Source of the DNA: Bacilli bacterium
GTDB lineage: Bacteria > Bacillota_I > Bacilli_A > RFN20 > DUOF01
Assembly (NCBI GenBank): GCA_017517765.1
Contig: JAFWYE010000006.1
Location: 58,665-122,664, forward strand
Direction of reading: 5' to 3'
Length of the DNA: 64,000 nucleotides
The notes below the pieces were generated by a model. It saw only the letters and a list, made by a program, of their open reading frames with translations, was not told the origin of the DNA and made no database searches. Positions 1 through 64,000 of the stretch are shown here, in pieces (within the stretch, counting starts at the first letter, position 1; every line of letters starts with the position of its first letter). Made by a program: the position numbers and the translations under genes.

Positions 1-16
1 TTTCTTCGCGTGTCAT
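1..16 (-). CDS. 5' end of a gene running off the window (MTREE...)
   Basis: ATG at 16..14 preceded by GGAAGGTG SD-like sequence; too short to identify. Confidence 0.5.
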
Positions 17-86
17 TTTAAGCACCTTCCTAGTAATTATTTTACCATAGTAAAATATTACTAACAAGAAAAAAATAGGCTTTCAC

Positions 87-326
87 CTATTCTTTAATGT
101 CTGATAATCCTTTATTAAAAGACTCTACCCCTTCATCTACCACATTCTCCTCCTCTATTTCTTCAATTGAGGCAAGAATTGTTGTATTCTCTTCTTTGAC
201 TTTATTTAACGATGGTGAAATAAACATTAATGTGAAGGACAGCATCAAAATCACGCAGGCGCCAAAAGTCCTTGCTTGATAATCAAACTTCGTTTTCATT
301 CTCTTCTTCATCAACATAAACTCCAC
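87..326 (-). CDS. ftsL: FtsL-like small bitopic cell division protein
   Basis: Directly after rsmH; basic N-terminus, one TM helix, coiled-coil-like acidic tail. Call is mostly positional. Confidence 0.55.
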   Translation of the reverse strand: MEFMLMKKRMKTKFDYQARTFGACVILMLSFTLMFISPSLNKVKEENTTILASIEEIEEENVVDEGVESFNKGLSDIKE

Positions 327-333
327 ACTCCTT

Positions 334-1263
334 TTAATTCTTTTCCAGAATTCTTAATTTTGCCGAATGTGATCTTCTATTTATACTTAATTCTTCTTCA
401 CTAGCAACTATGGGTTTTTTATTAACGATCGCAAACTCTACAGAGCTAGTAACAGAAGTTACTGGCATGTATCTATTCCACTTCTCAGGTTCACTTGCTT
501 CCTTAAATGCTTCTTTAACAATCCTATCTTCTAAAGAATGGAAAGTAATAACTACTAGTCTTCCCTTTGGTGCTAGTAATTCCATTGCACCTTTAAGAGC
601 TTTCTTTAATCCATTTAGTTCATCATTAACTTCAATTCTAATAGCTTGAAATGTTCTTTTTGCTGGATGAGTTTCCCTAAGATATTTTGCAGGTACACTT
701 TTTTTGATAATATCTACTAGTTCAAATGTAGTAACTATCGGTTTTTCTTTTCTAGCTTCTACGATATTTCTAGCTATACTAGAAGCATACCTTTCTTCTC
801 CATAATTAAATATAAGTTGTCTAAGATCAGTTTCACTATAAGTATTTACGATGGTGTAGGCATCAAGTTTATCCTCTTGATTCATTCTCATATCTAATCT
901 TGCATCATAGTTATATGAGAATCCCCTTTCACCATTATCTAGTTGGGGAGAGGAGACTCCTAGATCAAATAAGATACCATCGACCGAGCTAACTCCACGC
1001 TTAACCAATTCCTCTTTTAGATTTTTAAAGTCAGCATGTATTAGTTCAAATTGGGGAGAAATAGCCGATAGCCGATTTCTAGAAACCTCCATAGCGTCAT
1101 TATCTTTATCAAAGCAATACAATTTGCCTTTACCTGATAATTTACTTAATATATGGCTACTATGTCCTGCTCTACCTAAAGTAGCATCAACATATATACC
1201 ATCTTCTTTAATGTTAAGCCCATCAATGGACTCAGTTAATAATACAGAAATATGTTCATCCAT
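334..1263 (-). CDS. rsmH: 16S rRNA m4C1402 methyltransferase RsmH (MraW)
   Basis: HISVLL, DATLGRAGHS, DLGVSSPQLD, FQAIRIEVNDEL, ITFHSLEDRIVK motifs. Confidence 0.98.
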   Translation of the reverse strand: MDEHISVLLTESIDGLNIKEDGIYVDATLGRAGHSSHILSKLSGKGKLYCFDKDNDAMEVSRNRLSAISPQFELIHADFKNLKEELVKRGVSSVDGILFDLGVSSPQLDNGERGFSYNYDARLDMRMNQEDKLDAYTIVNTYSETDLRQLIFNYGEERYASSIARNIVEARKEKPIVTTFELVDIIKKSVPAKYLRETHPAKRTFQAIRIEVNDELNGLKKALKGAMELLAPKGRLVVITFHSLEDRIVKEAFKEASEPEKWNRYMPVTSVTSSVEFAIVNKKPIVASEEELSINRRSHSAKLRILEKN

Positions 1264-1265
1264 AA

Positions 1266-1697
1266 TTAATTACCTGCAACAAGTAATTTTTCTGCTATTT
1301 CTTCCATATCATCCATAGCAGCATTTTGGTAATTATCCCATACTTCTTTTGACCATATCTCAACATGGTCTAATACACCAACAACAACGCATTCCTTGCT
1401 AGCGCCAGCATGAGCTAATAGATTTGCTGGAAGATTTACTCTTCCTTGCTTATCAAACTCAAGTGTTGAAGCACTACCAACGATTAAACGAACATGTTTG
1501 CGAGCGTCCTGCGAATTGGCTGGTAACGTAAGTAGTGAGTTTTGAAACTTCTCCCATCCTTCCATTGAGTATAAAGCGATACATTTATCAAACCCTATAG
1601 TAACCACAACGGTTGGAGTAAGTTGCTCGCGAATTTTAGTCGGAATGATGATACGTCCCTTTTCATCAAGATTATGTAAATATTGACCCATGAACAT
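1266..1697 (-). CDS. mraZ: Transcriptional repressor MraZ
   Basis: Two DxKGR/DKQGR repeats, HVEIW, upstream of rsmH. Confidence 0.98.
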   Translation of the reverse strand: MFMGQYLHNLDEKGRIIIPTKIREQLTPTVVVTIGFDKCIALYSMEGWEKFQNSLLTLPANSQDARKHVRLIVGSASTLEFDKQGRVNLPANLLAHAGASKECVVVGVLDHVEIWSKEVWDNYQNAAMDDMEEIAEKLLVAGN

Positions 1698-1705
1698 ATC
1701 AAGTC

Positions 1706-1733
1706 ACCCACTTTCCACCACTATTTACCACTT
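1706..1733 (-). promoter_or_regulatory. MraZ-binding GTGG repeats (dcw boxes)
   Basis: CCAC on + at 1708, 1718, 1728, i.e. three GTGG at exact 10-bp spacing upstream of mraZ; TTTACA-N18-TAAAAT promoter just upstream. Confidence 0.85.
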
Positions 1734-1839
1734 ACACCTTCATTTTAGCCCTCATTTCACCATAATGTAAACACTTTTAGCAAAAAATTTTATTTATTTG
1801 TTAAAAAAAAGATGCCTATTTCTAGACATCCATTAAAAA

Positions 1840-3630
1840 TTATTTTATACTTTTTGCCTTTTTAAACTCTTTAACACCTTTAGCAGCAAGTAAATCTTGA
1901 GCAAATTTCTTAAAACCAGGAGTTAAATTTCTAAGTACTGGAGTACCATATTCTATAGAATCATTAATCATTTTCTCACTAGTTACAATACCTCTACCCA
2001 TTAATTCTTGTATAGCAGATAATATTTTATTCATATCATCATGTTTAGTTATTACTAAAGTCTTCTCAGGACTTTCAAATTCAAACTCACTTCCCAAATA
2101 TGATAAGAATATTTCTATTTCTTTATCAATGTGAGAGAATCTAGAAATCATATTTGATAATACTCTTTCTTTAGATCTAATATAATTTATCTTGCTAACT
2201 GAATTACTACTAGCCAAATTATCTAATTGATTGTACATATGCTCTATTCTATATTTCATATCTTGATATGCCCCATAATCAGAAATACATTGACTAATTA
2301 TTTCATCATCTAATTTTTTAGCTTCCTCTTCACTCATTTCTTGAGTAACATATTTTAATAATTTTTCTTCAATTTGATATGAAGGAACAGTATCTTTAAT
2401 ATACTTCATAACTTTTCTAACTTTAGATTTTTCATTTTCCAAATTAGCTTGTTTTTCTTCATCATCATTTAACTTAGCTATCTTAGCATCATATTCTTTT
2501 AAAATAAGACCCATATCTAATACTGTTAATGCATTACCATTTCTAGCAAAATATTTAGTAACATTAGTAAGCTTAGTTTTAGGCATTGCCTTCAAACCAT
2601 TAACATACATATTAAACATTGTTACGAATACTTCCTCAGGATACTCAATACCACTTATATATCTTGCATCTCTTCTTATATGAGGAGCATTATTGTTTTG
2701 AATAAGTACATCATTTAAATAATTTCTCATAATAAGATTATCAGCTTTATATTCAGACTCACTATATAACCAATTAGCAGAAGCAACTTTTATAAATGCT
2801 TCTTCTTTAGCATCTAATTCAATTCTTTTATTAGCAATGATAGAGTCAAATAATTCAGCATAAGCTTTACCAACTTTAGTATTCTTAGTACCTTTACTAT
2901 AAAGATAATCTTCTAAAGTATATACAAGAGCAGTAAGTGAAATATCTTCTTTTTTCACTTTATTTAACTTAGCTATTTCCATTTCAATACACATCATGTG
3001 TACTTTTTCGAATGTAGTAGTAATAGTATTATTTTCTGTAAGCATATCATAATATACATCACTGATAAATTTTTCATCTAAAGTGAAAGTTTTAGTCTTA
3101 TCATTATATGTAATATTTTTATTAGGATGTTCTTCATTTGTTTCAATTAAATCAACTTTAACATCCTCACCCATAATAAGAGAAACTAACCCTTCAATTG
3201 TAGTAACATACTCTTTTAATCCTTTTTCAAATTCAGGATGCACAATACTTCTATTTTCATCTAAAACATGATTATATTTAAAATCACTACTTAATCTATG
3301 TTTTAAATACAAACCCTTAAGATTCTTTTCTAATAAAGTTAAGTTATCTTGAGTTAATATATATTTAGTAAAATATGCATCTAAAAAAGTTTCCTCTCTA
3401 GTAGATAATTCATGACCATTAATTCTATCTAAAAACACTTGATATGCAAAACCAGCCCATACATTTTTACTATTATTAATTTCTTCAATTGAATCATCAC
3501 TAGTAAAATATGTATCCCTACTATCTACATATCTTAAAAAATCTCTCATCTTATCATTTTTAGTATTAACTACTAATTTATTCATAAAGTCTTCTAACGA
3601 ATTTATAACGATATTATACATCTCAAACAC
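1840..3630 (-). CDS. Hypothetical protein, 596 aa, largely helical
   Basis: Long ORF with GAGGTG SD; no motif recognised. Confidence 0.8.
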   Translation of the reverse strand: MFEMYNIVINSLEDFMNKLVVNTKNDKMRDFLRYVDSRDTYFTSDDSIEEINNSKNVWAGFAYQVFLDRINGHELSTREETFLDAYFTKYILTQDNLTLLEKNLKGLYLKHRLSSDFKYNHVLDENRSIVHPEFEKGLKEYVTTIEGLVSLIMGEDVKVDLIETNEEHPNKNITYNDKTKTFTLDEKFISDVYYDMLTENNTITTTFEKVHMMCIEMEIAKLNKVKKEDISLTALVYTLEDYLYSKGTKNTKVGKAYAELFDSIIANKRIELDAKEEAFIKVASANWLYSESEYKADNLIMRNYLNDVLIQNNNAPHIRRDARYISGIEYPEEVFVTMFNMYVNGLKAMPKTKLTNVTKYFARNGNALTVLDMGLILKEYDAKIAKLNDDEEKQANLENEKSKVRKVMKYIKDTVPSYQIEEKLLKYVTQEMSEEEAKKLDDEIISQCISDYGAYQDMKYRIEHMYNQLDNLASSNSVSKINYIRSKERVLSNMISRFSHIDKEIEIFLSYLGSEFEFESPEKTLVITKHDDMNKILSAIQELMGRGIVTSEKMINDSIEYGTPVLRNLTPGFKKFAQDLLAAKGVKEFKKAKSIK

Positions 3631-3703
3631 CTCGAGATAATTTTAATACAACCTCTATCTAGTGTCAACAAAAAAATAAGCTTCAAAAGTCCGATTAATA
3701 AAC

Positions 3704-3727
3704 AAAAAAAGGACCATTTTGGTCCTT
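3704..3727 (-). terminator. Intrinsic terminator after rpmF
   Basis: AAGGACC-ATTTT-GGTCCTT hairpin with T-run on the - strand. Confidence 0.75.
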
Positions 3728-3754
3728 AATATGTTTGACAAAAAAAGCTAAAAA

Positions 3755-3922
3755 TTAGATAACTTTCTTTCCATCATAATATCCACAACTAGGGCATACG
3801 ATATGAGATTTAATTTTCTCTCCGCAATTAGCGCAAGTTACTAATGTAGGTGCTACTAACTTTTGGTGTGTTCTTCTTTTTCTTTTAACTGTTTTTGAAG
3901 TTCTTCTTTGTGGTACTGCCAT
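3755..3922 (-). CDS. rpmF: 50S ribosomal protein L32 (55 aa; absent from ORF track)
   Basis: Hand translation [55 protein letters not shown]; AGGAGG SD. Confidence 0.97.
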
Positions 3923-4044
3923 ATTGACACCTCCTATACATCCATTTAATTATCGGTCATTCATTAAGCGACATTTGAATTATAACTATATGACCCTCTT
4001 TTGTCAATTTATTTTAATCAAATAAGCAATAATTCTTTATTTTT

Positions 4045-4782
4045 TTACTTACTTCTCATTCTAGCTAGTTCTTCTTTTGCTCTTGTTTCTACTAGCTTTG
4101 CAAGATCATTAGTATTATAAGTTTCATACTCTTCACTTGATATTGGATCTAAAAAACTTATTTTTATAACCTTTTCTTTATTATTCTTTTTAGTTATTGA
4201 TAAAGGTAAATATGACTCATCAAAAACTACAGGTAAAATTTTTGCCCCAGTACTATAGGCACACTTAAATGCTCCAGGTTTATATTCTTGTATATCAACT
4301 GTCTCATTTTTGCTTCTTGTTCCCTCAGGAAAAATAATTACATTTCTTTTCTCCTTTAAATGTGCATTACATGCTTTAACCATTTTCAAAGCATCCCTAG
4401 GACTTTCCCTATCCAAATATATTCCATCAATAATATCAATAACCTTGCCAACAACTGGATATTTTTTTGATTCCTTTTTGCTAACAATGATTACTGGATC
4501 TTTTAATAAATTTATAAGACACAAAGGATCTAGCATACCTTGATGATTTGGAGTAATAAGATATGTTTCTTTATCATCCAGTTTTTCTAAACCAGTAACT
4601 TGTAATTTAACTCTTAAAATATTATGTAAAACATCATCTATTCTTAAACGAGCATGATTATATCTTTCTTCCAAAGTTGTTTCTTCTTTATTTTTTAAGT
4701 ATTCATTAATTTTAGGAAGATAACCTAAAATTCTAATAGCCCCATGACCTATATATCCAAAATATTTACCTATATGTAACAT
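4045..4782 (-). CDS. plsC: 1-acyl-sn-glycerol-3-phosphate acyltransferase
   Basis: NHQGMLD (NHxxxxD) and IFPEGTRS motifs. Confidence 0.92.
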   Translation of the reverse strand: MLHIGKYFGYIGHGAIRILGYLPKINEYLKNKEETTLEERYNHARLRIDDVLHNILRVKLQVTGLEKLDDKETYLITPNHQGMLDPLCLINLLKDPVIIVSKKESKKYPVVGKVIDIIDGIYLDRESPRDALKMVKACNAHLKEKRNVIIFPEGTRSKNETVDIQEYKPGAFKCAYSTGAKILPVVFDESYLPLSITKKNNKEKVIKISFLDPISSEEYETYNTNDLAKLVETRAKEELARMRSK

Positions 4783-4812
4783 TAATTTATCACCACTTAT
4801 ACTATAGCAAAT

Positions 4813-5112
4813 TTATTGAACTTTTAAAACATTATGCTTTGTTTTGTTAAGCAAGACAAAGTTTTCAATCATTACTACAAAACTCTCATTTTCTTCTTCT
4901 AGTCTTCCTTTAATAGCAACCATATCTCCTATATTAACATTCTTTATTATTTTTTCATAAATACTCTTCCAATACATGCAATTAACTAAATCAAACTTTC
5001 TTTCATAACCATCTTTATATTGCCTTTCAATTTGAATTTTTAATTTATTTTTAAATTCATCTGATTTTTCTATTTCTTTTATAACACCAACAAGTATAAC
5101 TTCATTAACCAT
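4813..5112 (-). CDS. Short single-stranded DNA-binding (OB-fold) protein lacking the acidic tail
   Basis: MVNEVILVG...GDMVAIKGRL SSB pattern, 99 aa. Confidence 0.75.
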   Translation of the reverse strand: MVNEVILVGVIKEIEKSDEFKNKLKIQIERQYKDGYERKFDLVNCMYWKSIYEKIIKNVNIGDMVAIKGRLEEENESFVVMIENFVLLNKTKHNVLKVQ

Positions 5113-5226
5113 TCATTTCTCCTCCTAGAACTATTTTAAATGATTTTATAACAAGTTTTGTCTCAAATTTGTCTCAAGTTTGTTTCAGTTATAAATATTG
5201 CTCCATACTTAAAAAGAGGTGATAGA

Positions 5227-6228
5227 ATGAATAGTAAATATAATGTCAATGCCTATATTATAATGTATCTTATTGGTTACTCATTTTACTTTCATCAAGT
5301 ATATACTCAAATTTTATATTCAAAAATAGGACTACAATTTATCATTCCATTTCTTATTGCATATACTTTATTCCCAATCTTTTTTATCTATGTAACAAAG
5401 AAAATATCTTACAAATTCAATTTCAAAATTGATTTTATATATAAAATTTTAACTATTTTATACCTATTTTTAAATAGCCTTATTGTTATTAACTATGCCT
5501 CAGTTATGATACATAATTATTATTACCAAGATACTAATTCTTTAATAGTTTGCTTCTTCTTATTATTACCAATTTTATATGTTTGTATTAAGGGTAGCAA
5601 AATTTATCACTCTCTAGTCTTTTTTATTTGCTTAATATTTATTGGGTTTAAATTGTTATATGGATTAAATCCAAATACTTATGACATATATCCTTTATAT
5701 AATACATTATATATAAAAGATTACATTCAAATAATAGTCTTATCCATATCTCTTATAATAGAGCCAGTTATACTTCTAGGAAATAAAATGATCACCTCAA
5801 AAATAAACCATAAAATAATTTTCCCTTCAGTTATAATCATCTCCTTTATTTCTATATATAGTCTTTTAAGAGAAGTTAGTGAATTTGGACTTTTACTTAA
5901 TGCATTAAGCTTTCCCTATTATGAAAGTTGTAAACTTATAACATTTGAAAGTAATTTTGATAATATTGATTACTATTATATTTTTTCTCTAGCAACGTCT
6001 TTATTTTCTAGAGTCCCATTAACATTTTTAATAATAAAAGACACTTTTGATATTAATAAAAAATGGATTTTTACAATCTTTTTTGTATTCTTTTTACTCC
6101 TGTATGTAATTGTTAGAAAACTCGAGCTATACACTCTAATAATAATGCCATTGTTCTATATTTGTTCTTTTATTTTAATAACCCTTTTTGTTATTACTTT
6201 CTTTTTAAAGGAGAAAAAACATGAATAA
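5227..6228 (+). CDS. GerAB-family spore germination receptor B subunit
   Basis: About 10 TM helices, FDNIDY resembling the ERxD/E region; GAGGTG SD before ATG 5227; coupled to GerAA/AC-like genes. Confidence 0.7.
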   Translation: MNSKYNVNAYIIMYLIGYSFYFHQVYTQILYSKIGLQFIIPFLIAYTLFPIFFIYVTKKISYKFNFKIDFIYKILTILYLFLNSLIVINYASVMIHNYYYQDTNSLIVCFFLLLPILYVCIKGSKIYHSLVFFICLIFIGFKLLYGLNPNTYDIYPLYNTLYIKDYIQIIVLSISLIIEPVILLGNKMITSKINHKIIFPSVIIISFISIYSLLREVSEFGLLLNALSFPYYESCKLITFESNFDNIDYYYIFSLATSLFSRVPLTFLIIKDTFDINKKWIFTIFFVFFLLLYVIVRKLELYTLIIMPLFYICSFILITLFVITFFLKEKKHE

Positions 6229-7582
6229 AATAAAAAAAGAAATTACTAAAATATTTAAAGATAATCCCTATGTAATTAATTTATATATAAATGACTATAA
6301 TAAATTATTATTGGTTTATGATTACTCCATGATTGATACAATTAGACTTCAAAGAGATATTATTCCTATTTTAACTAGTGAGGACTATAAAGATGTGATT
6401 GCAAATCTTATCAAGGTGGTTAAAGAAGACATTGTAAAACTAGTATTTAATTCTTCAGTTATCATTTATGATTATAAAAGTAAAGAATATTATAGTTTAG
6501 AACTAAATAATGTTCCTACACGAAGTGTTAGTGAATCTAGTGTAGACATAACTATAAGTGGGCCAAAAGATTCTTTAATTGAAAGCTTGGATAGAAACAT
6601 TGCCCTAATACAAAAACGTATCAAAACAGAAAATTTAATAATTAAAAATTACACTCTAGGCAACATAACAAAAACAAAAGTATCTATGCTTTATTTAAAT
6701 ACTAATAAAGCATTAGACACTGCAGACAAGATAGAGACCACCTTAAAGAGTACCAAAATAGAATCCCTAACTAATATAGGGCAACTAGAGTCAATTCTAA
6801 CTAATAAAAAGTCTTTAATTCCCCTGTTCACTTATACTGCTAGATGTGACTTTATAAGCGAATCTCTAATAAGTAATAAAATAGTGCTATTAATCGATGG
6901 GATTCCTCTTGCTTTAATTGCTCCTTCTACCTTTTTCTTCTTTTTAGAGTTTCATGATTCATTAAGCGAAAATTTCTTTGTTATTTTTTTTGATCGAGCT
7001 TTATTTATAATTGCTTTACTATTTGCTCTATTTTTATCTCCTTTTGTTCTAGCGGTTATCAATTACTATCCAGAATTACTATCACTAGATTTGATATCTA
7101 CCACAATAAATTCAAGAAAAGGAATTTCATTTTCTTTTACAAGCGAAACAATAATCGCAGAGATATTTCTCCAATTATTTAGAATCGCAGGGACAAGACT
7201 TCCAAAAGGATTAGATTCCAGTTTACTTGTAGTAGGTAGTTTCCTTATTGGAACAGTTGTAATAGATGCAGGAATATTATCTCAAGAAGCATTATTTATT
7301 GCAGCAACAAGCGTTATTACTAGTTACGTTATTTCTAATAATTCTAGTTTTAACACTAGTATCAATTTATTTCGCTACTTTTTATTATTTTTAACTATTA
7401 GATTTGGACTTGTTGGTCTAAGTGTTGGAATACTAATCATTTTAATTTATTTATCTAGTAATTACAGTATTAATACCCCTTATTTACATCCTTACTCACC
7501 ATTTGATTTTAAAGAATTTATTAAAAGTTTTATTCCTAGCAATATTGCAAAAAAGAAAGGTGTATCAAATGAAAAAAATTAA
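6221..7582 (+). CDS. GerAA-family spore germination receptor A subunit
   Basis: RSVSES..GPKDSLIESLDRNIALIQKRI, LIDGIPLALIAP, AGTRLP, PYLHPYSPF motifs. Confidence 0.9.
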   Translation: MNKIKKEITKIFKDNPYVINLYINDYNKLLLVYDYSMIDTIRLQRDIIPILTSEDYKDVIANLIKVVKEDIVKLVFNSSVIIYDYKSKEYYSLELNNVPTRSVSESSVDITISGPKDSLIESLDRNIALIQKRIKTENLIIKNYTLGNITKTKVSMLYLNTNKALDTADKIETTLKSTKIESLTNIGQLESILTNKKSLIPLFTYTARCDFISESLISNKIVLLIDGIPLALIAPSTFFFFLEFHDSLSENFFVIFFDRALFIIALLFALFLSPFVLAVINYYPELLSLDLISTTINSRKGISFSFTSETIIAEIFLQLFRIAGTRLPKGLDSSLLVVGSFLIGTVVIDAGILSQEALFIAATSVITSYVISNNSSFNTSINLFRYFLLFLTIRFGLVGLSVGILIILIYLSSNYSINTPYLHPYSPFDFKEFIKSFIPSNIAKKKGVSNEKN

Positions 7583-8657
7583 ATATCTTATTCTATCTTT
7601 TTCCTTAATACTAAGTGGATGTTTTTTAACAGAAAAAGATATTACTAAAATGATCTTCCCTGTGGCTATGATGATTGGAGGAGAAAATAATATGTATCAA
7701 GTATATCTATTGAGTGTATCAACCACTTCAAATAGTAAGATAGAATTAGAAACCTCTACTGATATTAGTAAATATAGTTTAAGTAAATTTGAAGCAAACT
7801 CTATAAGCGAAGCCATATCAAAGGCTGGTATTGCTACAAAAGGTACTACTAGTGCTATGAAAATAGAAACTATTATTTTACATGATTCTTTATTTTCTAA
7901 TTATGATCTTGATTATCAAAGTATTACATCCCACATTATTAATAACCCTTTATTTAGGACAAATAGCTATATTTATTATTCTAAATATAAAGCAGATGAA
8001 CTTTTAAATATTAGTAGTATCGAAGTAAGTGATAGTTATTATTACTACATAATAAGACCCGAAAAAGAAAATTTAAAAGATTATATTTTACCATCAAGAT
8101 TAGTAGATACCTCTAAAGCCTATATAGATAACAAAAGAATGTTTTATCTTCCCTCTCTTTCTATTAAAACAAGTGATGTAAAACAAGAAAAAGATGGAGA
8201 GTTAGTAGATGTAAATACCTATTATGTAGATGGAGCTTACTTTTTAAATAAAGCAGGTAACTTTTCTTATGTTGATATTAGCAAACTAAATGGCTTTAAA
8301 TGGGCCGATAAAAAAGAATATTTTGATATAGAAATAGGTAGTGACATAGATCCTATATATCTAAAAATCGAAACTGTAAAATGGGATATAGAAATAAGTG
8401 ATTCACTAAATTTAAACATAAAACTAAAAACTAAAATAAACTATAATCACTCTTCTTTAACTATTAAAGAAATAGAAAGTAAACTAAAAGAAACAATAAA
8501 AAAAGATATATACGAAACATATACATCTCTTTATAAAGACATTGATATATACTTATTTAATGATCTGGCCTATCGATTAAATAAAAATATAGATAATATT
8601 AGCTCATTTAATTTAAATATAGATTTAATACTTAAAAACACTATTTATCAATACTAA
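7569..8657 (+). CDS. GerAC-family germination lipoprotein
   Basis: MKK signal peptide with LILSGC lipobox; third gene of the ger operon. Confidence 0.75.
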   Translation: MKKIKYLILSFSLILSGCFLTEKDITKMIFPVAMMIGGENNMYQVYLLSVSTTSNSKIELETSTDISKYSLSKFEANSISEAISKAGIATKGTTSAMKIETIILHDSLFSNYDLDYQSITSHIINNPLFRTNSYIYYSKYKADELLNISSIEVSDSYYYYIIRPEKENLKDYILPSRLVDTSKAYIDNKRMFYLPSLSIKTSDVKQEKDGELVDVNTYYVDGAYFLNKAGNFSYVDISKLNGFKWADKKEYFDIEIGSDIDPIYLKIETVKWDIEISDSLNLNIKLKTKINYNHSSLTIKEIESKLKETIKKDIYETYTSLYKDIDIYLFNDLAYRLNKNIDNISSFNLNIDLILKNTIYQY

Positions 8658-8964
8658 TTTCATATATAGCATATCCTATAGCATAATCTTTTTCATGGGA
8701 TATGCTTATTTTAATATCATTATAATTTTCTAAATAAATGCTATTATCATCATTATACTTAATATTTAATTCATTAAAAGATTTCTTCAATCCTGCTTTA
8801 TATATAGCTTCTTTTATAGCAAATCTTCCTGCTAAAAACTCTCTTTTTCTAATGTCACTAGCATTATTAAATATTTCTAGTTCATCACTAGATAAAACTT
8901 TTTTAGCAATAATAAAATCTACTCTATCTATTTTAACTATATCTACTCCAATACCTTTAATCAT
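8641..8964 (-). CDS. acpS: Holo-ACP synthase
   Basis: GIGVDIV, FLAGRFAIKEAIYKA, ISISHE. Confidence 0.95.
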   Translation of the reverse strand: MIKGIGVDIVKIDRVDFIIAKKVLSSDELEIFNNASDIRKREFLAGRFAIKEAIYKAGLKKSFNELNIKYNDDNSIYLENYNDIKISISHEKDYAIGYAIYEISIDK

Positions 8965-10240
8965 TACTCTTACTCCTTAATAATGAATAAGCATATTCAC
9001 TACCTTTTAAGTATTCATTATAAGCACGTTTTAAATCTTCCATTGTAATAGATTTTAAAACATCAATTAAAGTAAAGAAATCATTTCCATCTAATACATA
9101 AGTCAAATAATTTCTAGCAATTCTATTTATGCTATCACATCCATTAATAATCGAAGATATTTCTTTTCTTTTCACACTATCTAATTTCTCATCATTAATA
9201 ATATTTAATGTGTTTTCAATTCTTTCATTAATTTTCTTAATTACTAAGCTTTCTTCTTTTAATAAATCACATTCAATAATAAAAGCAAATGCATCTTCAT
9301 AATCAAATATATCTACTCCTAATGAAGAAACATACTTTTCATTTATCATCATATTATAAAATTCACTACTATTAGAGAATAGTAAAGATGACAAAACATC
9401 CATACTTATAAATACTTTTAATCTATCATCATTTGTTAAATCATCCATCGGTTTCATCTTATAACCCAATAATAATTTTTTATTATTTACATCATCTTCA
9501 ATAATTTTAGATTCACATACTACAGATAAACTCTTATCTATTTCTTTCTTTTTCAGGTTAAGTTCTCTAGTAGTAAATTCTTTACTTTTAACTAAATCCA
9601 TAGTTTTCTCTACGTCTACATCACCACATATAACTAAAACCATGTTATTAGGGCTATAAAAAGATTCATGAACTTGTTTAAGTAATTCATAGGTTGTTTC
9701 TCTAACTTCATTTGGTTCTCCTCCAACATCTAAAGTAAGAGGATGATCTTTATATAAAGACGCCATTAATCCCTTAAATAATTTATCATCAGGATCATCT
9801 TTGTACATAAGTAATTCATTAACTATAATATCCTTTTCATTTTCTACAGCCTCTTTGGTCATTGTAAAAGATGTAGGGAAATCTAGTAACAACTCTAAGC
9901 ATTCTTCAAATTTATCATTACAATTGAAATAATATACAGTTCTATCATATGTAGTAAAAGCATTACAATCAGCTCCTAATTTATAATATAAATCAATAAC
10001 ATTTCCCTTTTTATAATCAAAAACTCTATGTTCTAAAAAGTGAGCTAATCCTCCAATTATTTTGGTTTCTACTCCATTATAAACAAGAGTATCCCCAGTA
10101 TTAAAGGAACCAAACTTACTAGCAAAATAAGCACACTTATTAGCAAAACCTTCTTTTTTTATAATATAAACATCTAATCCATTATCTAAAATTTCATGAT
10201 ATAGTGTCTCATCTATACTTTTATAATATTTCTTATTCAT
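8957..10240 (-). CDS. ymfH: M16 family Zn peptidase (YmfH-like)
   Basis: GLAHFLEH inverted zincin motif, NAFTTYDRT. Confidence 0.88.
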   Translation of the reverse strand: MNKKYYKSIDETLYHEILDNGLDVYIIKKEGFANKCAYFASKFGSFNTGDTLVYNGVETKIIGGLAHFLEHRVFDYKKGNVIDLYYKLGADCNAFTTYDRTVYYFNCNDKFEECLELLLDFPTSFTMTKEAVENEKDIIVNELLMYKDDPDDKLFKGLMASLYKDHPLTLDVGGEPNEVRETTYELLKQVHESFYSPNNMVLVICGDVDVEKTMDLVKSKEFTTRELNLKKKEIDKSLSVVCESKIIEDDVNNKKLLLGYKMKPMDDLTNDDRLKVFISMDVLSSLLFSNSSEFYNMMINEKYVSSLGVDIFDYEDAFAFIIECDLLKEESLVIKKINERIENTLNIINDEKLDSVKRKEISSIINGCDSINRIARNYLTYVLDGNDFFTLIDVLKSITMEDLKRAYNEYLKGSEYAYSLLRSKSND

Positions 10241-11459
10241 GATTAGCCTCCTTTAAAATAGAAGCAACTTTTAAAGTTAGCATCTTACTAACTTCCTTTA
10301 CATCTTCATAACTAACTTCTTCATATTTAGCCATTAATTCTTCCATTGAACTAACTGCTCCAATAAAATCAAACCCAAAATGTACTAAAGCAATATCTCT
10401 AGAATTATCTTGATTAGCTTTTATTAAGTTAATAATTTTATTTTTAGTAATTTCAAAATCACTACTTTTATCATTTTCATAATCTTTAATTATTTCATCA
10501 ATAATTCTTATTATATCTTTAAAATTCTTACTTTCTATTTCACTTACAATTTCAATTGTATTTAGATAATTATTACATAATGCATAAATATAATAACAAT
10601 AGTTATGCTTCTCCCTAATTATATTAAACAAATCATAATTTAACATTTCAATAAAAACTTTAAGGGCATAAAATAGTTTATCTGTATAGACAATATTACA
10701 CTCATATATTAAAGATATAGCGGATTGTAAAAACTTACTCTCATATTCATTATTAGAACTCTCTATTGTTTTTAAATATGAATAATCAAGCTTATCATCA
10801 TTTCCCTTAACAGATAAAAATGATAGTTCTTTATATACTTTATTTGCATCTACCTCACCTATAACATATACATAACATTTACTAGTAAGTAATTTATCAT
10901 AAACCCTTTTTAAATCTTTAAGTGTTACCTTAGAAATATCTTCAATATTAGATTCTATATCTACTCCATAAGGAGAATCATTTCCCATAAGTTCATTCAC
11001 TTTCTTCTTTAAAATGTAAGTCTTTTTATTTAATTTATCCTTTAATCTTGAAACATAAATATCTTTAACTTCATTCAAAGTTTTTTTATCTAAAATTGGA
11101 TTATACAAACACTCTTTGATTGTATCTATTTGAGTATGAAGTAAATCTTCACTTAGAGCAAACTTAGAGTTAATCGCACTAACTCTAAAATTCACTACTC
11201 CAATATTACCTCTAGAAGTATAACCACCATTAACGCTTAATCCATAGTTATCCTCTTTATAAGTCGCAAAAGAACTAATACTAGGATATTTAGCATTCCT
11301 ACTAATAAGTATATTAACTAAAAGATTATAAGGAGCAATATCCTTATAATCTAATTCTTTAGTAAAAAATATTTCTATATTAACAGTTTTAAATTTATTT
11401 GTATTTATAACTTTTACTTGAGTATTATTAATACAATTATTCAATATCTCCATTTTCAT
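10233..11459 (-). CDS. ymfF: Non-catalytic M16 peptidase subunit (YmfF-like)
   Basis: TNKFKT N-terminus, LFNIIREK..CYYI, no HxxEH; paired with ymfH. Confidence 0.82.
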   Translation of the reverse strand: MKMEILNNCINNTQVKVINTNKFKTVNIEIFFTKELDYKDIAPYNLLVNILISRNAKYPSISSFATYKEDNYGLSVNGGYTSRGNIGVVNFRVSAINSKFALSEDLLHTQIDTIKECLYNPILDKKTLNEVKDIYVSRLKDKLNKKTYILKKKVNELMGNDSPYGVDIESNIEDISKVTLKDLKRVYDKLLTSKCYVYVIGEVDANKVYKELSFLSVKGNDDKLDYSYLKTIESSNNEYESKFLQSAISLIYECNIVYTDKLFYALKVFIEMLNYDLFNIIREKHNYCYYIYALCNNYLNTIEIVSEIESKNFKDIIRIIDEIIKDYENDKSSDFEITKNKIINLIKANQDNSRDIALVHFGFDFIGAVSSMEELMAKYEEVSYEDVKEVSKMLTLKVASILKEANHE

Positions 11460-13992
11460 CTACCTCTTTAATTAAGACTTCTCTTGGTCTAATTCCATTA
11501 CCTTCACTTACAATACCTTCTTCTTCAAGTCTATCCATCATTCTAGCAGCTCTAGCATATCCTAATGAAAAATATCTTTGAAGCAAAGATGTTGAAGCTT
11601 TTTGATTCCTTATTACAAATGCTTTAATATCATTGTATAAAGTTTCTTCACTAGTAGTATTCTCAACTTCACTAAGATTATTAATAACATCTTTTTTATC
11701 ATCTTCAAGATTTAAAAATTCTTCATCAAATTCAACTTGATATTTTTTCTTTATTTCTCTAACTACCGCAAAAATTTCATCATCACTTACTAAAACTCCT
11801 TGAACCCTGTTTAGTGCACTAGTGCCACTAATATCCATTAACATGTCACCTTTACCAAGTAAATCTTCTGCCCCAGCTCTATCTAATATAGTTCTAGAAT
11901 CAACCATTGAAGAAACAGAAAATGCAATACGAGAAGGAATATTAGCTTTTATAACTCCTGTGATAACATCTACTGATGGTCTTTGAGTAGCTACAATTAA
12001 ATAAATACCTGCAGCTCTAGCAAGTTGAGTAATTCTTTGAATACTCTCTTCAACTTCTTTTGAAGCCGCTAACATTAAGTCAGCAAGTTCGTCAATAATA
12101 ACAACAAGCTTATACATTTTTTCTACCCCATCGAGGTTATTATATCCATCAATATTTCTAACTGAATGACTAGCAAACATTTCATATCTTCTATCCATTT
12201 CAGCTACTACTTTCTTTAAAGCGTTACTAGCTTTTTTAGGATCAATTACAACAGGGCATAATAAATGTGGCATATTAGCATATGGCAACATTTCTACTTT
12301 TTTAGGATCAATAAGTATTAATTTTACTTCTTCAGGAGTAGCTCTTAAAATAAGAGACATGATTATAGCATTAATACATACACTCTTACCACTACCTGTA
12401 GCTCCTGCAATAAGAAGATGTGGCATTTTGTCTATACTAATAGTAACAGGTTCATTGGCTAAATCTTTTCCTATAGCAACAAGTAACTTATCATTACTAT
12501 CTCTTTTACTATCCAAAACTTCTTTTAAAAATACTGGATATCTTTTTTTGTTAGCAACTTCTATTCCTATAGCACTCTTTCCAGGAATTGGTGCTTCCAT
12601 TCTTAAATTAACTGCAGCTAAAGCTAATTTTAAGTCGTTTTGAATATTTACAATGCTACTAACCTTAACTCCAATTTCTGGAACTATTTCATACCTAGTA
12701 ACACATGGACCAATTATGTAATCACTAACCCTAGCTTTTATATTTAACTCTTCAAGTTTTTGATTAATTTTCAAACAATTTGCTTCTACTTCATCTTTTA
12801 ATTCAACACTTGCACTATTGCTAGTATTACTCATCAAAAGTGAATATATATCAATATCTTCTATGTAAGCATCGTTTACCATATATGGTGTACTAGGAAC
12901 TGTTTCTTCAATAATTTCAGTCTTTGTAACAATTTGAGGCTCACTTACTTTAGGTTGACTTGTAGCCATAAATGAAGGCATTAGCTCATCATCAAGTTCT
13001 TCATATTTATCTTCAACTATTGTAGGTTCTTCTTCTAGAGGCGCCTCTACTATAACCTCTTCTACTACAGGAGTTTCAAACTCATAATTAGGATCATAGA
13101 ATTCCTTTTCTTCTACAATTGAAGGCTCTTCTACTATCTCTTCCTCTACACTATCAAAACTTGTTACAACATTTTTTGGTTCTTCTAAAACAAAATCCGG
13201 TTTCAAACTCTTTTCCTCAATTACAACTTTTGTAACTAATTCATCATCTTCAAAAATCTTTTGTGTAAAAATATCAAAAGTCAAAAAATGAGTTTCTACT
13301 TCTTGAACTTTATTTTTTGTGGTTTTAACCTCTTTTTTAGTCATTGAATTATTCCTTGTTTTCACTTTATTTTTCTTATTATCTTTTTTGCGTTCAAAAT
13401 AATTAACTAAAGCATTATAAATGTGAATAGCAGGATTTTTAAATGCAAAATAAGAAAAACTCATAACTAATATAACAATAGCTACACTAGTCATAAATTC
13501 TCCTAAAACACTAACAATAAGAGCATACAAAATATATCCAATTAATCCTCCACCCACTTGGTCAATTGACAATATATTAACATTTATTCCTGTATGACAT
13601 TTTTCAAAAGCAGCCTTATAAAATGTAAAACAATTATCTAAATTAGCACCTTCATATTTACTTGAAGCAATAGATAAAAATACAACTAAAAATCCAAAGC
13701 ATAGAACATTCATGTTAGAAATCATTTTAGGTTTCTTTCTTTTAATGAAAAAGTATCCACCAAAAAATAATCCCAAAAATAATGGAATTTGATACCAACA
13801 CCCAAACAAATACACTAGGCTAAATGTTATAAGAGAGCCAACAAATCCCTGATTTAATAATCCAATTAGTGAAATAATGACTATCATAACTCCTAGAAGA
13901 GCAACTTCAACTTCATAATTAAGTTTAACTTTGCCATCTTTAATTTGTTCAATCTTTTCTTTAGCCATCCATTTCACCTCCCTTATAAGCAA
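11437..13992 (-). CDS. ftsK: DNA translocase FtsK/SpoIIIE
   Basis: N-terminal TMs, acidic linker, GATGSGKS, IIDELADLM, LARAAGI, gamma domain LQRYFSLGYARAAR; true start probably 13968. Confidence 0.96.
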   Translation of the reverse strand: MLIREVKWMAKEKIEQIKDGKVKLNYEVEVALLGVMIVIISLIGLLNQGFVGSLITFSLVYLFGCWYQIPLFLGLFFGGYFFIKRKKPKMISNMNVLCFGFLVVFLSIASSKYEGANLDNCFTFYKAAFEKCHTGINVNILSIDQVGGGLIGYILYALIVSVLGEFMTSVAIVILVMSFSYFAFKNPAIHIYNALVNYFERKKDNKKNKVKTRNNSMTKKEVKTTKNKVQEVETHFLTFDIFTQKIFEDDELVTKVVIEEKSLKPDFVLEEPKNVVTSFDSVEEEIVEEPSIVEEKEFYDPNYEFETPVVEEVIVEAPLEEEPTIVEDKYEELDDELMPSFMATSQPKVSEPQIVTKTEIIEETVPSTPYMVNDAYIEDIDIYSLLMSNTSNSASVELKDEVEANCLKINQKLEELNIKARVSDYIIGPCVTRYEIVPEIGVKVSSIVNIQNDLKLALAAVNLRMEAPIPGKSAIGIEVANKKRYPVFLKEVLDSKRDSNDKLLVAIGKDLANEPVTISIDKMPHLLIAGATGSGKSVCINAIIMSLILRATPEEVKLILIDPKKVEMLPYANMPHLLCPVVIDPKKASNALKKVVAEMDRRYEMFASHSVRNIDGYNNLDGVEKMYKLVVIIDELADLMLAASKEVEESIQRITQLARAAGIYLIVATQRPSVDVITGVIKANIPSRIAFSVSSMVDSRTILDRAGAEDLLGKGDMLMDISGTSALNRVQGVLVSDDEIFAVVREIKKKYQVEFDEEFLNLEDDKKDVINNLSEVENTTSEETLYNDIKAFVIRNQKASTSLLQRYFSLGYARAARMMDRLEEEGIVSEGNGIRPREVLIKEVDENGDIE

Positions 13993-14003
13993 AAAATTCC
14001 AAA

Positions 14004-14348
14004 TTATTTTTCATCATTTGGAACAGAAAACTCAAATACGTTTTTATTTAATTTTTTCATATCTCCATTAAGTGTATACATTACTCCACCCAAGAAGTCT
14101 ATCATTCTTAATGCATCTTTTTTATCCATATTAGTAACATCAATAATCACATCTTTACCTGATTTTAGTTTATCTGCTAAAATTCTAGTTTGAGAAAATG
14201 ATGTTGGAGCAAAAAACGACTCCTTACTATGGCCAGTATCTTGTTGCTTACTAGAAGTTTTATCTTTCTCATCTGAGTAATACAATACATCTTTTTCATC
14301 TGGAAATACTTTATTTTTTATTTTATCGTACAAACCCATAAGCAACAC
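14004..14348 (-). CDS. sepF: Cell division protein SepF
   Basis: ADKLKSGKDVIID...RMIDFLGGVMYTLNG. Confidence 0.9.
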   Translation of the reverse strand: MLLMGLYDKIKNKVFPDEKDVLYYSDEKDKTSSKQQDTGHSKESFFAPTSFSQTRILADKLKSGKDVIIDVTNMDKKDALRMIDFLGGVMYTLNGDMKKLNKNVFEFSVPNDEK

Positions 14349-14381
14349 CTCTTCTTAATTATACATATTTTTCTATTTTAT

Positions 14382-15158
14382 TTAATAGAAAAAGGACCTA
14401 ATATTTTCAATTGCACTTTTTTCTATTCTTGATACTTGTGCTTGAGAGATATTAAACTCGTTTGCTATCTCAAATTGTGTCTTTGATAGATAAAATCTAT
14501 CATTAATTATTTTCTTTTGAATATCACTAAGTGACTTTATGGCTTCTTTAAGTGTTAACTCATTTACTATTTTATCTTGTAAAACAACCTCATCACTTAA
14601 CTGGTCTATTAATAATATTTCATCATCATTTTCATTATATACAGAATCATATAATGAAGTAATCACACTAGTGGATTCTAATGCGAGTTTTAAATCTTCA
14701 TTTGAGACTCCTAGTCTTTTAGCAAGTTCAATATCACCTATTTCATTCCCAGTTTCATCAAGATACTTTTCCTTTTCTTTTAATGCTTTGTATGCCAAAT
14801 CTTTAATTTGCCTAGATATTCTAACCTGAGTGTTATCCCTTAGATATCTTTTAATTTCTCCAATTATCATAGGCACTGCATAGGTAGAAAATTGCAAATT
14901 ATAATCAAGATTAAAATTATCTATCGCCTTTATTAAACCTATCACTCCTATTTGGAATAAATCATCTTGATTATCACATCTAGAAGTAAACCCTTTAATA
15001 ACAGATAATATAAGTTTTAAATTACCCATTATTAATTTTTCTTTATATTCTAAATTACCATTTCTATACTCAATTATATATTTCCTTATTTCTTCATTCG
15101 ATAAAATTTTTATATCATTTGTATTAATTCCTACAATATCAACTTTATGTTTAGCCAT
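14382..15158 (-). CDS. sigG: Forespore sigma factor sigma-G
   Basis: KVDIVGINT N-terminus, DDLFQIGVIGLIKAIDNF, STYAVPMIIGEIKRYLRD, SQAQVSRIEK; follows sigE. Confidence 0.95.
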   Translation of the reverse strand: MAKHKVDIVGINTNDIKILSNEEIRKYIIEYRNGNLEYKEKLIMGNLKLILSVIKGFTSRCDNQDDLFQIGVIGLIKAIDNFNLDYNLQFSTYAVPMIIGEIKRYLRDNTQVRISRQIKDLAYKALKEKEKYLDETGNEIGDIELAKRLGVSNEDLKLALESTSVITSLYDSVYNENDDEILLIDQLSDEVVLQDKIVNELTLKEAIKSLSDIQKKIINDRFYLSKTQFEIANEFNISQAQVSRIEKSAIENIRSFFY

Positions 15159-15163
15159 TATAT

Positions 15164-15205
15164 CACTCCCTAAGGAGAGTATTGGCTTATTTTATAAGTT
15201 TATTC
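15164..15205 (-). promoter_or_regulatory. sigma-F/G-type sigG promoter with SD-sequestering hairpin
   Basis: GAATA-N14-GCCAATACTC; TACTCTC-CTTA-GGGAGTG stem (15164-15181) covers the SD. Confidence 0.6.
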
Positions 15206-15873
15206 TTTAGTTTCTTTAAAATTTTCTTTTCTAATCTTGAGATATAAGATTGAGATATCCCTAACATATCAGCAACTTCTTTTTGAGTATATTCCTCTTT
15301 ACCATTTAGTCCAAATCTAAGTTCCAAGATTTCTTTTTCCCGATCTTTTAAAATTGCAAGAGACTCTAGCAATCTCTCTTGTCTTTCTTGTTTAAGTAAA
15401 TTGTCATTAACTTCATACACATCATTGCTTAAAACATCTCCAAGTAATAATTCATTCCCCTCATCATCTTGAGAAAGTGGCTCATCTAAAGAAACCTCAA
15501 TTCTCATCCTAGATTTCTTTCTTAAATACATAAGTATTTCATTTTCAATACATCTAGAAGCATAAGTGGCTAGTTTTATATTCTTATCTTGTTTAAAAGT
15601 ATTAATTGCTTTTATTAATCCAAGAGTTCCAATACTTACAAGATCTTCTAAGTTGAAAGTATCAGTTTCATATCTTTTAGCAACATATACAACTAGTCTC
15701 AAGTTATGTTCAATAAGTGTATTTCTAGCTTCCAAGCTTCCTAATTTCACCTTATCTAAAAATTCACACTCTTCTTTGTATGGAAGAGGAGGCAATAAAA
15801 CATCACTCCCATTAACATATAAAACATTATCTTTAATAAAAAATCCCAATATTTTTTCCATTAATTTTATCAT
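15187..15873 (-). CDS. sigE: Pro-sigma-E (mother-cell sigma factor)
   Basis: YVNGSDVLLPPL pro-region, LIEHNLRLVVYVAK, KLATYASRCIENEILMYLR, SQSYISRLEK. Confidence 0.95.
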   Translation of the reverse strand: MIKLMEKILGFFIKDNVLYVNGSDVLLPPLPYKEECEFLDKVKLGSLEARNTLIEHNLRLVVYVAKRYETDTFNLEDLVSIGTLGLIKAINTFKQDKNIKLATYASRCIENEILMYLRKKSRMRIEVSLDEPLSQDDEGNELLLGDVLSNDVYEVNDNLLKQERQERLLESLAILKDREKEILELRFGLNGKEEYTQKEVADMLGISQSYISRLEKKILKKLKNKLIK

Positions 15874-16610
15874 TTCTTTTCCTCCAATAAATTAATATTT
15901 AATAAACACTGACATCCTTTAAAACTCATATCCTCTACAAAAGCACATATTACATTTTTATTAGTACCATTTATAGTAATATTTCCTTCTGTATACTTAC
16001 ATCTTTTTACACCAACACCACTAACTATCATCTCTTTTAAATCATCTTTTTTTAAATATTGCTCACTCAAAAAAATCACTGGCTTATCATATTTTATAAG
16101 TGTATTACCACTATCCATATACCCGTCAAAATCATAAATGTAATCATCTATTTCAAGCTTAACTTTCATTTTATAATTTGCTAATAGTTTTATTTTCTTT
16201 ATCATGCTACCCAATATTTCGATAATAACAATATTGATAAAAGCACTAACCACAAAAAACAATCCACTCTCTTTATTTATAAAAACAAGCCCATGATACA
16301 TATAAATGTCACTACTCATTATAACTCCATAACTTAATGAAGAATAATATCCAATTAAATACACTAAGTAACTTTTAATTATATTTTTTGGATGGATAAG
16401 TGCAAAATATATAAATAAAAATAAGAAATTCAAATATATTTCTTCTTTAAATAAAAACACATTGAAGTATAAAATTATATAAAAAACCATTAATGAAATA
16501 ATTTCTAAAATAGACATTTTATAATTTAGCATTCTCTTAAAATAATATGGGATACATAAGGAAATAATAATGCCACTATATATAAATGATAAGTCTAAAT
16601 ATGCATTCAA
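15870..16610 (-). CDS. spoIIGA: Pro-sigma-E processing aspartyl protease SpoIIGA
   Basis: YLD N-terminus, 5 TMs, DSGN catalytic motif; likely TTG start at 16610 after GGTGA. Confidence 0.88.
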   Translation of the reverse strand: MNAYLDLSFIYSGIIISLCIPYYFKRMLNYKMSILEIISLMVFYIILYFNVFLFKEEIYLNFLFLFIYFALIHPKNIIKSYLVYLIGYYSSLSYGVIMSSDIYMYHGLVFINKESGLFFVVSAFINIVIIEILGSMIKKIKLLANYKMKVKLEIDDYIYDFDGYMDSGNTLIKYDKPVIFLSEQYLKKDDLKEMIVSGVGVKRCKYTEGNITINGTNKNVICAFVEDMSFKGCQCLLNINLLEEKK

Positions 16611-16627
16611 TCGCATCACCCATATAA

Positions 16628-16661
16628 ATAATAAGCAAAACAAAGTAAATAAAATGTCTAA
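16628..16661 (-). promoter_or_regulatory. Candidate Spo0A-dependent spoIIG promoter
   Basis: TGTCTAA (one mismatch to 0A box TGNCGAA) at 16655-16661 overlapping a TAGACA -35 spaced 21 bp from TATTAT, like the over-long spoIIG promoter of B. subtilis. Confidence 0.4.
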
Positions 16662-16671
16662 ATTTGCAAAT

Positions 16672-16700
16672 AAAAAAGCAAGTATAAATTATACTTGCTA
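16672..16700 (-). terminator. Intrinsic terminator after ftsZ
   Basis: AGCAAGTAT-AAATT-ATACTTGCT hairpin plus T-run. Confidence 0.8.
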
Positions 16701-16719
16701 AAATTATTGTAATATAAAT

Positions 16720-17820
16720 TTATTTTAAGAAATCAGGCAATAAATCATCAGTCTTATGTGATTTAGTATCCACCGTATTTGTTGTTTCAGTAGTAGTTTT
16801 AGTAGGTGTTACAATTGCATTAGCACCAGCTGGAGCTATAGTTTGATCATCAAACTCTGTTGCAATAACACTAACTCTAATATCATCTCCCATTTCAAGA
16901 TCTTCACTTGTTCCAAGAAGGATATTAATTTCACTACCACTTGCTTCTCTTATGATATCCATTACATCATTAATATCGAATAAGGAAACTTCTTTACCTC
17001 CAGTTACATTTACAATTGCTTGTTTAGCACCAGCAAAACATGCCTCAAGTAATGGAGAATTAATTGCTTTATTAGTTGCCTCAGCAACTTTATTTGGTCC
17101 ACTAGCACTACCAAATCCAATCATTGCAATTCCCTTGTTTGCCATAACAGTTCTAACGTCAGCAAAGTCTCTATTGATAATACCTGTTCTACTAATAAGA
17201 TCAGTGATTGTTCTAACAGATGAACCTAATACATCATCGGCCTCTTTAAATGATTGAGTCATTGGCATAGATCCCTTCATTTGAAGAAGTCTATCATTGC
17301 TTACAATGATAAGTGAGTCAACATTGTTCTTTAACTCCTCTACACCTTCAGTTGCTTGAGTTCCTCTAGTTTTACCCTCAAAACTAAATGGACGAGTAAC
17401 AACACCAATTGTAAGTGCACCAGTTTCTTTAGCAATTCTAGCAATAACAGGAGCAGCTCCAGTACCAGTTCCTCCACCCATACCAGCAGCAACAAATACC
17501 ATATCAGCACCTTCAATTGCTTCTCTTATTTTTTCACTACTCTCAACTGCAGCTTCTCTACCAACACTTGGATTACTTCCTGCACCAAGACCTTTAGTAA
17601 TTGTTTCTCCTAAAATAATACGATTTACAGCTTTAGACTTAGAAAGCATTTGAACATCTGTGTTAGCAACCCAGAATTCAACTCCTTTAATTCCAACTTC
17701 AATCATGTGGTCAACTGCATTATTTCCAGCTCCACCAACACCAATAACTTTTATTGAGCATAAATTAACATACCCATTTGAATCATTTTCTACAGCAAAC
17801 TTGTTCTCATCATCTAACAT
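16720..17820 (-). CDS. ftsZ: Cell division protein FtsZ
   Basis: [27 protein letters not shown]-terminal LLPDFLK. Confidence 0.99.
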
Positions 17821-17833
17821 TCTTATTACCTCC

Positions 17834-19045
17834 TTAGTTTAATTCATTTTCATCAAGAATAAATTTATCAAATTTTGTTTCAATAGTATCAAGTGAAACA
17901 GCCTCTTCAGTACCAATTCTAACAGACTCTAATAGTTTTTTGTAATTTAGCCTAATAAGTCCAACTGTTTGAATATAGCTTGGATTACTAAGGCATAAAT
18001 ATGAAGGTGAAGTAACAGTAACATTACATTCACTTATACTAGTGAATAGTTTATCAATATTCTTAACACAGCTTCCTTTACCACTCATATAAACATCATA
18101 TGTATTTTTATCAAATGTTGTTTTACATAACTCTAACAAATTAGAGATTATATCAGTATATTTTTCACTAACTATTTCATCAATTTGATATTGAGTTAAA
18201 TATTTATAAGCTTCATAACTATCGTTTTTATATACAGGTCTCTTATTTGAAGAATTCAAATAAGCATTACCCAAAACATAAGTCACTCTATCTAAGTCAC
18301 TTGTCTTAACTCCATATTTATTTACTAACTCAGTTTCAATTGAATAACTTCCTACTCCATATGTATAACTCGTATAGAATTTACCTCTTTTAAACAAAGT
18401 AACACTAGAGTCAAATTTATTGATATTAAAGATAGCACAATTAACATCATTTTCTTCCATTATTCCATTATATAAACACTCTCTATCTAAGAAGTAATTT
18501 CCTACTCTCAAATTACAACTAGTAACTATAGATGAATATCTTTCAAAAATAGAAGTAGGTAATAAAAGCACATTAAATAAAGTTTTAAATGTAGTAGACT
18601 TGTATCTAAGTGGAGCATAATCCATAGTTTGACCATTATCCAAATGATATTCAACAGGAACTACACTAATAATTTTCTTATCTTCATCATGTCTAACTTT
18701 GCAAGCCACATTGTAAGCCTCTTTAATGTCATGATCACAAATAAGAGAATTTCTACCAGTAACAGGAGAAGAAGTAGTAAATGCTAGCACTTCAACTTTA
18801 TCACTAGGTAGAGATAATGTAACTTCTTCAATCATAATGTCATGTTTTAAATTAATAGTATCTCTAATTTGCTTAATTGTCGAAGAAACAATAGCATCAT
18901 CTACAATCTCGCCATTATTTAATCCATTACAACTTTCTTCAAATACATCATAAACATAAAATTTATCATTGTAATATTCTCCAATTGTAACCCTTATTGT
19001 ATCATTAACAAACTCTAAAGTTGTAAATATTTGATTTCTTGTCAT
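17834..19045 (-). CDS. ftsA: FtsA-like protein with divergent nucleotide motifs
   Basis: Between divIB and ftsZ; [12 protein letters not shown] 1C-domain motif; 403 aa. Confidence 0.8.
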
Positions 19046-19055
19046 CTAACTCACC

Positions 19056-19859
19056 TCAACTAATTTCATAACGACTTGTATCCGTAAAATTGTATTTTAC
19101 AGATACAGGGTTATCTATATCATATTTTACATTAGAACTCCCAATTTTACCTAATATTTCCTCTTTAATATTATTGAATTTTTCTTCTTCTAGCTTAACA
19201 TCTAAGTATTCCAACTTTATTTCAATATTAAAATAGGCATTATCATTAAATTTACCCTTCATAATAACAACTCCATCTTCTGAAGTGGTTTCAAGTTTGT
19301 AAAACGTATTTCTAACATCAAGATGAACATTACTATATTTTCTAACAAAATCATTTCTTAATGATTCATCTAACTCGCTAATATCAATCAAATGTGTTTC
19401 ACCAAAATTACACTCACTTTGCAAAACAGGAACGAAACTGGTATTAGTAATATAGTAACTATTTCCATCAATCACAAGTGAAACAAGTGGGTACTTTTCT
19501 AGTATAGAAATATGTAACCCTCTCCAATCAAAAGAAACACTAACATTGTCAATATTACCATGTTCTTCTAACTTCTCCTTTACTTTATTCCCATCAACTA
19601 TCCACCACCATGAATGTTTGATTCCTGCATACTCAATAATTTCTTCTTCGCTTAAATAAACATTGCCATTAACATTCATCATCTTATAACTTGCAAATGG
19701 CGAACACAAAAAAGCAATTATAATAGCCCATATAACTAGTGATATGTATAGCTTTACAATCTTCCTTTTTCTTTTTCTTTTATGATATTCTTCTCTTTCT
19801 TTTTCAATTGAAAAGGTCATAGTATTAATTTTTTCATTCATTACTATCACCTCACACAT
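19056..19859 (-). CDS. divIB: Cell division protein DivIB/FtsQ
   Basis: Basic stretch, single TM, POTRA-like VNGNVYLSEEEII; position. Confidence 0.8.
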   Translation of the reverse strand: MCEVIVMNEKINTMTFSIEKEREEYHKRKRKRKIVKLYISLVIWAIIIAFLCSPFASYKMMNVNGNVYLSEEEIIEYAGIKHSWWWIVDGNKVKEKLEEHGNIDNVSVSFDWRGLHISILEKYPLVSLVIDGNSYYITNTSFVPVLQSECNFGETHLIDISELDESLRNDFVRKYSNVHLDVRNTFYKLETTSEDGVVIMKGKFNDNAYFNIEIKLEYLDVKLEEEKFNNIKEEILGKIGSSNVKYDIDNPVSVKYNFTDTSRYEIS

Positions 19860-19893
19860 ATATAAGAATATATTTTTTTACATATTATTTCAA

Positions 19894-20790
19894 TTATTCA
19901 AAAATAATAATTTCCAATTCTAAATTTCTTTTGTATTTATCCCAGACATTCTTTTTAATTATATTAATTAAATCAATAACATCTTTTCCTGTAGCACTAC
20001 CCTCATTTACTATAATATTTGCATGTTTTTCACTAACTTTTGCATCATTTATACTCACACCTTTTAATCCTGCCTTATCAATTAAAAAGCCTGCATTAAG
20101 ATCCTTAAAATTTTTGAAAACACTCCCTAAAGACGGCTTTTTATATGGTAGTTTTTCTTTTCTTGTTTTCATTATTTTGTTGTGCTTGATGTACAAGTCA
20201 TTAATATCGGCATACTCAAGTTTTACTTTTGCTCCCAAAATTATTGTTTCATGATGTTTAAAATAACTATCTCTATATTTAAATTTACACTCCTTATTAC
20301 TAAATACTCTAAATTTATCTTTTTTAATATCATAAAAATATACAAATTCAACAATTTCCTTTATTTCTCTAGAAAAGGCTCCAGCATTCATACAAATTGC
20401 CCCTCCTAAACTACCCGGTACCATTGATAAAAAAAGCAATGATGAAATTCCTTGCTTCATGTATTCATTATTTATTTGAGACAATAACAAATTACCAGAT
20501 AGCTTATCATTATTATTAAAATTAGGATTCACTTTTATTACTACTCCATCATAATAATCTTTTTTAAATAAAACATTTGAGGCATTTCCTAGAATATAGT
20601 ATTTGATCTTATTTTTTTTAATAAGTTTCATAACACTACTAAGAGAATTTAAATTCATAACATTTACATAAAACCTAAATACAGCTTTTATATTCATAGT
20701 ATTAGTTATAGTGACATTTTCTTTTACCTCTATCCCATTAATACTTTTTAATTCATTGAAAACATCATTTTTCATAAATTGAAATATCAT
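19894..20790 (-). CDS. murB: UDP-N-acetylenolpyruvoylglucosamine reductase
   Basis: LGNASNVL, PGSLGGAICMNAGA, PSLGSVFKN, SEKHANII, LELEI. Confidence 0.95.
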   Translation of the reverse strand: MIFQFMKNDVFNELKSINGIEVKENVTITNTMNIKAVFRFYVNVMNLNSLSSVMKLIKKNKIKYYILGNASNVLFKKDYYDGVVIKVNPNFNNNDKLSGNLLLSQINNEYMKQGISSLLFLSMVPGSLGGAICMNAGAFSREIKEIVEFVYFYDIKKDKFRVFSNKECKFKYRDSYFKHHETIILGAKVKLEYADINDLYIKHNKIMKTRKEKLPYKKPSLGSVFKNFKDLNAGFLIDKAGLKGVSINDAKVSEKHANIIVNEGSATGKDVIDLINIIKKNVWDKYKRNLELEIIIFE

Positions 20791-21784
20791 TATAAATTAA
20801 CTCTCTACTGTTAGAATAAGAGAGTTTTTTTAAATTTTCTTTTATTTTTTTAATTCTTTTATTATCGTTTAAAAGTTCTTCAATAGAATTTTTTAAAGAA
20901 CTTGCACTAAGATTCTTTTCCTCTAGTAACAAAGCTCCATTTTGATCTGTAAGGTATTTAGCATTTTTATATTGATGGTTATCTTTAACATAGGGAGAAG
21001 GTATTAAAATTGAAGGAATATTATAATTTATTATTTCAAGTAAAGTTGTTGCCCCACTTCTAGAAATCACTAAATCCGCCTCTTTAAGATATGAGATAAG
21101 TGAATTTAAATATGGATAAACAAATAAGTTACTTTTTTTATGTATTTTAGAATTAAAACTTTCATAGTGTTTTTTCCCTGTAACTATATGATAGTTATAA
21201 TTAGTATTCAAATTTTTAGTTAACTCTAGTAGTGATGCATTAACACTCTCACTCCCTAAACTTCCCATAACAATAAATATATTTTTTCTTTTCTTATCAA
21301 GCTTAACTTTAATTGTATCATTTAAATCCGCCTTAGGATTACCTACTAATAGACTCTTCTTCTTATAAATGTCTTTTTCTATAGGCAAAGATAAATATAC
21401 TCTTTTAGCCATCAATCCAATAAGCTTATTTGCTCTTCCATATACTATATTTTGCTCATGTAAATAGATAGGTATCTTATTTTTAAATGCAACAAGAGCA
21501 AAACTAAAACTAATATAATTTCCAAACAATATAAGAGCATCAGGATTATAATCCTTATATATTTGATCTATTTTTTTATAATTAAAAACCAAACTTTTTA
21601 ATTTCTTTTTGTTTATATTTAACAAGAGATAATTAAGACCACTATCCATATATATTTTTTCTTCCATCGAATTAGTGGCTCCAATTAATAATACTTCATC
21701 ACCCTTGCTTTTAAAATATTTAGCTAACTCTAAGCAAGGATAAATATGTCCTCCACTACCTCCTGCCACTAGTATTACTTTCAT
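20765..21784 (-). CDS. murG: Lipid II GlcNAc transferase MurG
   Basis: GGSGGHIYP, HEQN, GSLG, SRSGATT, HQYKNA. Confidence 0.96.
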   Translation of the reverse strand: MKVILVAGGSGGHIYPCLELAKYFKSKGDEVLLIGATNSMEEKIYMDSGLNYLLLNINKKKLKSLVFNYKKIDQIYKDYNPDALILFGNYISFSFALVAFKNKIPIYLHEQNIVYGRANKLIGLMAKRVYLSLPIEKDIYKKKSLLVGNPKADLNDTIKVKLDKKRKNIFIVMGSLGSESVNASLLELTKNLNTNYNYHIVTGKKHYESFNSKIHKKSNLFVYPYLNSLISYLKEADLVISRSGATTLLEIINYNIPSILIPSPYVKDNHQYKNAKYLTDQNGALLLEEKNLSASSLKNSIEELLNDNKRIKKIKENLKKLSYSNSRELIYNDISIYEK

Positions 21785-22874
21785 TTTTATTCTCCTTTCT
21801 TGAAATATTAATTAATAATCCAGTTAAAGCAAGGGTTACAATAAGAGAAGTCCCTCCATAAGAAATAAAAGGAAGTGTTATACCAGTTACTGGAATTAGT
21901 CCTACAACTACCGATAAATTAATAATTACTTGAATACTAATAACACCCACTATTCCTATCCCTAAATAACTTTTCTTTAAATCTTTACTTTCTTTAGAAC
22001 ACTTAAGACCCGTTAAAATAAAACTTAAAAATAAAATTAAAACAATCACTCCTCCAATAAATCCCCATTCTTCACATAAAATAGCAAAAATAAAATCGGT
22101 TTGTGGTTCTGGTAAATAAAAATGTTTTTGTATACTTCCATCAAATCCTTCTCCAAGAAGACCACCTGGAGACAAGGAATATATTGATTGTATTATTTGA
22201 AAGCCACTCCCTAAAGGATCTGTAAATGGGTCGATATATGAGGTTATTCTCTCCAACCTATATGGCTCTGCCAATATTAATAAAGCTAGACCCAAAACCC
22301 CTATTAATCCCAAATATATGTAATGTGATATTTTACTTCTGCTAGTAAAACTCATAATGAGTATAGTAAGCAAAATTACAATTCCACTACCAAAGTCTGG
22401 TTGAAACATTATAAATAAGAAAGTTAATCCTGCCATCAACAATACAACAAAAGTACTTTTAAAAAATTTATCACTTTCTTTGTACTTATCAGATAAATAT
22501 TTACTAGTAAAAAGTATTAATGCAAATTTAGAAATCTCAGATGGTTGAAAAGATGCACTCCCAAATCCCAACCAACTTCTACTCCCATTTTTTACAATTG
22601 ATATACCCGGTATCAAAACTAAAATAAGTAATAAAAAGCTAAATCCTAATAAGAGTTTATTATATTTATATATTGCATCTAAATTGATCTTACTAAAAAT
22701 AAATAAAGCCACATATCCAAGTATCATAAATACAAGTTGCCTATTAAAATAATATAAACTATCGCCCTTACTGTATAGAGCCCATATTTTCGAAGAGCTA
22801 TACACTTCATATAACCCTATAATAGTTAAGATAATAGTAATAACAAGTATTCTTTTTCCCTCTTTACTTAGCAT
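21756..22874 (-). CDS. spoVE: SEDS glycosyltransferase SpoVE/FtsW
   Basis: NGSRSW, QPSEISK, QPDFG, YLPEPQTDFIFAILCEE, TGITLPFISYGGTS; between murD and murG. Confidence 0.9.
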   Translation of the reverse strand: MLSKEGKRILVITIILTIIGLYEVYSSSKIWALYSKGDSLYYFNRQLVFMILGYVALFIFSKINLDAIYKYNKLLLGFSFLLLILVLIPGISIVKNGSRSWLGFGSASFQPSEISKFALILFTSKYLSDKYKESDKFFKSTFVVLLMAGLTFLFIMFQPDFGSGIVILLTILIMSFTSRSKISHYIYLGLIGVLGLALLILAEPYRLERITSYIDPFTDPLGSGFQIIQSIYSLSPGGLLGEGFDGSIQKHFYLPEPQTDFIFAILCEEWGFIGGVIVLILFLSFILTGLKCSKESKDLKKSYLGIGIVGVISIQVIINLSVVVGLIPVTGITLPFISYGGTSLIVTLALTGLLINISRKENKNESNTSGRR

Positions 22875-24144
22875 AATAATTCCTTAAATAATTATCAAAA
22901 AACTCTCCTCTTGAAATATAGTTTTTAAATTCATCAAAACTAGCACATCCAGGAGAAAATAAAACAATATCATTTGGTCTAGCTATCATAAGTGTGTAAT
23001 CAAGAGCTAGCTTTAAAGATTCAAATTTAGAGTCAACATTTACATTTTCATCTAATTCACTTGCTAATTTTCCAAAGCATATAATTCTTTTAAAACTATA
23101 ATTATTTAAAAATTCAAAATCTAAATTTTTATTATATCCTCCAAAAAGTAATATTAGATTCTTAGACTTATAAGTATCTATAGCTCCTTTTAAACTGCTT
23201 GTACATGTGGATTTAGAATCATTAATAAAAGTTATGTTATTAATAATCTTTTTATCCAGATGATATTTTAAGGTATGAAAGTTATTTATTACTTCTTCAC
23301 TCACATTAATATTTAAAATATTAAGCACACTGATACATGCAAGCAAATTATCAAAATTATGCTTTCCTTCTAGTTTATAACTAGATATATCAAATAATCT
23401 TTGAGACTTATAGTATAAGTTATTGTAATAAATAGAATAGTCACTTTTATAATCTATTAAAGTGGAATTAATCTTATCTAGATCAATATATTCATTGATA
23501 ATATCATTATCGAAACGCGTAATAAAATAATCTTTTTTAGATTGGTTATTAGTAATTTTAAATTTTGATAAATAATATTTTTTCTTACTTTTATAAAAAT
23601 CCAAATGATTATCATAAATATTTAAAAGCAAAGCAATATGAAACTTCATACTAATAAAGTCATCTATTTGGAAACTGCTTACTTCTAAAATAATTATAGT
23701 ATCATTATTAATTTCATCTATCTTACTAATAAGTGGCACTCCAATGTTTCCAGCCAATATCACATTATCATGCTTTGCTTTTATTAATTCATATAACAAA
23801 CTTACAACACTACTTTTACCTACACTACCAGTAACTCCTATATATTTTCCTTTTTTATTAGCTAAGATATAGGCAAGTTCAATCTCATTTATTACTTTGA
23901 TATTATTTTTTCTAAGATAAATAACACTTTTGTGATAATAGGGAATACCTGGGCTTTTTATACAATATTTAATTTTATCTAAATTCAAATATCTTAAATT
24001 ATCATAATCAACCACTAATTCATCATATTTTCTAGCTTTATCAATCTCTTCTTTATTTACTACTATTATCATCTTCTTATTTAATTCTTTAAGTTTATTA
24101 ATAACAGCAATACTACTAATACCTAAACCTAATATTAAATACAA
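22864..24144 (-). CDS. murD: UDP-MurNAc-L-Ala:D-Glu ligase
   Basis: KSPGIP, GVTGSVGKS, EVSSFQ, NDSKST, SPGCASFD. Confidence 0.95.
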   Translation of the reverse strand: MYLILGLGISSIAVINKLKELNKKMIIVVNKEEIDKARKYDELVVDYDNLRYLNLDKIKYCIKSPGIPYYHKSVIYLRKNNIKVINEIELAYILANKKGKYIGVTGSVGKSSVVSLLYELIKAKHDNVILAGNIGVPLISKIDEINNDTIIILEVSSFQIDDFISMKFHIALLLNIYDNHLDFYKSKKKYYLSKFKITNNQSKKDYFITRFDNDIINEYIDLDKINSTLIDYKSDYSIYYNNLYYKSQRLFDISSYKLEGKHNFDNLLACISVLNILNINVSEEVINNFHTLKYHLDKKIINNITFINDSKSTCTSSLKGAIDTYKSKNLILLFGGYNKNLDFEFLNNYSFKRIICFGKLASELDENVNVDSKFESLKLALDYTLMIARPNDIVLFSPGCASFDEFKNYISRGEFFDNYLRNYYAK

Positions 24145-25125
24145 TTATATCCCTCCTAAAGTTTCTATTATTAATGCTAATACACACAAAAATATTCCAA
24201 CAAGATAAAATCCCATTACTACTCTTACCTCATCTACACCCTTCTTTTCAAAATGATGATGGATAGGTGTCATTAAAAACACCCTTTTTCCTGTTGTCTT
24301 AAATGAAATAACTTGAATTATTACACTAAGTGCCTCTATAACAAAAACAAGGCCAACTATTAATAAAATTATTTCACTTTTTAAAATTATAGCCACACTT
24401 CCGATTACACTACCCAAATATAGAGACCCTGAATCACCCATAAAAATTTTTGCAGGAGGAAAATTAAAATATAAAAATCCCATAAGAGATCCTACAAGTG
24501 ATGATAAAAATATTGCTATCAAATATTCTTTACTATATAGCGACAATAAGATAAAAGGAGCAATTGCAATCATTGTTAATCCTGCTGCAAGACCATCTAA
24601 GCCATCTGTTAAATTAATAGAGTTACTACTTCCAACTAAAACAATGATTAAAAATACTAAAAAGAAATATTTGATATCTATATAAGTATTTAAGACGGGG
24701 ATATTAATTCTATGTAAATCCAGATCACTATTTTTTAAAATAACGACAAAATAAATTACTATAGCTATTTCTAAAATAATTCTTATTTTGCCACTAAGTC
24801 CCTTATATGAATTGCTCTTTTTTTTGAAATAATCATCAAAATAACCAACAAGAAAAAACATAGTAGACACAAATAAAAGAGCAAATATTTTATAGTCATA
24901 ACTCATAAACAAGCTAGAAGTAAAAAAAGCAATGAGTGTAGATAAAAAGAAACCCTTTCCTCCTCCACTTACAGTTCCATTTTTAACATTATGCGTATCG
25001 ATATAATTTCTTTCTACTTGTCTATTACTACCTTTGCTTATTATTCTTTTAGTAAAAACAACTGATAGAAAACATGAAAAAATTATGCTAAAAACAATTC
25101 TAATAAAAATTATTTCTCTAGACAT
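24145..25125 (-). CDS. mraY: Phospho-MurNAc-pentapeptide translocase
   Basis: GYFDD, NSINLTDGLDGL, IFMGDSGS, PIHHHFE. Confidence 0.96.
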   Translation of the reverse strand: MSREIIFIRIVFSIIFSCFLSVVFTKRIISKGSNRQVERNYIDTHNVKNGTVSGGGKGFFLSTLIAFFTSSLFMSYDYKIFALLFVSTMFFLVGYFDDYFKKKSNSYKGLSGKIRIILEIAIVIYFVVILKNSDLDLHRINIPVLNTYIDIKYFFLVFLIIVLVGSSNSINLTDGLDGLAAGLTMIAIAPFILLSLYSKEYLIAIFLSSLVGSLMGFLYFNFPPAKIFMGDSGSLYLGSVIGSVAIILKSEIILLIVGLVFVIEALSVIIQVISFKTTGKRVFLMTPIHHHFEKKGVDEVRVVMGFYLVGIFLCVLALIIETLGGI

Positions 25126-26510
25126 TCTTTTACTATTTTCCTATCACTCAAATGATATTTAATATCTCCTATAATTTGATATTCTTCATGCCCTTTACCA
25201 AGTATTAATAGCAAATCTCCCTTATCCAATTTACTAATAGCATTTCTAATTGCCTCTTTTCTATCCTTTATTATTTTATAATTACCTCTATCTTTTATAA
25301 GGGAAGTAATATCACCTATTATTTCATCTTCATTTTCATTTCTAGGATTATCATTGCAAATATATACTAAATCACTATTTAAAGAAGCAATATATCCCAT
25401 GATTGCCCTTTTTTTCTTATCTCTATTACCGCCACAGCCAAAAAGTGTAACAATCTTATTATCTTTTATTTTATTGGATTCTAATAAAATTCTCTCCATT
25501 GCATCAGGAGTATGAGCATAATCTAATATGATATGATAATCTTTATTTACTAAAACTTCTCCTCTTCCATTTACTACATTAAGATTCTTCATAACTCTAG
25601 TAATATCACCTTTGTTAATCCCTAAATATTTAAGAATTAAATAACACATTGATAAGTTATAAAGATTTGTTTCAAATAATAACTTAGAAGTAATTATACT
25701 TCCATCTATTTCAAAACATAACCCATTTAAATCATTGCTAATTAAGTTAATCTTATAGCCATCTTTTTTTCCAAATCCTATTACTTTTCCCTTGTAGTCA
25801 TTTATAATTTTTTTAGCATATAAATCATCCATATTAACAATTGCTATACTCTCTTTTTTAGCATTATCAAAAAAACTCTTTTTGCTTAGGAAATACTTCT
25901 CCATATTATCATAGTAATCAAGATGATCTTGGCTTAAATTAGTAAACCCTAAAATATTAAAATCTAATATATCAACTCTCCCTAAACTAAGAGAATGACT
26001 ACTAACTTCCATTACTATATATTTACAACCTCTATTTTTAGCTTTTACTATTTCATTTGCTAAAACATCTATTTCAGGAGTAGTATTATCTAATGCCATA
26101 TAATACTCTCTATCAATAACTCCTAAAGTACCAATATAGGTTGAATACATACCTAAATTTGTTAATGATTCATACACTAAATGAGCAGTGCTTGTTTTAC
26201 CATTTGTCCCAGTTATACCTATAATTTTAATATTGGAAAAATCATAGAAATTTTTCACCAAATTATTTCTATCCATATCTATATTATTACTTTTATATAT
26301 ATTATCACCATTAATACTATCGCTAATAACACACACCGCACCATTATTAAATGCTTCTTTTATATATTCATTTCCATCATATTTATTACCCTTTTTAGCA
26401 ACAAATATATCACCACTTTTTACTCTTTTAGAATCAAAGCAAACACCTTTTACTTCTCTACTATCATAACAATCAATACCTATACTTTTAAGTAATAAAT
26501 TAACTTGCAT
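25110..26510 (-). CDS. murE: UDP-MurNAc-tripeptide synthetase (meso-DAP type)
   Basis: GITGTNGKTS, MEVSSH, DYAHTPDA, DNPR specificity motif, GKGHE. Confidence 0.96.
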   Translation of the reverse strand: MQVNLLLKSIGIDCYDSREVKGVCFDSKRVKSGDIFVAKKGNKYDGNEYIKEAFNNGAVCVISDSINGDNIYKSNNIDMDRNNLVKNFYDFSNIKIIGITGTNGKTSTAHLVYESLTNLGMYSTYIGTLGVIDREYYMALDNTTPEIDVLANEIVKAKNRGCKYIVMEVSSHSLSLGRVDILDFNILGFTNLSQDHLDYYDNMEKYFLSKKSFFDNAKKESIAIVNMDDLYAKKIINDYKGKVIGFGKKDGYKINLISNDLNGLCFEIDGSIITSKLLFETNLYNLSMCYLILKYLGINKGDITRVMKNLNVVNGRGEVLVNKDYHIILDYAHTPDAMERILLESNKIKDNKIVTLFGCGGNRDKKKRAIMGYIASLNSDLVYICNDNPRNENEDEIIGDITSLIKDRGNYKIIKDRKEAIRNAISKLDKGDLLLILGKGHEEYQIIGDIKYHLSDRKIVKECLEK

Positions 26511-26586
26511 ATATACCTCCTAGTTAACTCTATTACTCAAAAAAATATTTATTCTTTAAAAATAAAAAGTGGATGAATTTCATCCA

Positions 26587-27597
26587 CTATTTTGCTTTAT
26601 ATTTATCTAATTTTTTCTTATATTGATCAACAGTATACACACCATTTAAATATTGTTTTTCTAACACATTAAGTTCATCTATTTGCTCTAACGTAAGATT
26701 ATTTAAAGCTACTCCTAAATAAGCAATATAGAATGCATCTTGAAGCATATATCTTTGATGTATTAAAGTTTGCTTAGTTGTAACTGTATCTGTTCCAGTG
26801 TATACATAAGCATCTCCAAGATCTGCTGCTGTATCAAATACTCTACTAGTTGTTGATCTTACTTTCCCAGATGATCTTGAAGGACTACTTTTACTACTAC
26901 TGCTACTACCACCACTAGATCCTCCACCTATATCAATATCAAGGTCTCCATCACTTGCCATAAGTAAGAAAATACCAGCAACAACAAGTATTGCTAACGT
27001 AATACCAAAGTATCCATATGACATACCATCAATTATTGTCTTTTTATCTGATGTAACTACAATTAATGCAATTATGTAATGAATTATTGTAATAACTCCA
27101 AACATAATAATAAATATGTTAAATTCATCACTAAGCATTGGCAATAAATATATCCAATATAAAGCTCCACCTACCACAATAAGTAAGAAGCCTATAATAC
27201 CTGGTAAAACCCTTGTATCAAACATATAAAATAAATAATACAAAACAAATATGATACCTGCAAATATTGCTGCCATTATAACTGATGGAATTATATTTAT
27301 TGACATTTCAAGTAGCATGAATAGTAGTCCAAATATACTTCCAATAGCAATACTATTACAACATATACTAATTATTCTCATTGTTCTACGACTATCTTCG
27401 CAAACAAATAAAAATACAATTGCTGTAATTAATCCTGCAATAATAAGTATTGCTGAATAAAGTGGTGTCATAAATCTATTTACAACATGAAACATAGTAA
27501 CAATAATTGCAAACGAAAGCATTAATGCAGCACCAACATCTAATAACACATTATCCTTTTCCATAAAAACCCTCCATAACACAAAATATATTAACAC
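26587..27597 (-). CDS. Hypothetical polytopic membrane protein with Gly/Ser-rich linker and soluble C-terminal domain
   Basis: About 7 TM segments then DGDLDIDIGGGSSGGSSSS. Confidence 0.75.
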   Translation of the reverse strand: MLIYFVLWRVFMEKDNVLLDVGAALMLSFAIIVTMFHVVNRFMTPLYSAILIIAGLITAIVFLFVCEDSRRTMRIISICCNSIAIGSIFGLLFMLLEMSINIIPSVIMAAIFAGIIFVLYYLFYMFDTRVLPGIIGFLLIVVGGALYWIYLLPMLSDEFNIFIIMFGVITIIHYIIALIVVTSDKKTIIDGMSYGYFGITLAILVVAGIFLLMASDGDLDIDIGGGSSGGSSSSSKSSPSRSSGKVRSTTSRVFDTAADLGDAYVYTGTDTVTTKQTLIHQRYMLQDAFYIAYLGVALNNLTLEQIDELNVLEKQYLNGVYTVDQYKKKLDKYKAK

Positions 27598-27641
27598 AAT
27601 TTTATATTTTTTTATATTTAAAAGTCCTATAATATTAAAAG

Positions 27642-28400
27642 GTGATATTTATGATGATGCTTAATGCTTTTATTGATTGGTTTACAGGTAATAGAGAAAA
27701 CCACCTTCCTGGTGGAGGACTTTTTTCTATTTTACATATTATTTTGATAATCCTATTCTTTGCTATTATCATTTTTAATTTCATATATTCTAAAAAGAAT
27801 AATAAATATGCTGATAAGGTTGTACTTATTTGTTGTATTGTAATGCCTATATCTAGATTTATAAGAATGATTATGGAAGTTTGTTTTGGTTTAAAACAAC
27901 CATTAGAAGCTCTACCTTTTCACTTATGTCATATAATGTCATTTGTGATTCCACTAGTTTATTTTACCAAATGGAAAAAAGCATTTCCTTGTGTAATGTT
28001 TTATGGAATGCTTGGTGGAACTATGACTTTTCTTTTTGGAGACTATTATGCATATAACGTTTTAAACTTTTATGATATAGAAAGTATTATACTTCATGTA
28101 ATGTTAGCCATGACTGCAACCAGTTCATTTGCTAAAGGTGATTTTAAATTTACTGTTTATAACATCCATTATATACCTATATTCATGTTAATACTTGCAT
28201 GTTGGGCGGAATTTGGAAACACAATATTTGGTACTAACTTCATGTATATTAGAGAAAATGGATTACCATTTAAATTACTTCCAGGGCACTTCTTATTTAC
28301 ATACATTCTTATAGCCTTTGTAATATTCTTCCTTATGTATCTTCCATTTATAATAAAACATTTTAAAAATAAAAAAGAAATAAAAAATAGTGCTGAGTAA
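27642..28400 (+). CDS. YwaF/TMEM164-like integral membrane protein
   Basis: LPFHLC, ILH, TNFMYI motifs. Confidence 0.75.
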   Translation: MIFMMMLNAFIDWFTGNRENHLPGGGLFSILHIILIILFFAIIIFNFIYSKKNNKYADKVVLICCIVMPISRFIRMIMEVCFGLKQPLEALPFHLCHIMSFVIPLVYFTKWKKAFPCVMFYGMLGGTMTFLFGDYYAYNVLNFYDIESIILHVMLAMTATSSFAKGDFKFTVYNIHYIPIFMLILACWAEFGNTIFGTNFMYIRENGLPFKLLPGHFLFTYILIAFVIFFLMYLPFIIKHFKNKKEIKNSAE

Positions 28401-28413
28401 GCACTATTTTATT

Positions 28414-28710
28414 TTATAAAAAGAAATGTAAAACTAAAATTATTACAACTGCTGGAAGACCAAATACACCAACTGCTAATGATTTCCAAATATCAACTGA
28501 AATATTAACTCCTGGTATGTAATTAATTAAGAATAATACTAATCCACCAACAATAATATTAATTAAAATTGTAACAATTGTTTTTACTTTAAAATGGAAT
28601 AACTTCAATAATAAGATTAAAATAATTCCAACTAAAGCATAACTAATTATTGGATAAAATGGTTCTAAAAAAACTAAAAATTCGTTTATAATTTCTGGCA
28701 TATAAATCAC
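28414..28710 (-). CDS. bofA: Pro-sigma-K processing inhibitor BofA family
   Basis: IIVGGLVLFLIN...SLAVGVFGLPAV pattern, small membrane protein. Confidence 0.75.
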   Translation of the reverse strand: MIYMPEIINEFLVFLEPFYPIISYALVGIILILLLKLFHFKVKTIVTILINIIVGGLVLFLINYIPGVNISVDIWKSLAVGVFGLPAVVIILVLHFFL

Positions 28711-28809
28711 TCCCTTAATTAATAATATACATTAATATAAATAAATTTAGTTAATTTTTAGTAAACTAAATTACTTTTTTTACATATAATTAATCTTGTG
28801 GTGATATAA

Positions 28810-29484
28810 ATGGAAAAGAACGTAATAATAAAATATGAAGATATATTAAAAAACAAAGAGATAGCTACTTACATATCAAAGGCAGATTTATCTTTAGAAT
28901 CTATGGGATATACAGATCATTCTGCATGTCATGTAACTAAATGTGCTGAAGTAGTCAAACAAATATTAACAACATTTGATTACTCATCTAGAGATATCAA
29001 TTTAGGACAAATTGCAGCTTATATGCATGATATTGGTAATGTTATAAATAGGCACAACCATGCTCAAACAGGAGCAGTTATGGCATTTAGAATCTTAGAT
29101 AATTTAGGACTTAGTAGTGAAGATATAGCTACTGTTGTAAATGCTATAGGTAATCATGATGAACACGATGGTTTCCCTGTTAATAATGTTACTGCTGCAC
29201 TTATATTAGCAGATAAAACAGATGTAAGAAGAAGTAGAGTTAGAAATACTAAGCACATGGATACTGACATTCATGATAGAGTAAATTATGCAGTAAAAGA
29301 AAATAAAATAGATATTGATAAAGAAAATAGAACTCTAACTTTAAGACTTACTCTAGATACTGAAATAACTCCAATAATGGACTACTTTGAAATATTTTTA
29401 CAAAGAATGAGTATGTGTAATAATGCTGCTAAAGCATTAAACATACAGTTCAAACTTGTAATAAATGAGCAAGAATTATTATAA
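28810..29484 (+). CDS. HD-domain phosphohydrolase
   Basis: DHSACH...MHDIG...HDE...ADKTD. Confidence 0.88.
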   Translation: MEKNVIIKYEDILKNKEIATYISKADLSLESMGYTDHSACHVTKCAEVVKQILTTFDYSSRDINLGQIAAYMHDIGNVINRHNHAQTGAVMAFRILDNLGLSSEDIATVVNAIGNHDEHDGFPVNNVTAALILADKTDVRRSRVRNTKHMDTDIHDRVNYAVKENKIDIDKENRTLTLRLTLDTEITPIMDYFEIFLQRMSMCNNAAKALNIQFKLVINEQELL

Positions 29485-29520
29485 AAAAAGCAATGCCAAC
29501 AAGCATTGTTTTTATTTATA

Positions 29521-30282
29521 TTAAAAGTTAATATCATATCCTTTATATACTTCAAGTATAAAATCTTTAAACTCACTTTTATTTAAGACTTTACCCCTAG
29601 GAGGAAAACATTCTAAATAATCTATCTCTCTTTTGGTCTTATTTAAAGCATTTACAATCTTATACCAATCAATATTCCCTCTTCCTACAATATCATGACT
29701 ATCTTCTTTAAAATTATCATGAATATGAGTAGTAACAATTAAGTCTTTATATTTATTCAAAAATTCTATCTCATCAGAATAACAATGTGCATGACCTGAA
29801 TCATAGCAAATACAAATATTATCTATTCCCTCTTTCATAACTATCTCTAAATTAGTATTATTTCTAACATTTTCAAAACATAATCTAACATTATATTTTA
29901 ATAACTTTTTAGAAATCTTCTTAAGCCTTTTTAAAGTATAGGAAGAAATAAGTGGAGGTTCATTTCCTTTTGAAGCATGTATAACAAGATCTCTTATTTT
30001 GTAATTTATTGCTTCATCTACTTTCATTTCAACATAGTTAATAAATTCATTATCTTCATTTAAAGAGAGCATATTGCTCTTTTTATAGTCTAAATGCAAT
30101 TGAGAAAGCTTTAATCCAACTTCTTTAGAGGCATTTATTAAATCTAAATATGTTTCTCCCTCTTTTAAATAATCATTATCAAAATAAAAACCAACATAAT
30201 TGAATCCAACTTCCTTATATATTTCAAATCTTTCTTTAATACTTAAATCAGTTGAATCAATATCATAAATTCCTATATCCAT
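29521..30282 (-). CDS. Sugar phosphate isomerase/epimerase-like TIM barrel
   Basis: CFEN, CYDSGHAH, HIHDN, H..VGRGNIDW. Confidence 0.85.
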   Translation of the reverse strand: MDIGIYDIDSTDLSIKERFEIYKEVGFNYVGFYFDNDYLKEGETYLDLINASKEVGLKLSQLHLDYKKSNMLSLNEDNEFINYVEMKVDEAINYKIRDLVIHASKGNEPPLISSYTLKRLKKISKKLLKYNVRLCFENVRNNTNLEIVMKEGIDNICICYDSGHAHCYSDEIEFLNKYKDLIVTTHIHDNFKEDSHDIVGRGNIDWYKIVNALNKTKREIDYLECFPPRGKVLNKSEFKDFILEVYKGYDINF

Positions 30283-30415
30283 AATAAATACCTCCTATCG
30301 CTTATTAATATTAGATAATCACTTAAAATTAGTCAATTAATTAAGTTATGATATTCTTATCATAAATTTTTTTGATATAATGTCATAGCAATATTTATTG
30401 TATGAGGTGATATAG

Positions 30416-31138
30416 ATGATTAAAGCTATATTTTTTGATTTAGATGGAACTTTGCTTCCTTTAAAGGATAGTGAATTTTCTGCATTGTATGTAAAGCTAC
30501 TAGTTACTAAATTAGCAAAGCATGGTTATGAGCCTTCTAAAATGGTTACTAATATTCAAGAATTAATGAAGTTAATGTATGCCAATGATGGTAGTAAAAC
30601 TAGCGAAGAAGTATTCTTAGATTTGTTCACAAAAGAATATGGAAATAAAGTATATGAAGATGCAGAACTTTACAATTCATTTTATAAAAATGAGTTTAGA
30701 GAATTGAAAACTATTTGTGGTGAAAATAAGTTAGCTAAAGATATAGTAAAATATGCAAAAGATAAAGCGGGACTAGTAGTTTTAGCAACTAACTCTCTTT
30801 TGCCACATGAAGCTGTAAAAACTAGAATTAGTTTCTTAGATTTAACTAGTGATGATTTTGATTATATTAGTAAATATGAAACTTTGCATTGTACAAAACC
30901 AAATCCAAATTTCTTTAATGAAATCTTAGCTGAATTACATCTATTACCAGAAGAAATAATAATGTTTGGAAACAATGCTCATGAAGATGGACTTTGTGCC
31001 TTGCAAGCTGGAATAAAAACATATTTAGTAGACATTGGTTGTATTATCTATCCTGAATATGTAAAAGAAAAATTTGAAATAATTAATTTTGAAGATATTC
31101 CTAATATCATTGATAAAGAAATTGAATTAAATAAATAA
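30416..31138 (+). CDS. HAD-superfamily hydrolase
   Basis: FFDLDGTLL, LATN, KPNP, MFGNN. Confidence 0.9.
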   Translation: MIKAIFFDLDGTLLPLKDSEFSALYVKLLVTKLAKHGYEPSKMVTNIQELMKLMYANDGSKTSEEVFLDLFTKEYGNKVYEDAELYNSFYKNEFRELKTICGENKLAKDIVKYAKDKAGLVVLATNSLLPHEAVKTRISFLDLTSDDFDYISKYETLHCTKPNPNFFNEILAELHLLPEEIIMFGNNAHEDGLCALQAGIKTYLVDIGCIIYPEYVKEKFEIINFEDIPNIIDKEIELNK

Positions 31139-31156
31139 AAAGGGGTCAATCATAGA

Positions 31157-31651
31157 TTAACTCCTTTTATATTCTATATAGAATTGATGAGCAGCCTTAG
31201 AGTCACTAGTATCATCAAGATTTGTAATAATTCCACCCATTTTAAGATAAAATCCTAATGCTTTATCATTATATTTATTGCAATTAACAAAATATTTTTC
31301 AATTTTATTATCTAAACAATATTTATTTATATATTCAAATACTTTTCTTCCAATCCCATTTCCTTGATATTCCTTTAAAATATACAATGAATTTATACAA
31401 TGTGTATAATCCAAATACTTGTGCCTAGGGATTCCAAAAGAAAAATATCCTATAAGTTTATTATCGTTTTCTAAAACATATAATTCATCTAATTTACTTT
31501 TAAATTTATTTTCATGATATAAATAATCATAATTATCTAAATCACTATCATCATATATGCCTCTATAGGTAGTAAGCCATACTTTTTGTTTAATTATAGA
31601 AAGTATCTTACAATCTTCTTCTTTAGCTTTTCTTATTACTAAATCTATCAT
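31157..31651 (-). CDS. GNAT N-acetyltransferase
   Basis: LYILKEYQGNGIG acetyl-CoA motif, ALGFYLKMGG. Confidence 0.9.
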   Translation of the reverse strand: MIDLVIRKAKEEDCKILSIIKQKVWLTTYRGIYDDSDLDNYDYLYHENKFKSKLDELYVLENDNKLIGYFSFGIPRHKYLDYTHCINSLYILKEYQGNGIGRKVFEYINKYCLDNKIEKYFVNCNKYNDKALGFYLKMGGIITNLDDTSDSKAAHQFYIEYKRS

Positions 31652-32121
31652 AACTCATCTATAACTACATGTTTTAGAGTTAAAGGATCAATATCATAAA
31701 TAAAAGGAGGCAAGCACTTTAATTCTTTGATATTTTCCTTTTTTATCCAATATAGGTGTTGTCTATCATTGTCTATACCATCAATTTTATTTAACTTAGT
31801 AATGTTATAAGAGTCATCCAAGCTTACATAATAGACAAAATCAAATTCATGATAATTAAATCCATTATGATAAAATAAATTCTCTGCGATTATAATTAAT
31901 TTCAAACTTAAAGAAGAAATATCTAAATCTAGTTCTTCTTTTAATTCTCTTACTAATGCCTTAGGTGTAGTTTCCCCAAGTTTTACTCTTCCTCCAGGCA
32001 AATTATAATAGTCATACCCATCAAGTTTTTCCAATAGATATCTACCATTATTTTCTATAACAACAGCAACCCTCGTATTTAATTTAAATTCTCCATCGAT
32101 CAATGAAATATCATTTCCCAT
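31648..32121 (-). CDS. NUDIX hydrolase
   Basis: PGGRVKLGETTPKALVRELKEEL Nudix box. Confidence 0.9.
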   Translation of the reverse strand: MGNDISLIDGEFKLNTRVAVVIENNGRYLLEKLDGYDYYNLPGGRVKLGETTPKALVRELKEELDLDISSLSLKLIIIAENLFYHNGFNYHEFDFVYYVSLDDSYNITKLNKIDGIDNDRQHLYWIKKENIKELKCLPPFIYDIDPLTLKHVVIDEL

Positions 32122-32197
32122 TAAAATACCTCCCTTTTTGACATATTCTATTAAATATATGTAAAAATCTCAACTTTAGAACAAAAAAAGGTATGTT

Positions 32198-32365
32198 TTA
32201 CATACCTCTTGTCTTTTTTTGATAATATTTTTTAACTAATGAGTCATCATTTTTTAAATTACAAGCATTACATTTACTTCCTTTATTTTTTATAAAATTA
32301 AAATAAACAATTAATGAAATAAATATAATTACGCTAATTAAAATTACCCAATCAATAAAAGCCAT
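32198..32365 (-). CDS. FeoB-associated small Cys-containing membrane protein
   Basis: MAFIDWVILI.. TM then KCNAC; ATG overlaps feoB stop. Confidence 0.7.
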   Translation of the reverse strand: MAFIDWVILISVIIFISLIVYFNFIKNKGSKCNACNLKNDDSLVKKYYQKKTRGM

Positions 32366-34350
32366 TAAAATATCACTCCAATCAGAGTTCCAATCAAGAA
32401 AACTAAAGAAGCCAATACCCATGCTGTTCCAGTTTGAAATAAAATGGCTATCCACATTTTTTTACTGCTACCAAATTCTCTTTTCATGGCACCGATAGCA
32501 CCAAAACAAGGAGCAGAAAATAAATTAAATACCATAAATGCATATGCACTAGCAGAATTAAAGAATGAGAAAATATTTGTATTAAATAAGCTAACCCCAC
32601 TTCCTTCAGCAAGTCCCGCAATAACTTCCATAGAGCTAACTACTTGTTCTTTTGCAACTAATCCTTGAATTGCACTAACAGCAGCACCCCAACTCAACTC
32701 TCCTAACATTGGATAGAATACCCAAGAAAATAAGTTTCCTATACCAGCAAGCATACTGCTTTCAATAGTCAAAGTTTCCCCATCTATATATTTCATAGTT
32801 ATCGTAAATGATGCTAAAAACCATACTACTACAGAACATAAAAGAATTATACTTCCTGCTCTTTTAATAAATGATATAGTCTTATCAAACACATCTTTTA
32901 ATACGTATTTAATACTTGGTAATTTGTATTCTGGAAGTTCCAAAATAAAAGTATTAAACTTTTGCTTTATAAAGAATTTATTAATAATATAGGCACTTAA
33001 AACAATGATAGCTATAGCAAATAAATATAAAGAGATAGTCGCTAACCAAGCATAATTTTCAAAGAAGGCACTAGCAAATAAAGTAATAATCGGTAGTTTA
33101 GCACTGCATGGAATAAATGGTGTCAATAAAATAGTTAGTTCTCTCTCTTTTTCATTTTCTATTGTCCTAGAAGACATAATTCCTGGTACCGAACAACCAC
33201 TACCTACAATAAATGGAATAAGTGATTTACCACTTAGCCCTAGTTTTCTAAAAAGTTTATCTAAGAACAATGTTATTCTTGCCATATATCCTGTAGTTTC
33301 TAAAATAGCAAGTAAGAAGAATAGAATCATAAGTTGGGGTACAAAGTTTAAGACTGCACCCACCCCTGCAATAATACCATCACATACTAAACTAATTGCC
33401 CATGGAGAAGCATTTAAATTAGTTAACCAATTAGCAACAAGATTATAAAGTTTATCTGCAATTAAAGTATCCATAAAATCTACTGTTGCAGTTCCAACAA
33501 CTCCTACAGCCAATAGATATACTAATCCCATAATCAAAACAAAAATTGGTATTGCTGCATATTTATTTAAAAACACTTTATCCAGTTTATCACTAATAGT
33601 CTCTTTATTAGTCTTGACATTAATTACAGATTCTTTTTTTACTTTTTCTATAAATTCATATCTACCATTAGCAAATATTTCTTCAATATCCATATCAAAA
33701 TCTTTTTCTAACTTACTTATTGATTCTTTACAATCTAATTCCTCTTGTTTAATATCATTTTCCAATGTTTTGATTGCAATAAATCTCTTATTATTGCAAT
33801 TTAATTTAGTTTCTATTAACTCAATTTCTTTTTCTATCTTATCACTAAATATTTTTATATCTACACTATCTTCAATTTCATTATCTTTAATGTGTTGAAT
33901 AAGATGGTCAATACCAATATTTTTTAAAGCAGATATTTTAATCACTGTAGTTTGTAACTTCTTAGATAATATATCTTCATGGACAACTAAGCCTTTTTTT
34001 TCCAAGATATCACACATATTTAATGCAATGATTACTTTACAATCTAACTCTAATAATTGAGTAGTAAGATATAAACTTCTTTCAATAGAGGTTGCATCTA
34101 CAATATTAATAATCAAATCCGGCTTTTCCTCTAAAATATAATTTCTAGATATTTTTTCTTCACTTGTATAAGGGCTCAGAGAATATATCCCAGGAAGGTC
34201 CACTAAAGTAAAATCAGTTCCCTTAATCTTTCCTTCTTTTCTCTCTATTGTAACACCAGGCCAATTTCCTATTTTTTGATTACTTCCTGTAAGTAAATTG
34301 AAAAGTGTTGTTTTACCACTGTTTTGATTACCAACTAATGCAATTTTCAT
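32365..34350 (-). CDS. feoB: Ferrous iron transporter FeoB
   Basis: GNQNSGKT, NWPGVT, DLPGIYSL, GCSVP, ELPEY, PCFG. Confidence 0.98.
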   Translation of the reverse strand: MKIALVGNQNSGKTTLFNLLTGSNQKIGNWPGVTIERKEGKIKGTDFTLVDLPGIYSLSPYTSEEKISRNYILEEKPDLIINIVDATSIERSLYLTTQLLELDCKVIIALNMCDILEKKGLVVHEDILSKKLQTTVIKISALKNIGIDHLIQHIKDNEIEDSVDIKIFSDKIEKEIELIETKLNCNNKRFIAIKTLENDIKQEELDCKESISKLEKDFDMDIEEIFANGRYEFIEKVKKESVINVKTNKETISDKLDKVFLNKYAAIPIFVLIMGLVYLLAVGVVGTATVDFMDTLIADKLYNLVANWLTNLNASPWAISLVCDGIIAGVGAVLNFVPQLMILFFLLAILETTGYMARITLFLDKLFRKLGLSGKSLIPFIVGSGCSVPGIMSSRTIENEKERELTILLTPFIPCSAKLPIITLFASAFFENYAWLATISLYLFAIAIIVLSAYIINKFFIKQKFNTFILELPEYKLPSIKYVLKDVFDKTISFIKRAGSIILLCSVVVWFLASFTITMKYIDGETLTIESSMLAGIGNLFSWVFYPMLGELSWGAAVSAIQGLVAKEQVVSSMEVIAGLAEGSGVSLFNTNIFSFFNSASAYAFMVFNLFSAPCFGAIGAMKREFGSSKKMWIAILFQTGTAWVLASLVFLIGTLIGVIF

Positions 34351-34595
34351 TAGACAATCACCTCTACTTCAATACATTCCATATCTTTCTTTCTAAGGCA
34401 CAACTCATAACCTCTTAAATAAATATCAATAGGATCTCCTAGAGGTGCAACTTTTTTTATTTCAACAATTACTCCACGAGTAATTCCCATATCAAAGAGC
34501 CTTCTTCTAAGCTCCAAATTCTCATTATTTAATTTTAAAACCTTGGCAATTTGTCCTTTTTTAAGTTCACTTAACTTACAAATCTTATGTTCCAT
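34350..34595 (-). CDS. feoA: Ferrous iron transport protein FeoA
   Basis: RRLFDMG, APLGDPI, LRGYELCLR. Confidence 0.95.
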   Translation of the reverse strand: MEHKICKLSELKKGQIAKVLKLNNENLELRRRLFDMGITRGVIVEIKKVAPLGDPIDIYLRGYELCLRKKDMECIEVEVIV

Positions 34596-34614
34596 AAAAT
34601 CCCTCCAAGCAGCA

Positions 34615-34632
34615 AGTTAACTAAGGTTAACT
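34615..34632. promoter_or_regulatory. Palindromic operator, probably for the adjacent DtxR-family regulator
   Basis: AGTTAAC-TAAG-GTTAACT inverted repeat between the feoA promoter and SD. Confidence 0.7.
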
Positions 34633-34737
34633 CCATTTGAATTATATACCCATAAAATAAAATAGCAAAGAAAATATATTCTTTTTTAAATAATTTAAAT
34701 ACTTAAATTTATATGTTAATATGTATATGGTGATATT

Positions 34738-35106
34738 ATGAGCAAGCAAATTACAAAGGCTATTGAAGACTATATAGAAGCTATTTATATATTAGAAAAA
34801 GATTCTTCTTCGATTAAGTCAATTGATATTTCAAAATTACTAAATGTTTCTAAGCCAGCAGTAACTAAAATAACTAATGAACTAAAGCAATTAGAATTAA
34901 TAAGCAAAGATCATTATGGGGAAATATCTCTAACTGAAAAGGGGAGAAGTTTAGCTATAAAAGTATATGAAAAACATATTGAAATTAGAACCTTTTTAAT
35001 AAAGCTAGGTGTTAGTGAAGAAATTGCAGAACTCGATTGTTGCAAAATAGAACATATATTAAGCGATGAAACACTTAAAAAAATAATTGAGTTTAATAAT
35101 AAATAA
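34738..35106 (+). CDS. DtxR/MntR-family metal-dependent regulator
   Basis: EDYIEAIY, VSKPAVT, LTEKG, DCCKIEH; divergent from feoAB. Confidence 0.92.
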   Translation: MSKQITKAIEDYIEAIYILEKDSSSIKSIDISKLLNVSKPAVTKITNELKQLELISKDHYGEISLTEKGRSLAIKVYEKHIEIRTFLIKLGVSEEIAELDCCKIEHILSDETLKKIIEFNNK

Positions 35107-35263
35107 AGTAGGAAAAAATTTCCTGCTTTTTATTTTGCTAATACATCTATAAAAAGATGAATATAATTGAAAAACGTCTCTTTTTTAATCCTGTTTAATT
35201 GATTAATAAATAATATATAAATTATAATTATTTATATGAGCTTAATAATGAAAAGGAGGACTT

Positions 35264-36187
35264 ATGAAAGAGATAGTTGTTGATCACTTTACTAAAGATT
35301 ATGGTTCGGGTCGAGGAGTTTTCGATATTTCCTTTGAAATAAATAAAGGAGAAGTATTCGGCTTTCTAGGTCCAAATGGTGCAGGTAAATCTACTACTAT
35401 AAGACACCTTATGGGATTTAGTAGTCCTGACTCAGGAAAAACACAAATCTTAGGTATTGATAGTTGTAATTATGACAAGTTCATGCAACACGTAGGATAT
35501 TTACCTGGAGAAGTTGCCCTACCTGCTGGACTTACTGGCCATGAGTTCATTGATATGATGAAAAAGTTAAAAAATGTTGTGAATGAAGAATGGCTTAAAT
35601 ATCTAATGGAGTATTTTGAACTAGATCCTAGTGGAGATACAAAAAGAATGAGTTTGGGTGTTAAAAGAAAATTAGCTGTTGTTACAGCTTTCATGAATGA
35701 CCCAGATATATTAATTCTTGATGAACCTACTAGTGGATTAGATTTAAAAATGCAACAAAGATTTATTGAATTCATTAGAGAAGAGAAAAAAAGAGGGAAA
35801 ACAATTCTATTATCCAGTCACATATTTGGAGAAATTGATTCAACTTGTGACAGGATTGCTATTATAAAAGATGGAATTATTGTTTCAGAGTTTGTAGCCG
35901 CAGATTTAAAGCACAGTCAAGATAAATGCTTTAGAGTATACTTCGACAATGAAGAAAGCAAGGAGTCATTTACAAATGATTGTAAAAAGAGTAAAGACTT
36001 CTCTGTTGAAATTGCTAAAGATAAAAACTATGTAACTGTATTTACAAGTGATAAAAGCATTAATAAATTGATTAAAGTGCTTGCTAAATATAAAACTTCA
36101 AATATAGAAGAATTAAAAGAAACTTTGGAAGAGTATTTTATGAAATATTATAACCGTGAGAATAAAGAGTTTGGAGGTGTATTATAA
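35264..36187 (+). CDS. ABC-2 type exporter ATPase 1
   Basis: GPNGAGKST, MSLG, LDEPT, SSH. Confidence 0.92.
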   Translation: MKEIVVDHFTKDYGSGRGVFDISFEINKGEVFGFLGPNGAGKSTTIRHLMGFSSPDSGKTQILGIDSCNYDKFMQHVGYLPGEVALPAGLTGHEFIDMMKKLKNVVNEEWLKYLMEYFELDPSGDTKRMSLGVKRKLAVVTAFMNDPDILILDEPTSGLDLKMQQRFIEFIREEKKRGKTILLSSHIFGEIDSTCDRIAIIKDGIIVSEFVAADLKHSQDKCFRVYFDNEESKESFTNDCKKSKDFSVEIAKDKNYVTVFTSDKSINKLIKVLAKYKTSNIEELKETLEEYFMKYYNRENKEFGGVL

Positions 36188-37092
36188 TGGAAGAAGTTAT
36201 TGTAATACAAAACCTGACTAAAGATTATGGAAATAATAAAGGAATATTTGATGTTTCATTCAATATTTATAAAGGTGAAGTTTTAGGATTTGTAGGGGCT
36301 AATGGTGCTGGTAAAACAACTACTATTAGACATATAATGGGATTTTTAAAGCCAGATTCAGGAAGCGTTACAGTTAAAGGATTAGAAGCATATAAAAATA
36401 GTGCTCAAATAAAAAAATATATTGGGTACATTCCTGGAGAAATTGCATTCCCTGATTTAAGAACTGGTATTGACTTTTTAAAATCTCAAGCCGAGTTTAT
36501 AGATTTAAAAGACATGGATTATGCAAATGAGATAATAAAACAACTTCAATTAGACCCTAAAGCTACTCTTAAAAGAATGAGTAAGGGTATGAAGCAAAAA
36601 ACAGCAATTGTAGCTGCCTTAATGCATGACCCTGAAATATTACTTCTAGATGAACCTACTACTGGTCTAGATCCGTTAATGAGAGATAGATTCCTAGAAT
36701 TAATAGAAAATGAAAAGAAAAAAGGAAAAACAATACTTATTAGTTCTCACCTTTATGAAGAACTAGAAAGAGTGTGTGATAGAGTTGCCTTAATAGATGA
36801 AGGAAAAATAATTAATATTACATCTATGGATGAAATAAAAAATAGAACTTGTACAGATTTAAAAGTAGAGTTCAATAATGAAAAAGATTTCAATAAGTTT
36901 AGAGAAACAAAGTTTAATATCATAAGAGTTCAAGAGCAATACAATCAAGTTACAGTTAGAGTTGAAAAAGATCAAACTCAAACTTTATTTGAAGAATTAG
37001 AAAAATATGATGTTAAATTCTTCTCTGAAGTAAAATACACTCTAGAGAAACACTTTACAAAAATAATTATGGAGGAAAATAAAAATGATTAG
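36187..37092 (+). CDS. ABC-2 type exporter ATPase 2
   Basis: GANGAGKTT, MSKG, LDEPT, SSH. Confidence 0.92.
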   Translation: MEEVIVIQNLTKDYGNNKGIFDVSFNIYKGEVLGFVGANGAGKTTTIRHIMGFLKPDSGSVTVKGLEAYKNSAQIKKYIGYIPGEIAFPDLRTGIDFLKSQAEFIDLKDMDYANEIIKQLQLDPKATLKRMSKGMKQKTAIVAALMHDPEILLLDEPTTGLDPLMRDRFLELIENEKKKGKTILISSHLYEELERVCDRVALIDEGKIINITSMDEIKNRTCTDLKVEFNNEKDFNKFRETKFNIIRVQEQYNQVTVRVEKDQTQTLFEELEKYDVKFFSEVKYTLEKHFTKIIMEENKND

Positions 37093-38701
37093 TATACCTT
37101 TATTAAAACAATCATGTAAAGCTAATGCTGTTATTTGGTCTCTTATAACTTTTGTTACATGTTGTATACTTGCTGTAGTTATTCTAGTATTAGGAAACCT
37201 TAGCATTAACAATATGAGAGACACAATGTCTAACATGTTACTAGCTTCTAAAATTGATGGAGAAATTGGAGTTAATTCAATTGATGTTTATGATCAAACT
37301 GAATATGCGATTACATCTTATGATACAGCAAATGATGCTTTAACAGAACTACTTGACACTTTACCAGCAGCTGAAAAACTTGCCCTACAAGCTTCTTATA
37401 ATACTTTAAGACTTGCCGGTTCTACTCATGAACAAGCAGTATTACTAGTAGAAGCTGCTCATCCTACAGATACGTTAAAACTTGCAGTAGCAACCTATCT
37501 AGATTTCTACTATGTTGAAGAAGGAAATGAAAGTGAAGCCAATATTCAACATTATGTATTAACTAAAGTAAAAGAAACTGTTTATACTGCAGCAATTGCT
37601 ACAAGTGATAAAGAAACAGCGTTAATGGCAACTAAGTTTGTATCTGATGCTATTCTTGAATATGAAGAACAAAACAAATTAACTCCTACTACACCAAAAG
37701 AGTTTGCAATGAACTTTGTTCCTAATTACATTGCAGATATGTTAATTAATTCAGAAGTAGAATTTGAAGGTGTTGTATATAAAGTTAGTGAGCACACTGA
37801 TAGAGCAACAATCTTCACAAGTTCTAAAACAGCAATCGTTGGTTATGTATCTGCTTATGACCAAGAAAAATTAGATGTTATTAAGGCAGTAGAATATGAA
37901 ATGCCTATTGCTTCAACTGAAGAAAAGAATGCAGAGATTGCTAATAGATTAGCAACATTTAAAGAAGATCACAAAGAAAGTATTAAAGGCGGTATAGTTG
38001 CTAAACTTCCTGCTGATGTTACTGGAGCTCTTGATCAATTAGCAAAACTTGATGTATATGCCCTTGTTGTTGGTGAAATCTTCTATCGTATAGCTGGTAT
38101 ATTATTACCTGTTATTTATGCAATTCTATGTTCTAGTAACTTAGTTGCAGCTCAAATTGATACAGGTAGTATGGCTTATGTACTATCTACCCCAACAAAG
38201 AGAAGAACTGTTACTATTACACAAATGTTATTCTTAGTTGGATCATTATTCTTAATGTGTGTAGCTACAACTATTGTAAGTATTATATCACTCACAATTA
38301 TGAAATCTAGTGCTGATGGTATAACGATGACAATAGGACACTTACTTAAGTTTAACCTTGCCCTATTTGTTACATTATTTGCTATATCTGGTATTTGTTA
38401 CTTATCTTCTTGTTGGTTCAACAGAAGTACACAAGCAATGGCAATTGGTGGAGGTATCGCTATTTTCTCAATTGTATGTACAATCCTTGGATTATTCGGA
38501 TCTGATGTAATGCCTGCATTATTAAAGATTGATGTTATGAACTTCTTCAACTTCATATCTGTAATAACTTTATTCGATACTGTATCAATTATGAATGGTA
38601 CAATGGCATGGCTATGGAAGCTAGGAATATTAATAGGAATAGGTATTGCAACATATGCCGTAGGTATTTATAAATTCAATAAAAAAGATTTACCTCTATA
38701 A
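37085..38701 (+). CDS. ABC-2 permease with large extracytoplasmic insertion
   Basis: TM1, ~290-aa loop, QIDTGSMAYVLSTP.KR, C-terminal FNKKDLPL. Confidence 0.85.
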   Translation: MISIPLLKQSCKANAVIWSLITFVTCCILAVVILVLGNLSINNMRDTMSNMLLASKIDGEIGVNSIDVYDQTEYAITSYDTANDALTELLDTLPAAEKLALQASYNTLRLAGSTHEQAVLLVEAAHPTDTLKLAVATYLDFYYVEEGNESEANIQHYVLTKVKETVYTAAIATSDKETALMATKFVSDAILEYEEQNKLTPTTPKEFAMNFVPNYIADMLINSEVEFEGVVYKVSEHTDRATIFTSSKTAIVGYVSAYDQEKLDVIKAVEYEMPIASTEEKNAEIANRLATFKEDHKESIKGGIVAKLPADVTGALDQLAKLDVYALVVGEIFYRIAGILLPVIYAILCSSNLVAAQIDTGSMAYVLSTPTKRRTVTITQMLFLVGSLFLMCVATTIVSIISLTIMKSSADGITMTIGHLLKFNLALFVTLFAISGICYLSSCWFNRSTQAMAIGGGIAIFSIVCTILGLFGSDVMPALLKIDVMNFFNFISVITLFDTVSIMNGTMAWLWKLGILIGIGIATYAVGIYKFNKKDLPL

Positions 38702-38704
38702 CAA

Positions 38705-38780
38705 TAAAAACAGGAACTATGATTCCTGTTTTTTTGTACTAATTTTTAAATAAAAAACCTCTATTTCAAGAGGTTTTTAT
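38705..38780. terminator. Two intrinsic terminators between convergent genes
   Basis: AAAAACAGGAA..TTCCTGTTTTT and AAAAACCTCT..AGAGGTTTTT hairpins. Confidence 0.8.
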
Positions 38781-38785
38781 TCACA

Positions 38786-40315
38786 TTAATCATAAAGTTT
38801 TTCTAACTTCAATGTCATTATTGTTATCTTTGCATTATTTTCAGCATTCTCTAAAGCTTCCTCTAAGGCCCTTTCAGCAGAACTTAATTGAGTTAATGAA
38901 GTTGCCTTTATAACTTCGATTTGAGCCTTTTGTTCACTAGTTAATTTTTCATCAATTGTATTTTTTAATTCATTTGCAACACTCATAAGATTATCTCTTA
39001 TTGTTTTTATTTCATTTAGTGACAATATAGTATCAGCATTATCTACAAAAGTTTTAAGTATAGAAACTAAATTATTATATGCTTCTAAGCGTTGGCTTAT
39101 AATAGAAGCTTCTGCTTTAGTATCATCACTTGCGTTTAATATTTCATATGCGGATTCAAGAGAGTCAATTGAAAATGTAGTTTTATTAAAGATACTTTCA
39201 ATTTGAGATAAATAAGCATTTCTAGCAACCTTTATAGAATTATTAGCTTCTATCTCTGCTTCATCCAAAATAGTATCTATTTCAGTCTTAACATTAGATA
39301 AATCTGTACTAGAATTTTGTTTTATGTAAGTATCTAAATATTTCTCTACACTATTTATAGTTATCTTACCAAGTGAATCTTTTAATACATCTTCACTAGA
39401 AAGATTCAATGTTGTTTTTATACTATCTATTTGCGTTTGTGATAATTCATAATTTTTAATAAGTGTATTATCTTCAATTGTATTGGCAATTAAATCTAAT
39501 CCTTTAGCACTAGCGTGATATAAAACATACATAGAGCCGATATAGCTTTCTTTAGGATTATTACTCATATTTTGACTAAACCAATACATGTAAGCAATAT
39601 CACCTGCAAATACTTTAGCTTGTTCAAATGTACTGTGAGCAATATCTCTAGCATTTTGGAATTCTTCAGTCATAAATAGTTCTATTTTAGAAATATTTGT
39701 ATTAAGTCTATCAATTAGTTCTGAATCATCTAATTCTATAGCAACTTCTAAACTTGTGCTACTTGTTTCACTAACAGCTAAAGCAAGTTTGAATTTTGAA
39801 ATATTTAAATTTTGAATTGTAGTATTATTAGGATATTTACTCTTAAATTCATCTAGTTCACGATATAGAGAATATCCTCCAGTCAAATCAGTAGTAATTG
39901 ACAATCCTAAATTTTGAGCTGTAGTAGTTATAGCAGAAGTAATTGCATTAACCTTCTCTTGAGATATACCCTCACTTACAATTCCTACAATATCATCACT
40001 ACTCAAATATCCCATATTCTTAGCTAGCGTAGTGATCTTTTTAACTGCATCTTCTATTGTGGCTCCAATAACGCCAGTCTCATTATATAAAAGAACTCTA
40101 GCATCATCATTAGTAGCATTAACACTCATTACTTTTCCATATTGGTCTACTATCAAATCTATTGAAGGATTAATATTTAAACTAACATAACCATCTGCCT
40201 CAGCAGCCGGAGGATTTCCTGGAGGATTGCCACCATCAAAACAAGAACAACCTGCTAAATATGCACTACTAGCAACTATTCCTATGCTAAGCAAACCTGT
40301 TATAACCTTTTTCAT
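38786..40315 (-). CDS. Lipoprotein with anti-sigma-I RsgI-like extracellular domain and helical C-terminus
   Basis: YLAGC lipobox; GYVSLNINPSIDLIVD..V..VNATNDDA matches the RsgI periplasmic-domain pattern. Confidence 0.7.
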   Translation of the reverse strand: MKKVITGLLSIGIVASSAYLAGCSCFDGGNPPGNPPAAEADGYVSLNINPSIDLIVDQYGKVMSVNATNDDARVLLYNETGVIGATIEDAVKKITTLAKNMGYLSSDDIVGIVSEGISQEKVNAITSAITTTAQNLGLSITTDLTGGYSLYRELDEFKSKYPNNTTIQNLNISKFKLALAVSETSSTSLEVAIELDDSELIDRLNTNISKIELFMTEEFQNARDIAHSTFEQAKVFAGDIAYMYWFSQNMSNNPKESYIGSMYVLYHASAKGLDLIANTIEDNTLIKNYELSQTQIDSIKTTLNLSSEDVLKDSLGKITINSVEKYLDTYIKQNSSTDLSNVKTEIDTILDEAEIEANNSIKVARNAYLSQIESIFNKTTFSIDSLESAYEILNASDDTKAEASIISQRLEAYNNLVSILKTFVDNADTILSLNEIKTIRDNLMSVANELKNTIDEKLTSEQKAQIEVIKATSLTQLSSAERALEEALENAENNAKITIMTLKLEKLYD

Positions 40316-40414
40316 ATCTTCACTCTCCTTAATAAGATTTTACAAAAAAAAGTCATTATCTCAAACTCATTAATTAAAAAACTTTAATTAATGCATAATA
40401 GACTGTATGAATAT

Positions 40415-40486
40415 AAAAAAGCCAAGAGTTATTTTTTCTTGGCTATAACAAATTTAATTACATTCCAAAGTTGATATTATTCCCAA
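40415..40486 (-). repeat. Displaced copy 3 of cotD-like 3' end (..NIGNNINFGM*) plus terminator
   Basis: ccaagagttatttt.tcttggctataacaaatttaattacattccaaag is near-identical to 42430-42483 and homologous to 55452-55520. Confidence 0.9.
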
Positions 40487-40507
40487 TGTTTTCTTTAACA
40501 TTATATT

Positions 40508-41932
40508 TTAAAATCCACTTGCTTTTAAAACTTCTAATAATGTCTTCTTTTTAGAATAAGGTTCTTTATCATCTATATGCAAAATACCCCAAGTCCCATC
40601 TTTTAAATCGTAAACAATAAATTGAGCATCTGCAATATCAAATAATGGAATCAATTTCATACTTACAACATCAATACCATATTCATTATTAAAATGTTTA
40701 ACAGAATCGAAATCAAGCTGTCTTAAAAATTTAGATGTAGACTTATAAAATACTGACTCTTCAGATAAATTGGATATAAACTTTGAAATCAAGCTATTAT
40801 CATTTAGTTTTGTATTATACATCAATTCTATTTCTTGAACATTTTTGCTTGGTAAAGCATTTGGTTTAAACATCTCTTCTATCTCATTCTTGAGATTCTT
40901 ATGACTGTAAGAAGAATCTTCACAACTTTGTTTTTCTTTATTATTTAATAACACATATTCAGCTCTTACTTCTGCATAATCACACATCAAATCAAAAAAT
41001 GACATGTACTCTTTTGAAAAGTTCTCATAACCGATTTGCTCAAAATTATTTTTTGAATCACACAAATATGTATCTATATATGATGATGGTTCATGAAATT
41101 CAGATTTAATTTTGTTTAACAAATCTAAAGAGAAAACACCACTTGTTAATGTTTTAATTTTTTCAATCACAAAATTCGGAACAGTGTTGTAAAATCTTTC
41201 ACAAAACAATTCAAATCCATTTTTAATATATTCATATTTATTCAAAAGTCTAGCAACAATATCTTCCTTTGATGGAAACTGTTGCTCATTAAGTGCATAT
41301 TGTACTTCAACACTTTTGATTTTCCCATTTTCACCATCCAAATTCTTTAGTATGGTAGGAATTTGTTTTAATAATTTATTGACTTCTTTGTAAACTGATT
41401 CATATTTAAACATGAATCGCCAATAATCTTTTTTTGTAATAACCTTTGAATATCTAAATTTTTCCAATTGTTCTAGCTTATTAATGCTATTCAAATTTGC
41501 AACTTTCAAACCTTCGTCTTTCCATCTTCTTAATTCTGTCAAAGCTAAATTTATATTTGCTTTTTCTTCATCAGTAGCACTTTCTAGAGCTTTTATAGTT
41601 AACTTTTCAATTGTATTTAATGATTTAAAAAAATTCGATGTAATCTTATCCCCATCAATTGATTCTTTTTTAGACCACTTTTCCTTCAACATGTCAGCAT
41701 ATGGCTTACCTTTTATTTCTTTTTCTTTCAAAAAATCCAAAAGCACATCTATTTCATTTTCAATCTCATAAACTCTAATAACTGTTCTAAGACATTCTGC
41801 ATTAAAATCATCGTTTTGTAGTTGATAGTTTTCATCGCCAAGTATGCTATATCCAATTAAATGCCTTCCACTAACAACAAATTTATCATAAATATCACTT
41901 GCATTTTTCATATTTCCAGTTATTTCCTCCAA
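40508..41932 (-). CDS. Hypothetical protein with C-terminal SMI1/KNR4 (SUKH)-like domain
   Basis: VQEIELMYNTKL...LIPLFDIADAQFIVYDLKDGTW resembles SUKH; start may be ATG 41911. Confidence 0.55.
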   Translation of the reverse strand: MEEITGNMKNASDIYDKFVVSGRHLIGYSILGDENYQLQNDDFNAECLRTVIRVYEIENEIDVLLDFLKEKEIKGKPYADMLKEKWSKKESIDGDKITSNFFKSLNTIEKLTIKALESATDEEKANINLALTELRRWKDEGLKVANLNSINKLEQLEKFRYSKVITKKDYWRFMFKYESVYKEVNKLLKQIPTILKNLDGENGKIKSVEVQYALNEQQFPSKEDIVARLLNKYEYIKNGFELFCERFYNTVPNFVIEKIKTLTSGVFSLDLLNKIKSEFHEPSSYIDTYLCDSKNNFEQIGYENFSKEYMSFFDLMCDYAEVRAEYVLLNNKEKQSCEDSSYSHKNLKNEIEEMFKPNALPSKNVQEIELMYNTKLNDNSLISKFISNLSEESVFYKSTSKFLRQLDFDSVKHFNNEYGIDVVSMKLIPLFDIADAQFIVYDLKDGTWGILHIDDKEPYSKKKTLLEVLKASGF

Positions 41933-42055
41933 TTAAACTTCATATTAGCATTATTATTATAAGAGAACAATAGTATCACGTAATTTATGAAATCTCTATA
42001 AAAATTTTATTCTTACTACAGAGAAATAGAGCCTGTTAAGATTGTGAAATATTTT

Positions 42056-42358
42056 TACAGTTTAGCGATAACCCTATACCGTTGTCTGATTTATCCCTTT
42101 CTCTTATTGTCTCATCCTTGTACATGGTTTAACCCATTTCGACTGCCACAATAGCAAATACTTGAATTACTAAGTTCTGGGCAGAATCATAATAATTCCT
42201 TTGCGGATCACAATTTGGAACTAATCGCACATGTTACCTTCGCCATATAAACTCGCTTTGACAAGCTTGTTCATATTTCATCATTAACCAATAATTGGTC
42301 CTATACCAACCGGTTCCAAGGATTTTCTATTCACCCGTACTCACTTAGATAAACTACA
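42056..42358 (-). ncRNA. Candidate ~300-nt structured ncRNA
   Basis: No long ORF, 37% GC by hand count over 42061-42360, end-to-end closing helix, many internal hairpins, own promoter. Confidence 0.6.
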
Positions 42359-42364
42359 TATATG

Positions 42365-42392
42365 GTTATATATAAAAAATCAATATTGTCAA
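42365..42392 (-). promoter_or_regulatory. sigma-A promoter for the candidate ncRNA
   Basis: TTGACA (42392-42387)-N16-TATAAC (42370-42365). Confidence 0.7.
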
Positions 42393-42429
42393 TTATCTAA
42401 AATTGATTAATATATGCACCCAGGAAATT

Positions 42430-42541
42430 AAAAACCAAGAGTTATTTTCTCTTGGCTATAACAAATTTAATTACATTCCAAAGCTATTAGTATTACCAGT
42501 ATTTGAATTTCCTTGACTACCTGGGCATTGAGTTTCTTCAT
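42430..42541 (-). repeat. Displaced copy 2 of cotD-like 3' end (..EETQCPGSQGNSNTGNTNSFGM*) plus terminator
   Basis: 22-bp identity cctgggcattgagtttcttcat at 42520-42541 and 55534-55555. Confidence 0.92.
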
Positions 42542-42569
42542 TAGTAAATATACTTAAATCTGTACTCAA
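42471..42569 (-). CDS. Possible 32-aa chimeric peptide MSTDLSIFTNEETQCPGSQGNSNTGNTNSFGM
   Basis: GAGGTG SD, TTG start, in frame with the displaced cotD tail. Confidence 0.35.
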   Translation of the reverse strand: MSTDLSIFTNEETQCPGSQGNSNTGNTNSFGM

Positions 42570-42979
42570 AATAATCACCTCATAAAACATCTACTTAAAT
42601 ATTATCATGTTTTTTTGATATTATAAATGTTTTATAATATCCATTAATTTTTAAAAAGAACTTATTACTGAAATTATTATATAAATTTAAGATATTACAA
42701 AAAGACTATAGTTTTTCCTAACCAAAAATATTTATTATCTCGAACATAGCCAAATCATACAATGTGAAAACCTATCAGATATTACTTTTTTTAATTATCT
42801 ATTATACATCTTTTTATTTGTACCACATTTAACCCTTATTTATGTGCTCGATATACACATTAATAAATTTAAAATATTTTGTTTATAGATTTAAAAATAT
42901 TATACTATTTTTATACAGTTATTTAGTGATATACTAAATTTGATTTATATATATATTTTTAACATTAAGGGGTGGTTTT

Positions 42980-45900
42980 ATGGTTGATTTATCATCATTA
43001 AACGAAGAACAAAAACAATCCGTCCTTACAACTGAAGGATATGTAAGAGTTATTGCATCTCCTGGGAGTGGTAAAACAAGGGCACTTACACATAGATTTG
43101 CTTATCTAGTAGATGATTTAAAAACTGATCCACAAAATATACTTTGTATTACTTATACAAATAAGGCAGCAGATGAGATGAGAGAAAGAATTATAAAATT
43201 GCTAAGTACTACTGAATATGACTTACAAAATATATCTACAATTCATTCATATTGCACTAGATTTTTAAAAAGTTATTTTCAAAAGCACTATGAATACAAT
43301 TATAGTTTTGATATTTTAGACGAAAGCGCTCTTAACAAATCAATTAAAGCAACATATAAAAACTTGGATTTAGAATACAATGCAAAAAAATTAAGTGAGT
43401 TCAAGAAAATTTTAAGCGATTATAAGATAAATAATTTAACATATGTACCTTATGTTCTAGGCATGACAGATAATTTTAATGTCGATGACGAAAGAATTAA
43501 GCGCATCATTGATATTTCAAAAAAAAGAAAAGCTCTATTTTTTGATGATTTAATTTGTGCAGCAATATATTTGTTAGAAAATGATAATGAAACTTTGAAG
43601 TCAGAATCAGAAAGATTTAAATATATCTTAGTAGATGAATTTCAAGATACATCTTTTATTACATATAGTTTAATAAAAATGCTTTCAAATCATAATAAAA
43701 ATCTATTTGTGGTTGGTGATGTTGACCAATCAATATACAGCTTTATACATGCAGAGCCTGATATATTGCTAAATCAATTTACTAATGATTTTAGTAATGC
43801 AAAAACATTGTATATGAACAATAACTATAGGTCAACAGAAGAAATTATTGAAGCAAGTAATGTACTTATTCAAAATAATCTAAATAGACCAGAATCAAAA
43901 AAAGCCGTTTCCGCCACATCAAAAAAAGGAATTAAACCTGTATATTCGTGTGTTTCTAAAGAAATTGAAATAGTGCATGAAGTGGTAAGAATAATCAAGC
44001 ATTTACATGATGATTTATTTCAAGAATATAAAGACATATTTCTAATTTGTAGAAATAACTATGAACCAGCAAAATTAAGAAATTTCTTAGAATCATCTGG
44101 TATTCCTTATAATGATTCAAGATCAATCAATAAAGATACAACTAATGCTCCAGTGGTAGACGAGCTTTTAAGTTGTTTAATGTTCTCAAAAAATTCAAAT
44201 CCATTTGATTTAGCAAAACTTAATTTATATCAAGAGTTAGGAATAAGCGAATCTGTTATAGAAGATGCAATTAACATGAAAATCGATATTGAAGAATACT
44301 TGCAGTCTAATAAAGAACAATATGAATCATTTTTAAATCGAAACTATTCAACAAAGCAAGTAATATTGAATGAAGAATTGTCCGTTATAGAAAAGATTAC
44401 TTCTATTGTAGGTATCCATAATATATTAAGTAGATACGAACTTGAAGAGGCCGGATTTGAATTTGTTTTGATTGAAGGCCAACCACTGTCTGAATTTTTA
44501 TCATATATTAAAAAGCTCGATGATCAAAATATGACACTATGGGAAATCATAGATAGATTAAAATTAGACAATTCATTTAGTTCTGAGAAAAGTTGTAATG
44601 GTGTAAAAATTCTAACAGCTCATGGTTCAAAAGGCTTAGAAGCTAAAAATGTAATTGTGTATGGTAAAGCATTAGGAGAATTTGGTATAGACGAAGAAGC
44701 AAGAAGGCTAGCCTATGTAGCAATAACTAGAGCCGAAGAAAGATTGTTTATGGTTCAACCACAAAGCAGTTGTTTAATAAATGAGATAAAAAGCGTAGCT
44801 CAAAATATAGAAGATTACTTTGAAATTCAGTTAGAAAATGTAGATATTAAAGATAAATATTATAAAGAATTGAATGATGAAAAGAAAAAAGGATTAGATA
44901 TTTTGATGAGTGGTGAAAATGTTTTCTTAACTGGTGAAGCGGGCACAGGAAAAACTTATCTCTTAAATAGATATATTAAATACTTAAATGACTTTGGAAA
45001 AAACATCATTATATGCGCTCCAACTGGAATAGCTGCAAGTAACTATCCTAATGGTAGAACTATTCATAGTGCTTTTGAATTAAAACCATACCCTTCTGTT
45101 ATATACGATGAAACACCTGGATATAAAACCTGTGATGTTTTAATTATTGATGAAATATCAATGTGTAGGCTTGATATGTTTGAATACATGATGAATATGG
45201 TTCTAAATGCTTATAGTAAAGGATATAAAGTTCAAGTAATAGTTTGCGGTGACTTCTTTCAATTGCCTCCTGTAGTGATTGATAATGAAAGGAGCATACT
45301 AAAAGAACTTTTTGAAGGATTTAATGAAGGCTTTGCATTTGAATCTAAAACGTGGAATGAGATGAACTTTAAAGCTATTTGGCTAAAAGAAATATTTAGA
45401 CAAAAAGATAACAAAGATAACTTTGTTGATGCATTAAACTCAATAAGAAGAGGAAAAGATGTAGACAAATATATAAAATTAATAAATGACGGATGTTCTA
45501 AGGAACCTAATAAAGATGCTATTGAGATACATTCTAAAAACGCTGAGGTTTGTAAATATAATAATCAAGGCTTGTCAAAATGTAATGGTGAGGAATATAT
45601 ATATAAGGCAGAAATCTATGGAAATGATCCAATATCCCCTGATTTAAATATAGAAAATGAAATACATCTTAAACCAGGGGCAAGAGTTATGATGACTAGA
45701 AATAGTGGTATTGGAACCAACAGAATAATTACATACAGAAATGGTTCTTGCGGAACCGTTGTGACATGCACTAATGATTATATCGATATTGTCTTAGATG
45801 AAGGAGGTTGTGCTAGAATATCTAAACATAAGTTTCCATGTTATGGCGAATTAAAAATATTTGTCAATTCTGATGGGACAAAAGAAGTGATTCAGGAGGA

Positions 45901-46147
45901 AACAAATACGGTTGTTCACCAATTACCAATTAAACTGGCATATGCTATTACTATACATAAAAGTCAAGGACAAACTTATGAAAAGGTAAATCTTAATCCT
46001 GACGGATGGGAGAATGGACAATTATATGTTGCTTTATCTAGGATAAAAAGTTTATCCGGTTTATATTTGTATAAGCCTATTGAAGCAAAAGTTATAAAAA
46101 CTTCTCAATCAGTAATTGACTTTTATAATAATTTAGAAACAGAATAA
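42980..46147 (+). CDS. Fusion of UvrD/PcrA-like (SF1A) and Pif1-like (SF1B) helicases
   Basis: Two complete motif sets: ASPGSGKT/DEFQD/GDVDQSIY/HGSKGLE/YVAITRA and GEAGTGKT/DEISM/GDFFQLPPV/TIHKSQGQT/YVALSR. Confidence 0.92.
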   Translation: MVDLSSLNEEQKQSVLTTEGYVRVIASPGSGKTRALTHRFAYLVDDLKTDPQNILCITYTNKAADEMRERIIKLLSTTEYDLQNISTIHSYCTRFLKSYFQKHYEYNYSFDILDESALNKSIKATYKNLDLEYNAKKLSEFKKILSDYKINNLTYVPYVLGMTDNFNVDDERIKRIIDISKKRKALFFDDLICAAIYLLENDNETLKSESERFKYILVDEFQDTSFITYSLIKMLSNHNKNLFVVGDVDQSIYSFIHAEPDILLNQFTNDFSNAKTLYMNNNYRSTEEIIEASNVLIQNNLNRPESKKAVSATSKKGIKPVYSCVSKEIEIVHEVVRIIKHLHDDLFQEYKDIFLICRNNYEPAKLRNFLESSGIPYNDSRSINKDTTNAPVVDELLSCLMFSKNSNPFDLAKLNLYQELGISESVIEDAINMKIDIEEYLQSNKEQYESFLNRNYSTKQVILNEELSVIEKITSIVGIHNILSRYELEEAGFEFVLIEGQPLSEFLSYIKKLDDQNMTLWEIIDRLKLDNSFSSEKSCNGVKILTAHGSKGLEAKNVIVYGKALGEFGIDEEARRLAYVAITRAEERLFMVQPQSSCLINEIKSVAQNIEDYFEIQLENVDIKDKYYKELNDEKKKGLDILMSGENVFLTGEAGTGKTYLLNRYIKYLNDFGKNIIICAPTGIAASNYPNGRTIHSAFELKPYPSVIYDETPGYKTCDVLIIDEISMCRLDMFEYMMNMVLNAYSKGYKVQVIVCGDFFQLPPVVIDNERSILKELFEGFNEGFAFESKTWNEMNFKAIWLKEIFRQKDNKDNFVDALNSIRRGKDVDKYIKLINDGCSKEPNKDAIEIHSKNAEVCKYNNQGLSKCNGEEYIYKAEIYGNDPISPDLNIENEIHLKPGARVMMTRNSGIGTNRIITYRNGSCGTVVTCTNDYIDIVLDEGGCARISKHKFPCYGELKIFVNSDGTKEVIQEETNTVVHQLPIKLAYAITIHKSQGQTYEKVNLNPDGWENGQLYVALSRIKSLSGLYLYKPIEAKVIKTSQSVIDFYNNLETE

Positions 46148-46173
46148 ACTTAAAAACCTAGTGAAATTTATCA

Positions 46174-47202
46174 TTAGGTTTTTTTAATATTAATTAGTGA
46201 TGATTTCATTACTCTTACAATATCATTAATCATAATCTCATTAATTTCAACTTTTTTCACTATACTTCTAGCCATTGCTCTATCCAATATTTCTATTGAT
46301 ATATCAGGGTTAGATGTATTTGTAATATCCTTTGATTCATTAAGAATGTAATGCAAGATATTTTTATTTAATTTTCTATCAGAAAAATCATCTAATATTT
46401 TAATCACGGTATTATCGCTCACTTCGCTTATAAATATAGGTGATAGTCTTCTAGTAAGTGCTGGATCATTTTTAATTGTATTATTAAACTCATTTGGCGT
46501 TGTTGCGCCAATGATAGTAATCTCTCCTGAGGAAAGGAAAGGTTTCAAAATATTTCCAGCACTCAATGCTCCTTCTGCTGCTCCTGCATCATATATAGTA
46601 TGAATTTCATCAATAAAAATAATTACTTTTTTTGATTTGCTTTTTTTATTAAATTCAATAATACTTATAATTGCATTATATAGTTTTCCTTCGAATTCAC
46701 CTCTATATTTAGTTCCAGCAAGACATGCGGTCATATTAAGCTCTAGAATAATATATTTATCATATATTTCCTTTGCTAATTGTTCTATAATTGCAGTTTT
46801 ACCACATCCAGCATTACCAATTAATATAGAATTTTTCATTCTTTTCTTATGCAAACTTTCAATTAATAAGTCTATCTCATCCCTTCTATCAATAAGATTG
46901 ACATTTCTTGATAGTATTGAAAAAATTGCATTATCCTTTAATATTTTTTCTATTTCAATAGAATCTATAGTATCATTTTTATCTTTTACACTCATGTATC
47001 TTCCAACTATTTTAGGTAAAGAAGGGGGATTAGTATGTAATCTTTTTGGTTCATATTCTATTTTCACTACTTTAGCAGGTCCATCTTTATCACTAAGTGA
47101 TACTAAGTCTCCTTCTTTTATTGTTTCATCCTCACACAAATATAGATATTCTCTCTTTCCTTTATATCGAACAACGTGTGCATAGATATAATTTTCTTTC
47201 AT
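46174..47202 (-). CDS. Single-domain ClpA/B NBD1-like AAA+ ATPase with small N-terminal beta domain
   Basis: GNAGCGKT, AGTKYRGEFE, IFIDEIH, GATT, DPALTRR. Confidence 0.88.
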   Translation of the reverse strand: MKENYIYAHVVRYKGKREYLYLCEDETIKEGDLVSLSDKDGPAKVVKIEYEPKRLHTNPPSLPKIVGRYMSVKDKNDTIDSIEIEKILKDNAIFSILSRNVNLIDRRDEIDLLIESLHKKRMKNSILIGNAGCGKTAIIEQLAKEIYDKYIILELNMTACLAGTKYRGEFEGKLYNAIISIIEFNKKSKSKKVIIFIDEIHTIYDAGAAEGALSAGNILKPFLSSGEITIIGATTPNEFNNTIKNDPALTRRLSPIFISEVSDNTVIKILDDFSDRKLNKNILHYILNESKDITNTSNPDISIEILDRAMARSIVKKVEINEIMINDIVRVMKSSLINIKKT

Positions 47203-47288
47203 CTTTATTCCTCCTTTATTTTTATTCGCTAACTATTTCTTTTTTATCAATTGTATTTATTTATGCTTTATTGATATTTTTTTCTTTT

Positions 47289-47729
47289 CTATACTTGTTT
47301 TGTATTATTATCGTATAAGACACTATCTTTTATTAGCTGCCCATTTTCAAAATACAAAATATAACTCATTTCATAGAATTCAGGGCTAGAACATATAAAT
47401 GCATAATTACCGCCAAAATAATTCTTTCCAATTAGTAAACTACCAGTATAATTTATTCCTTGATTAATTTCATATTTATTATCCTTTAACTCCACACCAT
47501 ATATTTTGAGCGAATTATCTATCATACCATAGACATTAATTCTATTTAATATTAATTTTTTTTGGTTTAATTTTAGATCTACTGTAAATCCTCTATAGCA
47601 TGCAGTAGAATTACTTTTTGGATAAAAATTTAATTTTTTAATATCCAATATACCCTTTTCATCACTTATTTCTAGAATATTCCAGGTCTCATTTTTAAAC
47701 TCTATTTTATCTGGTATTTGCATTGTCAT
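47289..47729 (-). CDS. Hypothetical protein (MTxQIPD...STACYRG type)
   Basis: Coupled ORF in operon; YTGSLLIG and LYFENG motifs; no function assigned. Confidence 0.7.
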   Translation of the reverse strand: MTMQIPDKIEFKNETWNILEISDEKGILDIKKLNFYPKSNSTACYRGFTVDLKLNQKKLILNRINVYGMIDNSLKIYGVELKDNKYEINQGINYTGSLLIGKNYFGGNYAFICSSPEFYEMSYILYFENGQLIKDSVLYDNNTKQV

Positions 47730-48007
47730 CAGTCTTCACCTCTAAACTTAAGACCTAAATCATGAACTTTATCTATCAATTCTTGTACTGTTTTTTTGCC
47801 TGCATTTCTAATAGCAAATAAATCTGGTATTGATTTAGAAATAAGTTCATATATTGTTATTATATTTGCCCTTTTAAGGCAATTCTCAGCTCTTATCGAT
47901 AGCATAATTATCTCTGTTACTTCTGTATTTTTTAATCTAGATATACTTGTTGGTTCCTCTAATGTTGTTGTGAATATACTTTCACTTAAAATTTTTTTTA
48001 TTGTCAT
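47729..48007 (-). CDS. Stand-alone RNA polymerase alpha C-terminal domain protein
   Basis: LSIRAENCLKRANI.TI.ELI..S..DL..IRNAGKKT matches alpha-CTD; GGAGG SD before ATG 48007. Confidence 0.85.
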   Translation of the reverse strand: MTIKKILSESIFTTTLEEPTSISRLKNTEVTEIIMLSIRAENCLKRANIITIYELISKSIPDLFAIRNAGKKTVQELIDKVHDLGLKFRGED

Positions 48008-48225
48008 TTTAATAATTCCTCCCATTTTTCTTCAAATTCATCTATTTCTATAATTCCACATGACATGCATGATAATAACTCATTCAATTTATTATATTTT
48101 TCAACTACATTTTTTGGAGCAGTTTCATTAAACACTATATTTCCAAATTCATTTTCATTATACCACTCTTTATGGTCATATACTTCCTTTAGAAATGCAT
48201 CATATCTTTCATCTCTTATCATCAT
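48004..48225 (-). CDS. Small hypothetical protein
   Basis: Coupled ORF, GAGGTG SD. Confidence 0.6.
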   Translation of the reverse strand: MMIRDERYDAFLKEVYDHKEWYNENEFGNIVFNETAPKNVVEKYNKLNELLSCMSCGIIEIDEFEEKWEELLK

Positions 48226-48226
48226 T

Positions 48227-48643
48227 TTACATCACCTCTTTTAATTGTACTAAATATTGCAATCTTTCAAAGAATAGCCACATTAAACGGATATTATCTG
48301 AATCATCAATTGAAGCATGCCCATCTTCCATCATAAACGAATTTGCATATTCATTGCCTGCAACTTCTAGAATATCATTCAAACAGGTTTTAATTATTTT
48401 CAGGCATTCTTCTATGTCTAGTTTTATTTTCTCTTTTGTAATATTTTTGTTTTTTTCTTTATATAATTCTAAGCACTCATAACAAGGTAACTCTCCTGAA
48501 TCATATCCGTTAATAGCACCTTCTAAATCAATACAATATTCTATAAATTTATATATATTCTCTACTTGATTTAGTTTATTAAATATTAAATCTTCCTTTT
48601 TTATTTTAATAATGATCTCGTTTTCATTTTTACTTACTTTCAT
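48227..48643 (-). CDS. Hypothetical protein
   Basis: Operonic ORF with SD. Confidence 0.7.
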   Translation of the reverse strand: MKVSKNENEIIIKIKKEDLIFNKLNQVENIYKFIEYCIDLEGAINGYDSGELPCYECLELYKEKNKNITKEKIKLDIEECLKIIKTCLNDILEVAGNEYANSFMMEDGHASIDDSDNIRLMWLFFERLQYLVQLKEVM

Positions 48644-48661
48644 ATTCCTTTACCTCTTTCC

Positions 48662-49384
48662 TTACGCTATTACATCTTCATTAAATGTTTTAAATAAATT
48701 ATTTTCATCATATAGACTTCCATGAGCCTTAACAATTCTTTTTGCATTCCTTAATCCCTTTAAAGCAAATACATCACAATCAATTTTTAATAACTCACAT
48801 TGCTTTTGAACTTCATCTACTACATATTCAAATTTTTCAAACGTTTTATCTTTTTCAAGTTCACCTAATAGATCTCTTATCATTCCAAACTTATTAGTTT
48901 TTTCTAAATCTTCATGCCAGATTAATTCTTGTAAAAGTCTATTAGTTCCAAATAATTCTTTTTCACTCATTGTCATAACACCTTCATATACAAATCCAAA
49001 TATCCTATTTAGAATTACATGCTTATAACAATCTATGATATCATCAATATCATTGCTCCAGTACCATCCCCCGATTGAAGCAATAAATGCACTTTCATAG
49101 TTCCAAATAAATATTGTTTCTTCCCCTATGCAATGATTATTTGTGGTAATATGCTCAATTACCTCTTTAAAATCATGTTTTTCTTCATAAGTATCAAACA
49201 CATCATCATAATTTTTAAAAACCCTGAACTTTATTCCATCTTCATTAAGGCCATTAGTTGACTTATTACCACTATACTCTTTAACAATCTCATCAACCTC
49301 ACTAGTGTTATTTAGTCTATACAAATTGTATTTACTAGATTCACTAGATTCATTTTCTACTACTAACATTATTCTTTCATTCAT
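48662..49384 (-). CDS. Hypothetical protein; C-terminal half similar to 51870..52244
   Basis: AGGAGG SD; shared TI..G.W.W and VK..G..Y..KTFN.D patterns. Confidence 0.75.
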   Translation of the reverse strand: MNERIMLVVENESSESSKYNLYRLNNTSEVDEIVKEYSGNKSTNGLNEDGIKFRVFKNYDDVFDTYEEKHDFKEVIEHITTNNHCIGEETIFIWNYESAFIASIGGWYWSNDIDDIIDCYKHVILNRIFGFVYEGVMTMSEKELFGTNRLLQELIWHEDLEKTNKFGMIRDLLGELEKDKTFEKFEYVVDEVQKQCELLKIDCDVFALKGLRNAKRIVKAHGSLYDENNLFKTFNEDVIA

Positions 49385-49411
49385 TTTATTTCCTCCTTAT
49401 ATAGAATAATT

Positions 49412-49523
49412 TATAAGCAAGCAGCAAGTAGTAAAGAAAAAGAAATTAGGTTTATCAAAAGGAGTAAATATTACTTGCTGCTCCTTACGCTTACACTATA
49501 AAACAAAAGATAACTTTTTCCAA
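49412..49523 (-). promoter_or_regulatory. Promoter plus hairpin leader, copy A
   Basis: TTGGAA-N17-TATAGT, TAAGCGTAA, 11-bp stem (49420-49430/49472-49482) enclosing CTCCTTTTG. Confidence 0.7.
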
Positions 49524-49625
49524 AACCATAACTAATAGCAAATATTTTAATCTTAACTATATATTATATATAATATATAGTAAGATTAACTGTATAAAAA
49601 TATTATAAAAAAATGCTTGATCCAC

Positions 49626-50099
49626 TCAAGCATAATCTTTTTCTGTCAAATAATAGGCGACATTTACATAATTATTATTAATTTTATCATCAGCATATGG
49701 AATATAGCCACAGTAAAAATATCCTATTAATCCTACACTACCAAATCGTATCAATTCACTATAAGGTTTATAACCAATATATTCTAAGTGATTTGGCATT
49801 CGACTAAACTCATCTTTCCTTTCTAATTCTTGTTGTTCTAATTCCTTGTTTACAAAATCATCTAAATTCGTTCCAAAATCAGCATTCATTATATACAACC
49901 TACTTATTAATTCCTCATCACTAATAACATTACACTTATGCATCAATAAAAGCGGTCTAATAATCCAATTATAACTAACATGAGCTCCAATCAATTTATC
50001 GTATCCCATCTCTACTAATTTTAAAAAAAATGCATTTTCTTTAATCTCTTTTAATAACTCCATTTTATCTGAAGATTCAATACATACAGGTTTATTCAC
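49626..50099 (-). CDS. Hypothetical protein
   Basis: GGAGGTG SD, GTG start abutting the upstream stop. Confidence 0.7.
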   Translation of the reverse strand: MNKPVCIESSDKMELLKEIKENAFFLKLVEMGYDKLIGAHVSYNWIIRPLLLMHKCNVISDEELISRLYIMNADFGTNLDDFVNKELEQQELERKDEFSRMPNHLEYIGYKPYSELIRFGSVGLIGYFYCGYIPYADDKINNNYVNVAYYLTEKDYA

Positions 50100-50912
50100 T
50101 TACTTCACCTCCAAATGTCTATAAAATTGGACATACCCATCATGGTTATAACTACCAATATACTCATTATGCTTCTCTAAATACCACTTAACATCAGCCT
50201 TTTTAATCATACTAAGATATTTACCGATATTTTCAAACTTATCAGAATATTGACCACCAGTTCTTTTTAAATATTCTTCCTCAACCATCAAAAACATAAG
50301 TTTAATCATATTACTATACTTATAGTTATTTATTGAATATAAAAGATACTCTGTATCCACAATAAATTCATAGTAAGGATATTTATTATAATCATCCCCA
50401 TATCCTCCAATCTTTGTCAGTATATTCTCCTTTATTTCTTTAATTGCAGATTTAATATTTTCATCCTTACCCATATACTCTTGAAATAAAGTATCTCTAA
50501 GATTTGAATTTTCATCATAGCATTTTTTTATATATGAATTAGAACTATCTAATAATCCCTCATCTACTAAATACTTTATTTTTATTAAATGAAGTGTAGT
50601 ATTTGTTACTCTATGTGAATTTACCTCTTTAAGATATTTAATTAAAGCAAGAGTCTTATCTTTAGACTTGGTAACAAACTTTGAGGCATAACCACAATAC
50701 TCATCTAAATCAAACTTTTTATGTTTAGCCGAAGGCATTAAAAAAAAGCAATTGTATCCTCTTTCATCAAACAACTCATTTACATCATTTAATAAGTCTA
50801 TATCTTCAGGATTTAATCCATATAAATCTACAAAATACAAAATAACCTCTTCCTCACTAAAGTACGTATTTTCTAATCTTATCATGATTTTTCTTAATTC
50901 TTCTTTATTCAC
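50100..50912 (-). CDS. Hypothetical protein, paralog of 50905..51888
   Basis: Shared AKH, SK..T..LI.Y..E and N.IK..FL.....YL patterns. Confidence 0.75.
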   Translation of the reverse strand: MNKEELRKIMIRLENTYFSEEEVILYFVDLYGLNPEDIDLLNDVNELFDERGYNCFFLMPSAKHKKFDLDEYCGYASKFVTKSKDKTLALIKYLKEVNSHRVTNTTLHLIKIKYLVDEGLLDSSNSYIKKCYDENSNLRDTLFQEYMGKDENIKSAIKEIKENILTKIGGYGDDYNKYPYYEFIVDTEYLLYSINNYKYSNMIKLMFLMVEEEYLKRTGGQYSDKFENIGKYLSMIKKADVKWYLEKHNEYIGSYNHDGYVQFYRHLEVK

Positions 50913-51888
50913 TTACTATCACCTCTTTGAAAATGACACTAGCAAGTCCTACATAACCACTACAAAACACTTGTAAATCTTTTAAATTATCTTTATAAAA
51001 AGCCATTAAATCCTCAACCATATCTTGATCTAAAGATTTATATAAACTCATAATCATACTTCTAAGTTTACCCTTTTCTATATCATATTCATTATCACTT
51101 AAATAATATCTTTGTAAAATCAAAAAGTTAATCTTAATAGAATTAGCAATCTTTTTATCAAATGGAAGAAGTAACTCTTCCATCTTATTTACAAATATTG
51201 CAATGGGACTACCATCATCTACATCGACATTTAAATCAAATACTTCTATTAATATCTTATATACATAATTCAAAATATTTTCAGAATCTGTATCTCCACC
51301 AGGTTCATTATATTGTAAATATGCATCTTTCCATAAATCATATATTGTTCCTATCTTTACTTCTTCCCTGCGGTCAATGTAGTCAATAATATCCCCATAT
51401 TGATCTATATGAGGATACAACTCTAATAGTTTTCTAATCCTTATATCATCAAGAGAATAATAAGTAAATGCTTTATCCTTGATCTCATTAACATAATAAA
51501 TCAACTCTTTTGTATACGCTTTTGAAGTCATCGCCCTTTTAACTAAATAAGAATAATATTTTTTATTAAATCTCATCTCTAAATTATAAGTAAAACTTCC
51601 ACTTTCAGGATTATAATTATCAAAGTCTATATAACGATGGCGAATATCATTTATATGTTTAGCCCTACCTAAACTCATAAAATCTTCATCCCAATAAAAT
51701 CCAAAAATATCATATAATTCTTTTAACTCTGATATAGAAATCATAAAATCCCTTAACATAGAGTGAATAATAGCTTTAATTTCTTTTTCATCTAAATTAT
51801 GTTCATTACAATCATTAACTAATATTTCCATCCATTTTTTCATAATTTCACCTACTTCCATTTTATAATTTATTCTTCTTTTAAACAA
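50905..51888 (-). CDS. Hypothetical protein, paralog of 50100..50912
   Basis: Long operonic ORF; same shared patterns; start uncertain. Confidence 0.75.
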   Translation of the reverse strand: MFKRRINYKMEVGEIMKKWMEILVNDCNEHNLDEKEIKAIIHSMLRDFMISISELKELYDIFGFYWDEDFMSLGRAKHINDIRHRYIDFDNYNPESGSFTYNLEMRFNKKYYSYLVKRAMTSKAYTKELIYYVNEIKDKAFTYYSLDDIRIRKLLELYPHIDQYGDIIDYIDRREEVKIGTIYDLWKDAYLQYNEPGGDTDSENILNYVYKILIEVFDLNVDVDDGSPIAIFVNKMEELLLPFDKKIANSIKINFLILQRYYLSDNEYDIEKGKLRSMIMSLYKSLDQDMVEDLMAFYKDNLKDLQVFCSGYVGLASVIFKEVIVSE

Positions 51889-52244
51889 TCTCCATTAAAT
51901 GTTTTATTATAATCAAAATAGATTGTTCCTTTATTTTTCTTAACTCTTTCTATTGCCTCTTCTATATTAGAATAAACATAATATCTATATTTGATGTTAC
52001 ATTCTTTATATAGTAGATTTACACTATATATCCATCTTTCTAAATCAATAATAGATATAATAGAATTAATTTTACTCTTCATATACTCTTTAGTAATATC
52101 ACCGATATCCTCTTCTATCTCTTTTAATAAAATACTTAATAACGCCTTAAAACTACTACCCCATAACCAATACCCCTTATACATGTTATGTTCCCTTTTT
52201 TTATATACTAATATTGTCCTATTAGTAATCAATATATTATTCAT
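51870..52244 (-). CDS. Hypothetical protein, similar to the C-terminal half of 48662..49384
   Basis: First gene after leader copy B. Confidence 0.7.
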   Translation of the reverse strand: MNNILITNRTILVYKKREHNMYKGYWLWGSSFKALLSILLKEIEEDIGDITKEYMKSKINSIISIIDLERWIYSVNLLYKECNIKYRYYVYSNIEEAIERVKKNKGTIYFDYNKTFNGDCLKEE

Positions 52245-52267
52245 ATTCTCACATCCTATCTATATAA

Positions 52268-52355
52268 TATAAAGAGTGGCATATTATGATAAACAAAAGG
52301 AGGAGAACCACTCTTTACGCTTAAAACTATATAGAATATATAAAAAGAACTCCAA
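52268..52355 (-). promoter_or_regulatory. Promoter plus hairpin leader, copy B
   Basis: TTGGAG-N18-TATAGT, TAAGCGTAA, stem TAAAGAGTGG/CCACTCTTTA enclosing CTCCTCCTTTTG. Confidence 0.7.
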
Positions 52356-52573
52356 TGCAGGAGTTTTTATAAAAAAATAATATTTAATTATATATAATAA
52401 ATATTAACAATTTACATAATTTAGATACTTATTGTACAAAATCATGATGTTCTTTGTTTTGTTAATGGAATATTGTCTTTACCACATTTTTGAACGATCA
52501 TCAAAGCATATTACTTTCATCTACATTTACCTTTATTTCTTAACCTAGACCAATTTAGCATAATTTAAAGGCG

Positions 52574-55435
52574 TCACTTTTTATTTGATTCTAAAATTGA
52601 CTTAACAAAGTCTGAAGTTTTGTTTTTTGTGTGCAGTATATAAATGCTTTCTTTTGCTCTTGTCAAAGCCACATAAAATAGTTTTTCTTCATCTTCAATT
52701 GCATCCATATAATTCTGATCAAATAACGTAAACAGTTCATTATTAACATTATAAACAGGAAAAGACTTTTCATTTACATTCAATAAAATTACAACATCTG
52801 CTTCTTCTCCTTTAGAAGCATGAACCGTAGAAATTTTTATTTTGTTCATATCTGGCCCATACTTTGAGCAATTCTTTACAATTTTCTTTAACATTCTCTC
52901 AAATTCAAGCAAATCAATCCCTAAAATGCTATTACTTCTATTTAAAATCATAATATTAGACTTCGGATTTTTAGAAATAATATCATAACATATTCTAAAG
53001 CATCTTGATAAATCCCACTTTTCCATATTTTCATATGTAAGTCTACCTATATAATTATCTACTTTATCTTCACTATTCATAAAAATACTATCTGTGTCTA
53101 AAACGTTAACTTCTCCCTCATACATTGAAACAGAAACAGCTGGTTTACCAGAATATTTATGATCAATCATGAACTTATTAGCTGTTGTAACAATATTTTT
53201 AAAACTTCTATAATTATTTGTAACGCTAAATTCTTTTGCATTCTCATAATTAGATAAAAATCCATTAAAATACTTTGTATTTGATCCTGCAAATCTGTTT
53301 ATAGCCTGCCAATCATCTCCGACAGCAAATATTTTGATATTTGAATTTATTTCTAAAATAGCACTAATCAAATTATCAAACAAACGAGAAAAGTCTTGAT
53401 ATTCATCAATAAGTACCCAATTCAACTCTTTTATAACATGATCATAATTACCATTTCTAACTAAAACTATAGCATTATGCATAAGTTCATTAAAATCTAA
53501 TCTACAATACTTAAATTCTTCTAAAGAAGGACTTTTAATTTCGGCATGCAATTCCTTTATATATTCAAGATATACTTTATATCCCAAATTATAGAAACTT
53601 TTTACTTTAGGGTCTAATATGGCATCAAATTGATTTGTTAGTGATGAAACATCATCATAATAATATTGCTGTAATTTATTTATAAATTGCTCCATTAATA
53701 TTGTAAAGCCATCAATCCCTTTTTCCCATACTTTTCTTTGTAAAACTTCTTCTGGCAGTTTTTGATCATATACACCATATCCTTTTAGCTTTTCTTCAAT
53801 TATCGCTTCTGCCTTTTCTCTACTGATATTTTCAAATTCTTTGGCATTTGTTTCTATCAATCCTTTTATACAATTGAAAGTATCATTATACTTTGTATGA
53901 ACTAAATGCTTCATATTTGGAAAATTCCAAAATTGTTTCTTCCAATTCATATTGTTAATATAGTAATTATAATTGCCAACGCTTGATTCAAAATCAAAAA
54001 TTTCCTTTAGGGTTTCCTTTCCATTAACACCCCAGTTTTCCCATACAAAATTATATTTTTTTAAATAGAAATCCGGTTTGGTTTCTTTCTTCCCATCGAC
54101 TAATCTCATAAACTCCTTGTAATCATTTCTGTCTATTAAACAATTCCATCTAGGAGCGATTTTGTAAGGAAAAAACGATTTTTCATACACATAGTCTATA
54201 CCATGTTCAAATAAATAATCAGCAATTATCTTTTCAGAATAAGATTTCACAGTTTCTCCATTCAAAGTTTTATAACTAGAATTTCTTTTAAATTTGTAGT
54301 AGTCCTCTAGACTAGTAAAGGTTTTTCTATCAATATAATTTAATGAGGAATAAAAAAAGTCATATACTTCTTCCCTAAATAAAGTATCCTTCTTTATCAT
54401 CTCATTTAAGATTATTTTCAAAAATTTAGTCTTATTTTCTAATATTTTATTATCATTTTTCGGATTAACTATGTCATGTGCCAAAGAGTGAAACGTTCTG
54501 GCAAATTTATCATGCAAATACTTTGGTTCACCATCTATAAGACACTTTTCACTTATTCTTTTATTAATTTCATTGGCCGCCTCTTTATTAAAACAAAAAG
54601 CCATTATATTTTTTTGATTCATTTTTTGAACTTCTATCTCATATATAATCTTGCCTATTATAGTTCGAGTTTTGCCACTTCCTGCTCTTGCTGTGACAAT
54701 AGAATTGTCATTAGATACAATGGCAGCACATTGTTGCTCATCAAAAACCAATTTTTCATTTTCAAAAAGAATGTGTTCGTTTACAAACATTTTATAATTA
54801 TTTATTTTTCCTTTTATATCTTCTACCAGTTTTGCTTGTGCATTTAAAAACTTATCGTCAAAAATCAAATTTCCACTATTAATTAATTTATCAAGCACCC
54901 ATACTCTAGGCTCACTTTGTCCGTGCTTAAATAAATAATTATTGGTAGAAGAATACTTTAATGAGCAAAACTTTACCCCTTGTTCAGCATGGATATCACA
55001 TATAATTACATCAAAAATATTATTATTATTTTCTACGAATTTTGCTTTCATTCCTTCATGTATATAAGTATCATCAATTTTAAATTTATTATTTACATAA
55101 TTCGTTTTACCATTTTTAATCATGCCTTGTTTTATTACAAATTTGTGTTTCTTCCAATTATTGACATCTATTTGATGCAGTTCAATAAATTTTTTAATAG
55201 TTTCAATTATTTTATCGCCATATTTGTAATACTTACTCCCATAAATACCGCATTCTTGCAATTCCAACCTATCCATAGGTAAATTTTCTACAAGTTTTAC
55301 CAGTTCACCATCATTAAAAATATAATAATATGGCTTATAGCTTGTTTTCATAAGTTCTTCTCTCATACACTTCAGTATGTCTTTTAGCTCATCATATAAA
55401 AATATATACTCACTATCCATATTATCACCACTCAC
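52574..55435 (-). CDS. Helicase IV (HelD)-like UvrD helicase with N-terminal HRDC and inserted nuclease-like domain
   Basis: HRDC (PYYYIFND..L..L...P..KYGDKII), ARAGSGKT, KSYSEKIIADYL..PDFYL..WENWG, DEYQD, VHASKGEE, YVALTRA. Confidence 0.85.
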   Translation of the reverse strand: MSGDNMDSEYIFLYDELKDILKCMREELMKTSYKPYYYIFNDGELVKLVENLPMDRLELQECGIYGSKYYKYGDKIIETIKKFIELHQIDVNNWKKHKFVIKQGMIKNGKTNYVNNKFKIDDTYIHEGMKAKFVENNNNIFDVIICDIHAEQGVKFCSLKYSSTNNYLFKHGQSEPRVWVLDKLINSGNLIFDDKFLNAQAKLVEDIKGKINNYKMFVNEHILFENEKLVFDEQQCAAIVSNDNSIVTARAGSGKTRTIIGKIIYEIEVQKMNQKNIMAFCFNKEAANEINKRISEKCLIDGEPKYLHDKFARTFHSLAHDIVNPKNDNKILENKTKFLKIILNEMIKKDTLFREEVYDFFYSSLNYIDRKTFTSLEDYYKFKRNSSYKTLNGETVKSYSEKIIADYLFEHGIDYVYEKSFFPYKIAPRWNCLIDRNDYKEFMRLVDGKKETKPDFYLKKYNFVWENWGVNGKETLKEIFDFESSVGNYNYYINNMNWKKQFWNFPNMKHLVHTKYNDTFNCIKGLIETNAKEFENISREKAEAIIEEKLKGYGVYDQKLPEEVLQRKVWEKGIDGFTILMEQFINKLQQYYYDDVSSLTNQFDAILDPKVKSFYNLGYKVYLEYIKELHAEIKSPSLEEFKYCRLDFNELMHNAIVLVRNGNYDHVIKELNWVLIDEYQDFSRLFDNLISAILEINSNIKIFAVGDDWQAINRFAGSNTKYFNGFLSNYENAKEFSVTNNYRSFKNIVTTANKFMIDHKYSGKPAVSVSMYEGEVNVLDTDSIFMNSEDKVDNYIGRLTYENMEKWDLSRCFRICYDIISKNPKSNIMILNRSNSILGIDLLEFERMLKKIVKNCSKYGPDMNKIKISTVHASKGEEADVVILLNVNEKSFPVYNVNNELFTLFDQNYMDAIEDEEKLFYVALTRAKESIYILHTKNKTSDFVKSILESNKK

Positions 55436-55451
55436 ATTATACTCTACTATT

Positions 55452-55483
55452 TAAAAAACCAGGAGTTTATTTTCCTGGTTTTA
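55452..55483 (-). terminator. Terminator of the cotD-like gene (repeat copy 1)
   Basis: AAAACCAGGA-GTTTATTT-TCCTGGTTTT. Confidence 0.8.
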
Positions 55484-55493
55484 TACAATTTAA

Positions 55494-55751
55494 TTACATT
55501 CCAAAGTTGTTATTGTTCCCATTATTTGCTTGTCCTGGGCATTGAGTTTCTTCATCTGTAGTATATTGATAATAGTATCTATTATATGGAACGTATCTAT
55601 GAATTACATGAGTATGACTTGGACAAATAACTGGCTGTTCGATAGGATGGCACTTTACTATATTACATACTTTTGTAGGCATTACAATAGGTTCTAATGG
55701 TTGACATGGAGTTGGATTATTACATCCACATGTTCTATTAGTATTATTCAT
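55494..55751 (-). CDS. CotD-like inner spore coat protein
   Basis: PIVMPTKVC...PVICPSHTHVIH.Y Cys/His/Pro pattern; AAAGGGGAG SD; sigma-K-like AC-N16-CATAAATT upstream. Confidence 0.72.
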   Translation of the reverse strand: MNNTNRTCGCNNPTPCQPLEPIVMPTKVCNIVKCHPIEQPVICPSHTHVIHRYVPYNRYYYQYTTDEETQCPGQANNGNNNNFGM

Positions 55752-55844
55752 TATATTCTCCCCTTTCACTTTAATTTATGCATATATATCTAAAGTGTAT
55801 AGGCTCAAATAAAAACCCCAGGATTTCTGGGGTATATTTTTGTA

Positions 55845-56300
55845 CTAAGCTACTAAAAGCATTGTTCCTGCTATATAAGTTACTACAAATATAGTTAAAT
55901 ATAAGTAAGTTAGTAAAATTAATCTAGCATAGTTTCTAAATGTAGGATCAGATTTTGTTTTTTCTCCAAAAGCCCAAATAAATAACATAATAAGCGATAC
56001 AAGAGGGATAGCTAAAACTATAGTTATTCCAAACCATCCTAAAATACTTCTACCACCATCATCAGATTTCTTATCAGAAAAATATGCAATAAGCAAACAT
56101 ATTATCGCAGGTAATACAGCAGCAATACCTAATACTATTAGCATGTTTTCAGAAGCCATTAACTGAGCATATAATTGATCTATTATAGTGCTTTCAGGAA
56201 CATCCGCCATTCCTGCTGCTAACGCCTTACTAGAAAAGGCAAATAAATAAACAAATGCAAAACCTGCAAATCCTATAATTCTAGACATTATCTTTTTCAT
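55845..56300 (-). CDS. Hypothetical membrane protein
   Basis: Signal peptide plus TMs; IPLVSLIMLFIWAFG..NYAR. Confidence 0.7.
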   Translation of the reverse strand: MKKIMSRIIGFAGFAFVYLFAFSSKALAAGMADVPESTIIDQLYAQLMASENMLIVLGIAAVLPAIICLLIAYFSDKKSDDGGRSILGWFGITIVLAIPLVSLIMLFIWAFGEKTKSDPTFRNYARLILLTYLYLTIFVVTYIAGTMLLVA

Positions 56301-56409
56301 ATACTACACCTCTATTTCTAAACTCACTATAGCACAATAAATGTTAAAAATTCAATGCTGATAGCCAATTAAACCAACAATTGTGATAAGTTAATAAAAA
56401 AGCAATGGA

Positions 56410-56952
56410 CTACCCATTGCATTTTTCTTTATATCTTTGCTTACAAGTTTCTACTAAATCAAGAGCTTCTTCTTTTGAATGATAGTCTCCTACTATAACT
56501 TCTATATTTTGAAGTTTCTTATAACTTGCAAAAAAATCTTGGATTTCTTCAAGCAAGAAAGCACTTAAATCTTCTAATTCATGAACATTATCATATCTAG
56601 GGTCACAATCTACTACAGATATTAGTTTATAGTCTTCACAACCATCATCTATCATAGCTAAATATCCAAGTACTCTAGCAGGTATTAAACAACCAGGGTA
56701 ACTTGGTTCAGTACCAATAACTAATATATCAAGAGGGTCACCATCAAGAGCTAATGTCTCATCTAAAGATCCATACTCTGCAGGATAAGCCATCGCACTA
56801 TATAGTACTCTATCTAATCTTACTCTTTTTGTTTTTTCATCTATTTCATATTTATTCCTACTTCTAAAAGGAATTTCAATTGTAGCCTCTACTACATCAT
56901 TTCTTTTCATCCAATCACTCCTAATGGCCTCCATTATAACATAAAATAACAA
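56410..56952 (-). CDS. ppa: Family I inorganic pyrophosphatase
   Basis: NKYE, DRVL, YP..YG, DGDPLD, FFASYK. Confidence 0.95.
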   Translation of the reverse strand: MLFYVIMEAIRSDWMKRNDVVEATIEIPFRSRNKYEIDEKTKRVRLDRVLYSAMAYPAEYGSLDETLALDGDPLDILVIGTEPSYPGCLIPARVLGYLAMIDDGCEDYKLISVVDCDPRYDNVHELEDLSAFLLEEIQDFFASYKKLQNIEVIVGDYHSKEEALDLVETCKQRYKEKCNG

Positions 56953-56971
56953 GCCTAGTTAATAAAATATA

Positions 56972-57898
56972 ATGGTGAAATATATGAAATATATTAAATT
57001 CAGTATCTATTTTATTATTACTATTACTTTCTTTTATTTAATTATGAATTTAAATAAAAGCATTGAACTAGTTTCTTACACGTTAGTTAGCTTTTTTAAT
57101 ACATTATTTCCATATCTATTAATCTTCTTAATAATAAATCAGTTATTAATAAAAACTAAAATAATTTATTTTATATCATCATTATTAGAACCTATTTTAT
57201 ATAAATTTTTCAAAATAAATTCTAAAGAAATATCTCTTATACTTATATCAATACTAAATGGATTCCCCTCTAGTATGATATATGGAGAAATAATGATAAA
57301 AGAAAAAGACTTAACTTATAATCAAGTGAAAAGAATAGCACCTATATTTTTTATTCCTTCTATTACATTTATATTTTATATAATAAAGGCTCAGCTTCTA
57401 CCACTACATTTTTATGTGCTTATAATCTCTTTATATACCCCATTATTAATAATCTTATTTCTAAGTAAAAAAGAATCTAACTCTAAATATATAGGAAAAT
57501 CTATCGTAAATGAAATAAAAAACTCTTTTTCCAATTTCAATTACATATTAGTTCTAAAAGAAATCATTATAAATTCTTTTCAAAACATCATTAATATATT
57601 AGGAATGATCACATTTTACTCCCTAATAACAATTATGATTCCATTCCCATTTATTAAAGGTCTATTTGAATTTAGTATGCCTACTCTAGAAATATTAAAT
57701 TCCCAATATTCCACCTTAATAAAGACTTTTTTAATTTTAATAATTCTAGTATTTTCATCCTTTTCTTCCTTGTCACAAGCCTCAATGTATATGGAAACAA
57801 CTAAGATTAAATTCAAATATTTTATAAAAAAAAGAATAACCATGTTATTCCTCTCTTTATTAATATTTAATCTAATTTTATTTTTGTATCCTCTTTAA
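56972..57898 (+). CDS. ylbJ: YlbJ-like sporulation integral membrane protein
   Basis: TLFPYL, ILNGFPSS, GLFEFS patterns; ylb neighbourhood. Confidence 0.65.
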   Translation: MVKYMKYIKFSIYFIITITFFYLIMNLNKSIELVSYTLVSFFNTLFPYLLIFLIINQLLIKTKIIYFISSLLEPILYKFFKINSKEISLILISILNGFPSSMIYGEIMIKEKDLTYNQVKRIAPIFFIPSITFIFYIIKAQLLPLHFYVLIISLYTPLLIILFLSKKESNSKYIGKSIVNEIKNSFSNFNYILVLKEIIINSFQNIINILGMITFYSLITIMIPFPFIKGLFEFSMPTLEILNSQYSTLIKTFLILIILVFSSFSSLSQASMYMETTKIKFKYFIKKRITMLFLSLLIFNLILFLYPL

Positions 57899-58223
57899 TC
57901 CCCTCAAAAATAATTGCTTCTAATTTAGCTAATAACTTATTCATTCTTTTATAAGCTTCATTATAGCTTTTAACATATTCATTTGTATCTAATATTAATT
58001 TGAAATCCGCTAATTCTTTTCTAGCTTTATTTACATCACTACCATATTTTTCAAACCTAATAGCATTATTATATTCATTAACTAAATAATTATATTTTAT
58101 TAGTAAATCACTACAATTTTCTTCCATCAACTTTTCTTTTTCTTTTACATCTTTATATTCTTCGCTATTAATTAGTAGTTCTTTTAAATCATAAGTTAAC
58201 TCTATTATTTTTGTATCTAGCAT
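57867..58223 (-). CDS. ylbF: YlbF/RicF family protein
   Basis: LINSEEY, RFEKYGSD, NEYVKSY; follows ylbD-ylbE. Confidence 0.72.
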   Translation of the reverse strand: MLDTKIIELTYDLKELLINSEEYKDVKEKEKLMEENCSDLLIKYNYLVNEYNNAIRFEKYGSDVNKARKELADFKLILDTNEYVKSYNEAYKRMNKLLAKLEAIIFEGIKEDTKIKLD

Positions 58224-58246
58224 AATATCACCAATCTTATTATACT

Positions 58247-58462
58247 CTAATCTCCCATAAGTGCTTGAATTATTGTTAATAAATTTGATGTATCTTCTAC
58301 TTTATCAATAAATCTTTTTCTTCTAACGAGCTTATATTCTTCTTTAAATTCATTTATCTTATAAGGCTCTATACTTAATATTTTATACCAATATGGTCTC
58401 TCTTTTAAAAACTTCAAATAATCTTCATTACTATTTATAAAACTCACTATATCACTTCTCAT
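58247..58462 (-). CDS. ylbE: YlbE-like protein
   Basis: FLKERPYWYKILS.EP. Confidence 0.82.
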   Translation of the reverse strand: MRSDIVSFINSNEDYLKFLKERPYWYKILSIEPYKINEFKEEYKLVRRKRFIDKVEDTSNLLTIIQALMGD

Positions 58463-58809
58463 TAATCATCATAATTACTAGAGGGTTTATTATAGCTTCT
58501 TTTCACCTTAGTATCATCCTTTCTAGTAAATTCACCTAATACAGCTAATATCTTTCTAACACCTTCTAAATTTTCATTAATCTTATTTACATCAATATCC
58601 TCAAAAGCTTTTAGTAAATTATTAGTTTTATTCTCTCTTGTTTCTTCCTTTACTTCCTCTTTAAATATAGAAGCATTCTCTCCATATAAATCATATATTT
58701 CGTATAACTTTTGCCAACTAGTTTCACCTTTATTTACTTTATCAATAAGAAATTCTTTATCTTTAATAAATCTTTTAAATTCTTCTTTTTTATTCATATA
58801 CATCACCAA
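58462..58809 (-). CDS. ylbD: YlbD-like spore coat-associated protein
   Basis: KEEFKRFI...SWQKLYEIYDLYGE. Confidence 0.82.
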   Translation of the reverse strand: MVMYMNKKEEFKRFIKDKEFLIDKVNKGETSWQKLYEIYDLYGENASIFKEEVKEETRENKTNNLLKAFEDIDVNKINENLEGVRKILAVLGEFTRKDDTKVKRSYNKPSSNYDD

Positions 58810-58908
58810 TTTAATATATGCAAAATGAAATTAATTGAATACACAATAACTGATTATTAACCAAATAATATGATAATGAATAAACTATATTGATAGGAGG
58901 TGTAATAG

Positions 58909-59085
58909 ATGTATTACTATAATGGAGGTTATCCAGGATCACCTATGGGATACCCTGTATATCAACAATCAAATAACAATAGCTCATTATGGTCTATTAT
59001 TTTAATTATATTTATCTTATTTATAATAATTGGACTAGGTTTTAATGGTAATGGTATAGGTAACATGAATAGATGTTGTATGTAA
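58909..59085 (+). CDS. YjcZ/SscA-like small sporulation membrane peptide (58 aa; absent from ORF track)
   Basis: Hand translation MYYYNGGYPGSPMGYPVYQQSNNNSSLWSIILIIFILFIIIGLGFNGNGIGNMNRCCM; AGGAGG SD; terminator follows. Confidence 0.75.
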   Translation: MYYYNGGYPGSPMGYPVYQQSNNNSSLWSIILIIFILFIIIGLGFNGNGIGNMNRCCM

Positions 59086-59106
59086 AAAAGGGAGATAACT
59101 CCCTTT

Positions 59107-59628
59107 TTATATAACATATGTATTATATCTTACAAGTTTCCATTCAAATGGATTACCATTACTTCCATCTTTAATAAATACTACTATTCCTTTTTCTTTT
59201 ACTACTTGCACCTCACCAATTGCATTAGTAAATGTTGTAGTAGTATCAATTAAATAATTCATGTATCTACCTTCATGTTCTAAATCACAAGTAGGTATAC
59301 CTTTTAAATTAAAATAACATTGATATTTACCTGTACCAAAAGTTTCATACTTATCAATTTTAAATTCATAGTTACTTATTCCATCTGCTCTATATCTAGA
59401 ATAATTATTTATTAAATTTTTATATAAAATATCATTTTCACTATTAGCAACAAAATCCTTTAATTTTTCAGGATCATAATTATTAAGTGATGTTTCAAAA
59501 TAATCAAGGGTAATGGTTTCAGTTACTATTTCATCTCCTTTAACAATAAATACACATGAGAAAACAATAGTAACAACAGCTAATACTACTAAAAATACTT
59601 GATAAATTCTTAGATAATACTTTTGCAT
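59107..59628 (-). CDS. Hypothetical membrane-anchored protein
   Basis: N-terminal TM, soluble domain. Confidence 0.7.
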   Translation of the reverse strand: MQKYYLRIYQVFLVVLAVVTIVFSCVFIVKGDEIVTETITLDYFETSLNNYDPEKLKDFVANSENDILYKNLINNYSRYRADGISNYEFKIDKYETFGTGKYQCYFNLKGIPTCDLEHEGRYMNYLIDTTTTFTNAIGEVQVVKEKGIVVFIKDGSNGNPFEWKLVRYNTYVI

Positions 59629-59740
59629 ACCCTCACCTACTTAAAGTATAACAATATTGGACAAAATTTATAAATGTTTTAAGAAATATTTGTGAAAACA
59701 ATACCAATATTTATGTTATACTAGATATCGAGGGATTGAT

Positions 59741-60286
59741 ATGGAATTATTTAAAATTGTTACAGATAAAAATGAATTAAAGAAAAGATGTCAAGAAGTA
59801 GAAATGCCACTTGATGAAGAAACTAAAACTTTACTACTAAAAATGATAGATTATCTAAAAAAATCTCAAGATGATGAGATTGCTAAAAAGTATGATATTA
59901 GACCAGGTGTTGGTTTAGCCGCTAATCAAATTGGTATAAATAAAAGATTTCTAGCAGTATATATCATTGATGATAAAGGAAATGAAATTAAATATGGTTT
60001 AGTTAATCCAGTTATTACTGCCTACTCTGTTCAAGAATCATATATATCTAATGGTGAAGGATGTCTTTCTGTAAAAGAAGATGTACCTGGATATGTATAT
60101 AGACATGCAAAAATTACCGTTAGAGCATATGATGTAATAGAAGATAAAATTATAACTATTAAAGCAAAAGGATTCTTATCTATCGTATTACAACATGAAA
60201 TAGATCATTTAAATGGTTTATTATATACCGATAGAATCAACAAAGATAATCCTTTTATAGAAAAAGAAGACGCAATAGCATTATAA
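59741..60286 (+). CDS. def: Peptide deformylase
   Basis: GVGLAANQIG, EGCLS, QHEIDH. Confidence 0.97.
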   Translation: MELFKIVTDKNELKKRCQEVEMPLDEETKTLLLKMIDYLKKSQDDEIAKKYDIRPGVGLAANQIGINKRFLAVYIIDDKGNEIKYGLVNPVITAYSVQESYISNGEGCLSVKEDVPGYVYRHAKITVRAYDVIEDKIITIKAKGFLSIVLQHEIDHLNGLLYTDRINKDNPFIEKEDAIAL

Positions 60287-60334
60287 TAAAAGCACCTAGA
60301 TTTTCTAGGTGCTAATTTTTTATTATATTTTCAC

Positions 60335-60363
60335 TTGAATATAATTTCATTTGATTATATAAT
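60335..60363 (+). promoter_or_regulatory. sigma-A promoter of the tRNA pair
   Basis: TTGAAT-N17-TATAAT 10 nt before the first tRNA. Confidence 0.75.
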
Positions 60364-60373
60364 ATCAAGGCAT

Positions 60374-60450
60374 GTCAACGTAGCTCAGTTGGATAGAGCA
60401 ACGGCCTTCTAAGCCGTAGGTCATGGGTTCGAATCCCTTCGTTGACACCA
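60374..60450 (+). tRNA. tRNA-Arg(TCT)
   Basis: GTCAACG/CGTTGAC acceptor stem, ACGGC-CTTCTAA-GCCGT anticodon arm, TTCGAAT, encoded CCA. Confidence 0.97.
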
Positions 60451-60453
60451 TTT

Positions 60454-60530
60454 GCAGCTTTAGCTCAACTGGATAGAGTGTTAGACTACGAATCTAGAGG
60501 TTGCGGGTTCGACTCCTGCAAGCTGCACCA
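60454..60530 (+). tRNA. tRNA-Arg(ACG)
   Basis: GCAGCTT/AAGCTGC acceptor stem, TTAGA-CTACGAA-TCTAG anticodon arm, TTCGACT, encoded CCA. Confidence 0.97.
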
Positions 60531-60541
60531 TTTGTGATGTA

Positions 60542-60568
60542 ACCCCACCCCAGAGGTGGGTTTTTTAT
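60542..60568 (+). terminator. Terminator after tRNAs
   Basis: CCCACC-CCAGA-GGTGGG followed by T-run. Confidence 0.8.
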
Positions 60569-60800
60569 TTCCCTGTGTGGGGTTCGAGCCCTGTTTAGGG
60601 CTACATTGTTGAGCATTTATCAATATTTAAATACTATGAAATTGTTGTTAAAAAAAGCAATAAGGATATTATTGGAAAATATGTCCATGACAATATATAC
60701 TTAAGTTCAGCCATAGCAAAGCAAAATACCAATTCAACTATATCATAGAATTGTCATTTGTGCTAATTTAGAATATGATAATATTATAATAGGTGATTAA

Positions 60801-61631
60801 TTGATGAAGGATGTTAAATTAGAATACGCATTAAAAAATGGCAAATTGGTATCAATTTATGAAGTTGAAAAGGGATTAGATTGTGGTTGCATTTGTCCTC
60901 ATTGTAAAGAACCGCTGATAGCCAAACAAGGGGCCTGCAGAGAATTTCATTTTGCTCATTTATCTGGAAACATTTGCGAATTAGGATACCAAAAATCCAT
61001 CCATCTTCTTGCAATAAAAATATTAAATGAATGCAAAGAAATAACTTTGCCATCTGTACCACTTCCAATTAAATTTTCAAATCATACTTTTTCTGTAATC
61101 GATAAAACTCACGTGAAAATTGATCATATTGAAACAGAAAAAAAGGTTAACGATATAATTCCTGATTTAATAGCTTACATTAACGGCCGCCCTTTATTGA
61201 TAGAAATATGTGTCACACACAAAGTTGACAGTAATAAATTAAGAAAAATTCAAAACTCCAATCTTCCAGCAATAGAAATAAAATTAAGTCAAAATAAAAG
61301 TATTCTCTCTGAAGAAGAGTTTAAAAAATTACTTATATATGAAACACATAATAAGTTATGGTTAAATAATCCAAAAGCAAACAAATACTATGAAAAATTT
61401 ATTAAAGCATCTGAAAAATTACCGCTTTACTCAATTGATGATATTACGCATGCCAAAAACTGCCCAAAGCAAATAAGATATATAGAAAATGAGTATTACG
61501 CCAATTTATATAGGGATTGCGTAAATTGTAAATATAGCCTAGGATTTGATGCAGGTAATGTTTATTGTAACTACAACACCAAACTATTTTCTATTGAAGA
61601 TGTAAATAAAAAGTTAGAAGAATCATGCTAA
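60801..61631 (+). CDS. CoiA-like protein (Zn finger plus PD-(D/E)xK nuclease-like domain)
   Basis: CPHCKEPLIAKQG...HFAH..C, IIPDL...LLIEICVTH. Confidence 0.75.
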   Translation: MMKDVKLEYALKNGKLVSIYEVEKGLDCGCICPHCKEPLIAKQGACREFHFAHLSGNICELGYQKSIHLLAIKILNECKEITLPSVPLPIKFSNHTFSVIDKTHVKIDHIETEKKVNDIIPDLIAYINGRPLLIEICVTHKVDSNKLRKIQNSNLPAIEIKLSQNKSILSEEEFKKLLIYETHNKLWLNNPKANKYYEKFIKASEKLPLYSIDDITHAKNCPKQIRYIENEYYANLYRDCVNCKYSLGFDAGNVYCNYNTKLFSIEDVNKKLEESC

Positions 61632-61832
61632 CTCAACTAGCCATTTTATATAGCATACTCTACACAGAAAGCAAATTGATGACAATTAAATAACATGATT
61701 TCGCTATTACTATTGGAAGTCGCACCATTCATAACAACTACGAACTCTTCCATTAAGGAGAGTTCTTTTTTATTTCCATTGTTGATAATTTACAAAAAAA
61801 TAGACACCTAGTGGGGTCTATTTTTATTTTTA

Positions 61833-62936
61833 CTATCTTAGAAACAAGAAAACAAATATAAATATTATAGCAGCTGCTATTCCAATGATTGAAAGTACAA
61901 GTGCAACTACTTTTGCAGCTGAAGTAGGAGCTCCACCAGAGAATTGTCCAGTTTGCCCATTCATAACAAATCTATATTGATGACCATTATAGCTATATAA
62001 GCCATTATAGATAGGTACTAAAACTTGTTTGAATGTTACATCTTCATAAACCGTATGCATATGAAGGATTCTAACTTCATCTCCACCCACATCAAATTCA
62101 ATACTATTTCTAATTCTCCATTGAACAGATTGCTTTGCCTTATTAAATCCTTCTTCTAGTGGTAAAGAGATTTTCTCTCCTTGGTACCCCACTAAAAATT
62201 GAGGGTTGAATTTTTCCATACTAGTGAAATCAAATTTAGATACACGATTTATGTAATAATAGTTATTTTGATTTGTGCTTCCAAGAATCATTATATCATC
62301 AAAACTATTTCTACAATCTCCACTTCTAAATGACCAACGTGTTCTTCTCTCTCTTTCTTTTTTTACTTCGCCATTTATATCTCTTTTTTCTACTGTAACA
62401 TAATAATAATCTCCACGTTCAGCTCTATAATCAGTAAAACATTCCATATCAAAAGTCCAATAAGGTAAATATATTGGATATAAATCTAGTGCAAATTTTG
62501 CTCTTTTAAAAGCACTTGGAGCAAAGAATTTACCTTTTATCCATTTATGAAACTTTTGATTACACTCATTTATATCTAATTTGAATGGAACAATTCCTGC
62601 AATAGGAATTACTTCCTCTTCATTATTTGTCTCTATTACATGGCTTGAGCCACAAAAAGGACATACAGTAGAGGTAGTATTTTGATCATGTCTTAAATGC
62701 GCACCACAGTTCTTACAATTTAGGGAAGAAACCATTTCTTTTTTTAGTTTAGTTTGTCTTAGCTCATTAACCATTGCAAAATAGTCTTGTTCTTCCTCAT
62801 CTAAATCTCCTCTTCCCAAAGATTCAATTTCAAATAGAGAACTACAACTTACACACTTAAGTTTTCTAGTCTCAGTATCATATTCTAAATGTGACCCACA
62901 ATTTGGACACTTGCTTGTTATTTGATCATTAGCCAT
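61833..62936 (-). CDS. Zn-ribbon protein with C-terminal membrane anchor
   Basis: CPNCG, CVSC, CKNCG, CPFCG; YLPYWTFD; MNGQTG; terminal TM. Confidence 0.8.
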   Translation of the reverse strand: MANDQITSKCPNCGSHLEYDTETRKLKCVSCSSLFEIESLGRGDLDEEEQDYFAMVNELRQTKLKKEMVSSLNCKNCGAHLRHDQNTTSTVCPFCGSSHVIETNNEEEVIPIAGIVPFKLDINECNQKFHKWIKGKFFAPSAFKRAKFALDLYPIYLPYWTFDMECFTDYRAERGDYYYVTVEKRDINGEVKKERERRTRWSFRSGDCRNSFDDIMILGSTNQNNYYYINRVSKFDFTSMEKFNPQFLVGYQGEKISLPLEEGFNKAKQSVQWRIRNSIEFDVGGDEVRILHMHTVYEDVTFKQVLVPIYNGLYSYNGHQYRFVMNGQTGQFSGGAPTSAAKVVALVLSIIGIAAAIIFIFVFLFLR

Positions 62937-63083
62937 ATTCTCACACTTCCTTTTATAGTTCTATAATAACATTTATGAACATAAAGACTAATAAATATTA
63001 GCTATATTATAATTGATTTTAACCTTATTATATCTACTCTTTTGCAATTATAGATAGTGTGTTAAAATAAAATTGGTGATATT

Positions 63084-64000
63084 ATGGACACATATAATAG
63101 AAAAGATAAAAATCCGATTGAGACAATAAAAACTATTAAAACTATTTTAAAATCACTAGGTATCAAAATAAGAGAATATCCTCTTAAATCCATAAGTAAT
63201 TCCTACTATTCTATAAGAATAGAAATAAAAGGTTTTTACAATATGGGAAGTAATGGAAAAGGTATTAGCAAAGAGTTTGCTATGGCTAGTGCTTATGCAG
63301 AATTAATGGAAAGATTACAATCTAGAATGCTAATTAGAAATTACTTTTTAAATAAAGTTATAAATAAGCTTGATGAAAAAACAACCCTTAATAACATCAA
63401 AAAAATAGAAAACTATTATATTGGAGAAAAAGATGAAAATTTCTATGATTTTTTAGCTAATAGACCTGATTTTACTTCACTGGAAGAATTCACTAATCTA
63501 CACACTGATAAAAAAGAACTATTACCTAGTAAACTAATTGGAGCAGTATGTCACTCAAATGGTTTGTGTGCTGGAAACTCTTATCATGAAGCAATCTCAC
63601 AAGGGATATGTGAAATTTTAGAAAGATATGCTTATAAGGTTATCTTAACTAAAACTCCTACATTAAAGAATATAGCCATAAACGATACTCTTGATTGTAA
63701 AAAAGAGATTCAAGCTATAAAAGATTTAGGGCTAAATATTTCTATAAAAGATTGTAGTTTAGATAATACATATCCTGTTTTAGGAGTTCTTATTCAAACT
63801 GAAGATAAGCAAAAGTACGTATTTGCTTTAGCTAGTGATACTAACATTAATATCGCCATACAAAGATGTATTACAGAAATTTGCCAAGGGTTAAATTCCA
63901 AAGAAGACTTACTAAATAAAATGAAGCCATATAACAATAGCTTTGATAAATTAAATATCGAAGAAAAAAGGATAAACTGGTTAAAATGTTATTCAAGCAA
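63084..64000 (+). CDS. YcaO-like protein (3'-truncated by window end; absent from ORF track)
   Basis: Hand translation shows SNGKGISKEFAMASAYAELMER and HSNGLCAGNSYHEAISQGICEILER. Confidence 0.88.
   Translation, partial: MDTYNRKDKNPIETIKTIKTILKSLGIKIREYPLKSISNSYYSIRIEIKGFYNMGSNGKGISKEFAMASAYAELMERLQSRMLIRNYFLNKVINKLDEKTTLNNIKKIENYYIGEKDENFYDFLANRPDFTSLEEFTNLHTDKKELLPSKLIGAVCHSNGLCAGNSYHEAISQGICEILERYAYKVILTKTPTLKNIAINDTLDCKKEIQAIKDLGLNISIKDCSLDNTYPVLGVLIQTEDKQKYVFALASDTNINIAIQRCITEICQGLNSKEDLLNKMKPYNNSFDKLNIEEKRINWLKCYSS

Follow-up and report, generated by a model that had tools for sequence, protein, structure and literature searches.

The 3' end of a cotD-like gene is probably an integration hotspot that has received foreign DNA on two or more occasions, giving a tandem array of integrase-less, CIME-like islands behind the gene. 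The gene lies in the window, that is, the whole stretch of 64,000 nucleotides analysed here, to which all positions refer unless a contig is named. Elements that dock at the 3' end of a gene and stack there in tandem are well known; the noteworthy twist is that each arrival appears to give a coat-like protein a new version of its hypervariable tail. A literature search at the level of titles and abstracts returned no paper naming cotD as an integration target. Within this hotspot model, we infer which event came first, where the crossovers fell and what kind of enzyme acted.

The host genome comprises 1.55 Mb in 10 contigs and has a low G+C content (about 27%). The window is core chromosome; it contains the dcw cluster and also carries genes for sigE/sigG-type sigma factors, SpoIIGA, SpoIIIE/FtsK and GerA. 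The cotD-like gene is intact (55494–55751, minus strand) and encodes 85 amino acids from an ATG, or 91 amino acids from an alternative upstream GTG at 55769. A ylbJ-like sporulation gene (56972–57898) is located directly upstream and, together with the other sporulation genes of the window, places the cotD-like gene in a sporulation neighbourhood. The protein consists of a Cys/Pro-rich body followed by an N/G-rich tail, termed tail 1 (CPGQANNGNNNNFGM). The CotD family (PF11122) matches it with 16.7 bits against a cut-off of 22 (E 0.011), below the gathering threshold, and the term cotD-like therefore denotes resemblance, not membership; NCBIfam gave no match for the protein. Sub-threshold matches to PF11122 were also obtained for 7 of 11 aligned relatives (best E 0.0013). 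Judged from these sequences, the CotD likeness is real though sub-threshold. On the far side of the array, the left flank contains a gene for a 509-residue lipoprotein-like protein with an RsgI_M domain (38786–40315, minus strand), which is core DNA and is also present in a strain with an empty site (see below).

The end of the cotD-like gene, with its stop codon and terminator, is present in three copies in the same orientation, all on the minus strand. Copy 1 (55452–55555) is the end of the intact gene, and includes a 22-bp core, tail 1, the stop codon (55494–55496) and a terminator hairpin (about 55459–55478). Copy 2 (42430–42541) includes the 22-bp core (42520–42541), a different tail, termed tail 2 (CPGSQGNSNTGNTNSFGM), the stop codon (42471–42473) and a terminator (42433–42457) whose hairpin was scored as terminator-like in a terminator scan. 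Its reading frame ends in FTNEETQCPGSQGNSNTGNTNSFGM before the stop and has in-frame stops upstream, and weak likeness to the gene extends to about 42550. Copy 3 (40415–40490) consists of the last 10 codons (NIGNNINFGM), the stop codon (40458–40460) and a terminator (about 40421–40443); it lacks the 22-bp core and directly abuts the left flank.

This arrangement had been proposed in a sequence-only reading of the same DNA, together with the exact core in copies 1 and 2, the differing tails and a compensatory change in the terminator stem, and each of these features is present at the position given there. A repeat search returned a single direct family of three copies, 75 nt in length, with 88% and 76% identity to the copy-3 reference and spacings of 2013 and 13023 nt. 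In whole-genome blastn, the three sites alone stood out (E 1.9e-177, 1.5e-16 and 1.2e-14), the next best of the 41 matches having an E of 0.13. The 22-bp core is exact at 42520–42541 and 55534–55555, and these remain its only two matches in the window even with up to 3 mismatches allowed; two matches were reached in none of 100 shuffled sequences. All three copies contain the same 20-mer spanning the stop codon without a mismatch, and a count of three was likewise reached in 0 of 100 shuffles. Copies 2 and 3 have an exact stretch of 34 nt in common. Translation of copies 1 to 3 confirmed that the tails differ, and the stem change (ccaGg/cCtgg vs ccaAg/cTtgg) is present in the sequence. A reading of the hairpin as Xer/dif-like or integron-like was dropped, because the T-run behind the hairpin marks it as an ordinary terminator and IntI is absent. 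According to Rfam and tRNA scans, neither the repeats nor the islands contain a tRNA or another known RNA. A genome-wide self-comparison for similar footprints gave mostly repeats within very long genes, and one 53-nt terminator-like pair.

The three copies delimit two islands. Island A (12.9 kb, 42542–55451), bounded by copies 1 and 2, is rich in helicase genes. It encodes a 953-residue protein with HRDC and UvrD/PcrA-like helicase domains (52574–55435, minus strand), a 342-residue AAA ATPase (46174–47202, minus strand) and a 1055-residue UvrD–PIF1 fusion helicase (42980–46147, plus strand). Nine small ORFs on the minus strand (47289–52244) include one for a 98-residue RNA polymerase alpha-CTD-like protein (47729–48025); the other eight have no family. 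For the island ORFs, PADLOC found only generic GajB/UvrD and AAA matches and no complete defence system, PHROGs gave helicase and ATPase families only, and a lax Pfam search of the small ORFs yielded nothing credible. The Rfam and tRNA scans gave only sub-threshold n00280 matches, inside the two helicase genes.

Island B (1.9 kb, 40491–42429) lies between copies 2 and 3. It carries an ORF of 474 residues with no family (40508–41932, minus strand), which has only three homologues among 5.8 billion proteins and a C-terminal SUKH-like similarity as its sole lead, and about 500 nt of non-coding DNA. Part of the latter (42046–42396) is an 85–90% copy of a stretch elsewhere in the genome (C1:315904–317085); the folding z-scores of this repeated non-coding stretch are -1.76 and +0.22. 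Compared with 400 other genomes of the order, island DNA had no close match, only matches of 65–74% identity in conserved helicase and ATPase parts. The G+C content of both islands equals that of their surroundings.

Metagenome data provide an empty site for comparison. Public runs were searched with the words of positions 51000–60000, 21 runs being listed (one of them included for its shared study alone), and the contigs of four runs were aligned to 38000–57999. In the sheep gut run X15, one unbranched contig (record 18; 1874 nt, depth 6.2) contains, contiguously, segments corresponding to 55534–56862 (19 differences), 42435–42519 (1 difference) and 39961–40421 (6 differences). In this strain, which is about 1.4% diverged, island A, island B and copy 3 are precisely absent; the live gene ends in tail 2 and its terminator, after which the left flank follows from 40421. 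Contigs of X15 and X14 cover the left flank (38000–40421) at about 98–99% identity. X14 otherwise yielded only fragments, namely flank pieces, two short low-depth pieces of island A and a 513-nt contig ending at 40421, and is counted neither in favour of an empty site nor against it. X15 thus holds a precise empty site in a conspecific strain, seen on one low-depth contig of a single run. Identical content in all relatives with no empty site, which had been named as fatal to the hotspot, is therefore not what is observed. The empty site may represent the ancestral state or the product of a deletion between the repeats, and in either case the repeats have been sites of recombination.

Protein alleles point to the same exchange of gene ends. 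Homologues were collected at E <= 1e-10 (31 proteins), and the members of two clusters were read, giving 44 tail-bearing sequences. P0036, found on 15 contigs, is identical to the window protein, and P0042 has an identical body followed by the tail CPGSQGNSNTGNTNNFGM, which is 1 residue off the tail of copy 2. Five full-length bodies that are mutually 79–96% identical (P0036, P0037, P0038, P0046 and P0050) carry tail 1 without a single letter changed, and the P0050 body is also found with SQG-type tails (P0051 and P0052). A second tail is common to P0005 and P0017, two proteins with bodies 69% alike. Even close homologues have hypervariable tails; only three tails recur among the 44 tail-bearing sequences and the others are nearly unique, so exact sharing across diverged bodies indicates transfer. 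In each shared-tail pair, the switch falls within the conserved core codons. Together, the empty site, the pair of alleles and the occurrence of tail 1 on different bodies support the idea, put forward in the sequence-only reading, of a cotD-targeting hotspot with tail swapping.

Truncated homologues have recurrent break points. P0041 and P0044, which have two different bodies, end in TDEE/CVN (the slash marks the break), within the core, and P0034 and P0035, with two more diverged bodies, continue from IEQP/LVQFNDLFE to their ends, the break matching the start of the partial copy in genome G010 described below. In the singleton P0026, 48 unrelated residues are joined to QPVIC and onward through tail 1. 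Its N-terminus resembles a chromosomal 215-residue ORF of the window's genome; used as a query, these 48 residues match P0026 alone, and P0026 had no match among phages and viral contigs. P0026 is treated as a single chimeric ORF and as weak evidence; it is given little weight because of its occurrence as a singleton and the chromosomal likeness of its N-terminus.

The same architecture with other cargo, which had been suggested as a check, is found in G010, a genome of the same family and another genus whose CotD is 70% identical. There, the full gene is followed by a gene for a 239-residue membrane protein and then by a partial copy that starts at (E)QPVIC and has a different tail and terminator; the full and partial copies agree at 95% of positions over 104 nt. 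In all four congeners (4/4), the DNA that follows cotD directly is collinear with the G010 DNA on the far side of the partial copy, and the inserted gene is present in 1 of 11 genomes of the family. This collinearity and the restricted distribution of the insert indicate that, here too, the old end of the gene is the copy farther away, and that the near tail came with the insert. ORF translations at this locus also include proteins resembling ComEC and ComEA.

Gene-end duplication is rare. By self-comparison of cotD loci from other genomes and metagenomes, with 127 nt to 18.8 kb of downstream DNA available, a downstream duplicate was found at 1 of 62, that of G010. At the protein level, two matches occurred in G010 alone among 59 cotD-bearing genomes (401 genomes of the order sampled). 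A metagenome scan with a single protein gave 371 pattern matches and no relatives; a scan with alignment A2 gave 11 loci, 10 of them clear relatives at 40–60% identity, and none of the 11 has a downstream duplicate.

An agent for these insertions was sought in the window, the genome and sequence collections. As had been claimed, the window is devoid of recombinases: Pfam searches of its 52 ORFs of at least 130 residues and of the smaller island ORFs detected no recombinase or transposase domain, and no remnants of integration or transfer genes were detected in islands A and B. The only matches to tyrosine and serine recombinases in the genome (PF00589 and PF00239) are at C5:51992, C1:278681, C3:50370 and C3:51703, all outside the window, either on other contigs or, for C1, at a great distance; the two tyrosine recombinase matches sit in open frames of 281 and 298 residues. 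The sole adjacent pair of large serine recombinases (C3:49302–52212) is on another contig beside phage-like genes, with no cotD-like sequence nearby. The 22-bp core has 0 matches in viral contigs. A 19-mer across the stop codon was found at 42 genome and 9 viral loci, among which that of G010 alone holds a cotD; the remaining loci are chance matches in AT-rich DNA. The proposed search for elements that carry the core or gene end beside an integrase thus gave none in the viral and genome collections.

The arrangement can be described by a simple series of events. Each incoming piece would carry its own version of the gene end, that is, the core or part of it, a tail, a stop codon and a terminator. 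A single crossover between a circle bearing such a segment and the chromosomal gene would leave the gene whole with the newcomer's tail, while the old gene end would remain beyond the insert as a non-functional remnant. Island A would have joined within the 22-bp core, bringing tail 1 and leaving the core, tail 2 and its terminator as copy 2; the tail and terminator that the gene now has as copy 1 would have arrived with island A. Copy 3 lacks the core, which suggests a different point of joining or of later trimming for island B, probably in the stop/terminator stretch that is nearly identical in copies 2 and 3. Islands A and B would then be cis-mobilizable (CIME-like) remnants accreted in tandem. 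Among close strains, islands would spread by ordinary homologous exchange, and whatever the origin of the array, it is very likely that homologous recombination spreads it at this level.

As the agent we favour, as somewhat probable, a site-specific recombinase that was either supplied in trans or subsequently lost. Tail 1 crosses lineages that are only about 80% alike, the switch always falls in the core, and identical break points occur in different alleles. In addition, transfer of tail 1 between diverged lineages is better explained by a single crossover of a circle than by two homologous crossovers. Homologous or homology-facilitated recombination is a serious rival because no integrase-bearing element and no remnants were found and the copies start at different points. 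In this alternative, no site-specific enzyme is involved: circles would be inserted by RecA in a Campbell-type manner, or illegitimate joins with the DNA of relatives would be anchored in the conserved gene body, and arrays would spread by transformation. It has several observations on its side. The partial copies begin at three different points, the longest blocks of identity (22 nt; 52/54 nt) lie where crossover would fall, the G010 copies are 95% alike, island composition matches that of the host, and competence-type genes are found around these loci, namely a gene with a CoiA N-terminal domain (60801–61631) and the ComEC/ComEA-like ORFs of G010. However, linear DNA would require a second crossover in diverged flanks, and tail 1 is present on bodies only 79–81% alike with the switch in the core each time. 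RecA exchange usually needs a length of identity no shorter than 22 bp, and often a longer one. Also, the break points TDEE and IEQP are repeated across bodies, which would not be expected of illegitimate joins. We consider recombination without a dedicated enzyme clearly less probable than the site-specific route.

Counting against the favoured reading, the starts of the partial copies differ (the core in one, a point 10 codons ahead of the stop in another, EQP in G010), and one enzyme with one crossover point would not suffice for all of these; the rarity of the duplication and the G+C content of the islands count against it as well. A bolder possibility, which we regard as improbable, is that cotD in this lineage is a docking hub with at least three break points (IEQP/V, TDEE/TQCPG in the core, and the stop/terminator stretch), where an unrecognised trans-acting system swaps small recombinase-less cassettes. 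If so, each arrival would rewrite the hypervariable surface tail of the coat protein, coupling gain of cargo to diversification of the coat, and this coupling might be selected; cotD would be interrupted by inserts at the in-gene site, which would leave it only when the cell sporulates, as with skin.

Very little probability is given to the idea that silent cassettes or decayed tandem paralogues, serving gene conversion of the tail, make up the partial copies, and that islands happened to land between them. Hypervariable tails among close homologues and three tail versions in one locus would be in keeping with such a store, but the empty-site strain has no spare copy, nor do 61 of the 62 other cotD loci, direct repeats delete rather than switch, and a whole tail could not be supplied by a fragment as short as copy 3.

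Slighter still is the chance that repeats led the assembler to stitch unrelated pieces behind the gene: in run X4, possibly a source sample, contigs cover island B yet break at the 34-nt repeat of copies 2 and 3, with depths there of 35–44 against 21–32 nearby (depth not being a reliable measure), but a single 14353-nt contig with 0 differences spans 42454–56806 and so runs without a break from copy 2 through island A and copy 1 into the gene. In addition, 11 runs of 4 studies (10 possibly source samples) contain 97% or more of the words of 51000–60000, a stretch that includes the island A/gene junction, and the displaced tail 2 matches a real allele. The suspicion of artefact raised with the original claim is thereby countered for the position of island A, and the placement of island B rests on the original assembly because of the contig breaks at the repeat. 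Other runs contain fewer of the words, one 65% and eight bovine or sheep gut runs 27–32%; X13 and X16–X20, which are in this lower range, do not enter the evidence.

The comparisons fix to the base a strain-variable insertion site in an uncultured, small-genome, spore-forming gut bacterium. Uptake of islands would alter the C-terminal tail of a coat-like protein, one tail occurring on different bodies. The site could be used as a marker for strain typing, and is a place to seek new accessory or defence-type cargo, island A having no assigned system. Recurrent break points in cotD hint at recombinases still to be found.

Among known systems, islands at the 3' ends of tRNA and tmRNA genes form tandem arrays with a full gene and partial 3' copies in the same orientation, and several sub-sites can occur in one small gene. 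The cotD-like locus has the same footprint of a full gene and partial 3' copies, likewise with more than one sub-site in a small gene. Unlike those RNA genes, the target here is protein-coding with a hypervariable tail, and the replaced part is not identical in sequence. An integron cassette array would have an IntI-type integrase and attI beside it, whereas the tyrosine recombinase matches of this genome lie elsewhere.

The SCC and pseudo-SCC arrays of staphylococci are tandem cassettes at the 3' end of rlmH (orfX). They are delimited by a repeat of the last bases of rlmH, and some lack a recombinase and depend on Ccr in trans. The cotD-like array resembles them in its tandem, repeat-bounded inserts at the end of a protein gene, here also without a recombinase; it differs in that the only adjacent pair of large serine recombinases is on another contig, in a phage-like setting. 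To our knowledge, SCC repeats do not change the host protein, whereas the cotD-like repeats do.

Sporulation genes of other bacteria host intervening elements, as outlined for skin in sigK, SPbeta in spsM and gin in gerE (PMC5595907, PMC3442830). The likeness to the present locus is a mobile insert at a sporulation-type gene, and the truncated CotD proteins P0034, P0035, P0041 and P0044, known only as proteins from other samples, look as if split by inserts. In contrast to an interrupted coding sequence, the window gene is a whole ORF of 85 residues that is completed by codons borne on the insert, and no developmental excision would thus be needed. The islands also carry no SpoIVCA-like protein, that is, no large serine recombinase of their own.

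The closest comparison is with CIMEs. In Streptococcus thermophilus, the ICESt1/ICESt3 family at the 3' end of fda reportedly includes CIMEs and tandem accretion. The known course, as summarized in PMC5704250, begins with integration; the element then decays to a cis-mobilizable form in which the att sites are retained, and a further element accretes at the att site in the gene end. In the terms of that summary, islands A and B are CIME-like in having no integration or transfer genes (PMC5704250) and in the precise empty sites of related strains (X15, the P0042 allele and the four congeners of G010), and the three gene-end copies provide the flanking repeats. They differ in that descent from an ICE or IME is not indicated by module remnants or by an autonomous element at the site, and the cotD-like site has no known ICE, IME or integrase of its own. 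The repeats, moreover, are long and diverged and, unlike those of CIMEs, carry different protein tails and thereby change the host protein, and the gene targeted is of a sporulation type and belongs to an uncultured gut lineage of Bacilli.

Further CotD alleles, from other samples and known here from protein sequences alone, bear on where the cotD-like gene may be interrupted. Two diverged alleles (P0034 and P0035) follow the CotD sequence up to ...HPIEQP and then continue, up to the stop, in a common foreign peptide, LVQFNDLFE... This switch point is the start of the partial cotD copy in G010, a relative from another genus of the same family, and the coincidence suggests that a gene-splitting insert may have entered cotD at a second site. 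Two other alleles (P0041 and P0044), also represented only by protein sequences, end in ...YTTDEE followed by CVN and the stop; their break point lies within the 22-bp core, as though DNA inserted there had come without a replacement tail.

The non-coding part of island B includes a stretch (window 42046–42396) that is an 85–90% copy of two blocks of ~226 and ~110 nt, which occur at one other place in the genome, contig C1:315904–317085 (positions 2405–3586 of locus L058). There, both blocks flank a gene for a 79-aa HTH_3 protein and ~560 nt of ORF-poor DNA; the island B version is without this middle part (~848 nt). No Rfam family was found for the repeated stretch, and its folding gives no clear signal. 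In the public run X4, which is perhaps the source sample, contigs covering island B (window 40441–42479) have a depth of 35–44 versus 21–32 in the adjoining contigs, contig depth not being a measure of copy number.

Elsewhere in the genome, two ORFs for large serine recombinases (530 and 442 aa, lengths from the ORF list) lie next to each other at C3:49302–52212, with no cotD-like sequence nearby. The long same-strand ORF run adjoining the pair, with neighbours to about 72000, looks like a prophage. On C4, a 53-nt terminator-like sequence is directly repeated with 94% identity (3879–3930 and 6903–6955); the copies, 3 kb apart and enclosing three ORFs, could be the footprint of a further small cassette.

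The window contains a gene whose product has a CoiA N-terminal domain (60801–61631), and ORFs resembling ComEC and ComEA lie close to cotD in G010 (locus L030, 6218–8792). The lineage may be naturally transformable.

Both helicase genes of island A contain sub-threshold matches to Rfam 'n00280' (window 44670–44765, plus strand, and 52624–52720, minus strand). 'n00280' is a C. difficile sRNA located within a helicase gene; the matches most likely represent a conserved coding motif of helicases.

Follow-up and report, generated by a model that had tools for sequence, protein, structure and literature searches.

A truncated and rearranged paralogue of a probable reduced tandem ROOL-like locus in the genome of a Bacilli bacterium

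The ROOL RNAs, which are found in rumen bacteria and in phages, belong to the largest non-coding RNAs of bacteria. We know of no function of ROOL. According to Weinberg et al. (2017, PMC5737381), the family (RF03087) has a mean length of 581 nt, six multistem junctions as well as three pseudoknots, and its contexts are prophages and tRNAs. A more recent preprint (10.1101/2024.12.08.627333) reports that ROOL forms RNA-only octameric cages, as seen by cryo-EM. The two loci described below belong to one genome of 1.55 Mb in 10 contigs. The first lies in a 64,000-nt stretch of DNA, hereafter the window (C1:58665-122664), where it occupies positions 42396-42046 on the - strand. An earlier note had taken this block for a candidate highly structured ncRNA of about 300 nt with its own sigma-A promoter, presumably belonging to a mobile element and either new or a compact relative of ornate RNAs such as ROOL or ARRPOF. 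The second is an intact 1.3-kb cassette at C1 ~315,910-317,237, situated 215 kb from the window block on the same chromosome. The window block pointed to this intact locus, and the parent is the more interesting object. We consider it probable, for the explanation taken as a whole, that the window block is a rearranged and truncated paralogue of the cassette and the relic of a ROOL-like parent. What is new is the reduced tandem locus, the modules of which are rather likely to be ROOL-like; the window holds its truncated copy.

The promoter-like site of the window block consists of TTGACA and TATAAC with 16 nt between them. It agrees with the consensus at 11 of 12 positions, position 6 of the -10 element being C and not T, and because this T is missing the site was not listed by the promoter scan. 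Both the site and the ORF-free stretch behind it were found where the earlier note had placed them. Over ~310 nt there were no ORFs of at least 60 aa, and the longest stop-to-stop frame was 50 aa. The raised GC was equally borne out: it was 0.35-0.38 over 42025-42324, where the adjoining spacers had 0.16-0.25 and the adjoining ORFs 0.22-0.31; the genome has 29% GC overall (0.27-0.30 per contig). The terminator scan gave nothing terminator-like between the element and the 474-aa ORF downstream of it, and the sole terminator-like site nearby (42457-42433) is upstream of the promoter and belongs to a small upstream ORF. Measured against an independent sRNA gene with promoter and terminator of its own, the block falls short, having a weak -10 and no downstream terminator. 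Rfam assigned the window element to no family, only noise being returned at E up to 10. The matches at gathering score across the whole window were two tRNAs at 60.4 kb and nothing else.

A search of the complete genome (1.55 Mb) gave exactly one other match to the window block, and this match was split in two parts (Table 1), both of them within the 1.3-kb cassette. The window block is thus a paralogue of the cassette, and the two are referred to as the window copy and the long copy. Its 5' segment carries an XRE/HTH gene's promoter and 5' UTR, and the 3' segment corresponds to 225 nt from the interior of the second of the two modules in the GC-rich unit of the long copy. In the long copy 845 nt lie between the parts that match the two segments. 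The window copy is without the HTH gene, without the left closing strand and without ~460 nt of the unit. It also lacks the last ~130 nt of the second module, with which the right closing strand and the terminator are gone. The earlier note was right that a promoter-like site is present. The site is not the block's own, however; together with the 5' UTR it comes from the XRE/HTH gene and was apparently fused to the rest by a deletion of ~850 nt. The 3' limit given in the earlier note, 42056, fell near 42046, where the duplicated block ends. As an RNA gene the block is incomplete, since the 3' segment is an internal 225-nt piece of the second module, has no terminator and shows no significant excess of structure. 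With respect to phage regulators of the cro/cI XRE type, which have autoregulated promoters, the likeness is that the promoter, the 5' UTR and the palindromic block in the window duplicate those belonging to an HTH_3 gene; the difference is that the regulator gene itself is gone from the window copy.

Table 1. Positions of the features in the two copies and scores of model R1. Plain numbers are window positions; L006 is C1:312000-321000, with coordinates on its + strand. E-values of R1 and R2 are rough, the calibration having been short.
Feature	Position	Strand	Basis or value
474-aa ORF, downstream of the element	40508-41932	-	no known family
Promoter-like site: -35 TTGACA (42396-42391), 16-nt spacer, -10 TATAAC (42370-42365)	42365-42396	-	sequence read
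Terminal 9-bp helix, 5' strand UGUAGUUUA	42350-42358	-	complementarity; 2.1% of shuffles
Terminal 9-bp helix, 3' strand UAAACUGUA	42056-42064	-	complementarity; 2.1% of shuffles
23-nt block TTGGTATAGGACCAATTATTGGT, two overlapping palindromes	42287-42309	-	identical in both copies
5' segment	42287-42396 = C1:315904-316014	-	84% identity; promoter and 5' UTR of XRE/HTH gene
3' segment	42046-42270 = C1:316860-317085 (L006 4861-5086)	-	90% identity
Junction, 14-nt AGCTTGTCAAAGCG	42254-42267	-	repeat flanks the absent segment in the related strain's long version
Long-copy promoter TTGACA-16-TATAAT	L006 3910-3937	+	12/12 consensus
Long-copy 5' UTR, ~115 nt	between promoter and HTH ORF	+	sequence read
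75-aa XRE/HTH ORF	L006 4073-4300	+	Pfam HTH_3, E = 3.5e-9; PHROG phage transcription regulators
13-nt-arm hairpin over HTH stop codon, then U-run	L006, 3' end of HTH ORF	+	inverted repeat
GC-rich ORF-free stretch, ~750 nt at 0.35-0.41 GC	L006 4425-5175	+	GC scan
Intrinsic terminator, common to convergent esterase gene	L006 5214-5237	+	terminator scan
R1 match	L006 5092-5213	+	23.6 bits, E = 2e-4
R1 match	L006 4673-4759	+	19.9 bits, E = 2e-3
R1, best background	elsewhere in 92.8 kb		12.8 bits
R1, five held-out ROOLs			96-140 bits
R1, window block	42046-42396		no match up to E = 10

The junction was clarified by a related strain, 95-99% like the window, from a bovine gut run (X15), for which the evidence consists of short metagenome contigs. 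One contig follows the 5' part of the window to 42254 and continues into an RBS and an ATG. The other carries central sequence like that of the long copy and joins the window at 42267. These two contig ends place the 14 nt on both sides of a segment of ~850 nt, and the window junction is consequently the exact recombinant of the two repeats. In the genome's own long copy the 14-nt repeat is recognisable at the two matching places, 90% alike. As for the direction of the event, we infer by parsimony a deletion rather than an insertion, because the zone of raised GC reaches past the shared 225 nt on both sides, as do the closing helix and the ROOL-like elements; an insertion with duplication of 14 nt is the alternative. 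The sequence of events would have begun with a long version, from which ~850 nt were deleted between two 14-nt direct repeats, of which one was in the 5' UTR of the HTH gene and its partner close to where the second module starts. With that deletion the first module would have gone, along with the HTH gene and the 5' closing strand. The last ~130 nt would have been lost at a second break, and with them the terminator, the 3' closing strand and the ROOL-like 3' module. The remainder would be a chimeric fragment of ~310 nt behind a weakened promoter and, if transcribed, an accidental leader of the 474-aa gene. Base 42365 is C in the window, T in the long copy and in the related strain (X15), and another base than in the window in run X12 too, which points to a probable down-mutation in the short copy.

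In the long copy the XRE/HTH gene is separated from the GC-rich unit by an AT-rich spacer. The whole GC-rich and ORF-free unit measures ~840 nt, with a terminator at its end. The promoter scan listed no promoter-like site on the + strand of L006 4120-4918, and the unit may thus be reached by read-through from the HTH promoter. Its ends form 15 perfect pairs between L006 4389-4403 and 5193-5207, and the pairing can be continued to 20 nt at 90%. The closing helix as a whole comprises about 15-23 bp. Among 2000 flank-wise dinucleotide shuffles none reached 15 pairs, the shuffle maximum being 14. The fold of L006 4300-5235 had z = -2.73, and 1 of 20 shuffles was as good. The genes that flank the long copy are not phage genes. 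A mobile-element context, as the earlier note supposed, would be plausible from the phage-type HTH gene at the parent and from the accessory island which the window piece adjoins (two UvrD/GajB-like helicases and orphan genes).

The Rfam model of ROOL matched the long copy at L006 4868-5213 with 27.6 bits (E = 0.0011-0.0018), below the family threshold, as the gathering score is 99.1. The match spans model positions 1-574 with large deletions. It emerged when 866 or 541 nt were searched, for which the filters are laxer, and was absent with 1411 nt. The ROOL search of the whole genome reported no match at E up to 1, that of 11 genomes of the family gave nothing, and Rfam on the first half of the long unit gave no ROOL match. 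When all 4227 Rfam families were run on both copies at E up to 10, only ROOL on the long copy and obvious noise were returned. The other large RNAs of Rfam 15, presumably GOLLD, OLE, raiA, HEARO and ARRPOF, were compared by these all-family scans only; the likeness to them is in size class and in high GC within an AT-rich genome.

For comparison with genuine members of the family, 63 viral loci were collected via a consensus motif, and 19 of the 20 tested were true ROOLs at 110-402 bits. Most of these 19 also carry tRNA matches within their ~1.8 kb. Two covariance models were used besides that of Rfam. R1 describes the 3' region of ROOL in 172 positions, was built from 19 phage ROOLs and was run without filters over 92.8 kb. 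R2 describes the middle region (UUGAUG, a hairpin, UAUAAG, then AGUAGCC). R1 matched the long copy at two places, one in each module (Table 1). R2 gave 12.8 and 12.1 bits on the two modules, which is at noise level against a background of 13.8, while held-out ROOLs scored 39-114 bits. By eye, the arrangement UUGAW-hairpin-(G)UAUAA was seen in both modules of the long copy and in the window piece.

The 3' region of ROOL consists, in the models, of GGUGAAAGUU, a hairpin with a GUAAnCAAUCC loop, a domain of 62-67 nt, UGAAUA, a GCGAAG hairpin and an AU-rich tail. At both R1 places there is a G-C-closed hairpin with the loop UAACCAAU, and of the genome's 17 sites with a stemmed TAA.CAAT these two alone have the G-closed hairpin with this loop. 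The second module also has UGAAUA and then a terminal hairpin ahead of an AU-rich tail, and the first has a GAAG-loop hairpin ahead of an AU-rich stretch. In the R1 alignment GGUGAAAGUU and the conserved domain were absent from both modules. A MAFFT alignment of the two modules with each other was structurally not sensible.

We regard it as rather likely that the ~840-nt unit is made of two tandem and strongly reduced ROOL-like modules inside one closing helix, and the unit as a whole would then have ROOL ancestry. The likeness comprises a large, GC-rich and ORF-free unit adjoining a phage-type gene, an AU-rich terminal closing helix, and a common order of motifs, namely UUGAW, hairpin and (G)UAUAA, the GUAAnCAAUC-loop hairpin, UGAAUA and the terminal hairpin. 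The unit differs from ROOL in that its modules are of ~350-450 nt, against a mean of 581 nt, with two of them in tandem inside one closing helix, and in that no tRNA was found within 9 kb around the long copy (the window piece has its tRNAs 18 kb off). Doubtful, though by no means negligible, is the alternative that the resemblance is spurious and that the unit is a new structured RNA with no relation to ROOL, or else non-functional foreign DNA whose GC is higher. It would account for the low Rfam score, obtained only when at most 866 nt were searched and not genome-wide, for the missing invariant GGUGAAAGUU and 62-67-nt domain, and for the middle-region model at noise. It would likewise fit the sequence-only profile of 62 ROOL loci, the best genome-wide match of which fell inside the long unit but had E = 4.4. 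Against it stand two models of independent scoring which agree on the place, two tandem matches on the same strand within 840 nt that are 7-11 bits over any background, the restriction of the UAACCAAU-loop hairpin to these two sites, and the motif order and AU-rich terminal closing helix shared with real ROOLs. In Smith-Waterman comparisons with 40 ROOLs the halves of the long unit lay ~2.2-2.5 sd above shuffles and the window piece 0.7 sd. If the modules are indeed ROOL-like, a reduced tandem set beside a phage-type regulator would help to define the minimal conserved core, and the parent locus would provide a compact object on which to test assembly and function.

The window piece, unlike the parent, matches no ROOL model: neither the Rfam model and R1 at E up to 10 nor R2 at E up to 2 gave a match. 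A compact relative of ROOL was thus suggested with some reason as far as the parent is concerned, with its sub-threshold match, but not for the window piece under any of the three models. Nor was the high degree of structure confirmed. On the - strand the block folds with an MFE of -72.2 kcal/mol, where 100 shuffles gave -66.2 +/- 4.5 (z = -1.34) and 8 of them folded as well; on the opposite (+) strand z was +0.33. An energy clearly under that of shuffles, as expected of a structured RNA, is not what the block has. The long-range helices named in the earlier note are mostly of a kind that arises by chance, as a helix of 9 bp or longer (Watson-Crick and G-U) between the 5' and 3' parts occurred in 93% of 1000 dinucleotide shuffles. 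The terminal helix is the exception: its two 9-mers are present and complementary as described, and a 9-bp helix of the first 15 nt with the last 25 nt was formed in just 2.1% of dinucleotide shuffles (n = 1000). Its first pair is U-A in the window copy and C-G in the long copy, a compensatory change. Between the two copies the 3' segment has ~22 substitutions, of which 3 fall within the 52 predicted pairs and all 3 keep the pairing, for a structure that was fitted on the same two sequences and then compared.

In our reading the window fragment is most likely a decaying relic that has lost its function, because the ROOL-like parts, both closing strands and the terminator are lost, the -10 is damaged and the fold is ordinary. 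Three observations run counter to this. Firstly, the rarity of the terminal helix and its compensatory first pair are what a closed short RNA predicts. Secondly, the substitutions avoid predicted pairs, with the reservation on the fitted structure given above. The third is stable retention: across 4 studies, 11 runs have the window version near-unchanged (0.98-0.99 of the words sampled), and these runs may all represent a single strain. The same three would be expected if the ~310-nt block were a functional, self-contained small RNA, a minimal ROOL-like derivative with a captured promoter and closed by the 9-bp helix, and the raised GC, the G-U pairs and the fold energies favouring the - strand would fit as well. 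We nevertheless find such a small RNA unlikely in view of the modest z value of the MFE, the absent terminator, a -10 that has lost its invariant T, the loss of every part of the parent that significantly resembles ROOL, and the lack of homologues in 41 relatives, 401 genomes of the order, phages, plasmids and pattern scans of viral and metagenome contigs. Bolder still, and in our opinion quite unlikely, would be a parent that is a miniaturised ROOL-type nanocage RNA of two ~350-450-nt lobes in a single ~840-nt transcript with a closing terminal helix, coupled to a cro-like regulator, with the window block as a working minimal derivative re-closed by the 9-bp helix. The captured promoter would in that case drive the derivative, which might for instance act as a partner or a decoy for the full-length RNA. 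Taken as a relic, the block carries a caution, in that a GC-rich, promoter-bearing and ORF-free stretch may be a recombination fragment and not an RNA gene.

The 23-nt block of the 5' segment is identical in the two copies while its surroundings differ. The palindrome search, allowing at most 2 mismatches, gave two matches on opposite strands that overlap at this one place, where 0.02 would be expected. The double palindrome could act in the RNA, as a hairpin switch, or in the DNA, as an operator for the HTH protein. A degenerate form of the pattern had 30 matches in viral contigs, all 30 unrelated. If it is an operator, the whole block might be an orphan XRE promoter/operator by which the HTH protein of the long locus would control the 474-aa gene in trans, the RNA piece being a passenger. 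The conserved palindrome amid divergent surroundings, an HTH_3 protein encoded at the long locus only and the element joined to the 474-aa ORF with no terminator between would all suit this arrangement. We hold it for very improbable, however, since the palindrome lies ~50-75 nt past the predicted start, far for a repressor site, since the 474-aa gene has a nearer promoter-like site (41979-41950), and since its sole relative lacks such a leader. This relative, the only one in 10 genomes of the family, has an upstream spacer of 71 nt, and the window element is by this token not a conserved leader of the 474-aa gene family. As no terminator-like site intervenes, any transcript from the window promoter would run into the 474-aa ORF. 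The 474-aa protein was assigned to no family by Pfam, PHROG or PADLOC.

Outside the species, neither copy had a homologue in the sets searched, namely relatives, genomes of the order, phages, plasmids and pattern scans of contigs. The DNA search of 41 relatives returned merely two matches of 26-39 nt (E ~7-9e-4). In 401 genomes of the order there were only matches of 22-81 nt, none of them useful; some fell in the promoter, the HTH gene or the AT-rich spacer, others within the initial ~150 nt of the GC-rich unit. Phages and plasmids searched with both copies gave no match, and the exact patterns, three in viral contigs and one in metagenome contigs, had 0 matches each. The sequences at hand for covariation were the two copies and strain variants. 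Relatives of the HTH protein, at 49-59% identity and one at 40%, come from Clostridia and gut metagenomes; their genes stand in dense, phage-like operons, with protein genes following the HTH gene. The 129 loci of such relatives (49 from genomes, 80 from metagenomes) contained no homologous non-coding DNA; they match in the CDS alone, plus up to ~45 nt of the 5' UTR in four loci.

The block could also be what is left of a protein-coding gene, a possibility that the earlier note had itself set against an RNA and that we consider extremely improbable. Across 21 stop-to-stop frames of both copies Pfam yielded two short matches only, both under the cut-off (17/53 bits and 12/27 bits), and PHROG in 16 frames of both copies yielded nothing but one at E = 0.033. 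Searches by tblastn against the ORFs flanking the 49 + 80 loci of HTH relatives gave short matches at chance level only. The translated frames thus had no significant match to Pfam, PHROG or by tblastn, and the two copies are separated by a 1-nt indel and unphased substitutions, which also speaks against a decayed gene.

Several other kinds of element were considered and rejected. Group I and group II introns, a retron msr-msd and an IscB or TnpB guide RNA had no Rfam support, and the matching proteins were absent nearby. The same was true of a MITE, which in addition would have just two copies in the genome, and of the single-strand origin of a rolling-circle plasmid, to which the resemblance is of 6 nt only. 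Among the sequencing runs listed as containing the locus none was of RNA; one that had been guessed to be RNA is probably DNA, and its coverage is confined to 41645-41849 within the 474-aa ORF. DNA of the species was present in animal gut runs, some of which were labelled bovine or sheep.

The promoter-bearing, ORF-free element in the window derives from a longer parent unit, approximately 840 nt and GC-rich, which is intact on a chromosome contig (G000:C1) of the same genome and is of greater interest than the window fragment itself. In the parent unit a perfect closing helix of 15 bp encloses two tandem modules resembling the 3' part of ROOL. The unit is flanked by genes for a TMEM164-family membrane protein and an esterase, and a 75-aa phage-type HTH gene lies upstream of it. 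Both halves of the long unit (L006:4560-5130) carried the short motifs CAAGWAUUUGCURUUG, ACNNUAUAGGGU and CGGCAAASGGA, as well as a hairpin with a UAACCAAU loop. The order of these motifs differed in part between the halves, and the two modules are therefore not a simple recent tandem duplication.

Shortened ROOLs do exist in phages, as shown by a reduced variant in a viral contig (L201). It scored 110 bits, above the Rfam threshold, the other ROOLs scoring 275-402, and was surrounded by six tRNA hits (Rfam). Its GUAACCAAUCC loop is identical to that of the parent unit.

Coordinates of the parent unit, the viral ROOL variant and features around the window fragment
Feature	Position	Strand	Remark
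Intact GC-rich unit, ~840 nt	G000:C1:316380-317219 = L006:4381-5219	+	outside window
Reduced ROOL variant, 499 nt	L201:558-1056		viral contig of 206 kb
Small ORF	window 42471-42590	-	
Terminator of small ORF	window 42457-42433	-	directly 5' of the element's promoter
Predicted lipoprotein, 509 aa	window 38786-40315	-	
Accessory island	window 42980-55435		two large UvrD-type helicases at its borders
Stand-alone RNA polymerase alpha C-terminal-domain protein, 98 aa	window 47729-48025		between island helicases

The small ORF upstream of the element encodes 39 aa from an ATG start or 31 aa from a TTG start, the latter preceded by an AGGTGA ribosome-binding site. No family match was found for it in Pfam or PHROG. 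Its product has a high content of Asn, Gly, Ser and Thr and a single Cys, and could be a secreted or modified peptide. On the other side of the element, the predicted lipoprotein gene is located directly 3' of the 474-aa ORF, and the central domain of its product is RsgI-like anti-sigma.

Between the two helicases of the accessory island, an AAA ATPase and at least eight ORFs without family are encoded. One helicase (1055 aa) is a UvrD fused to a PIF1/RecD-like part, the other (953 aa) has an HRDC domain, and both matched GajB-like PADLOC models.
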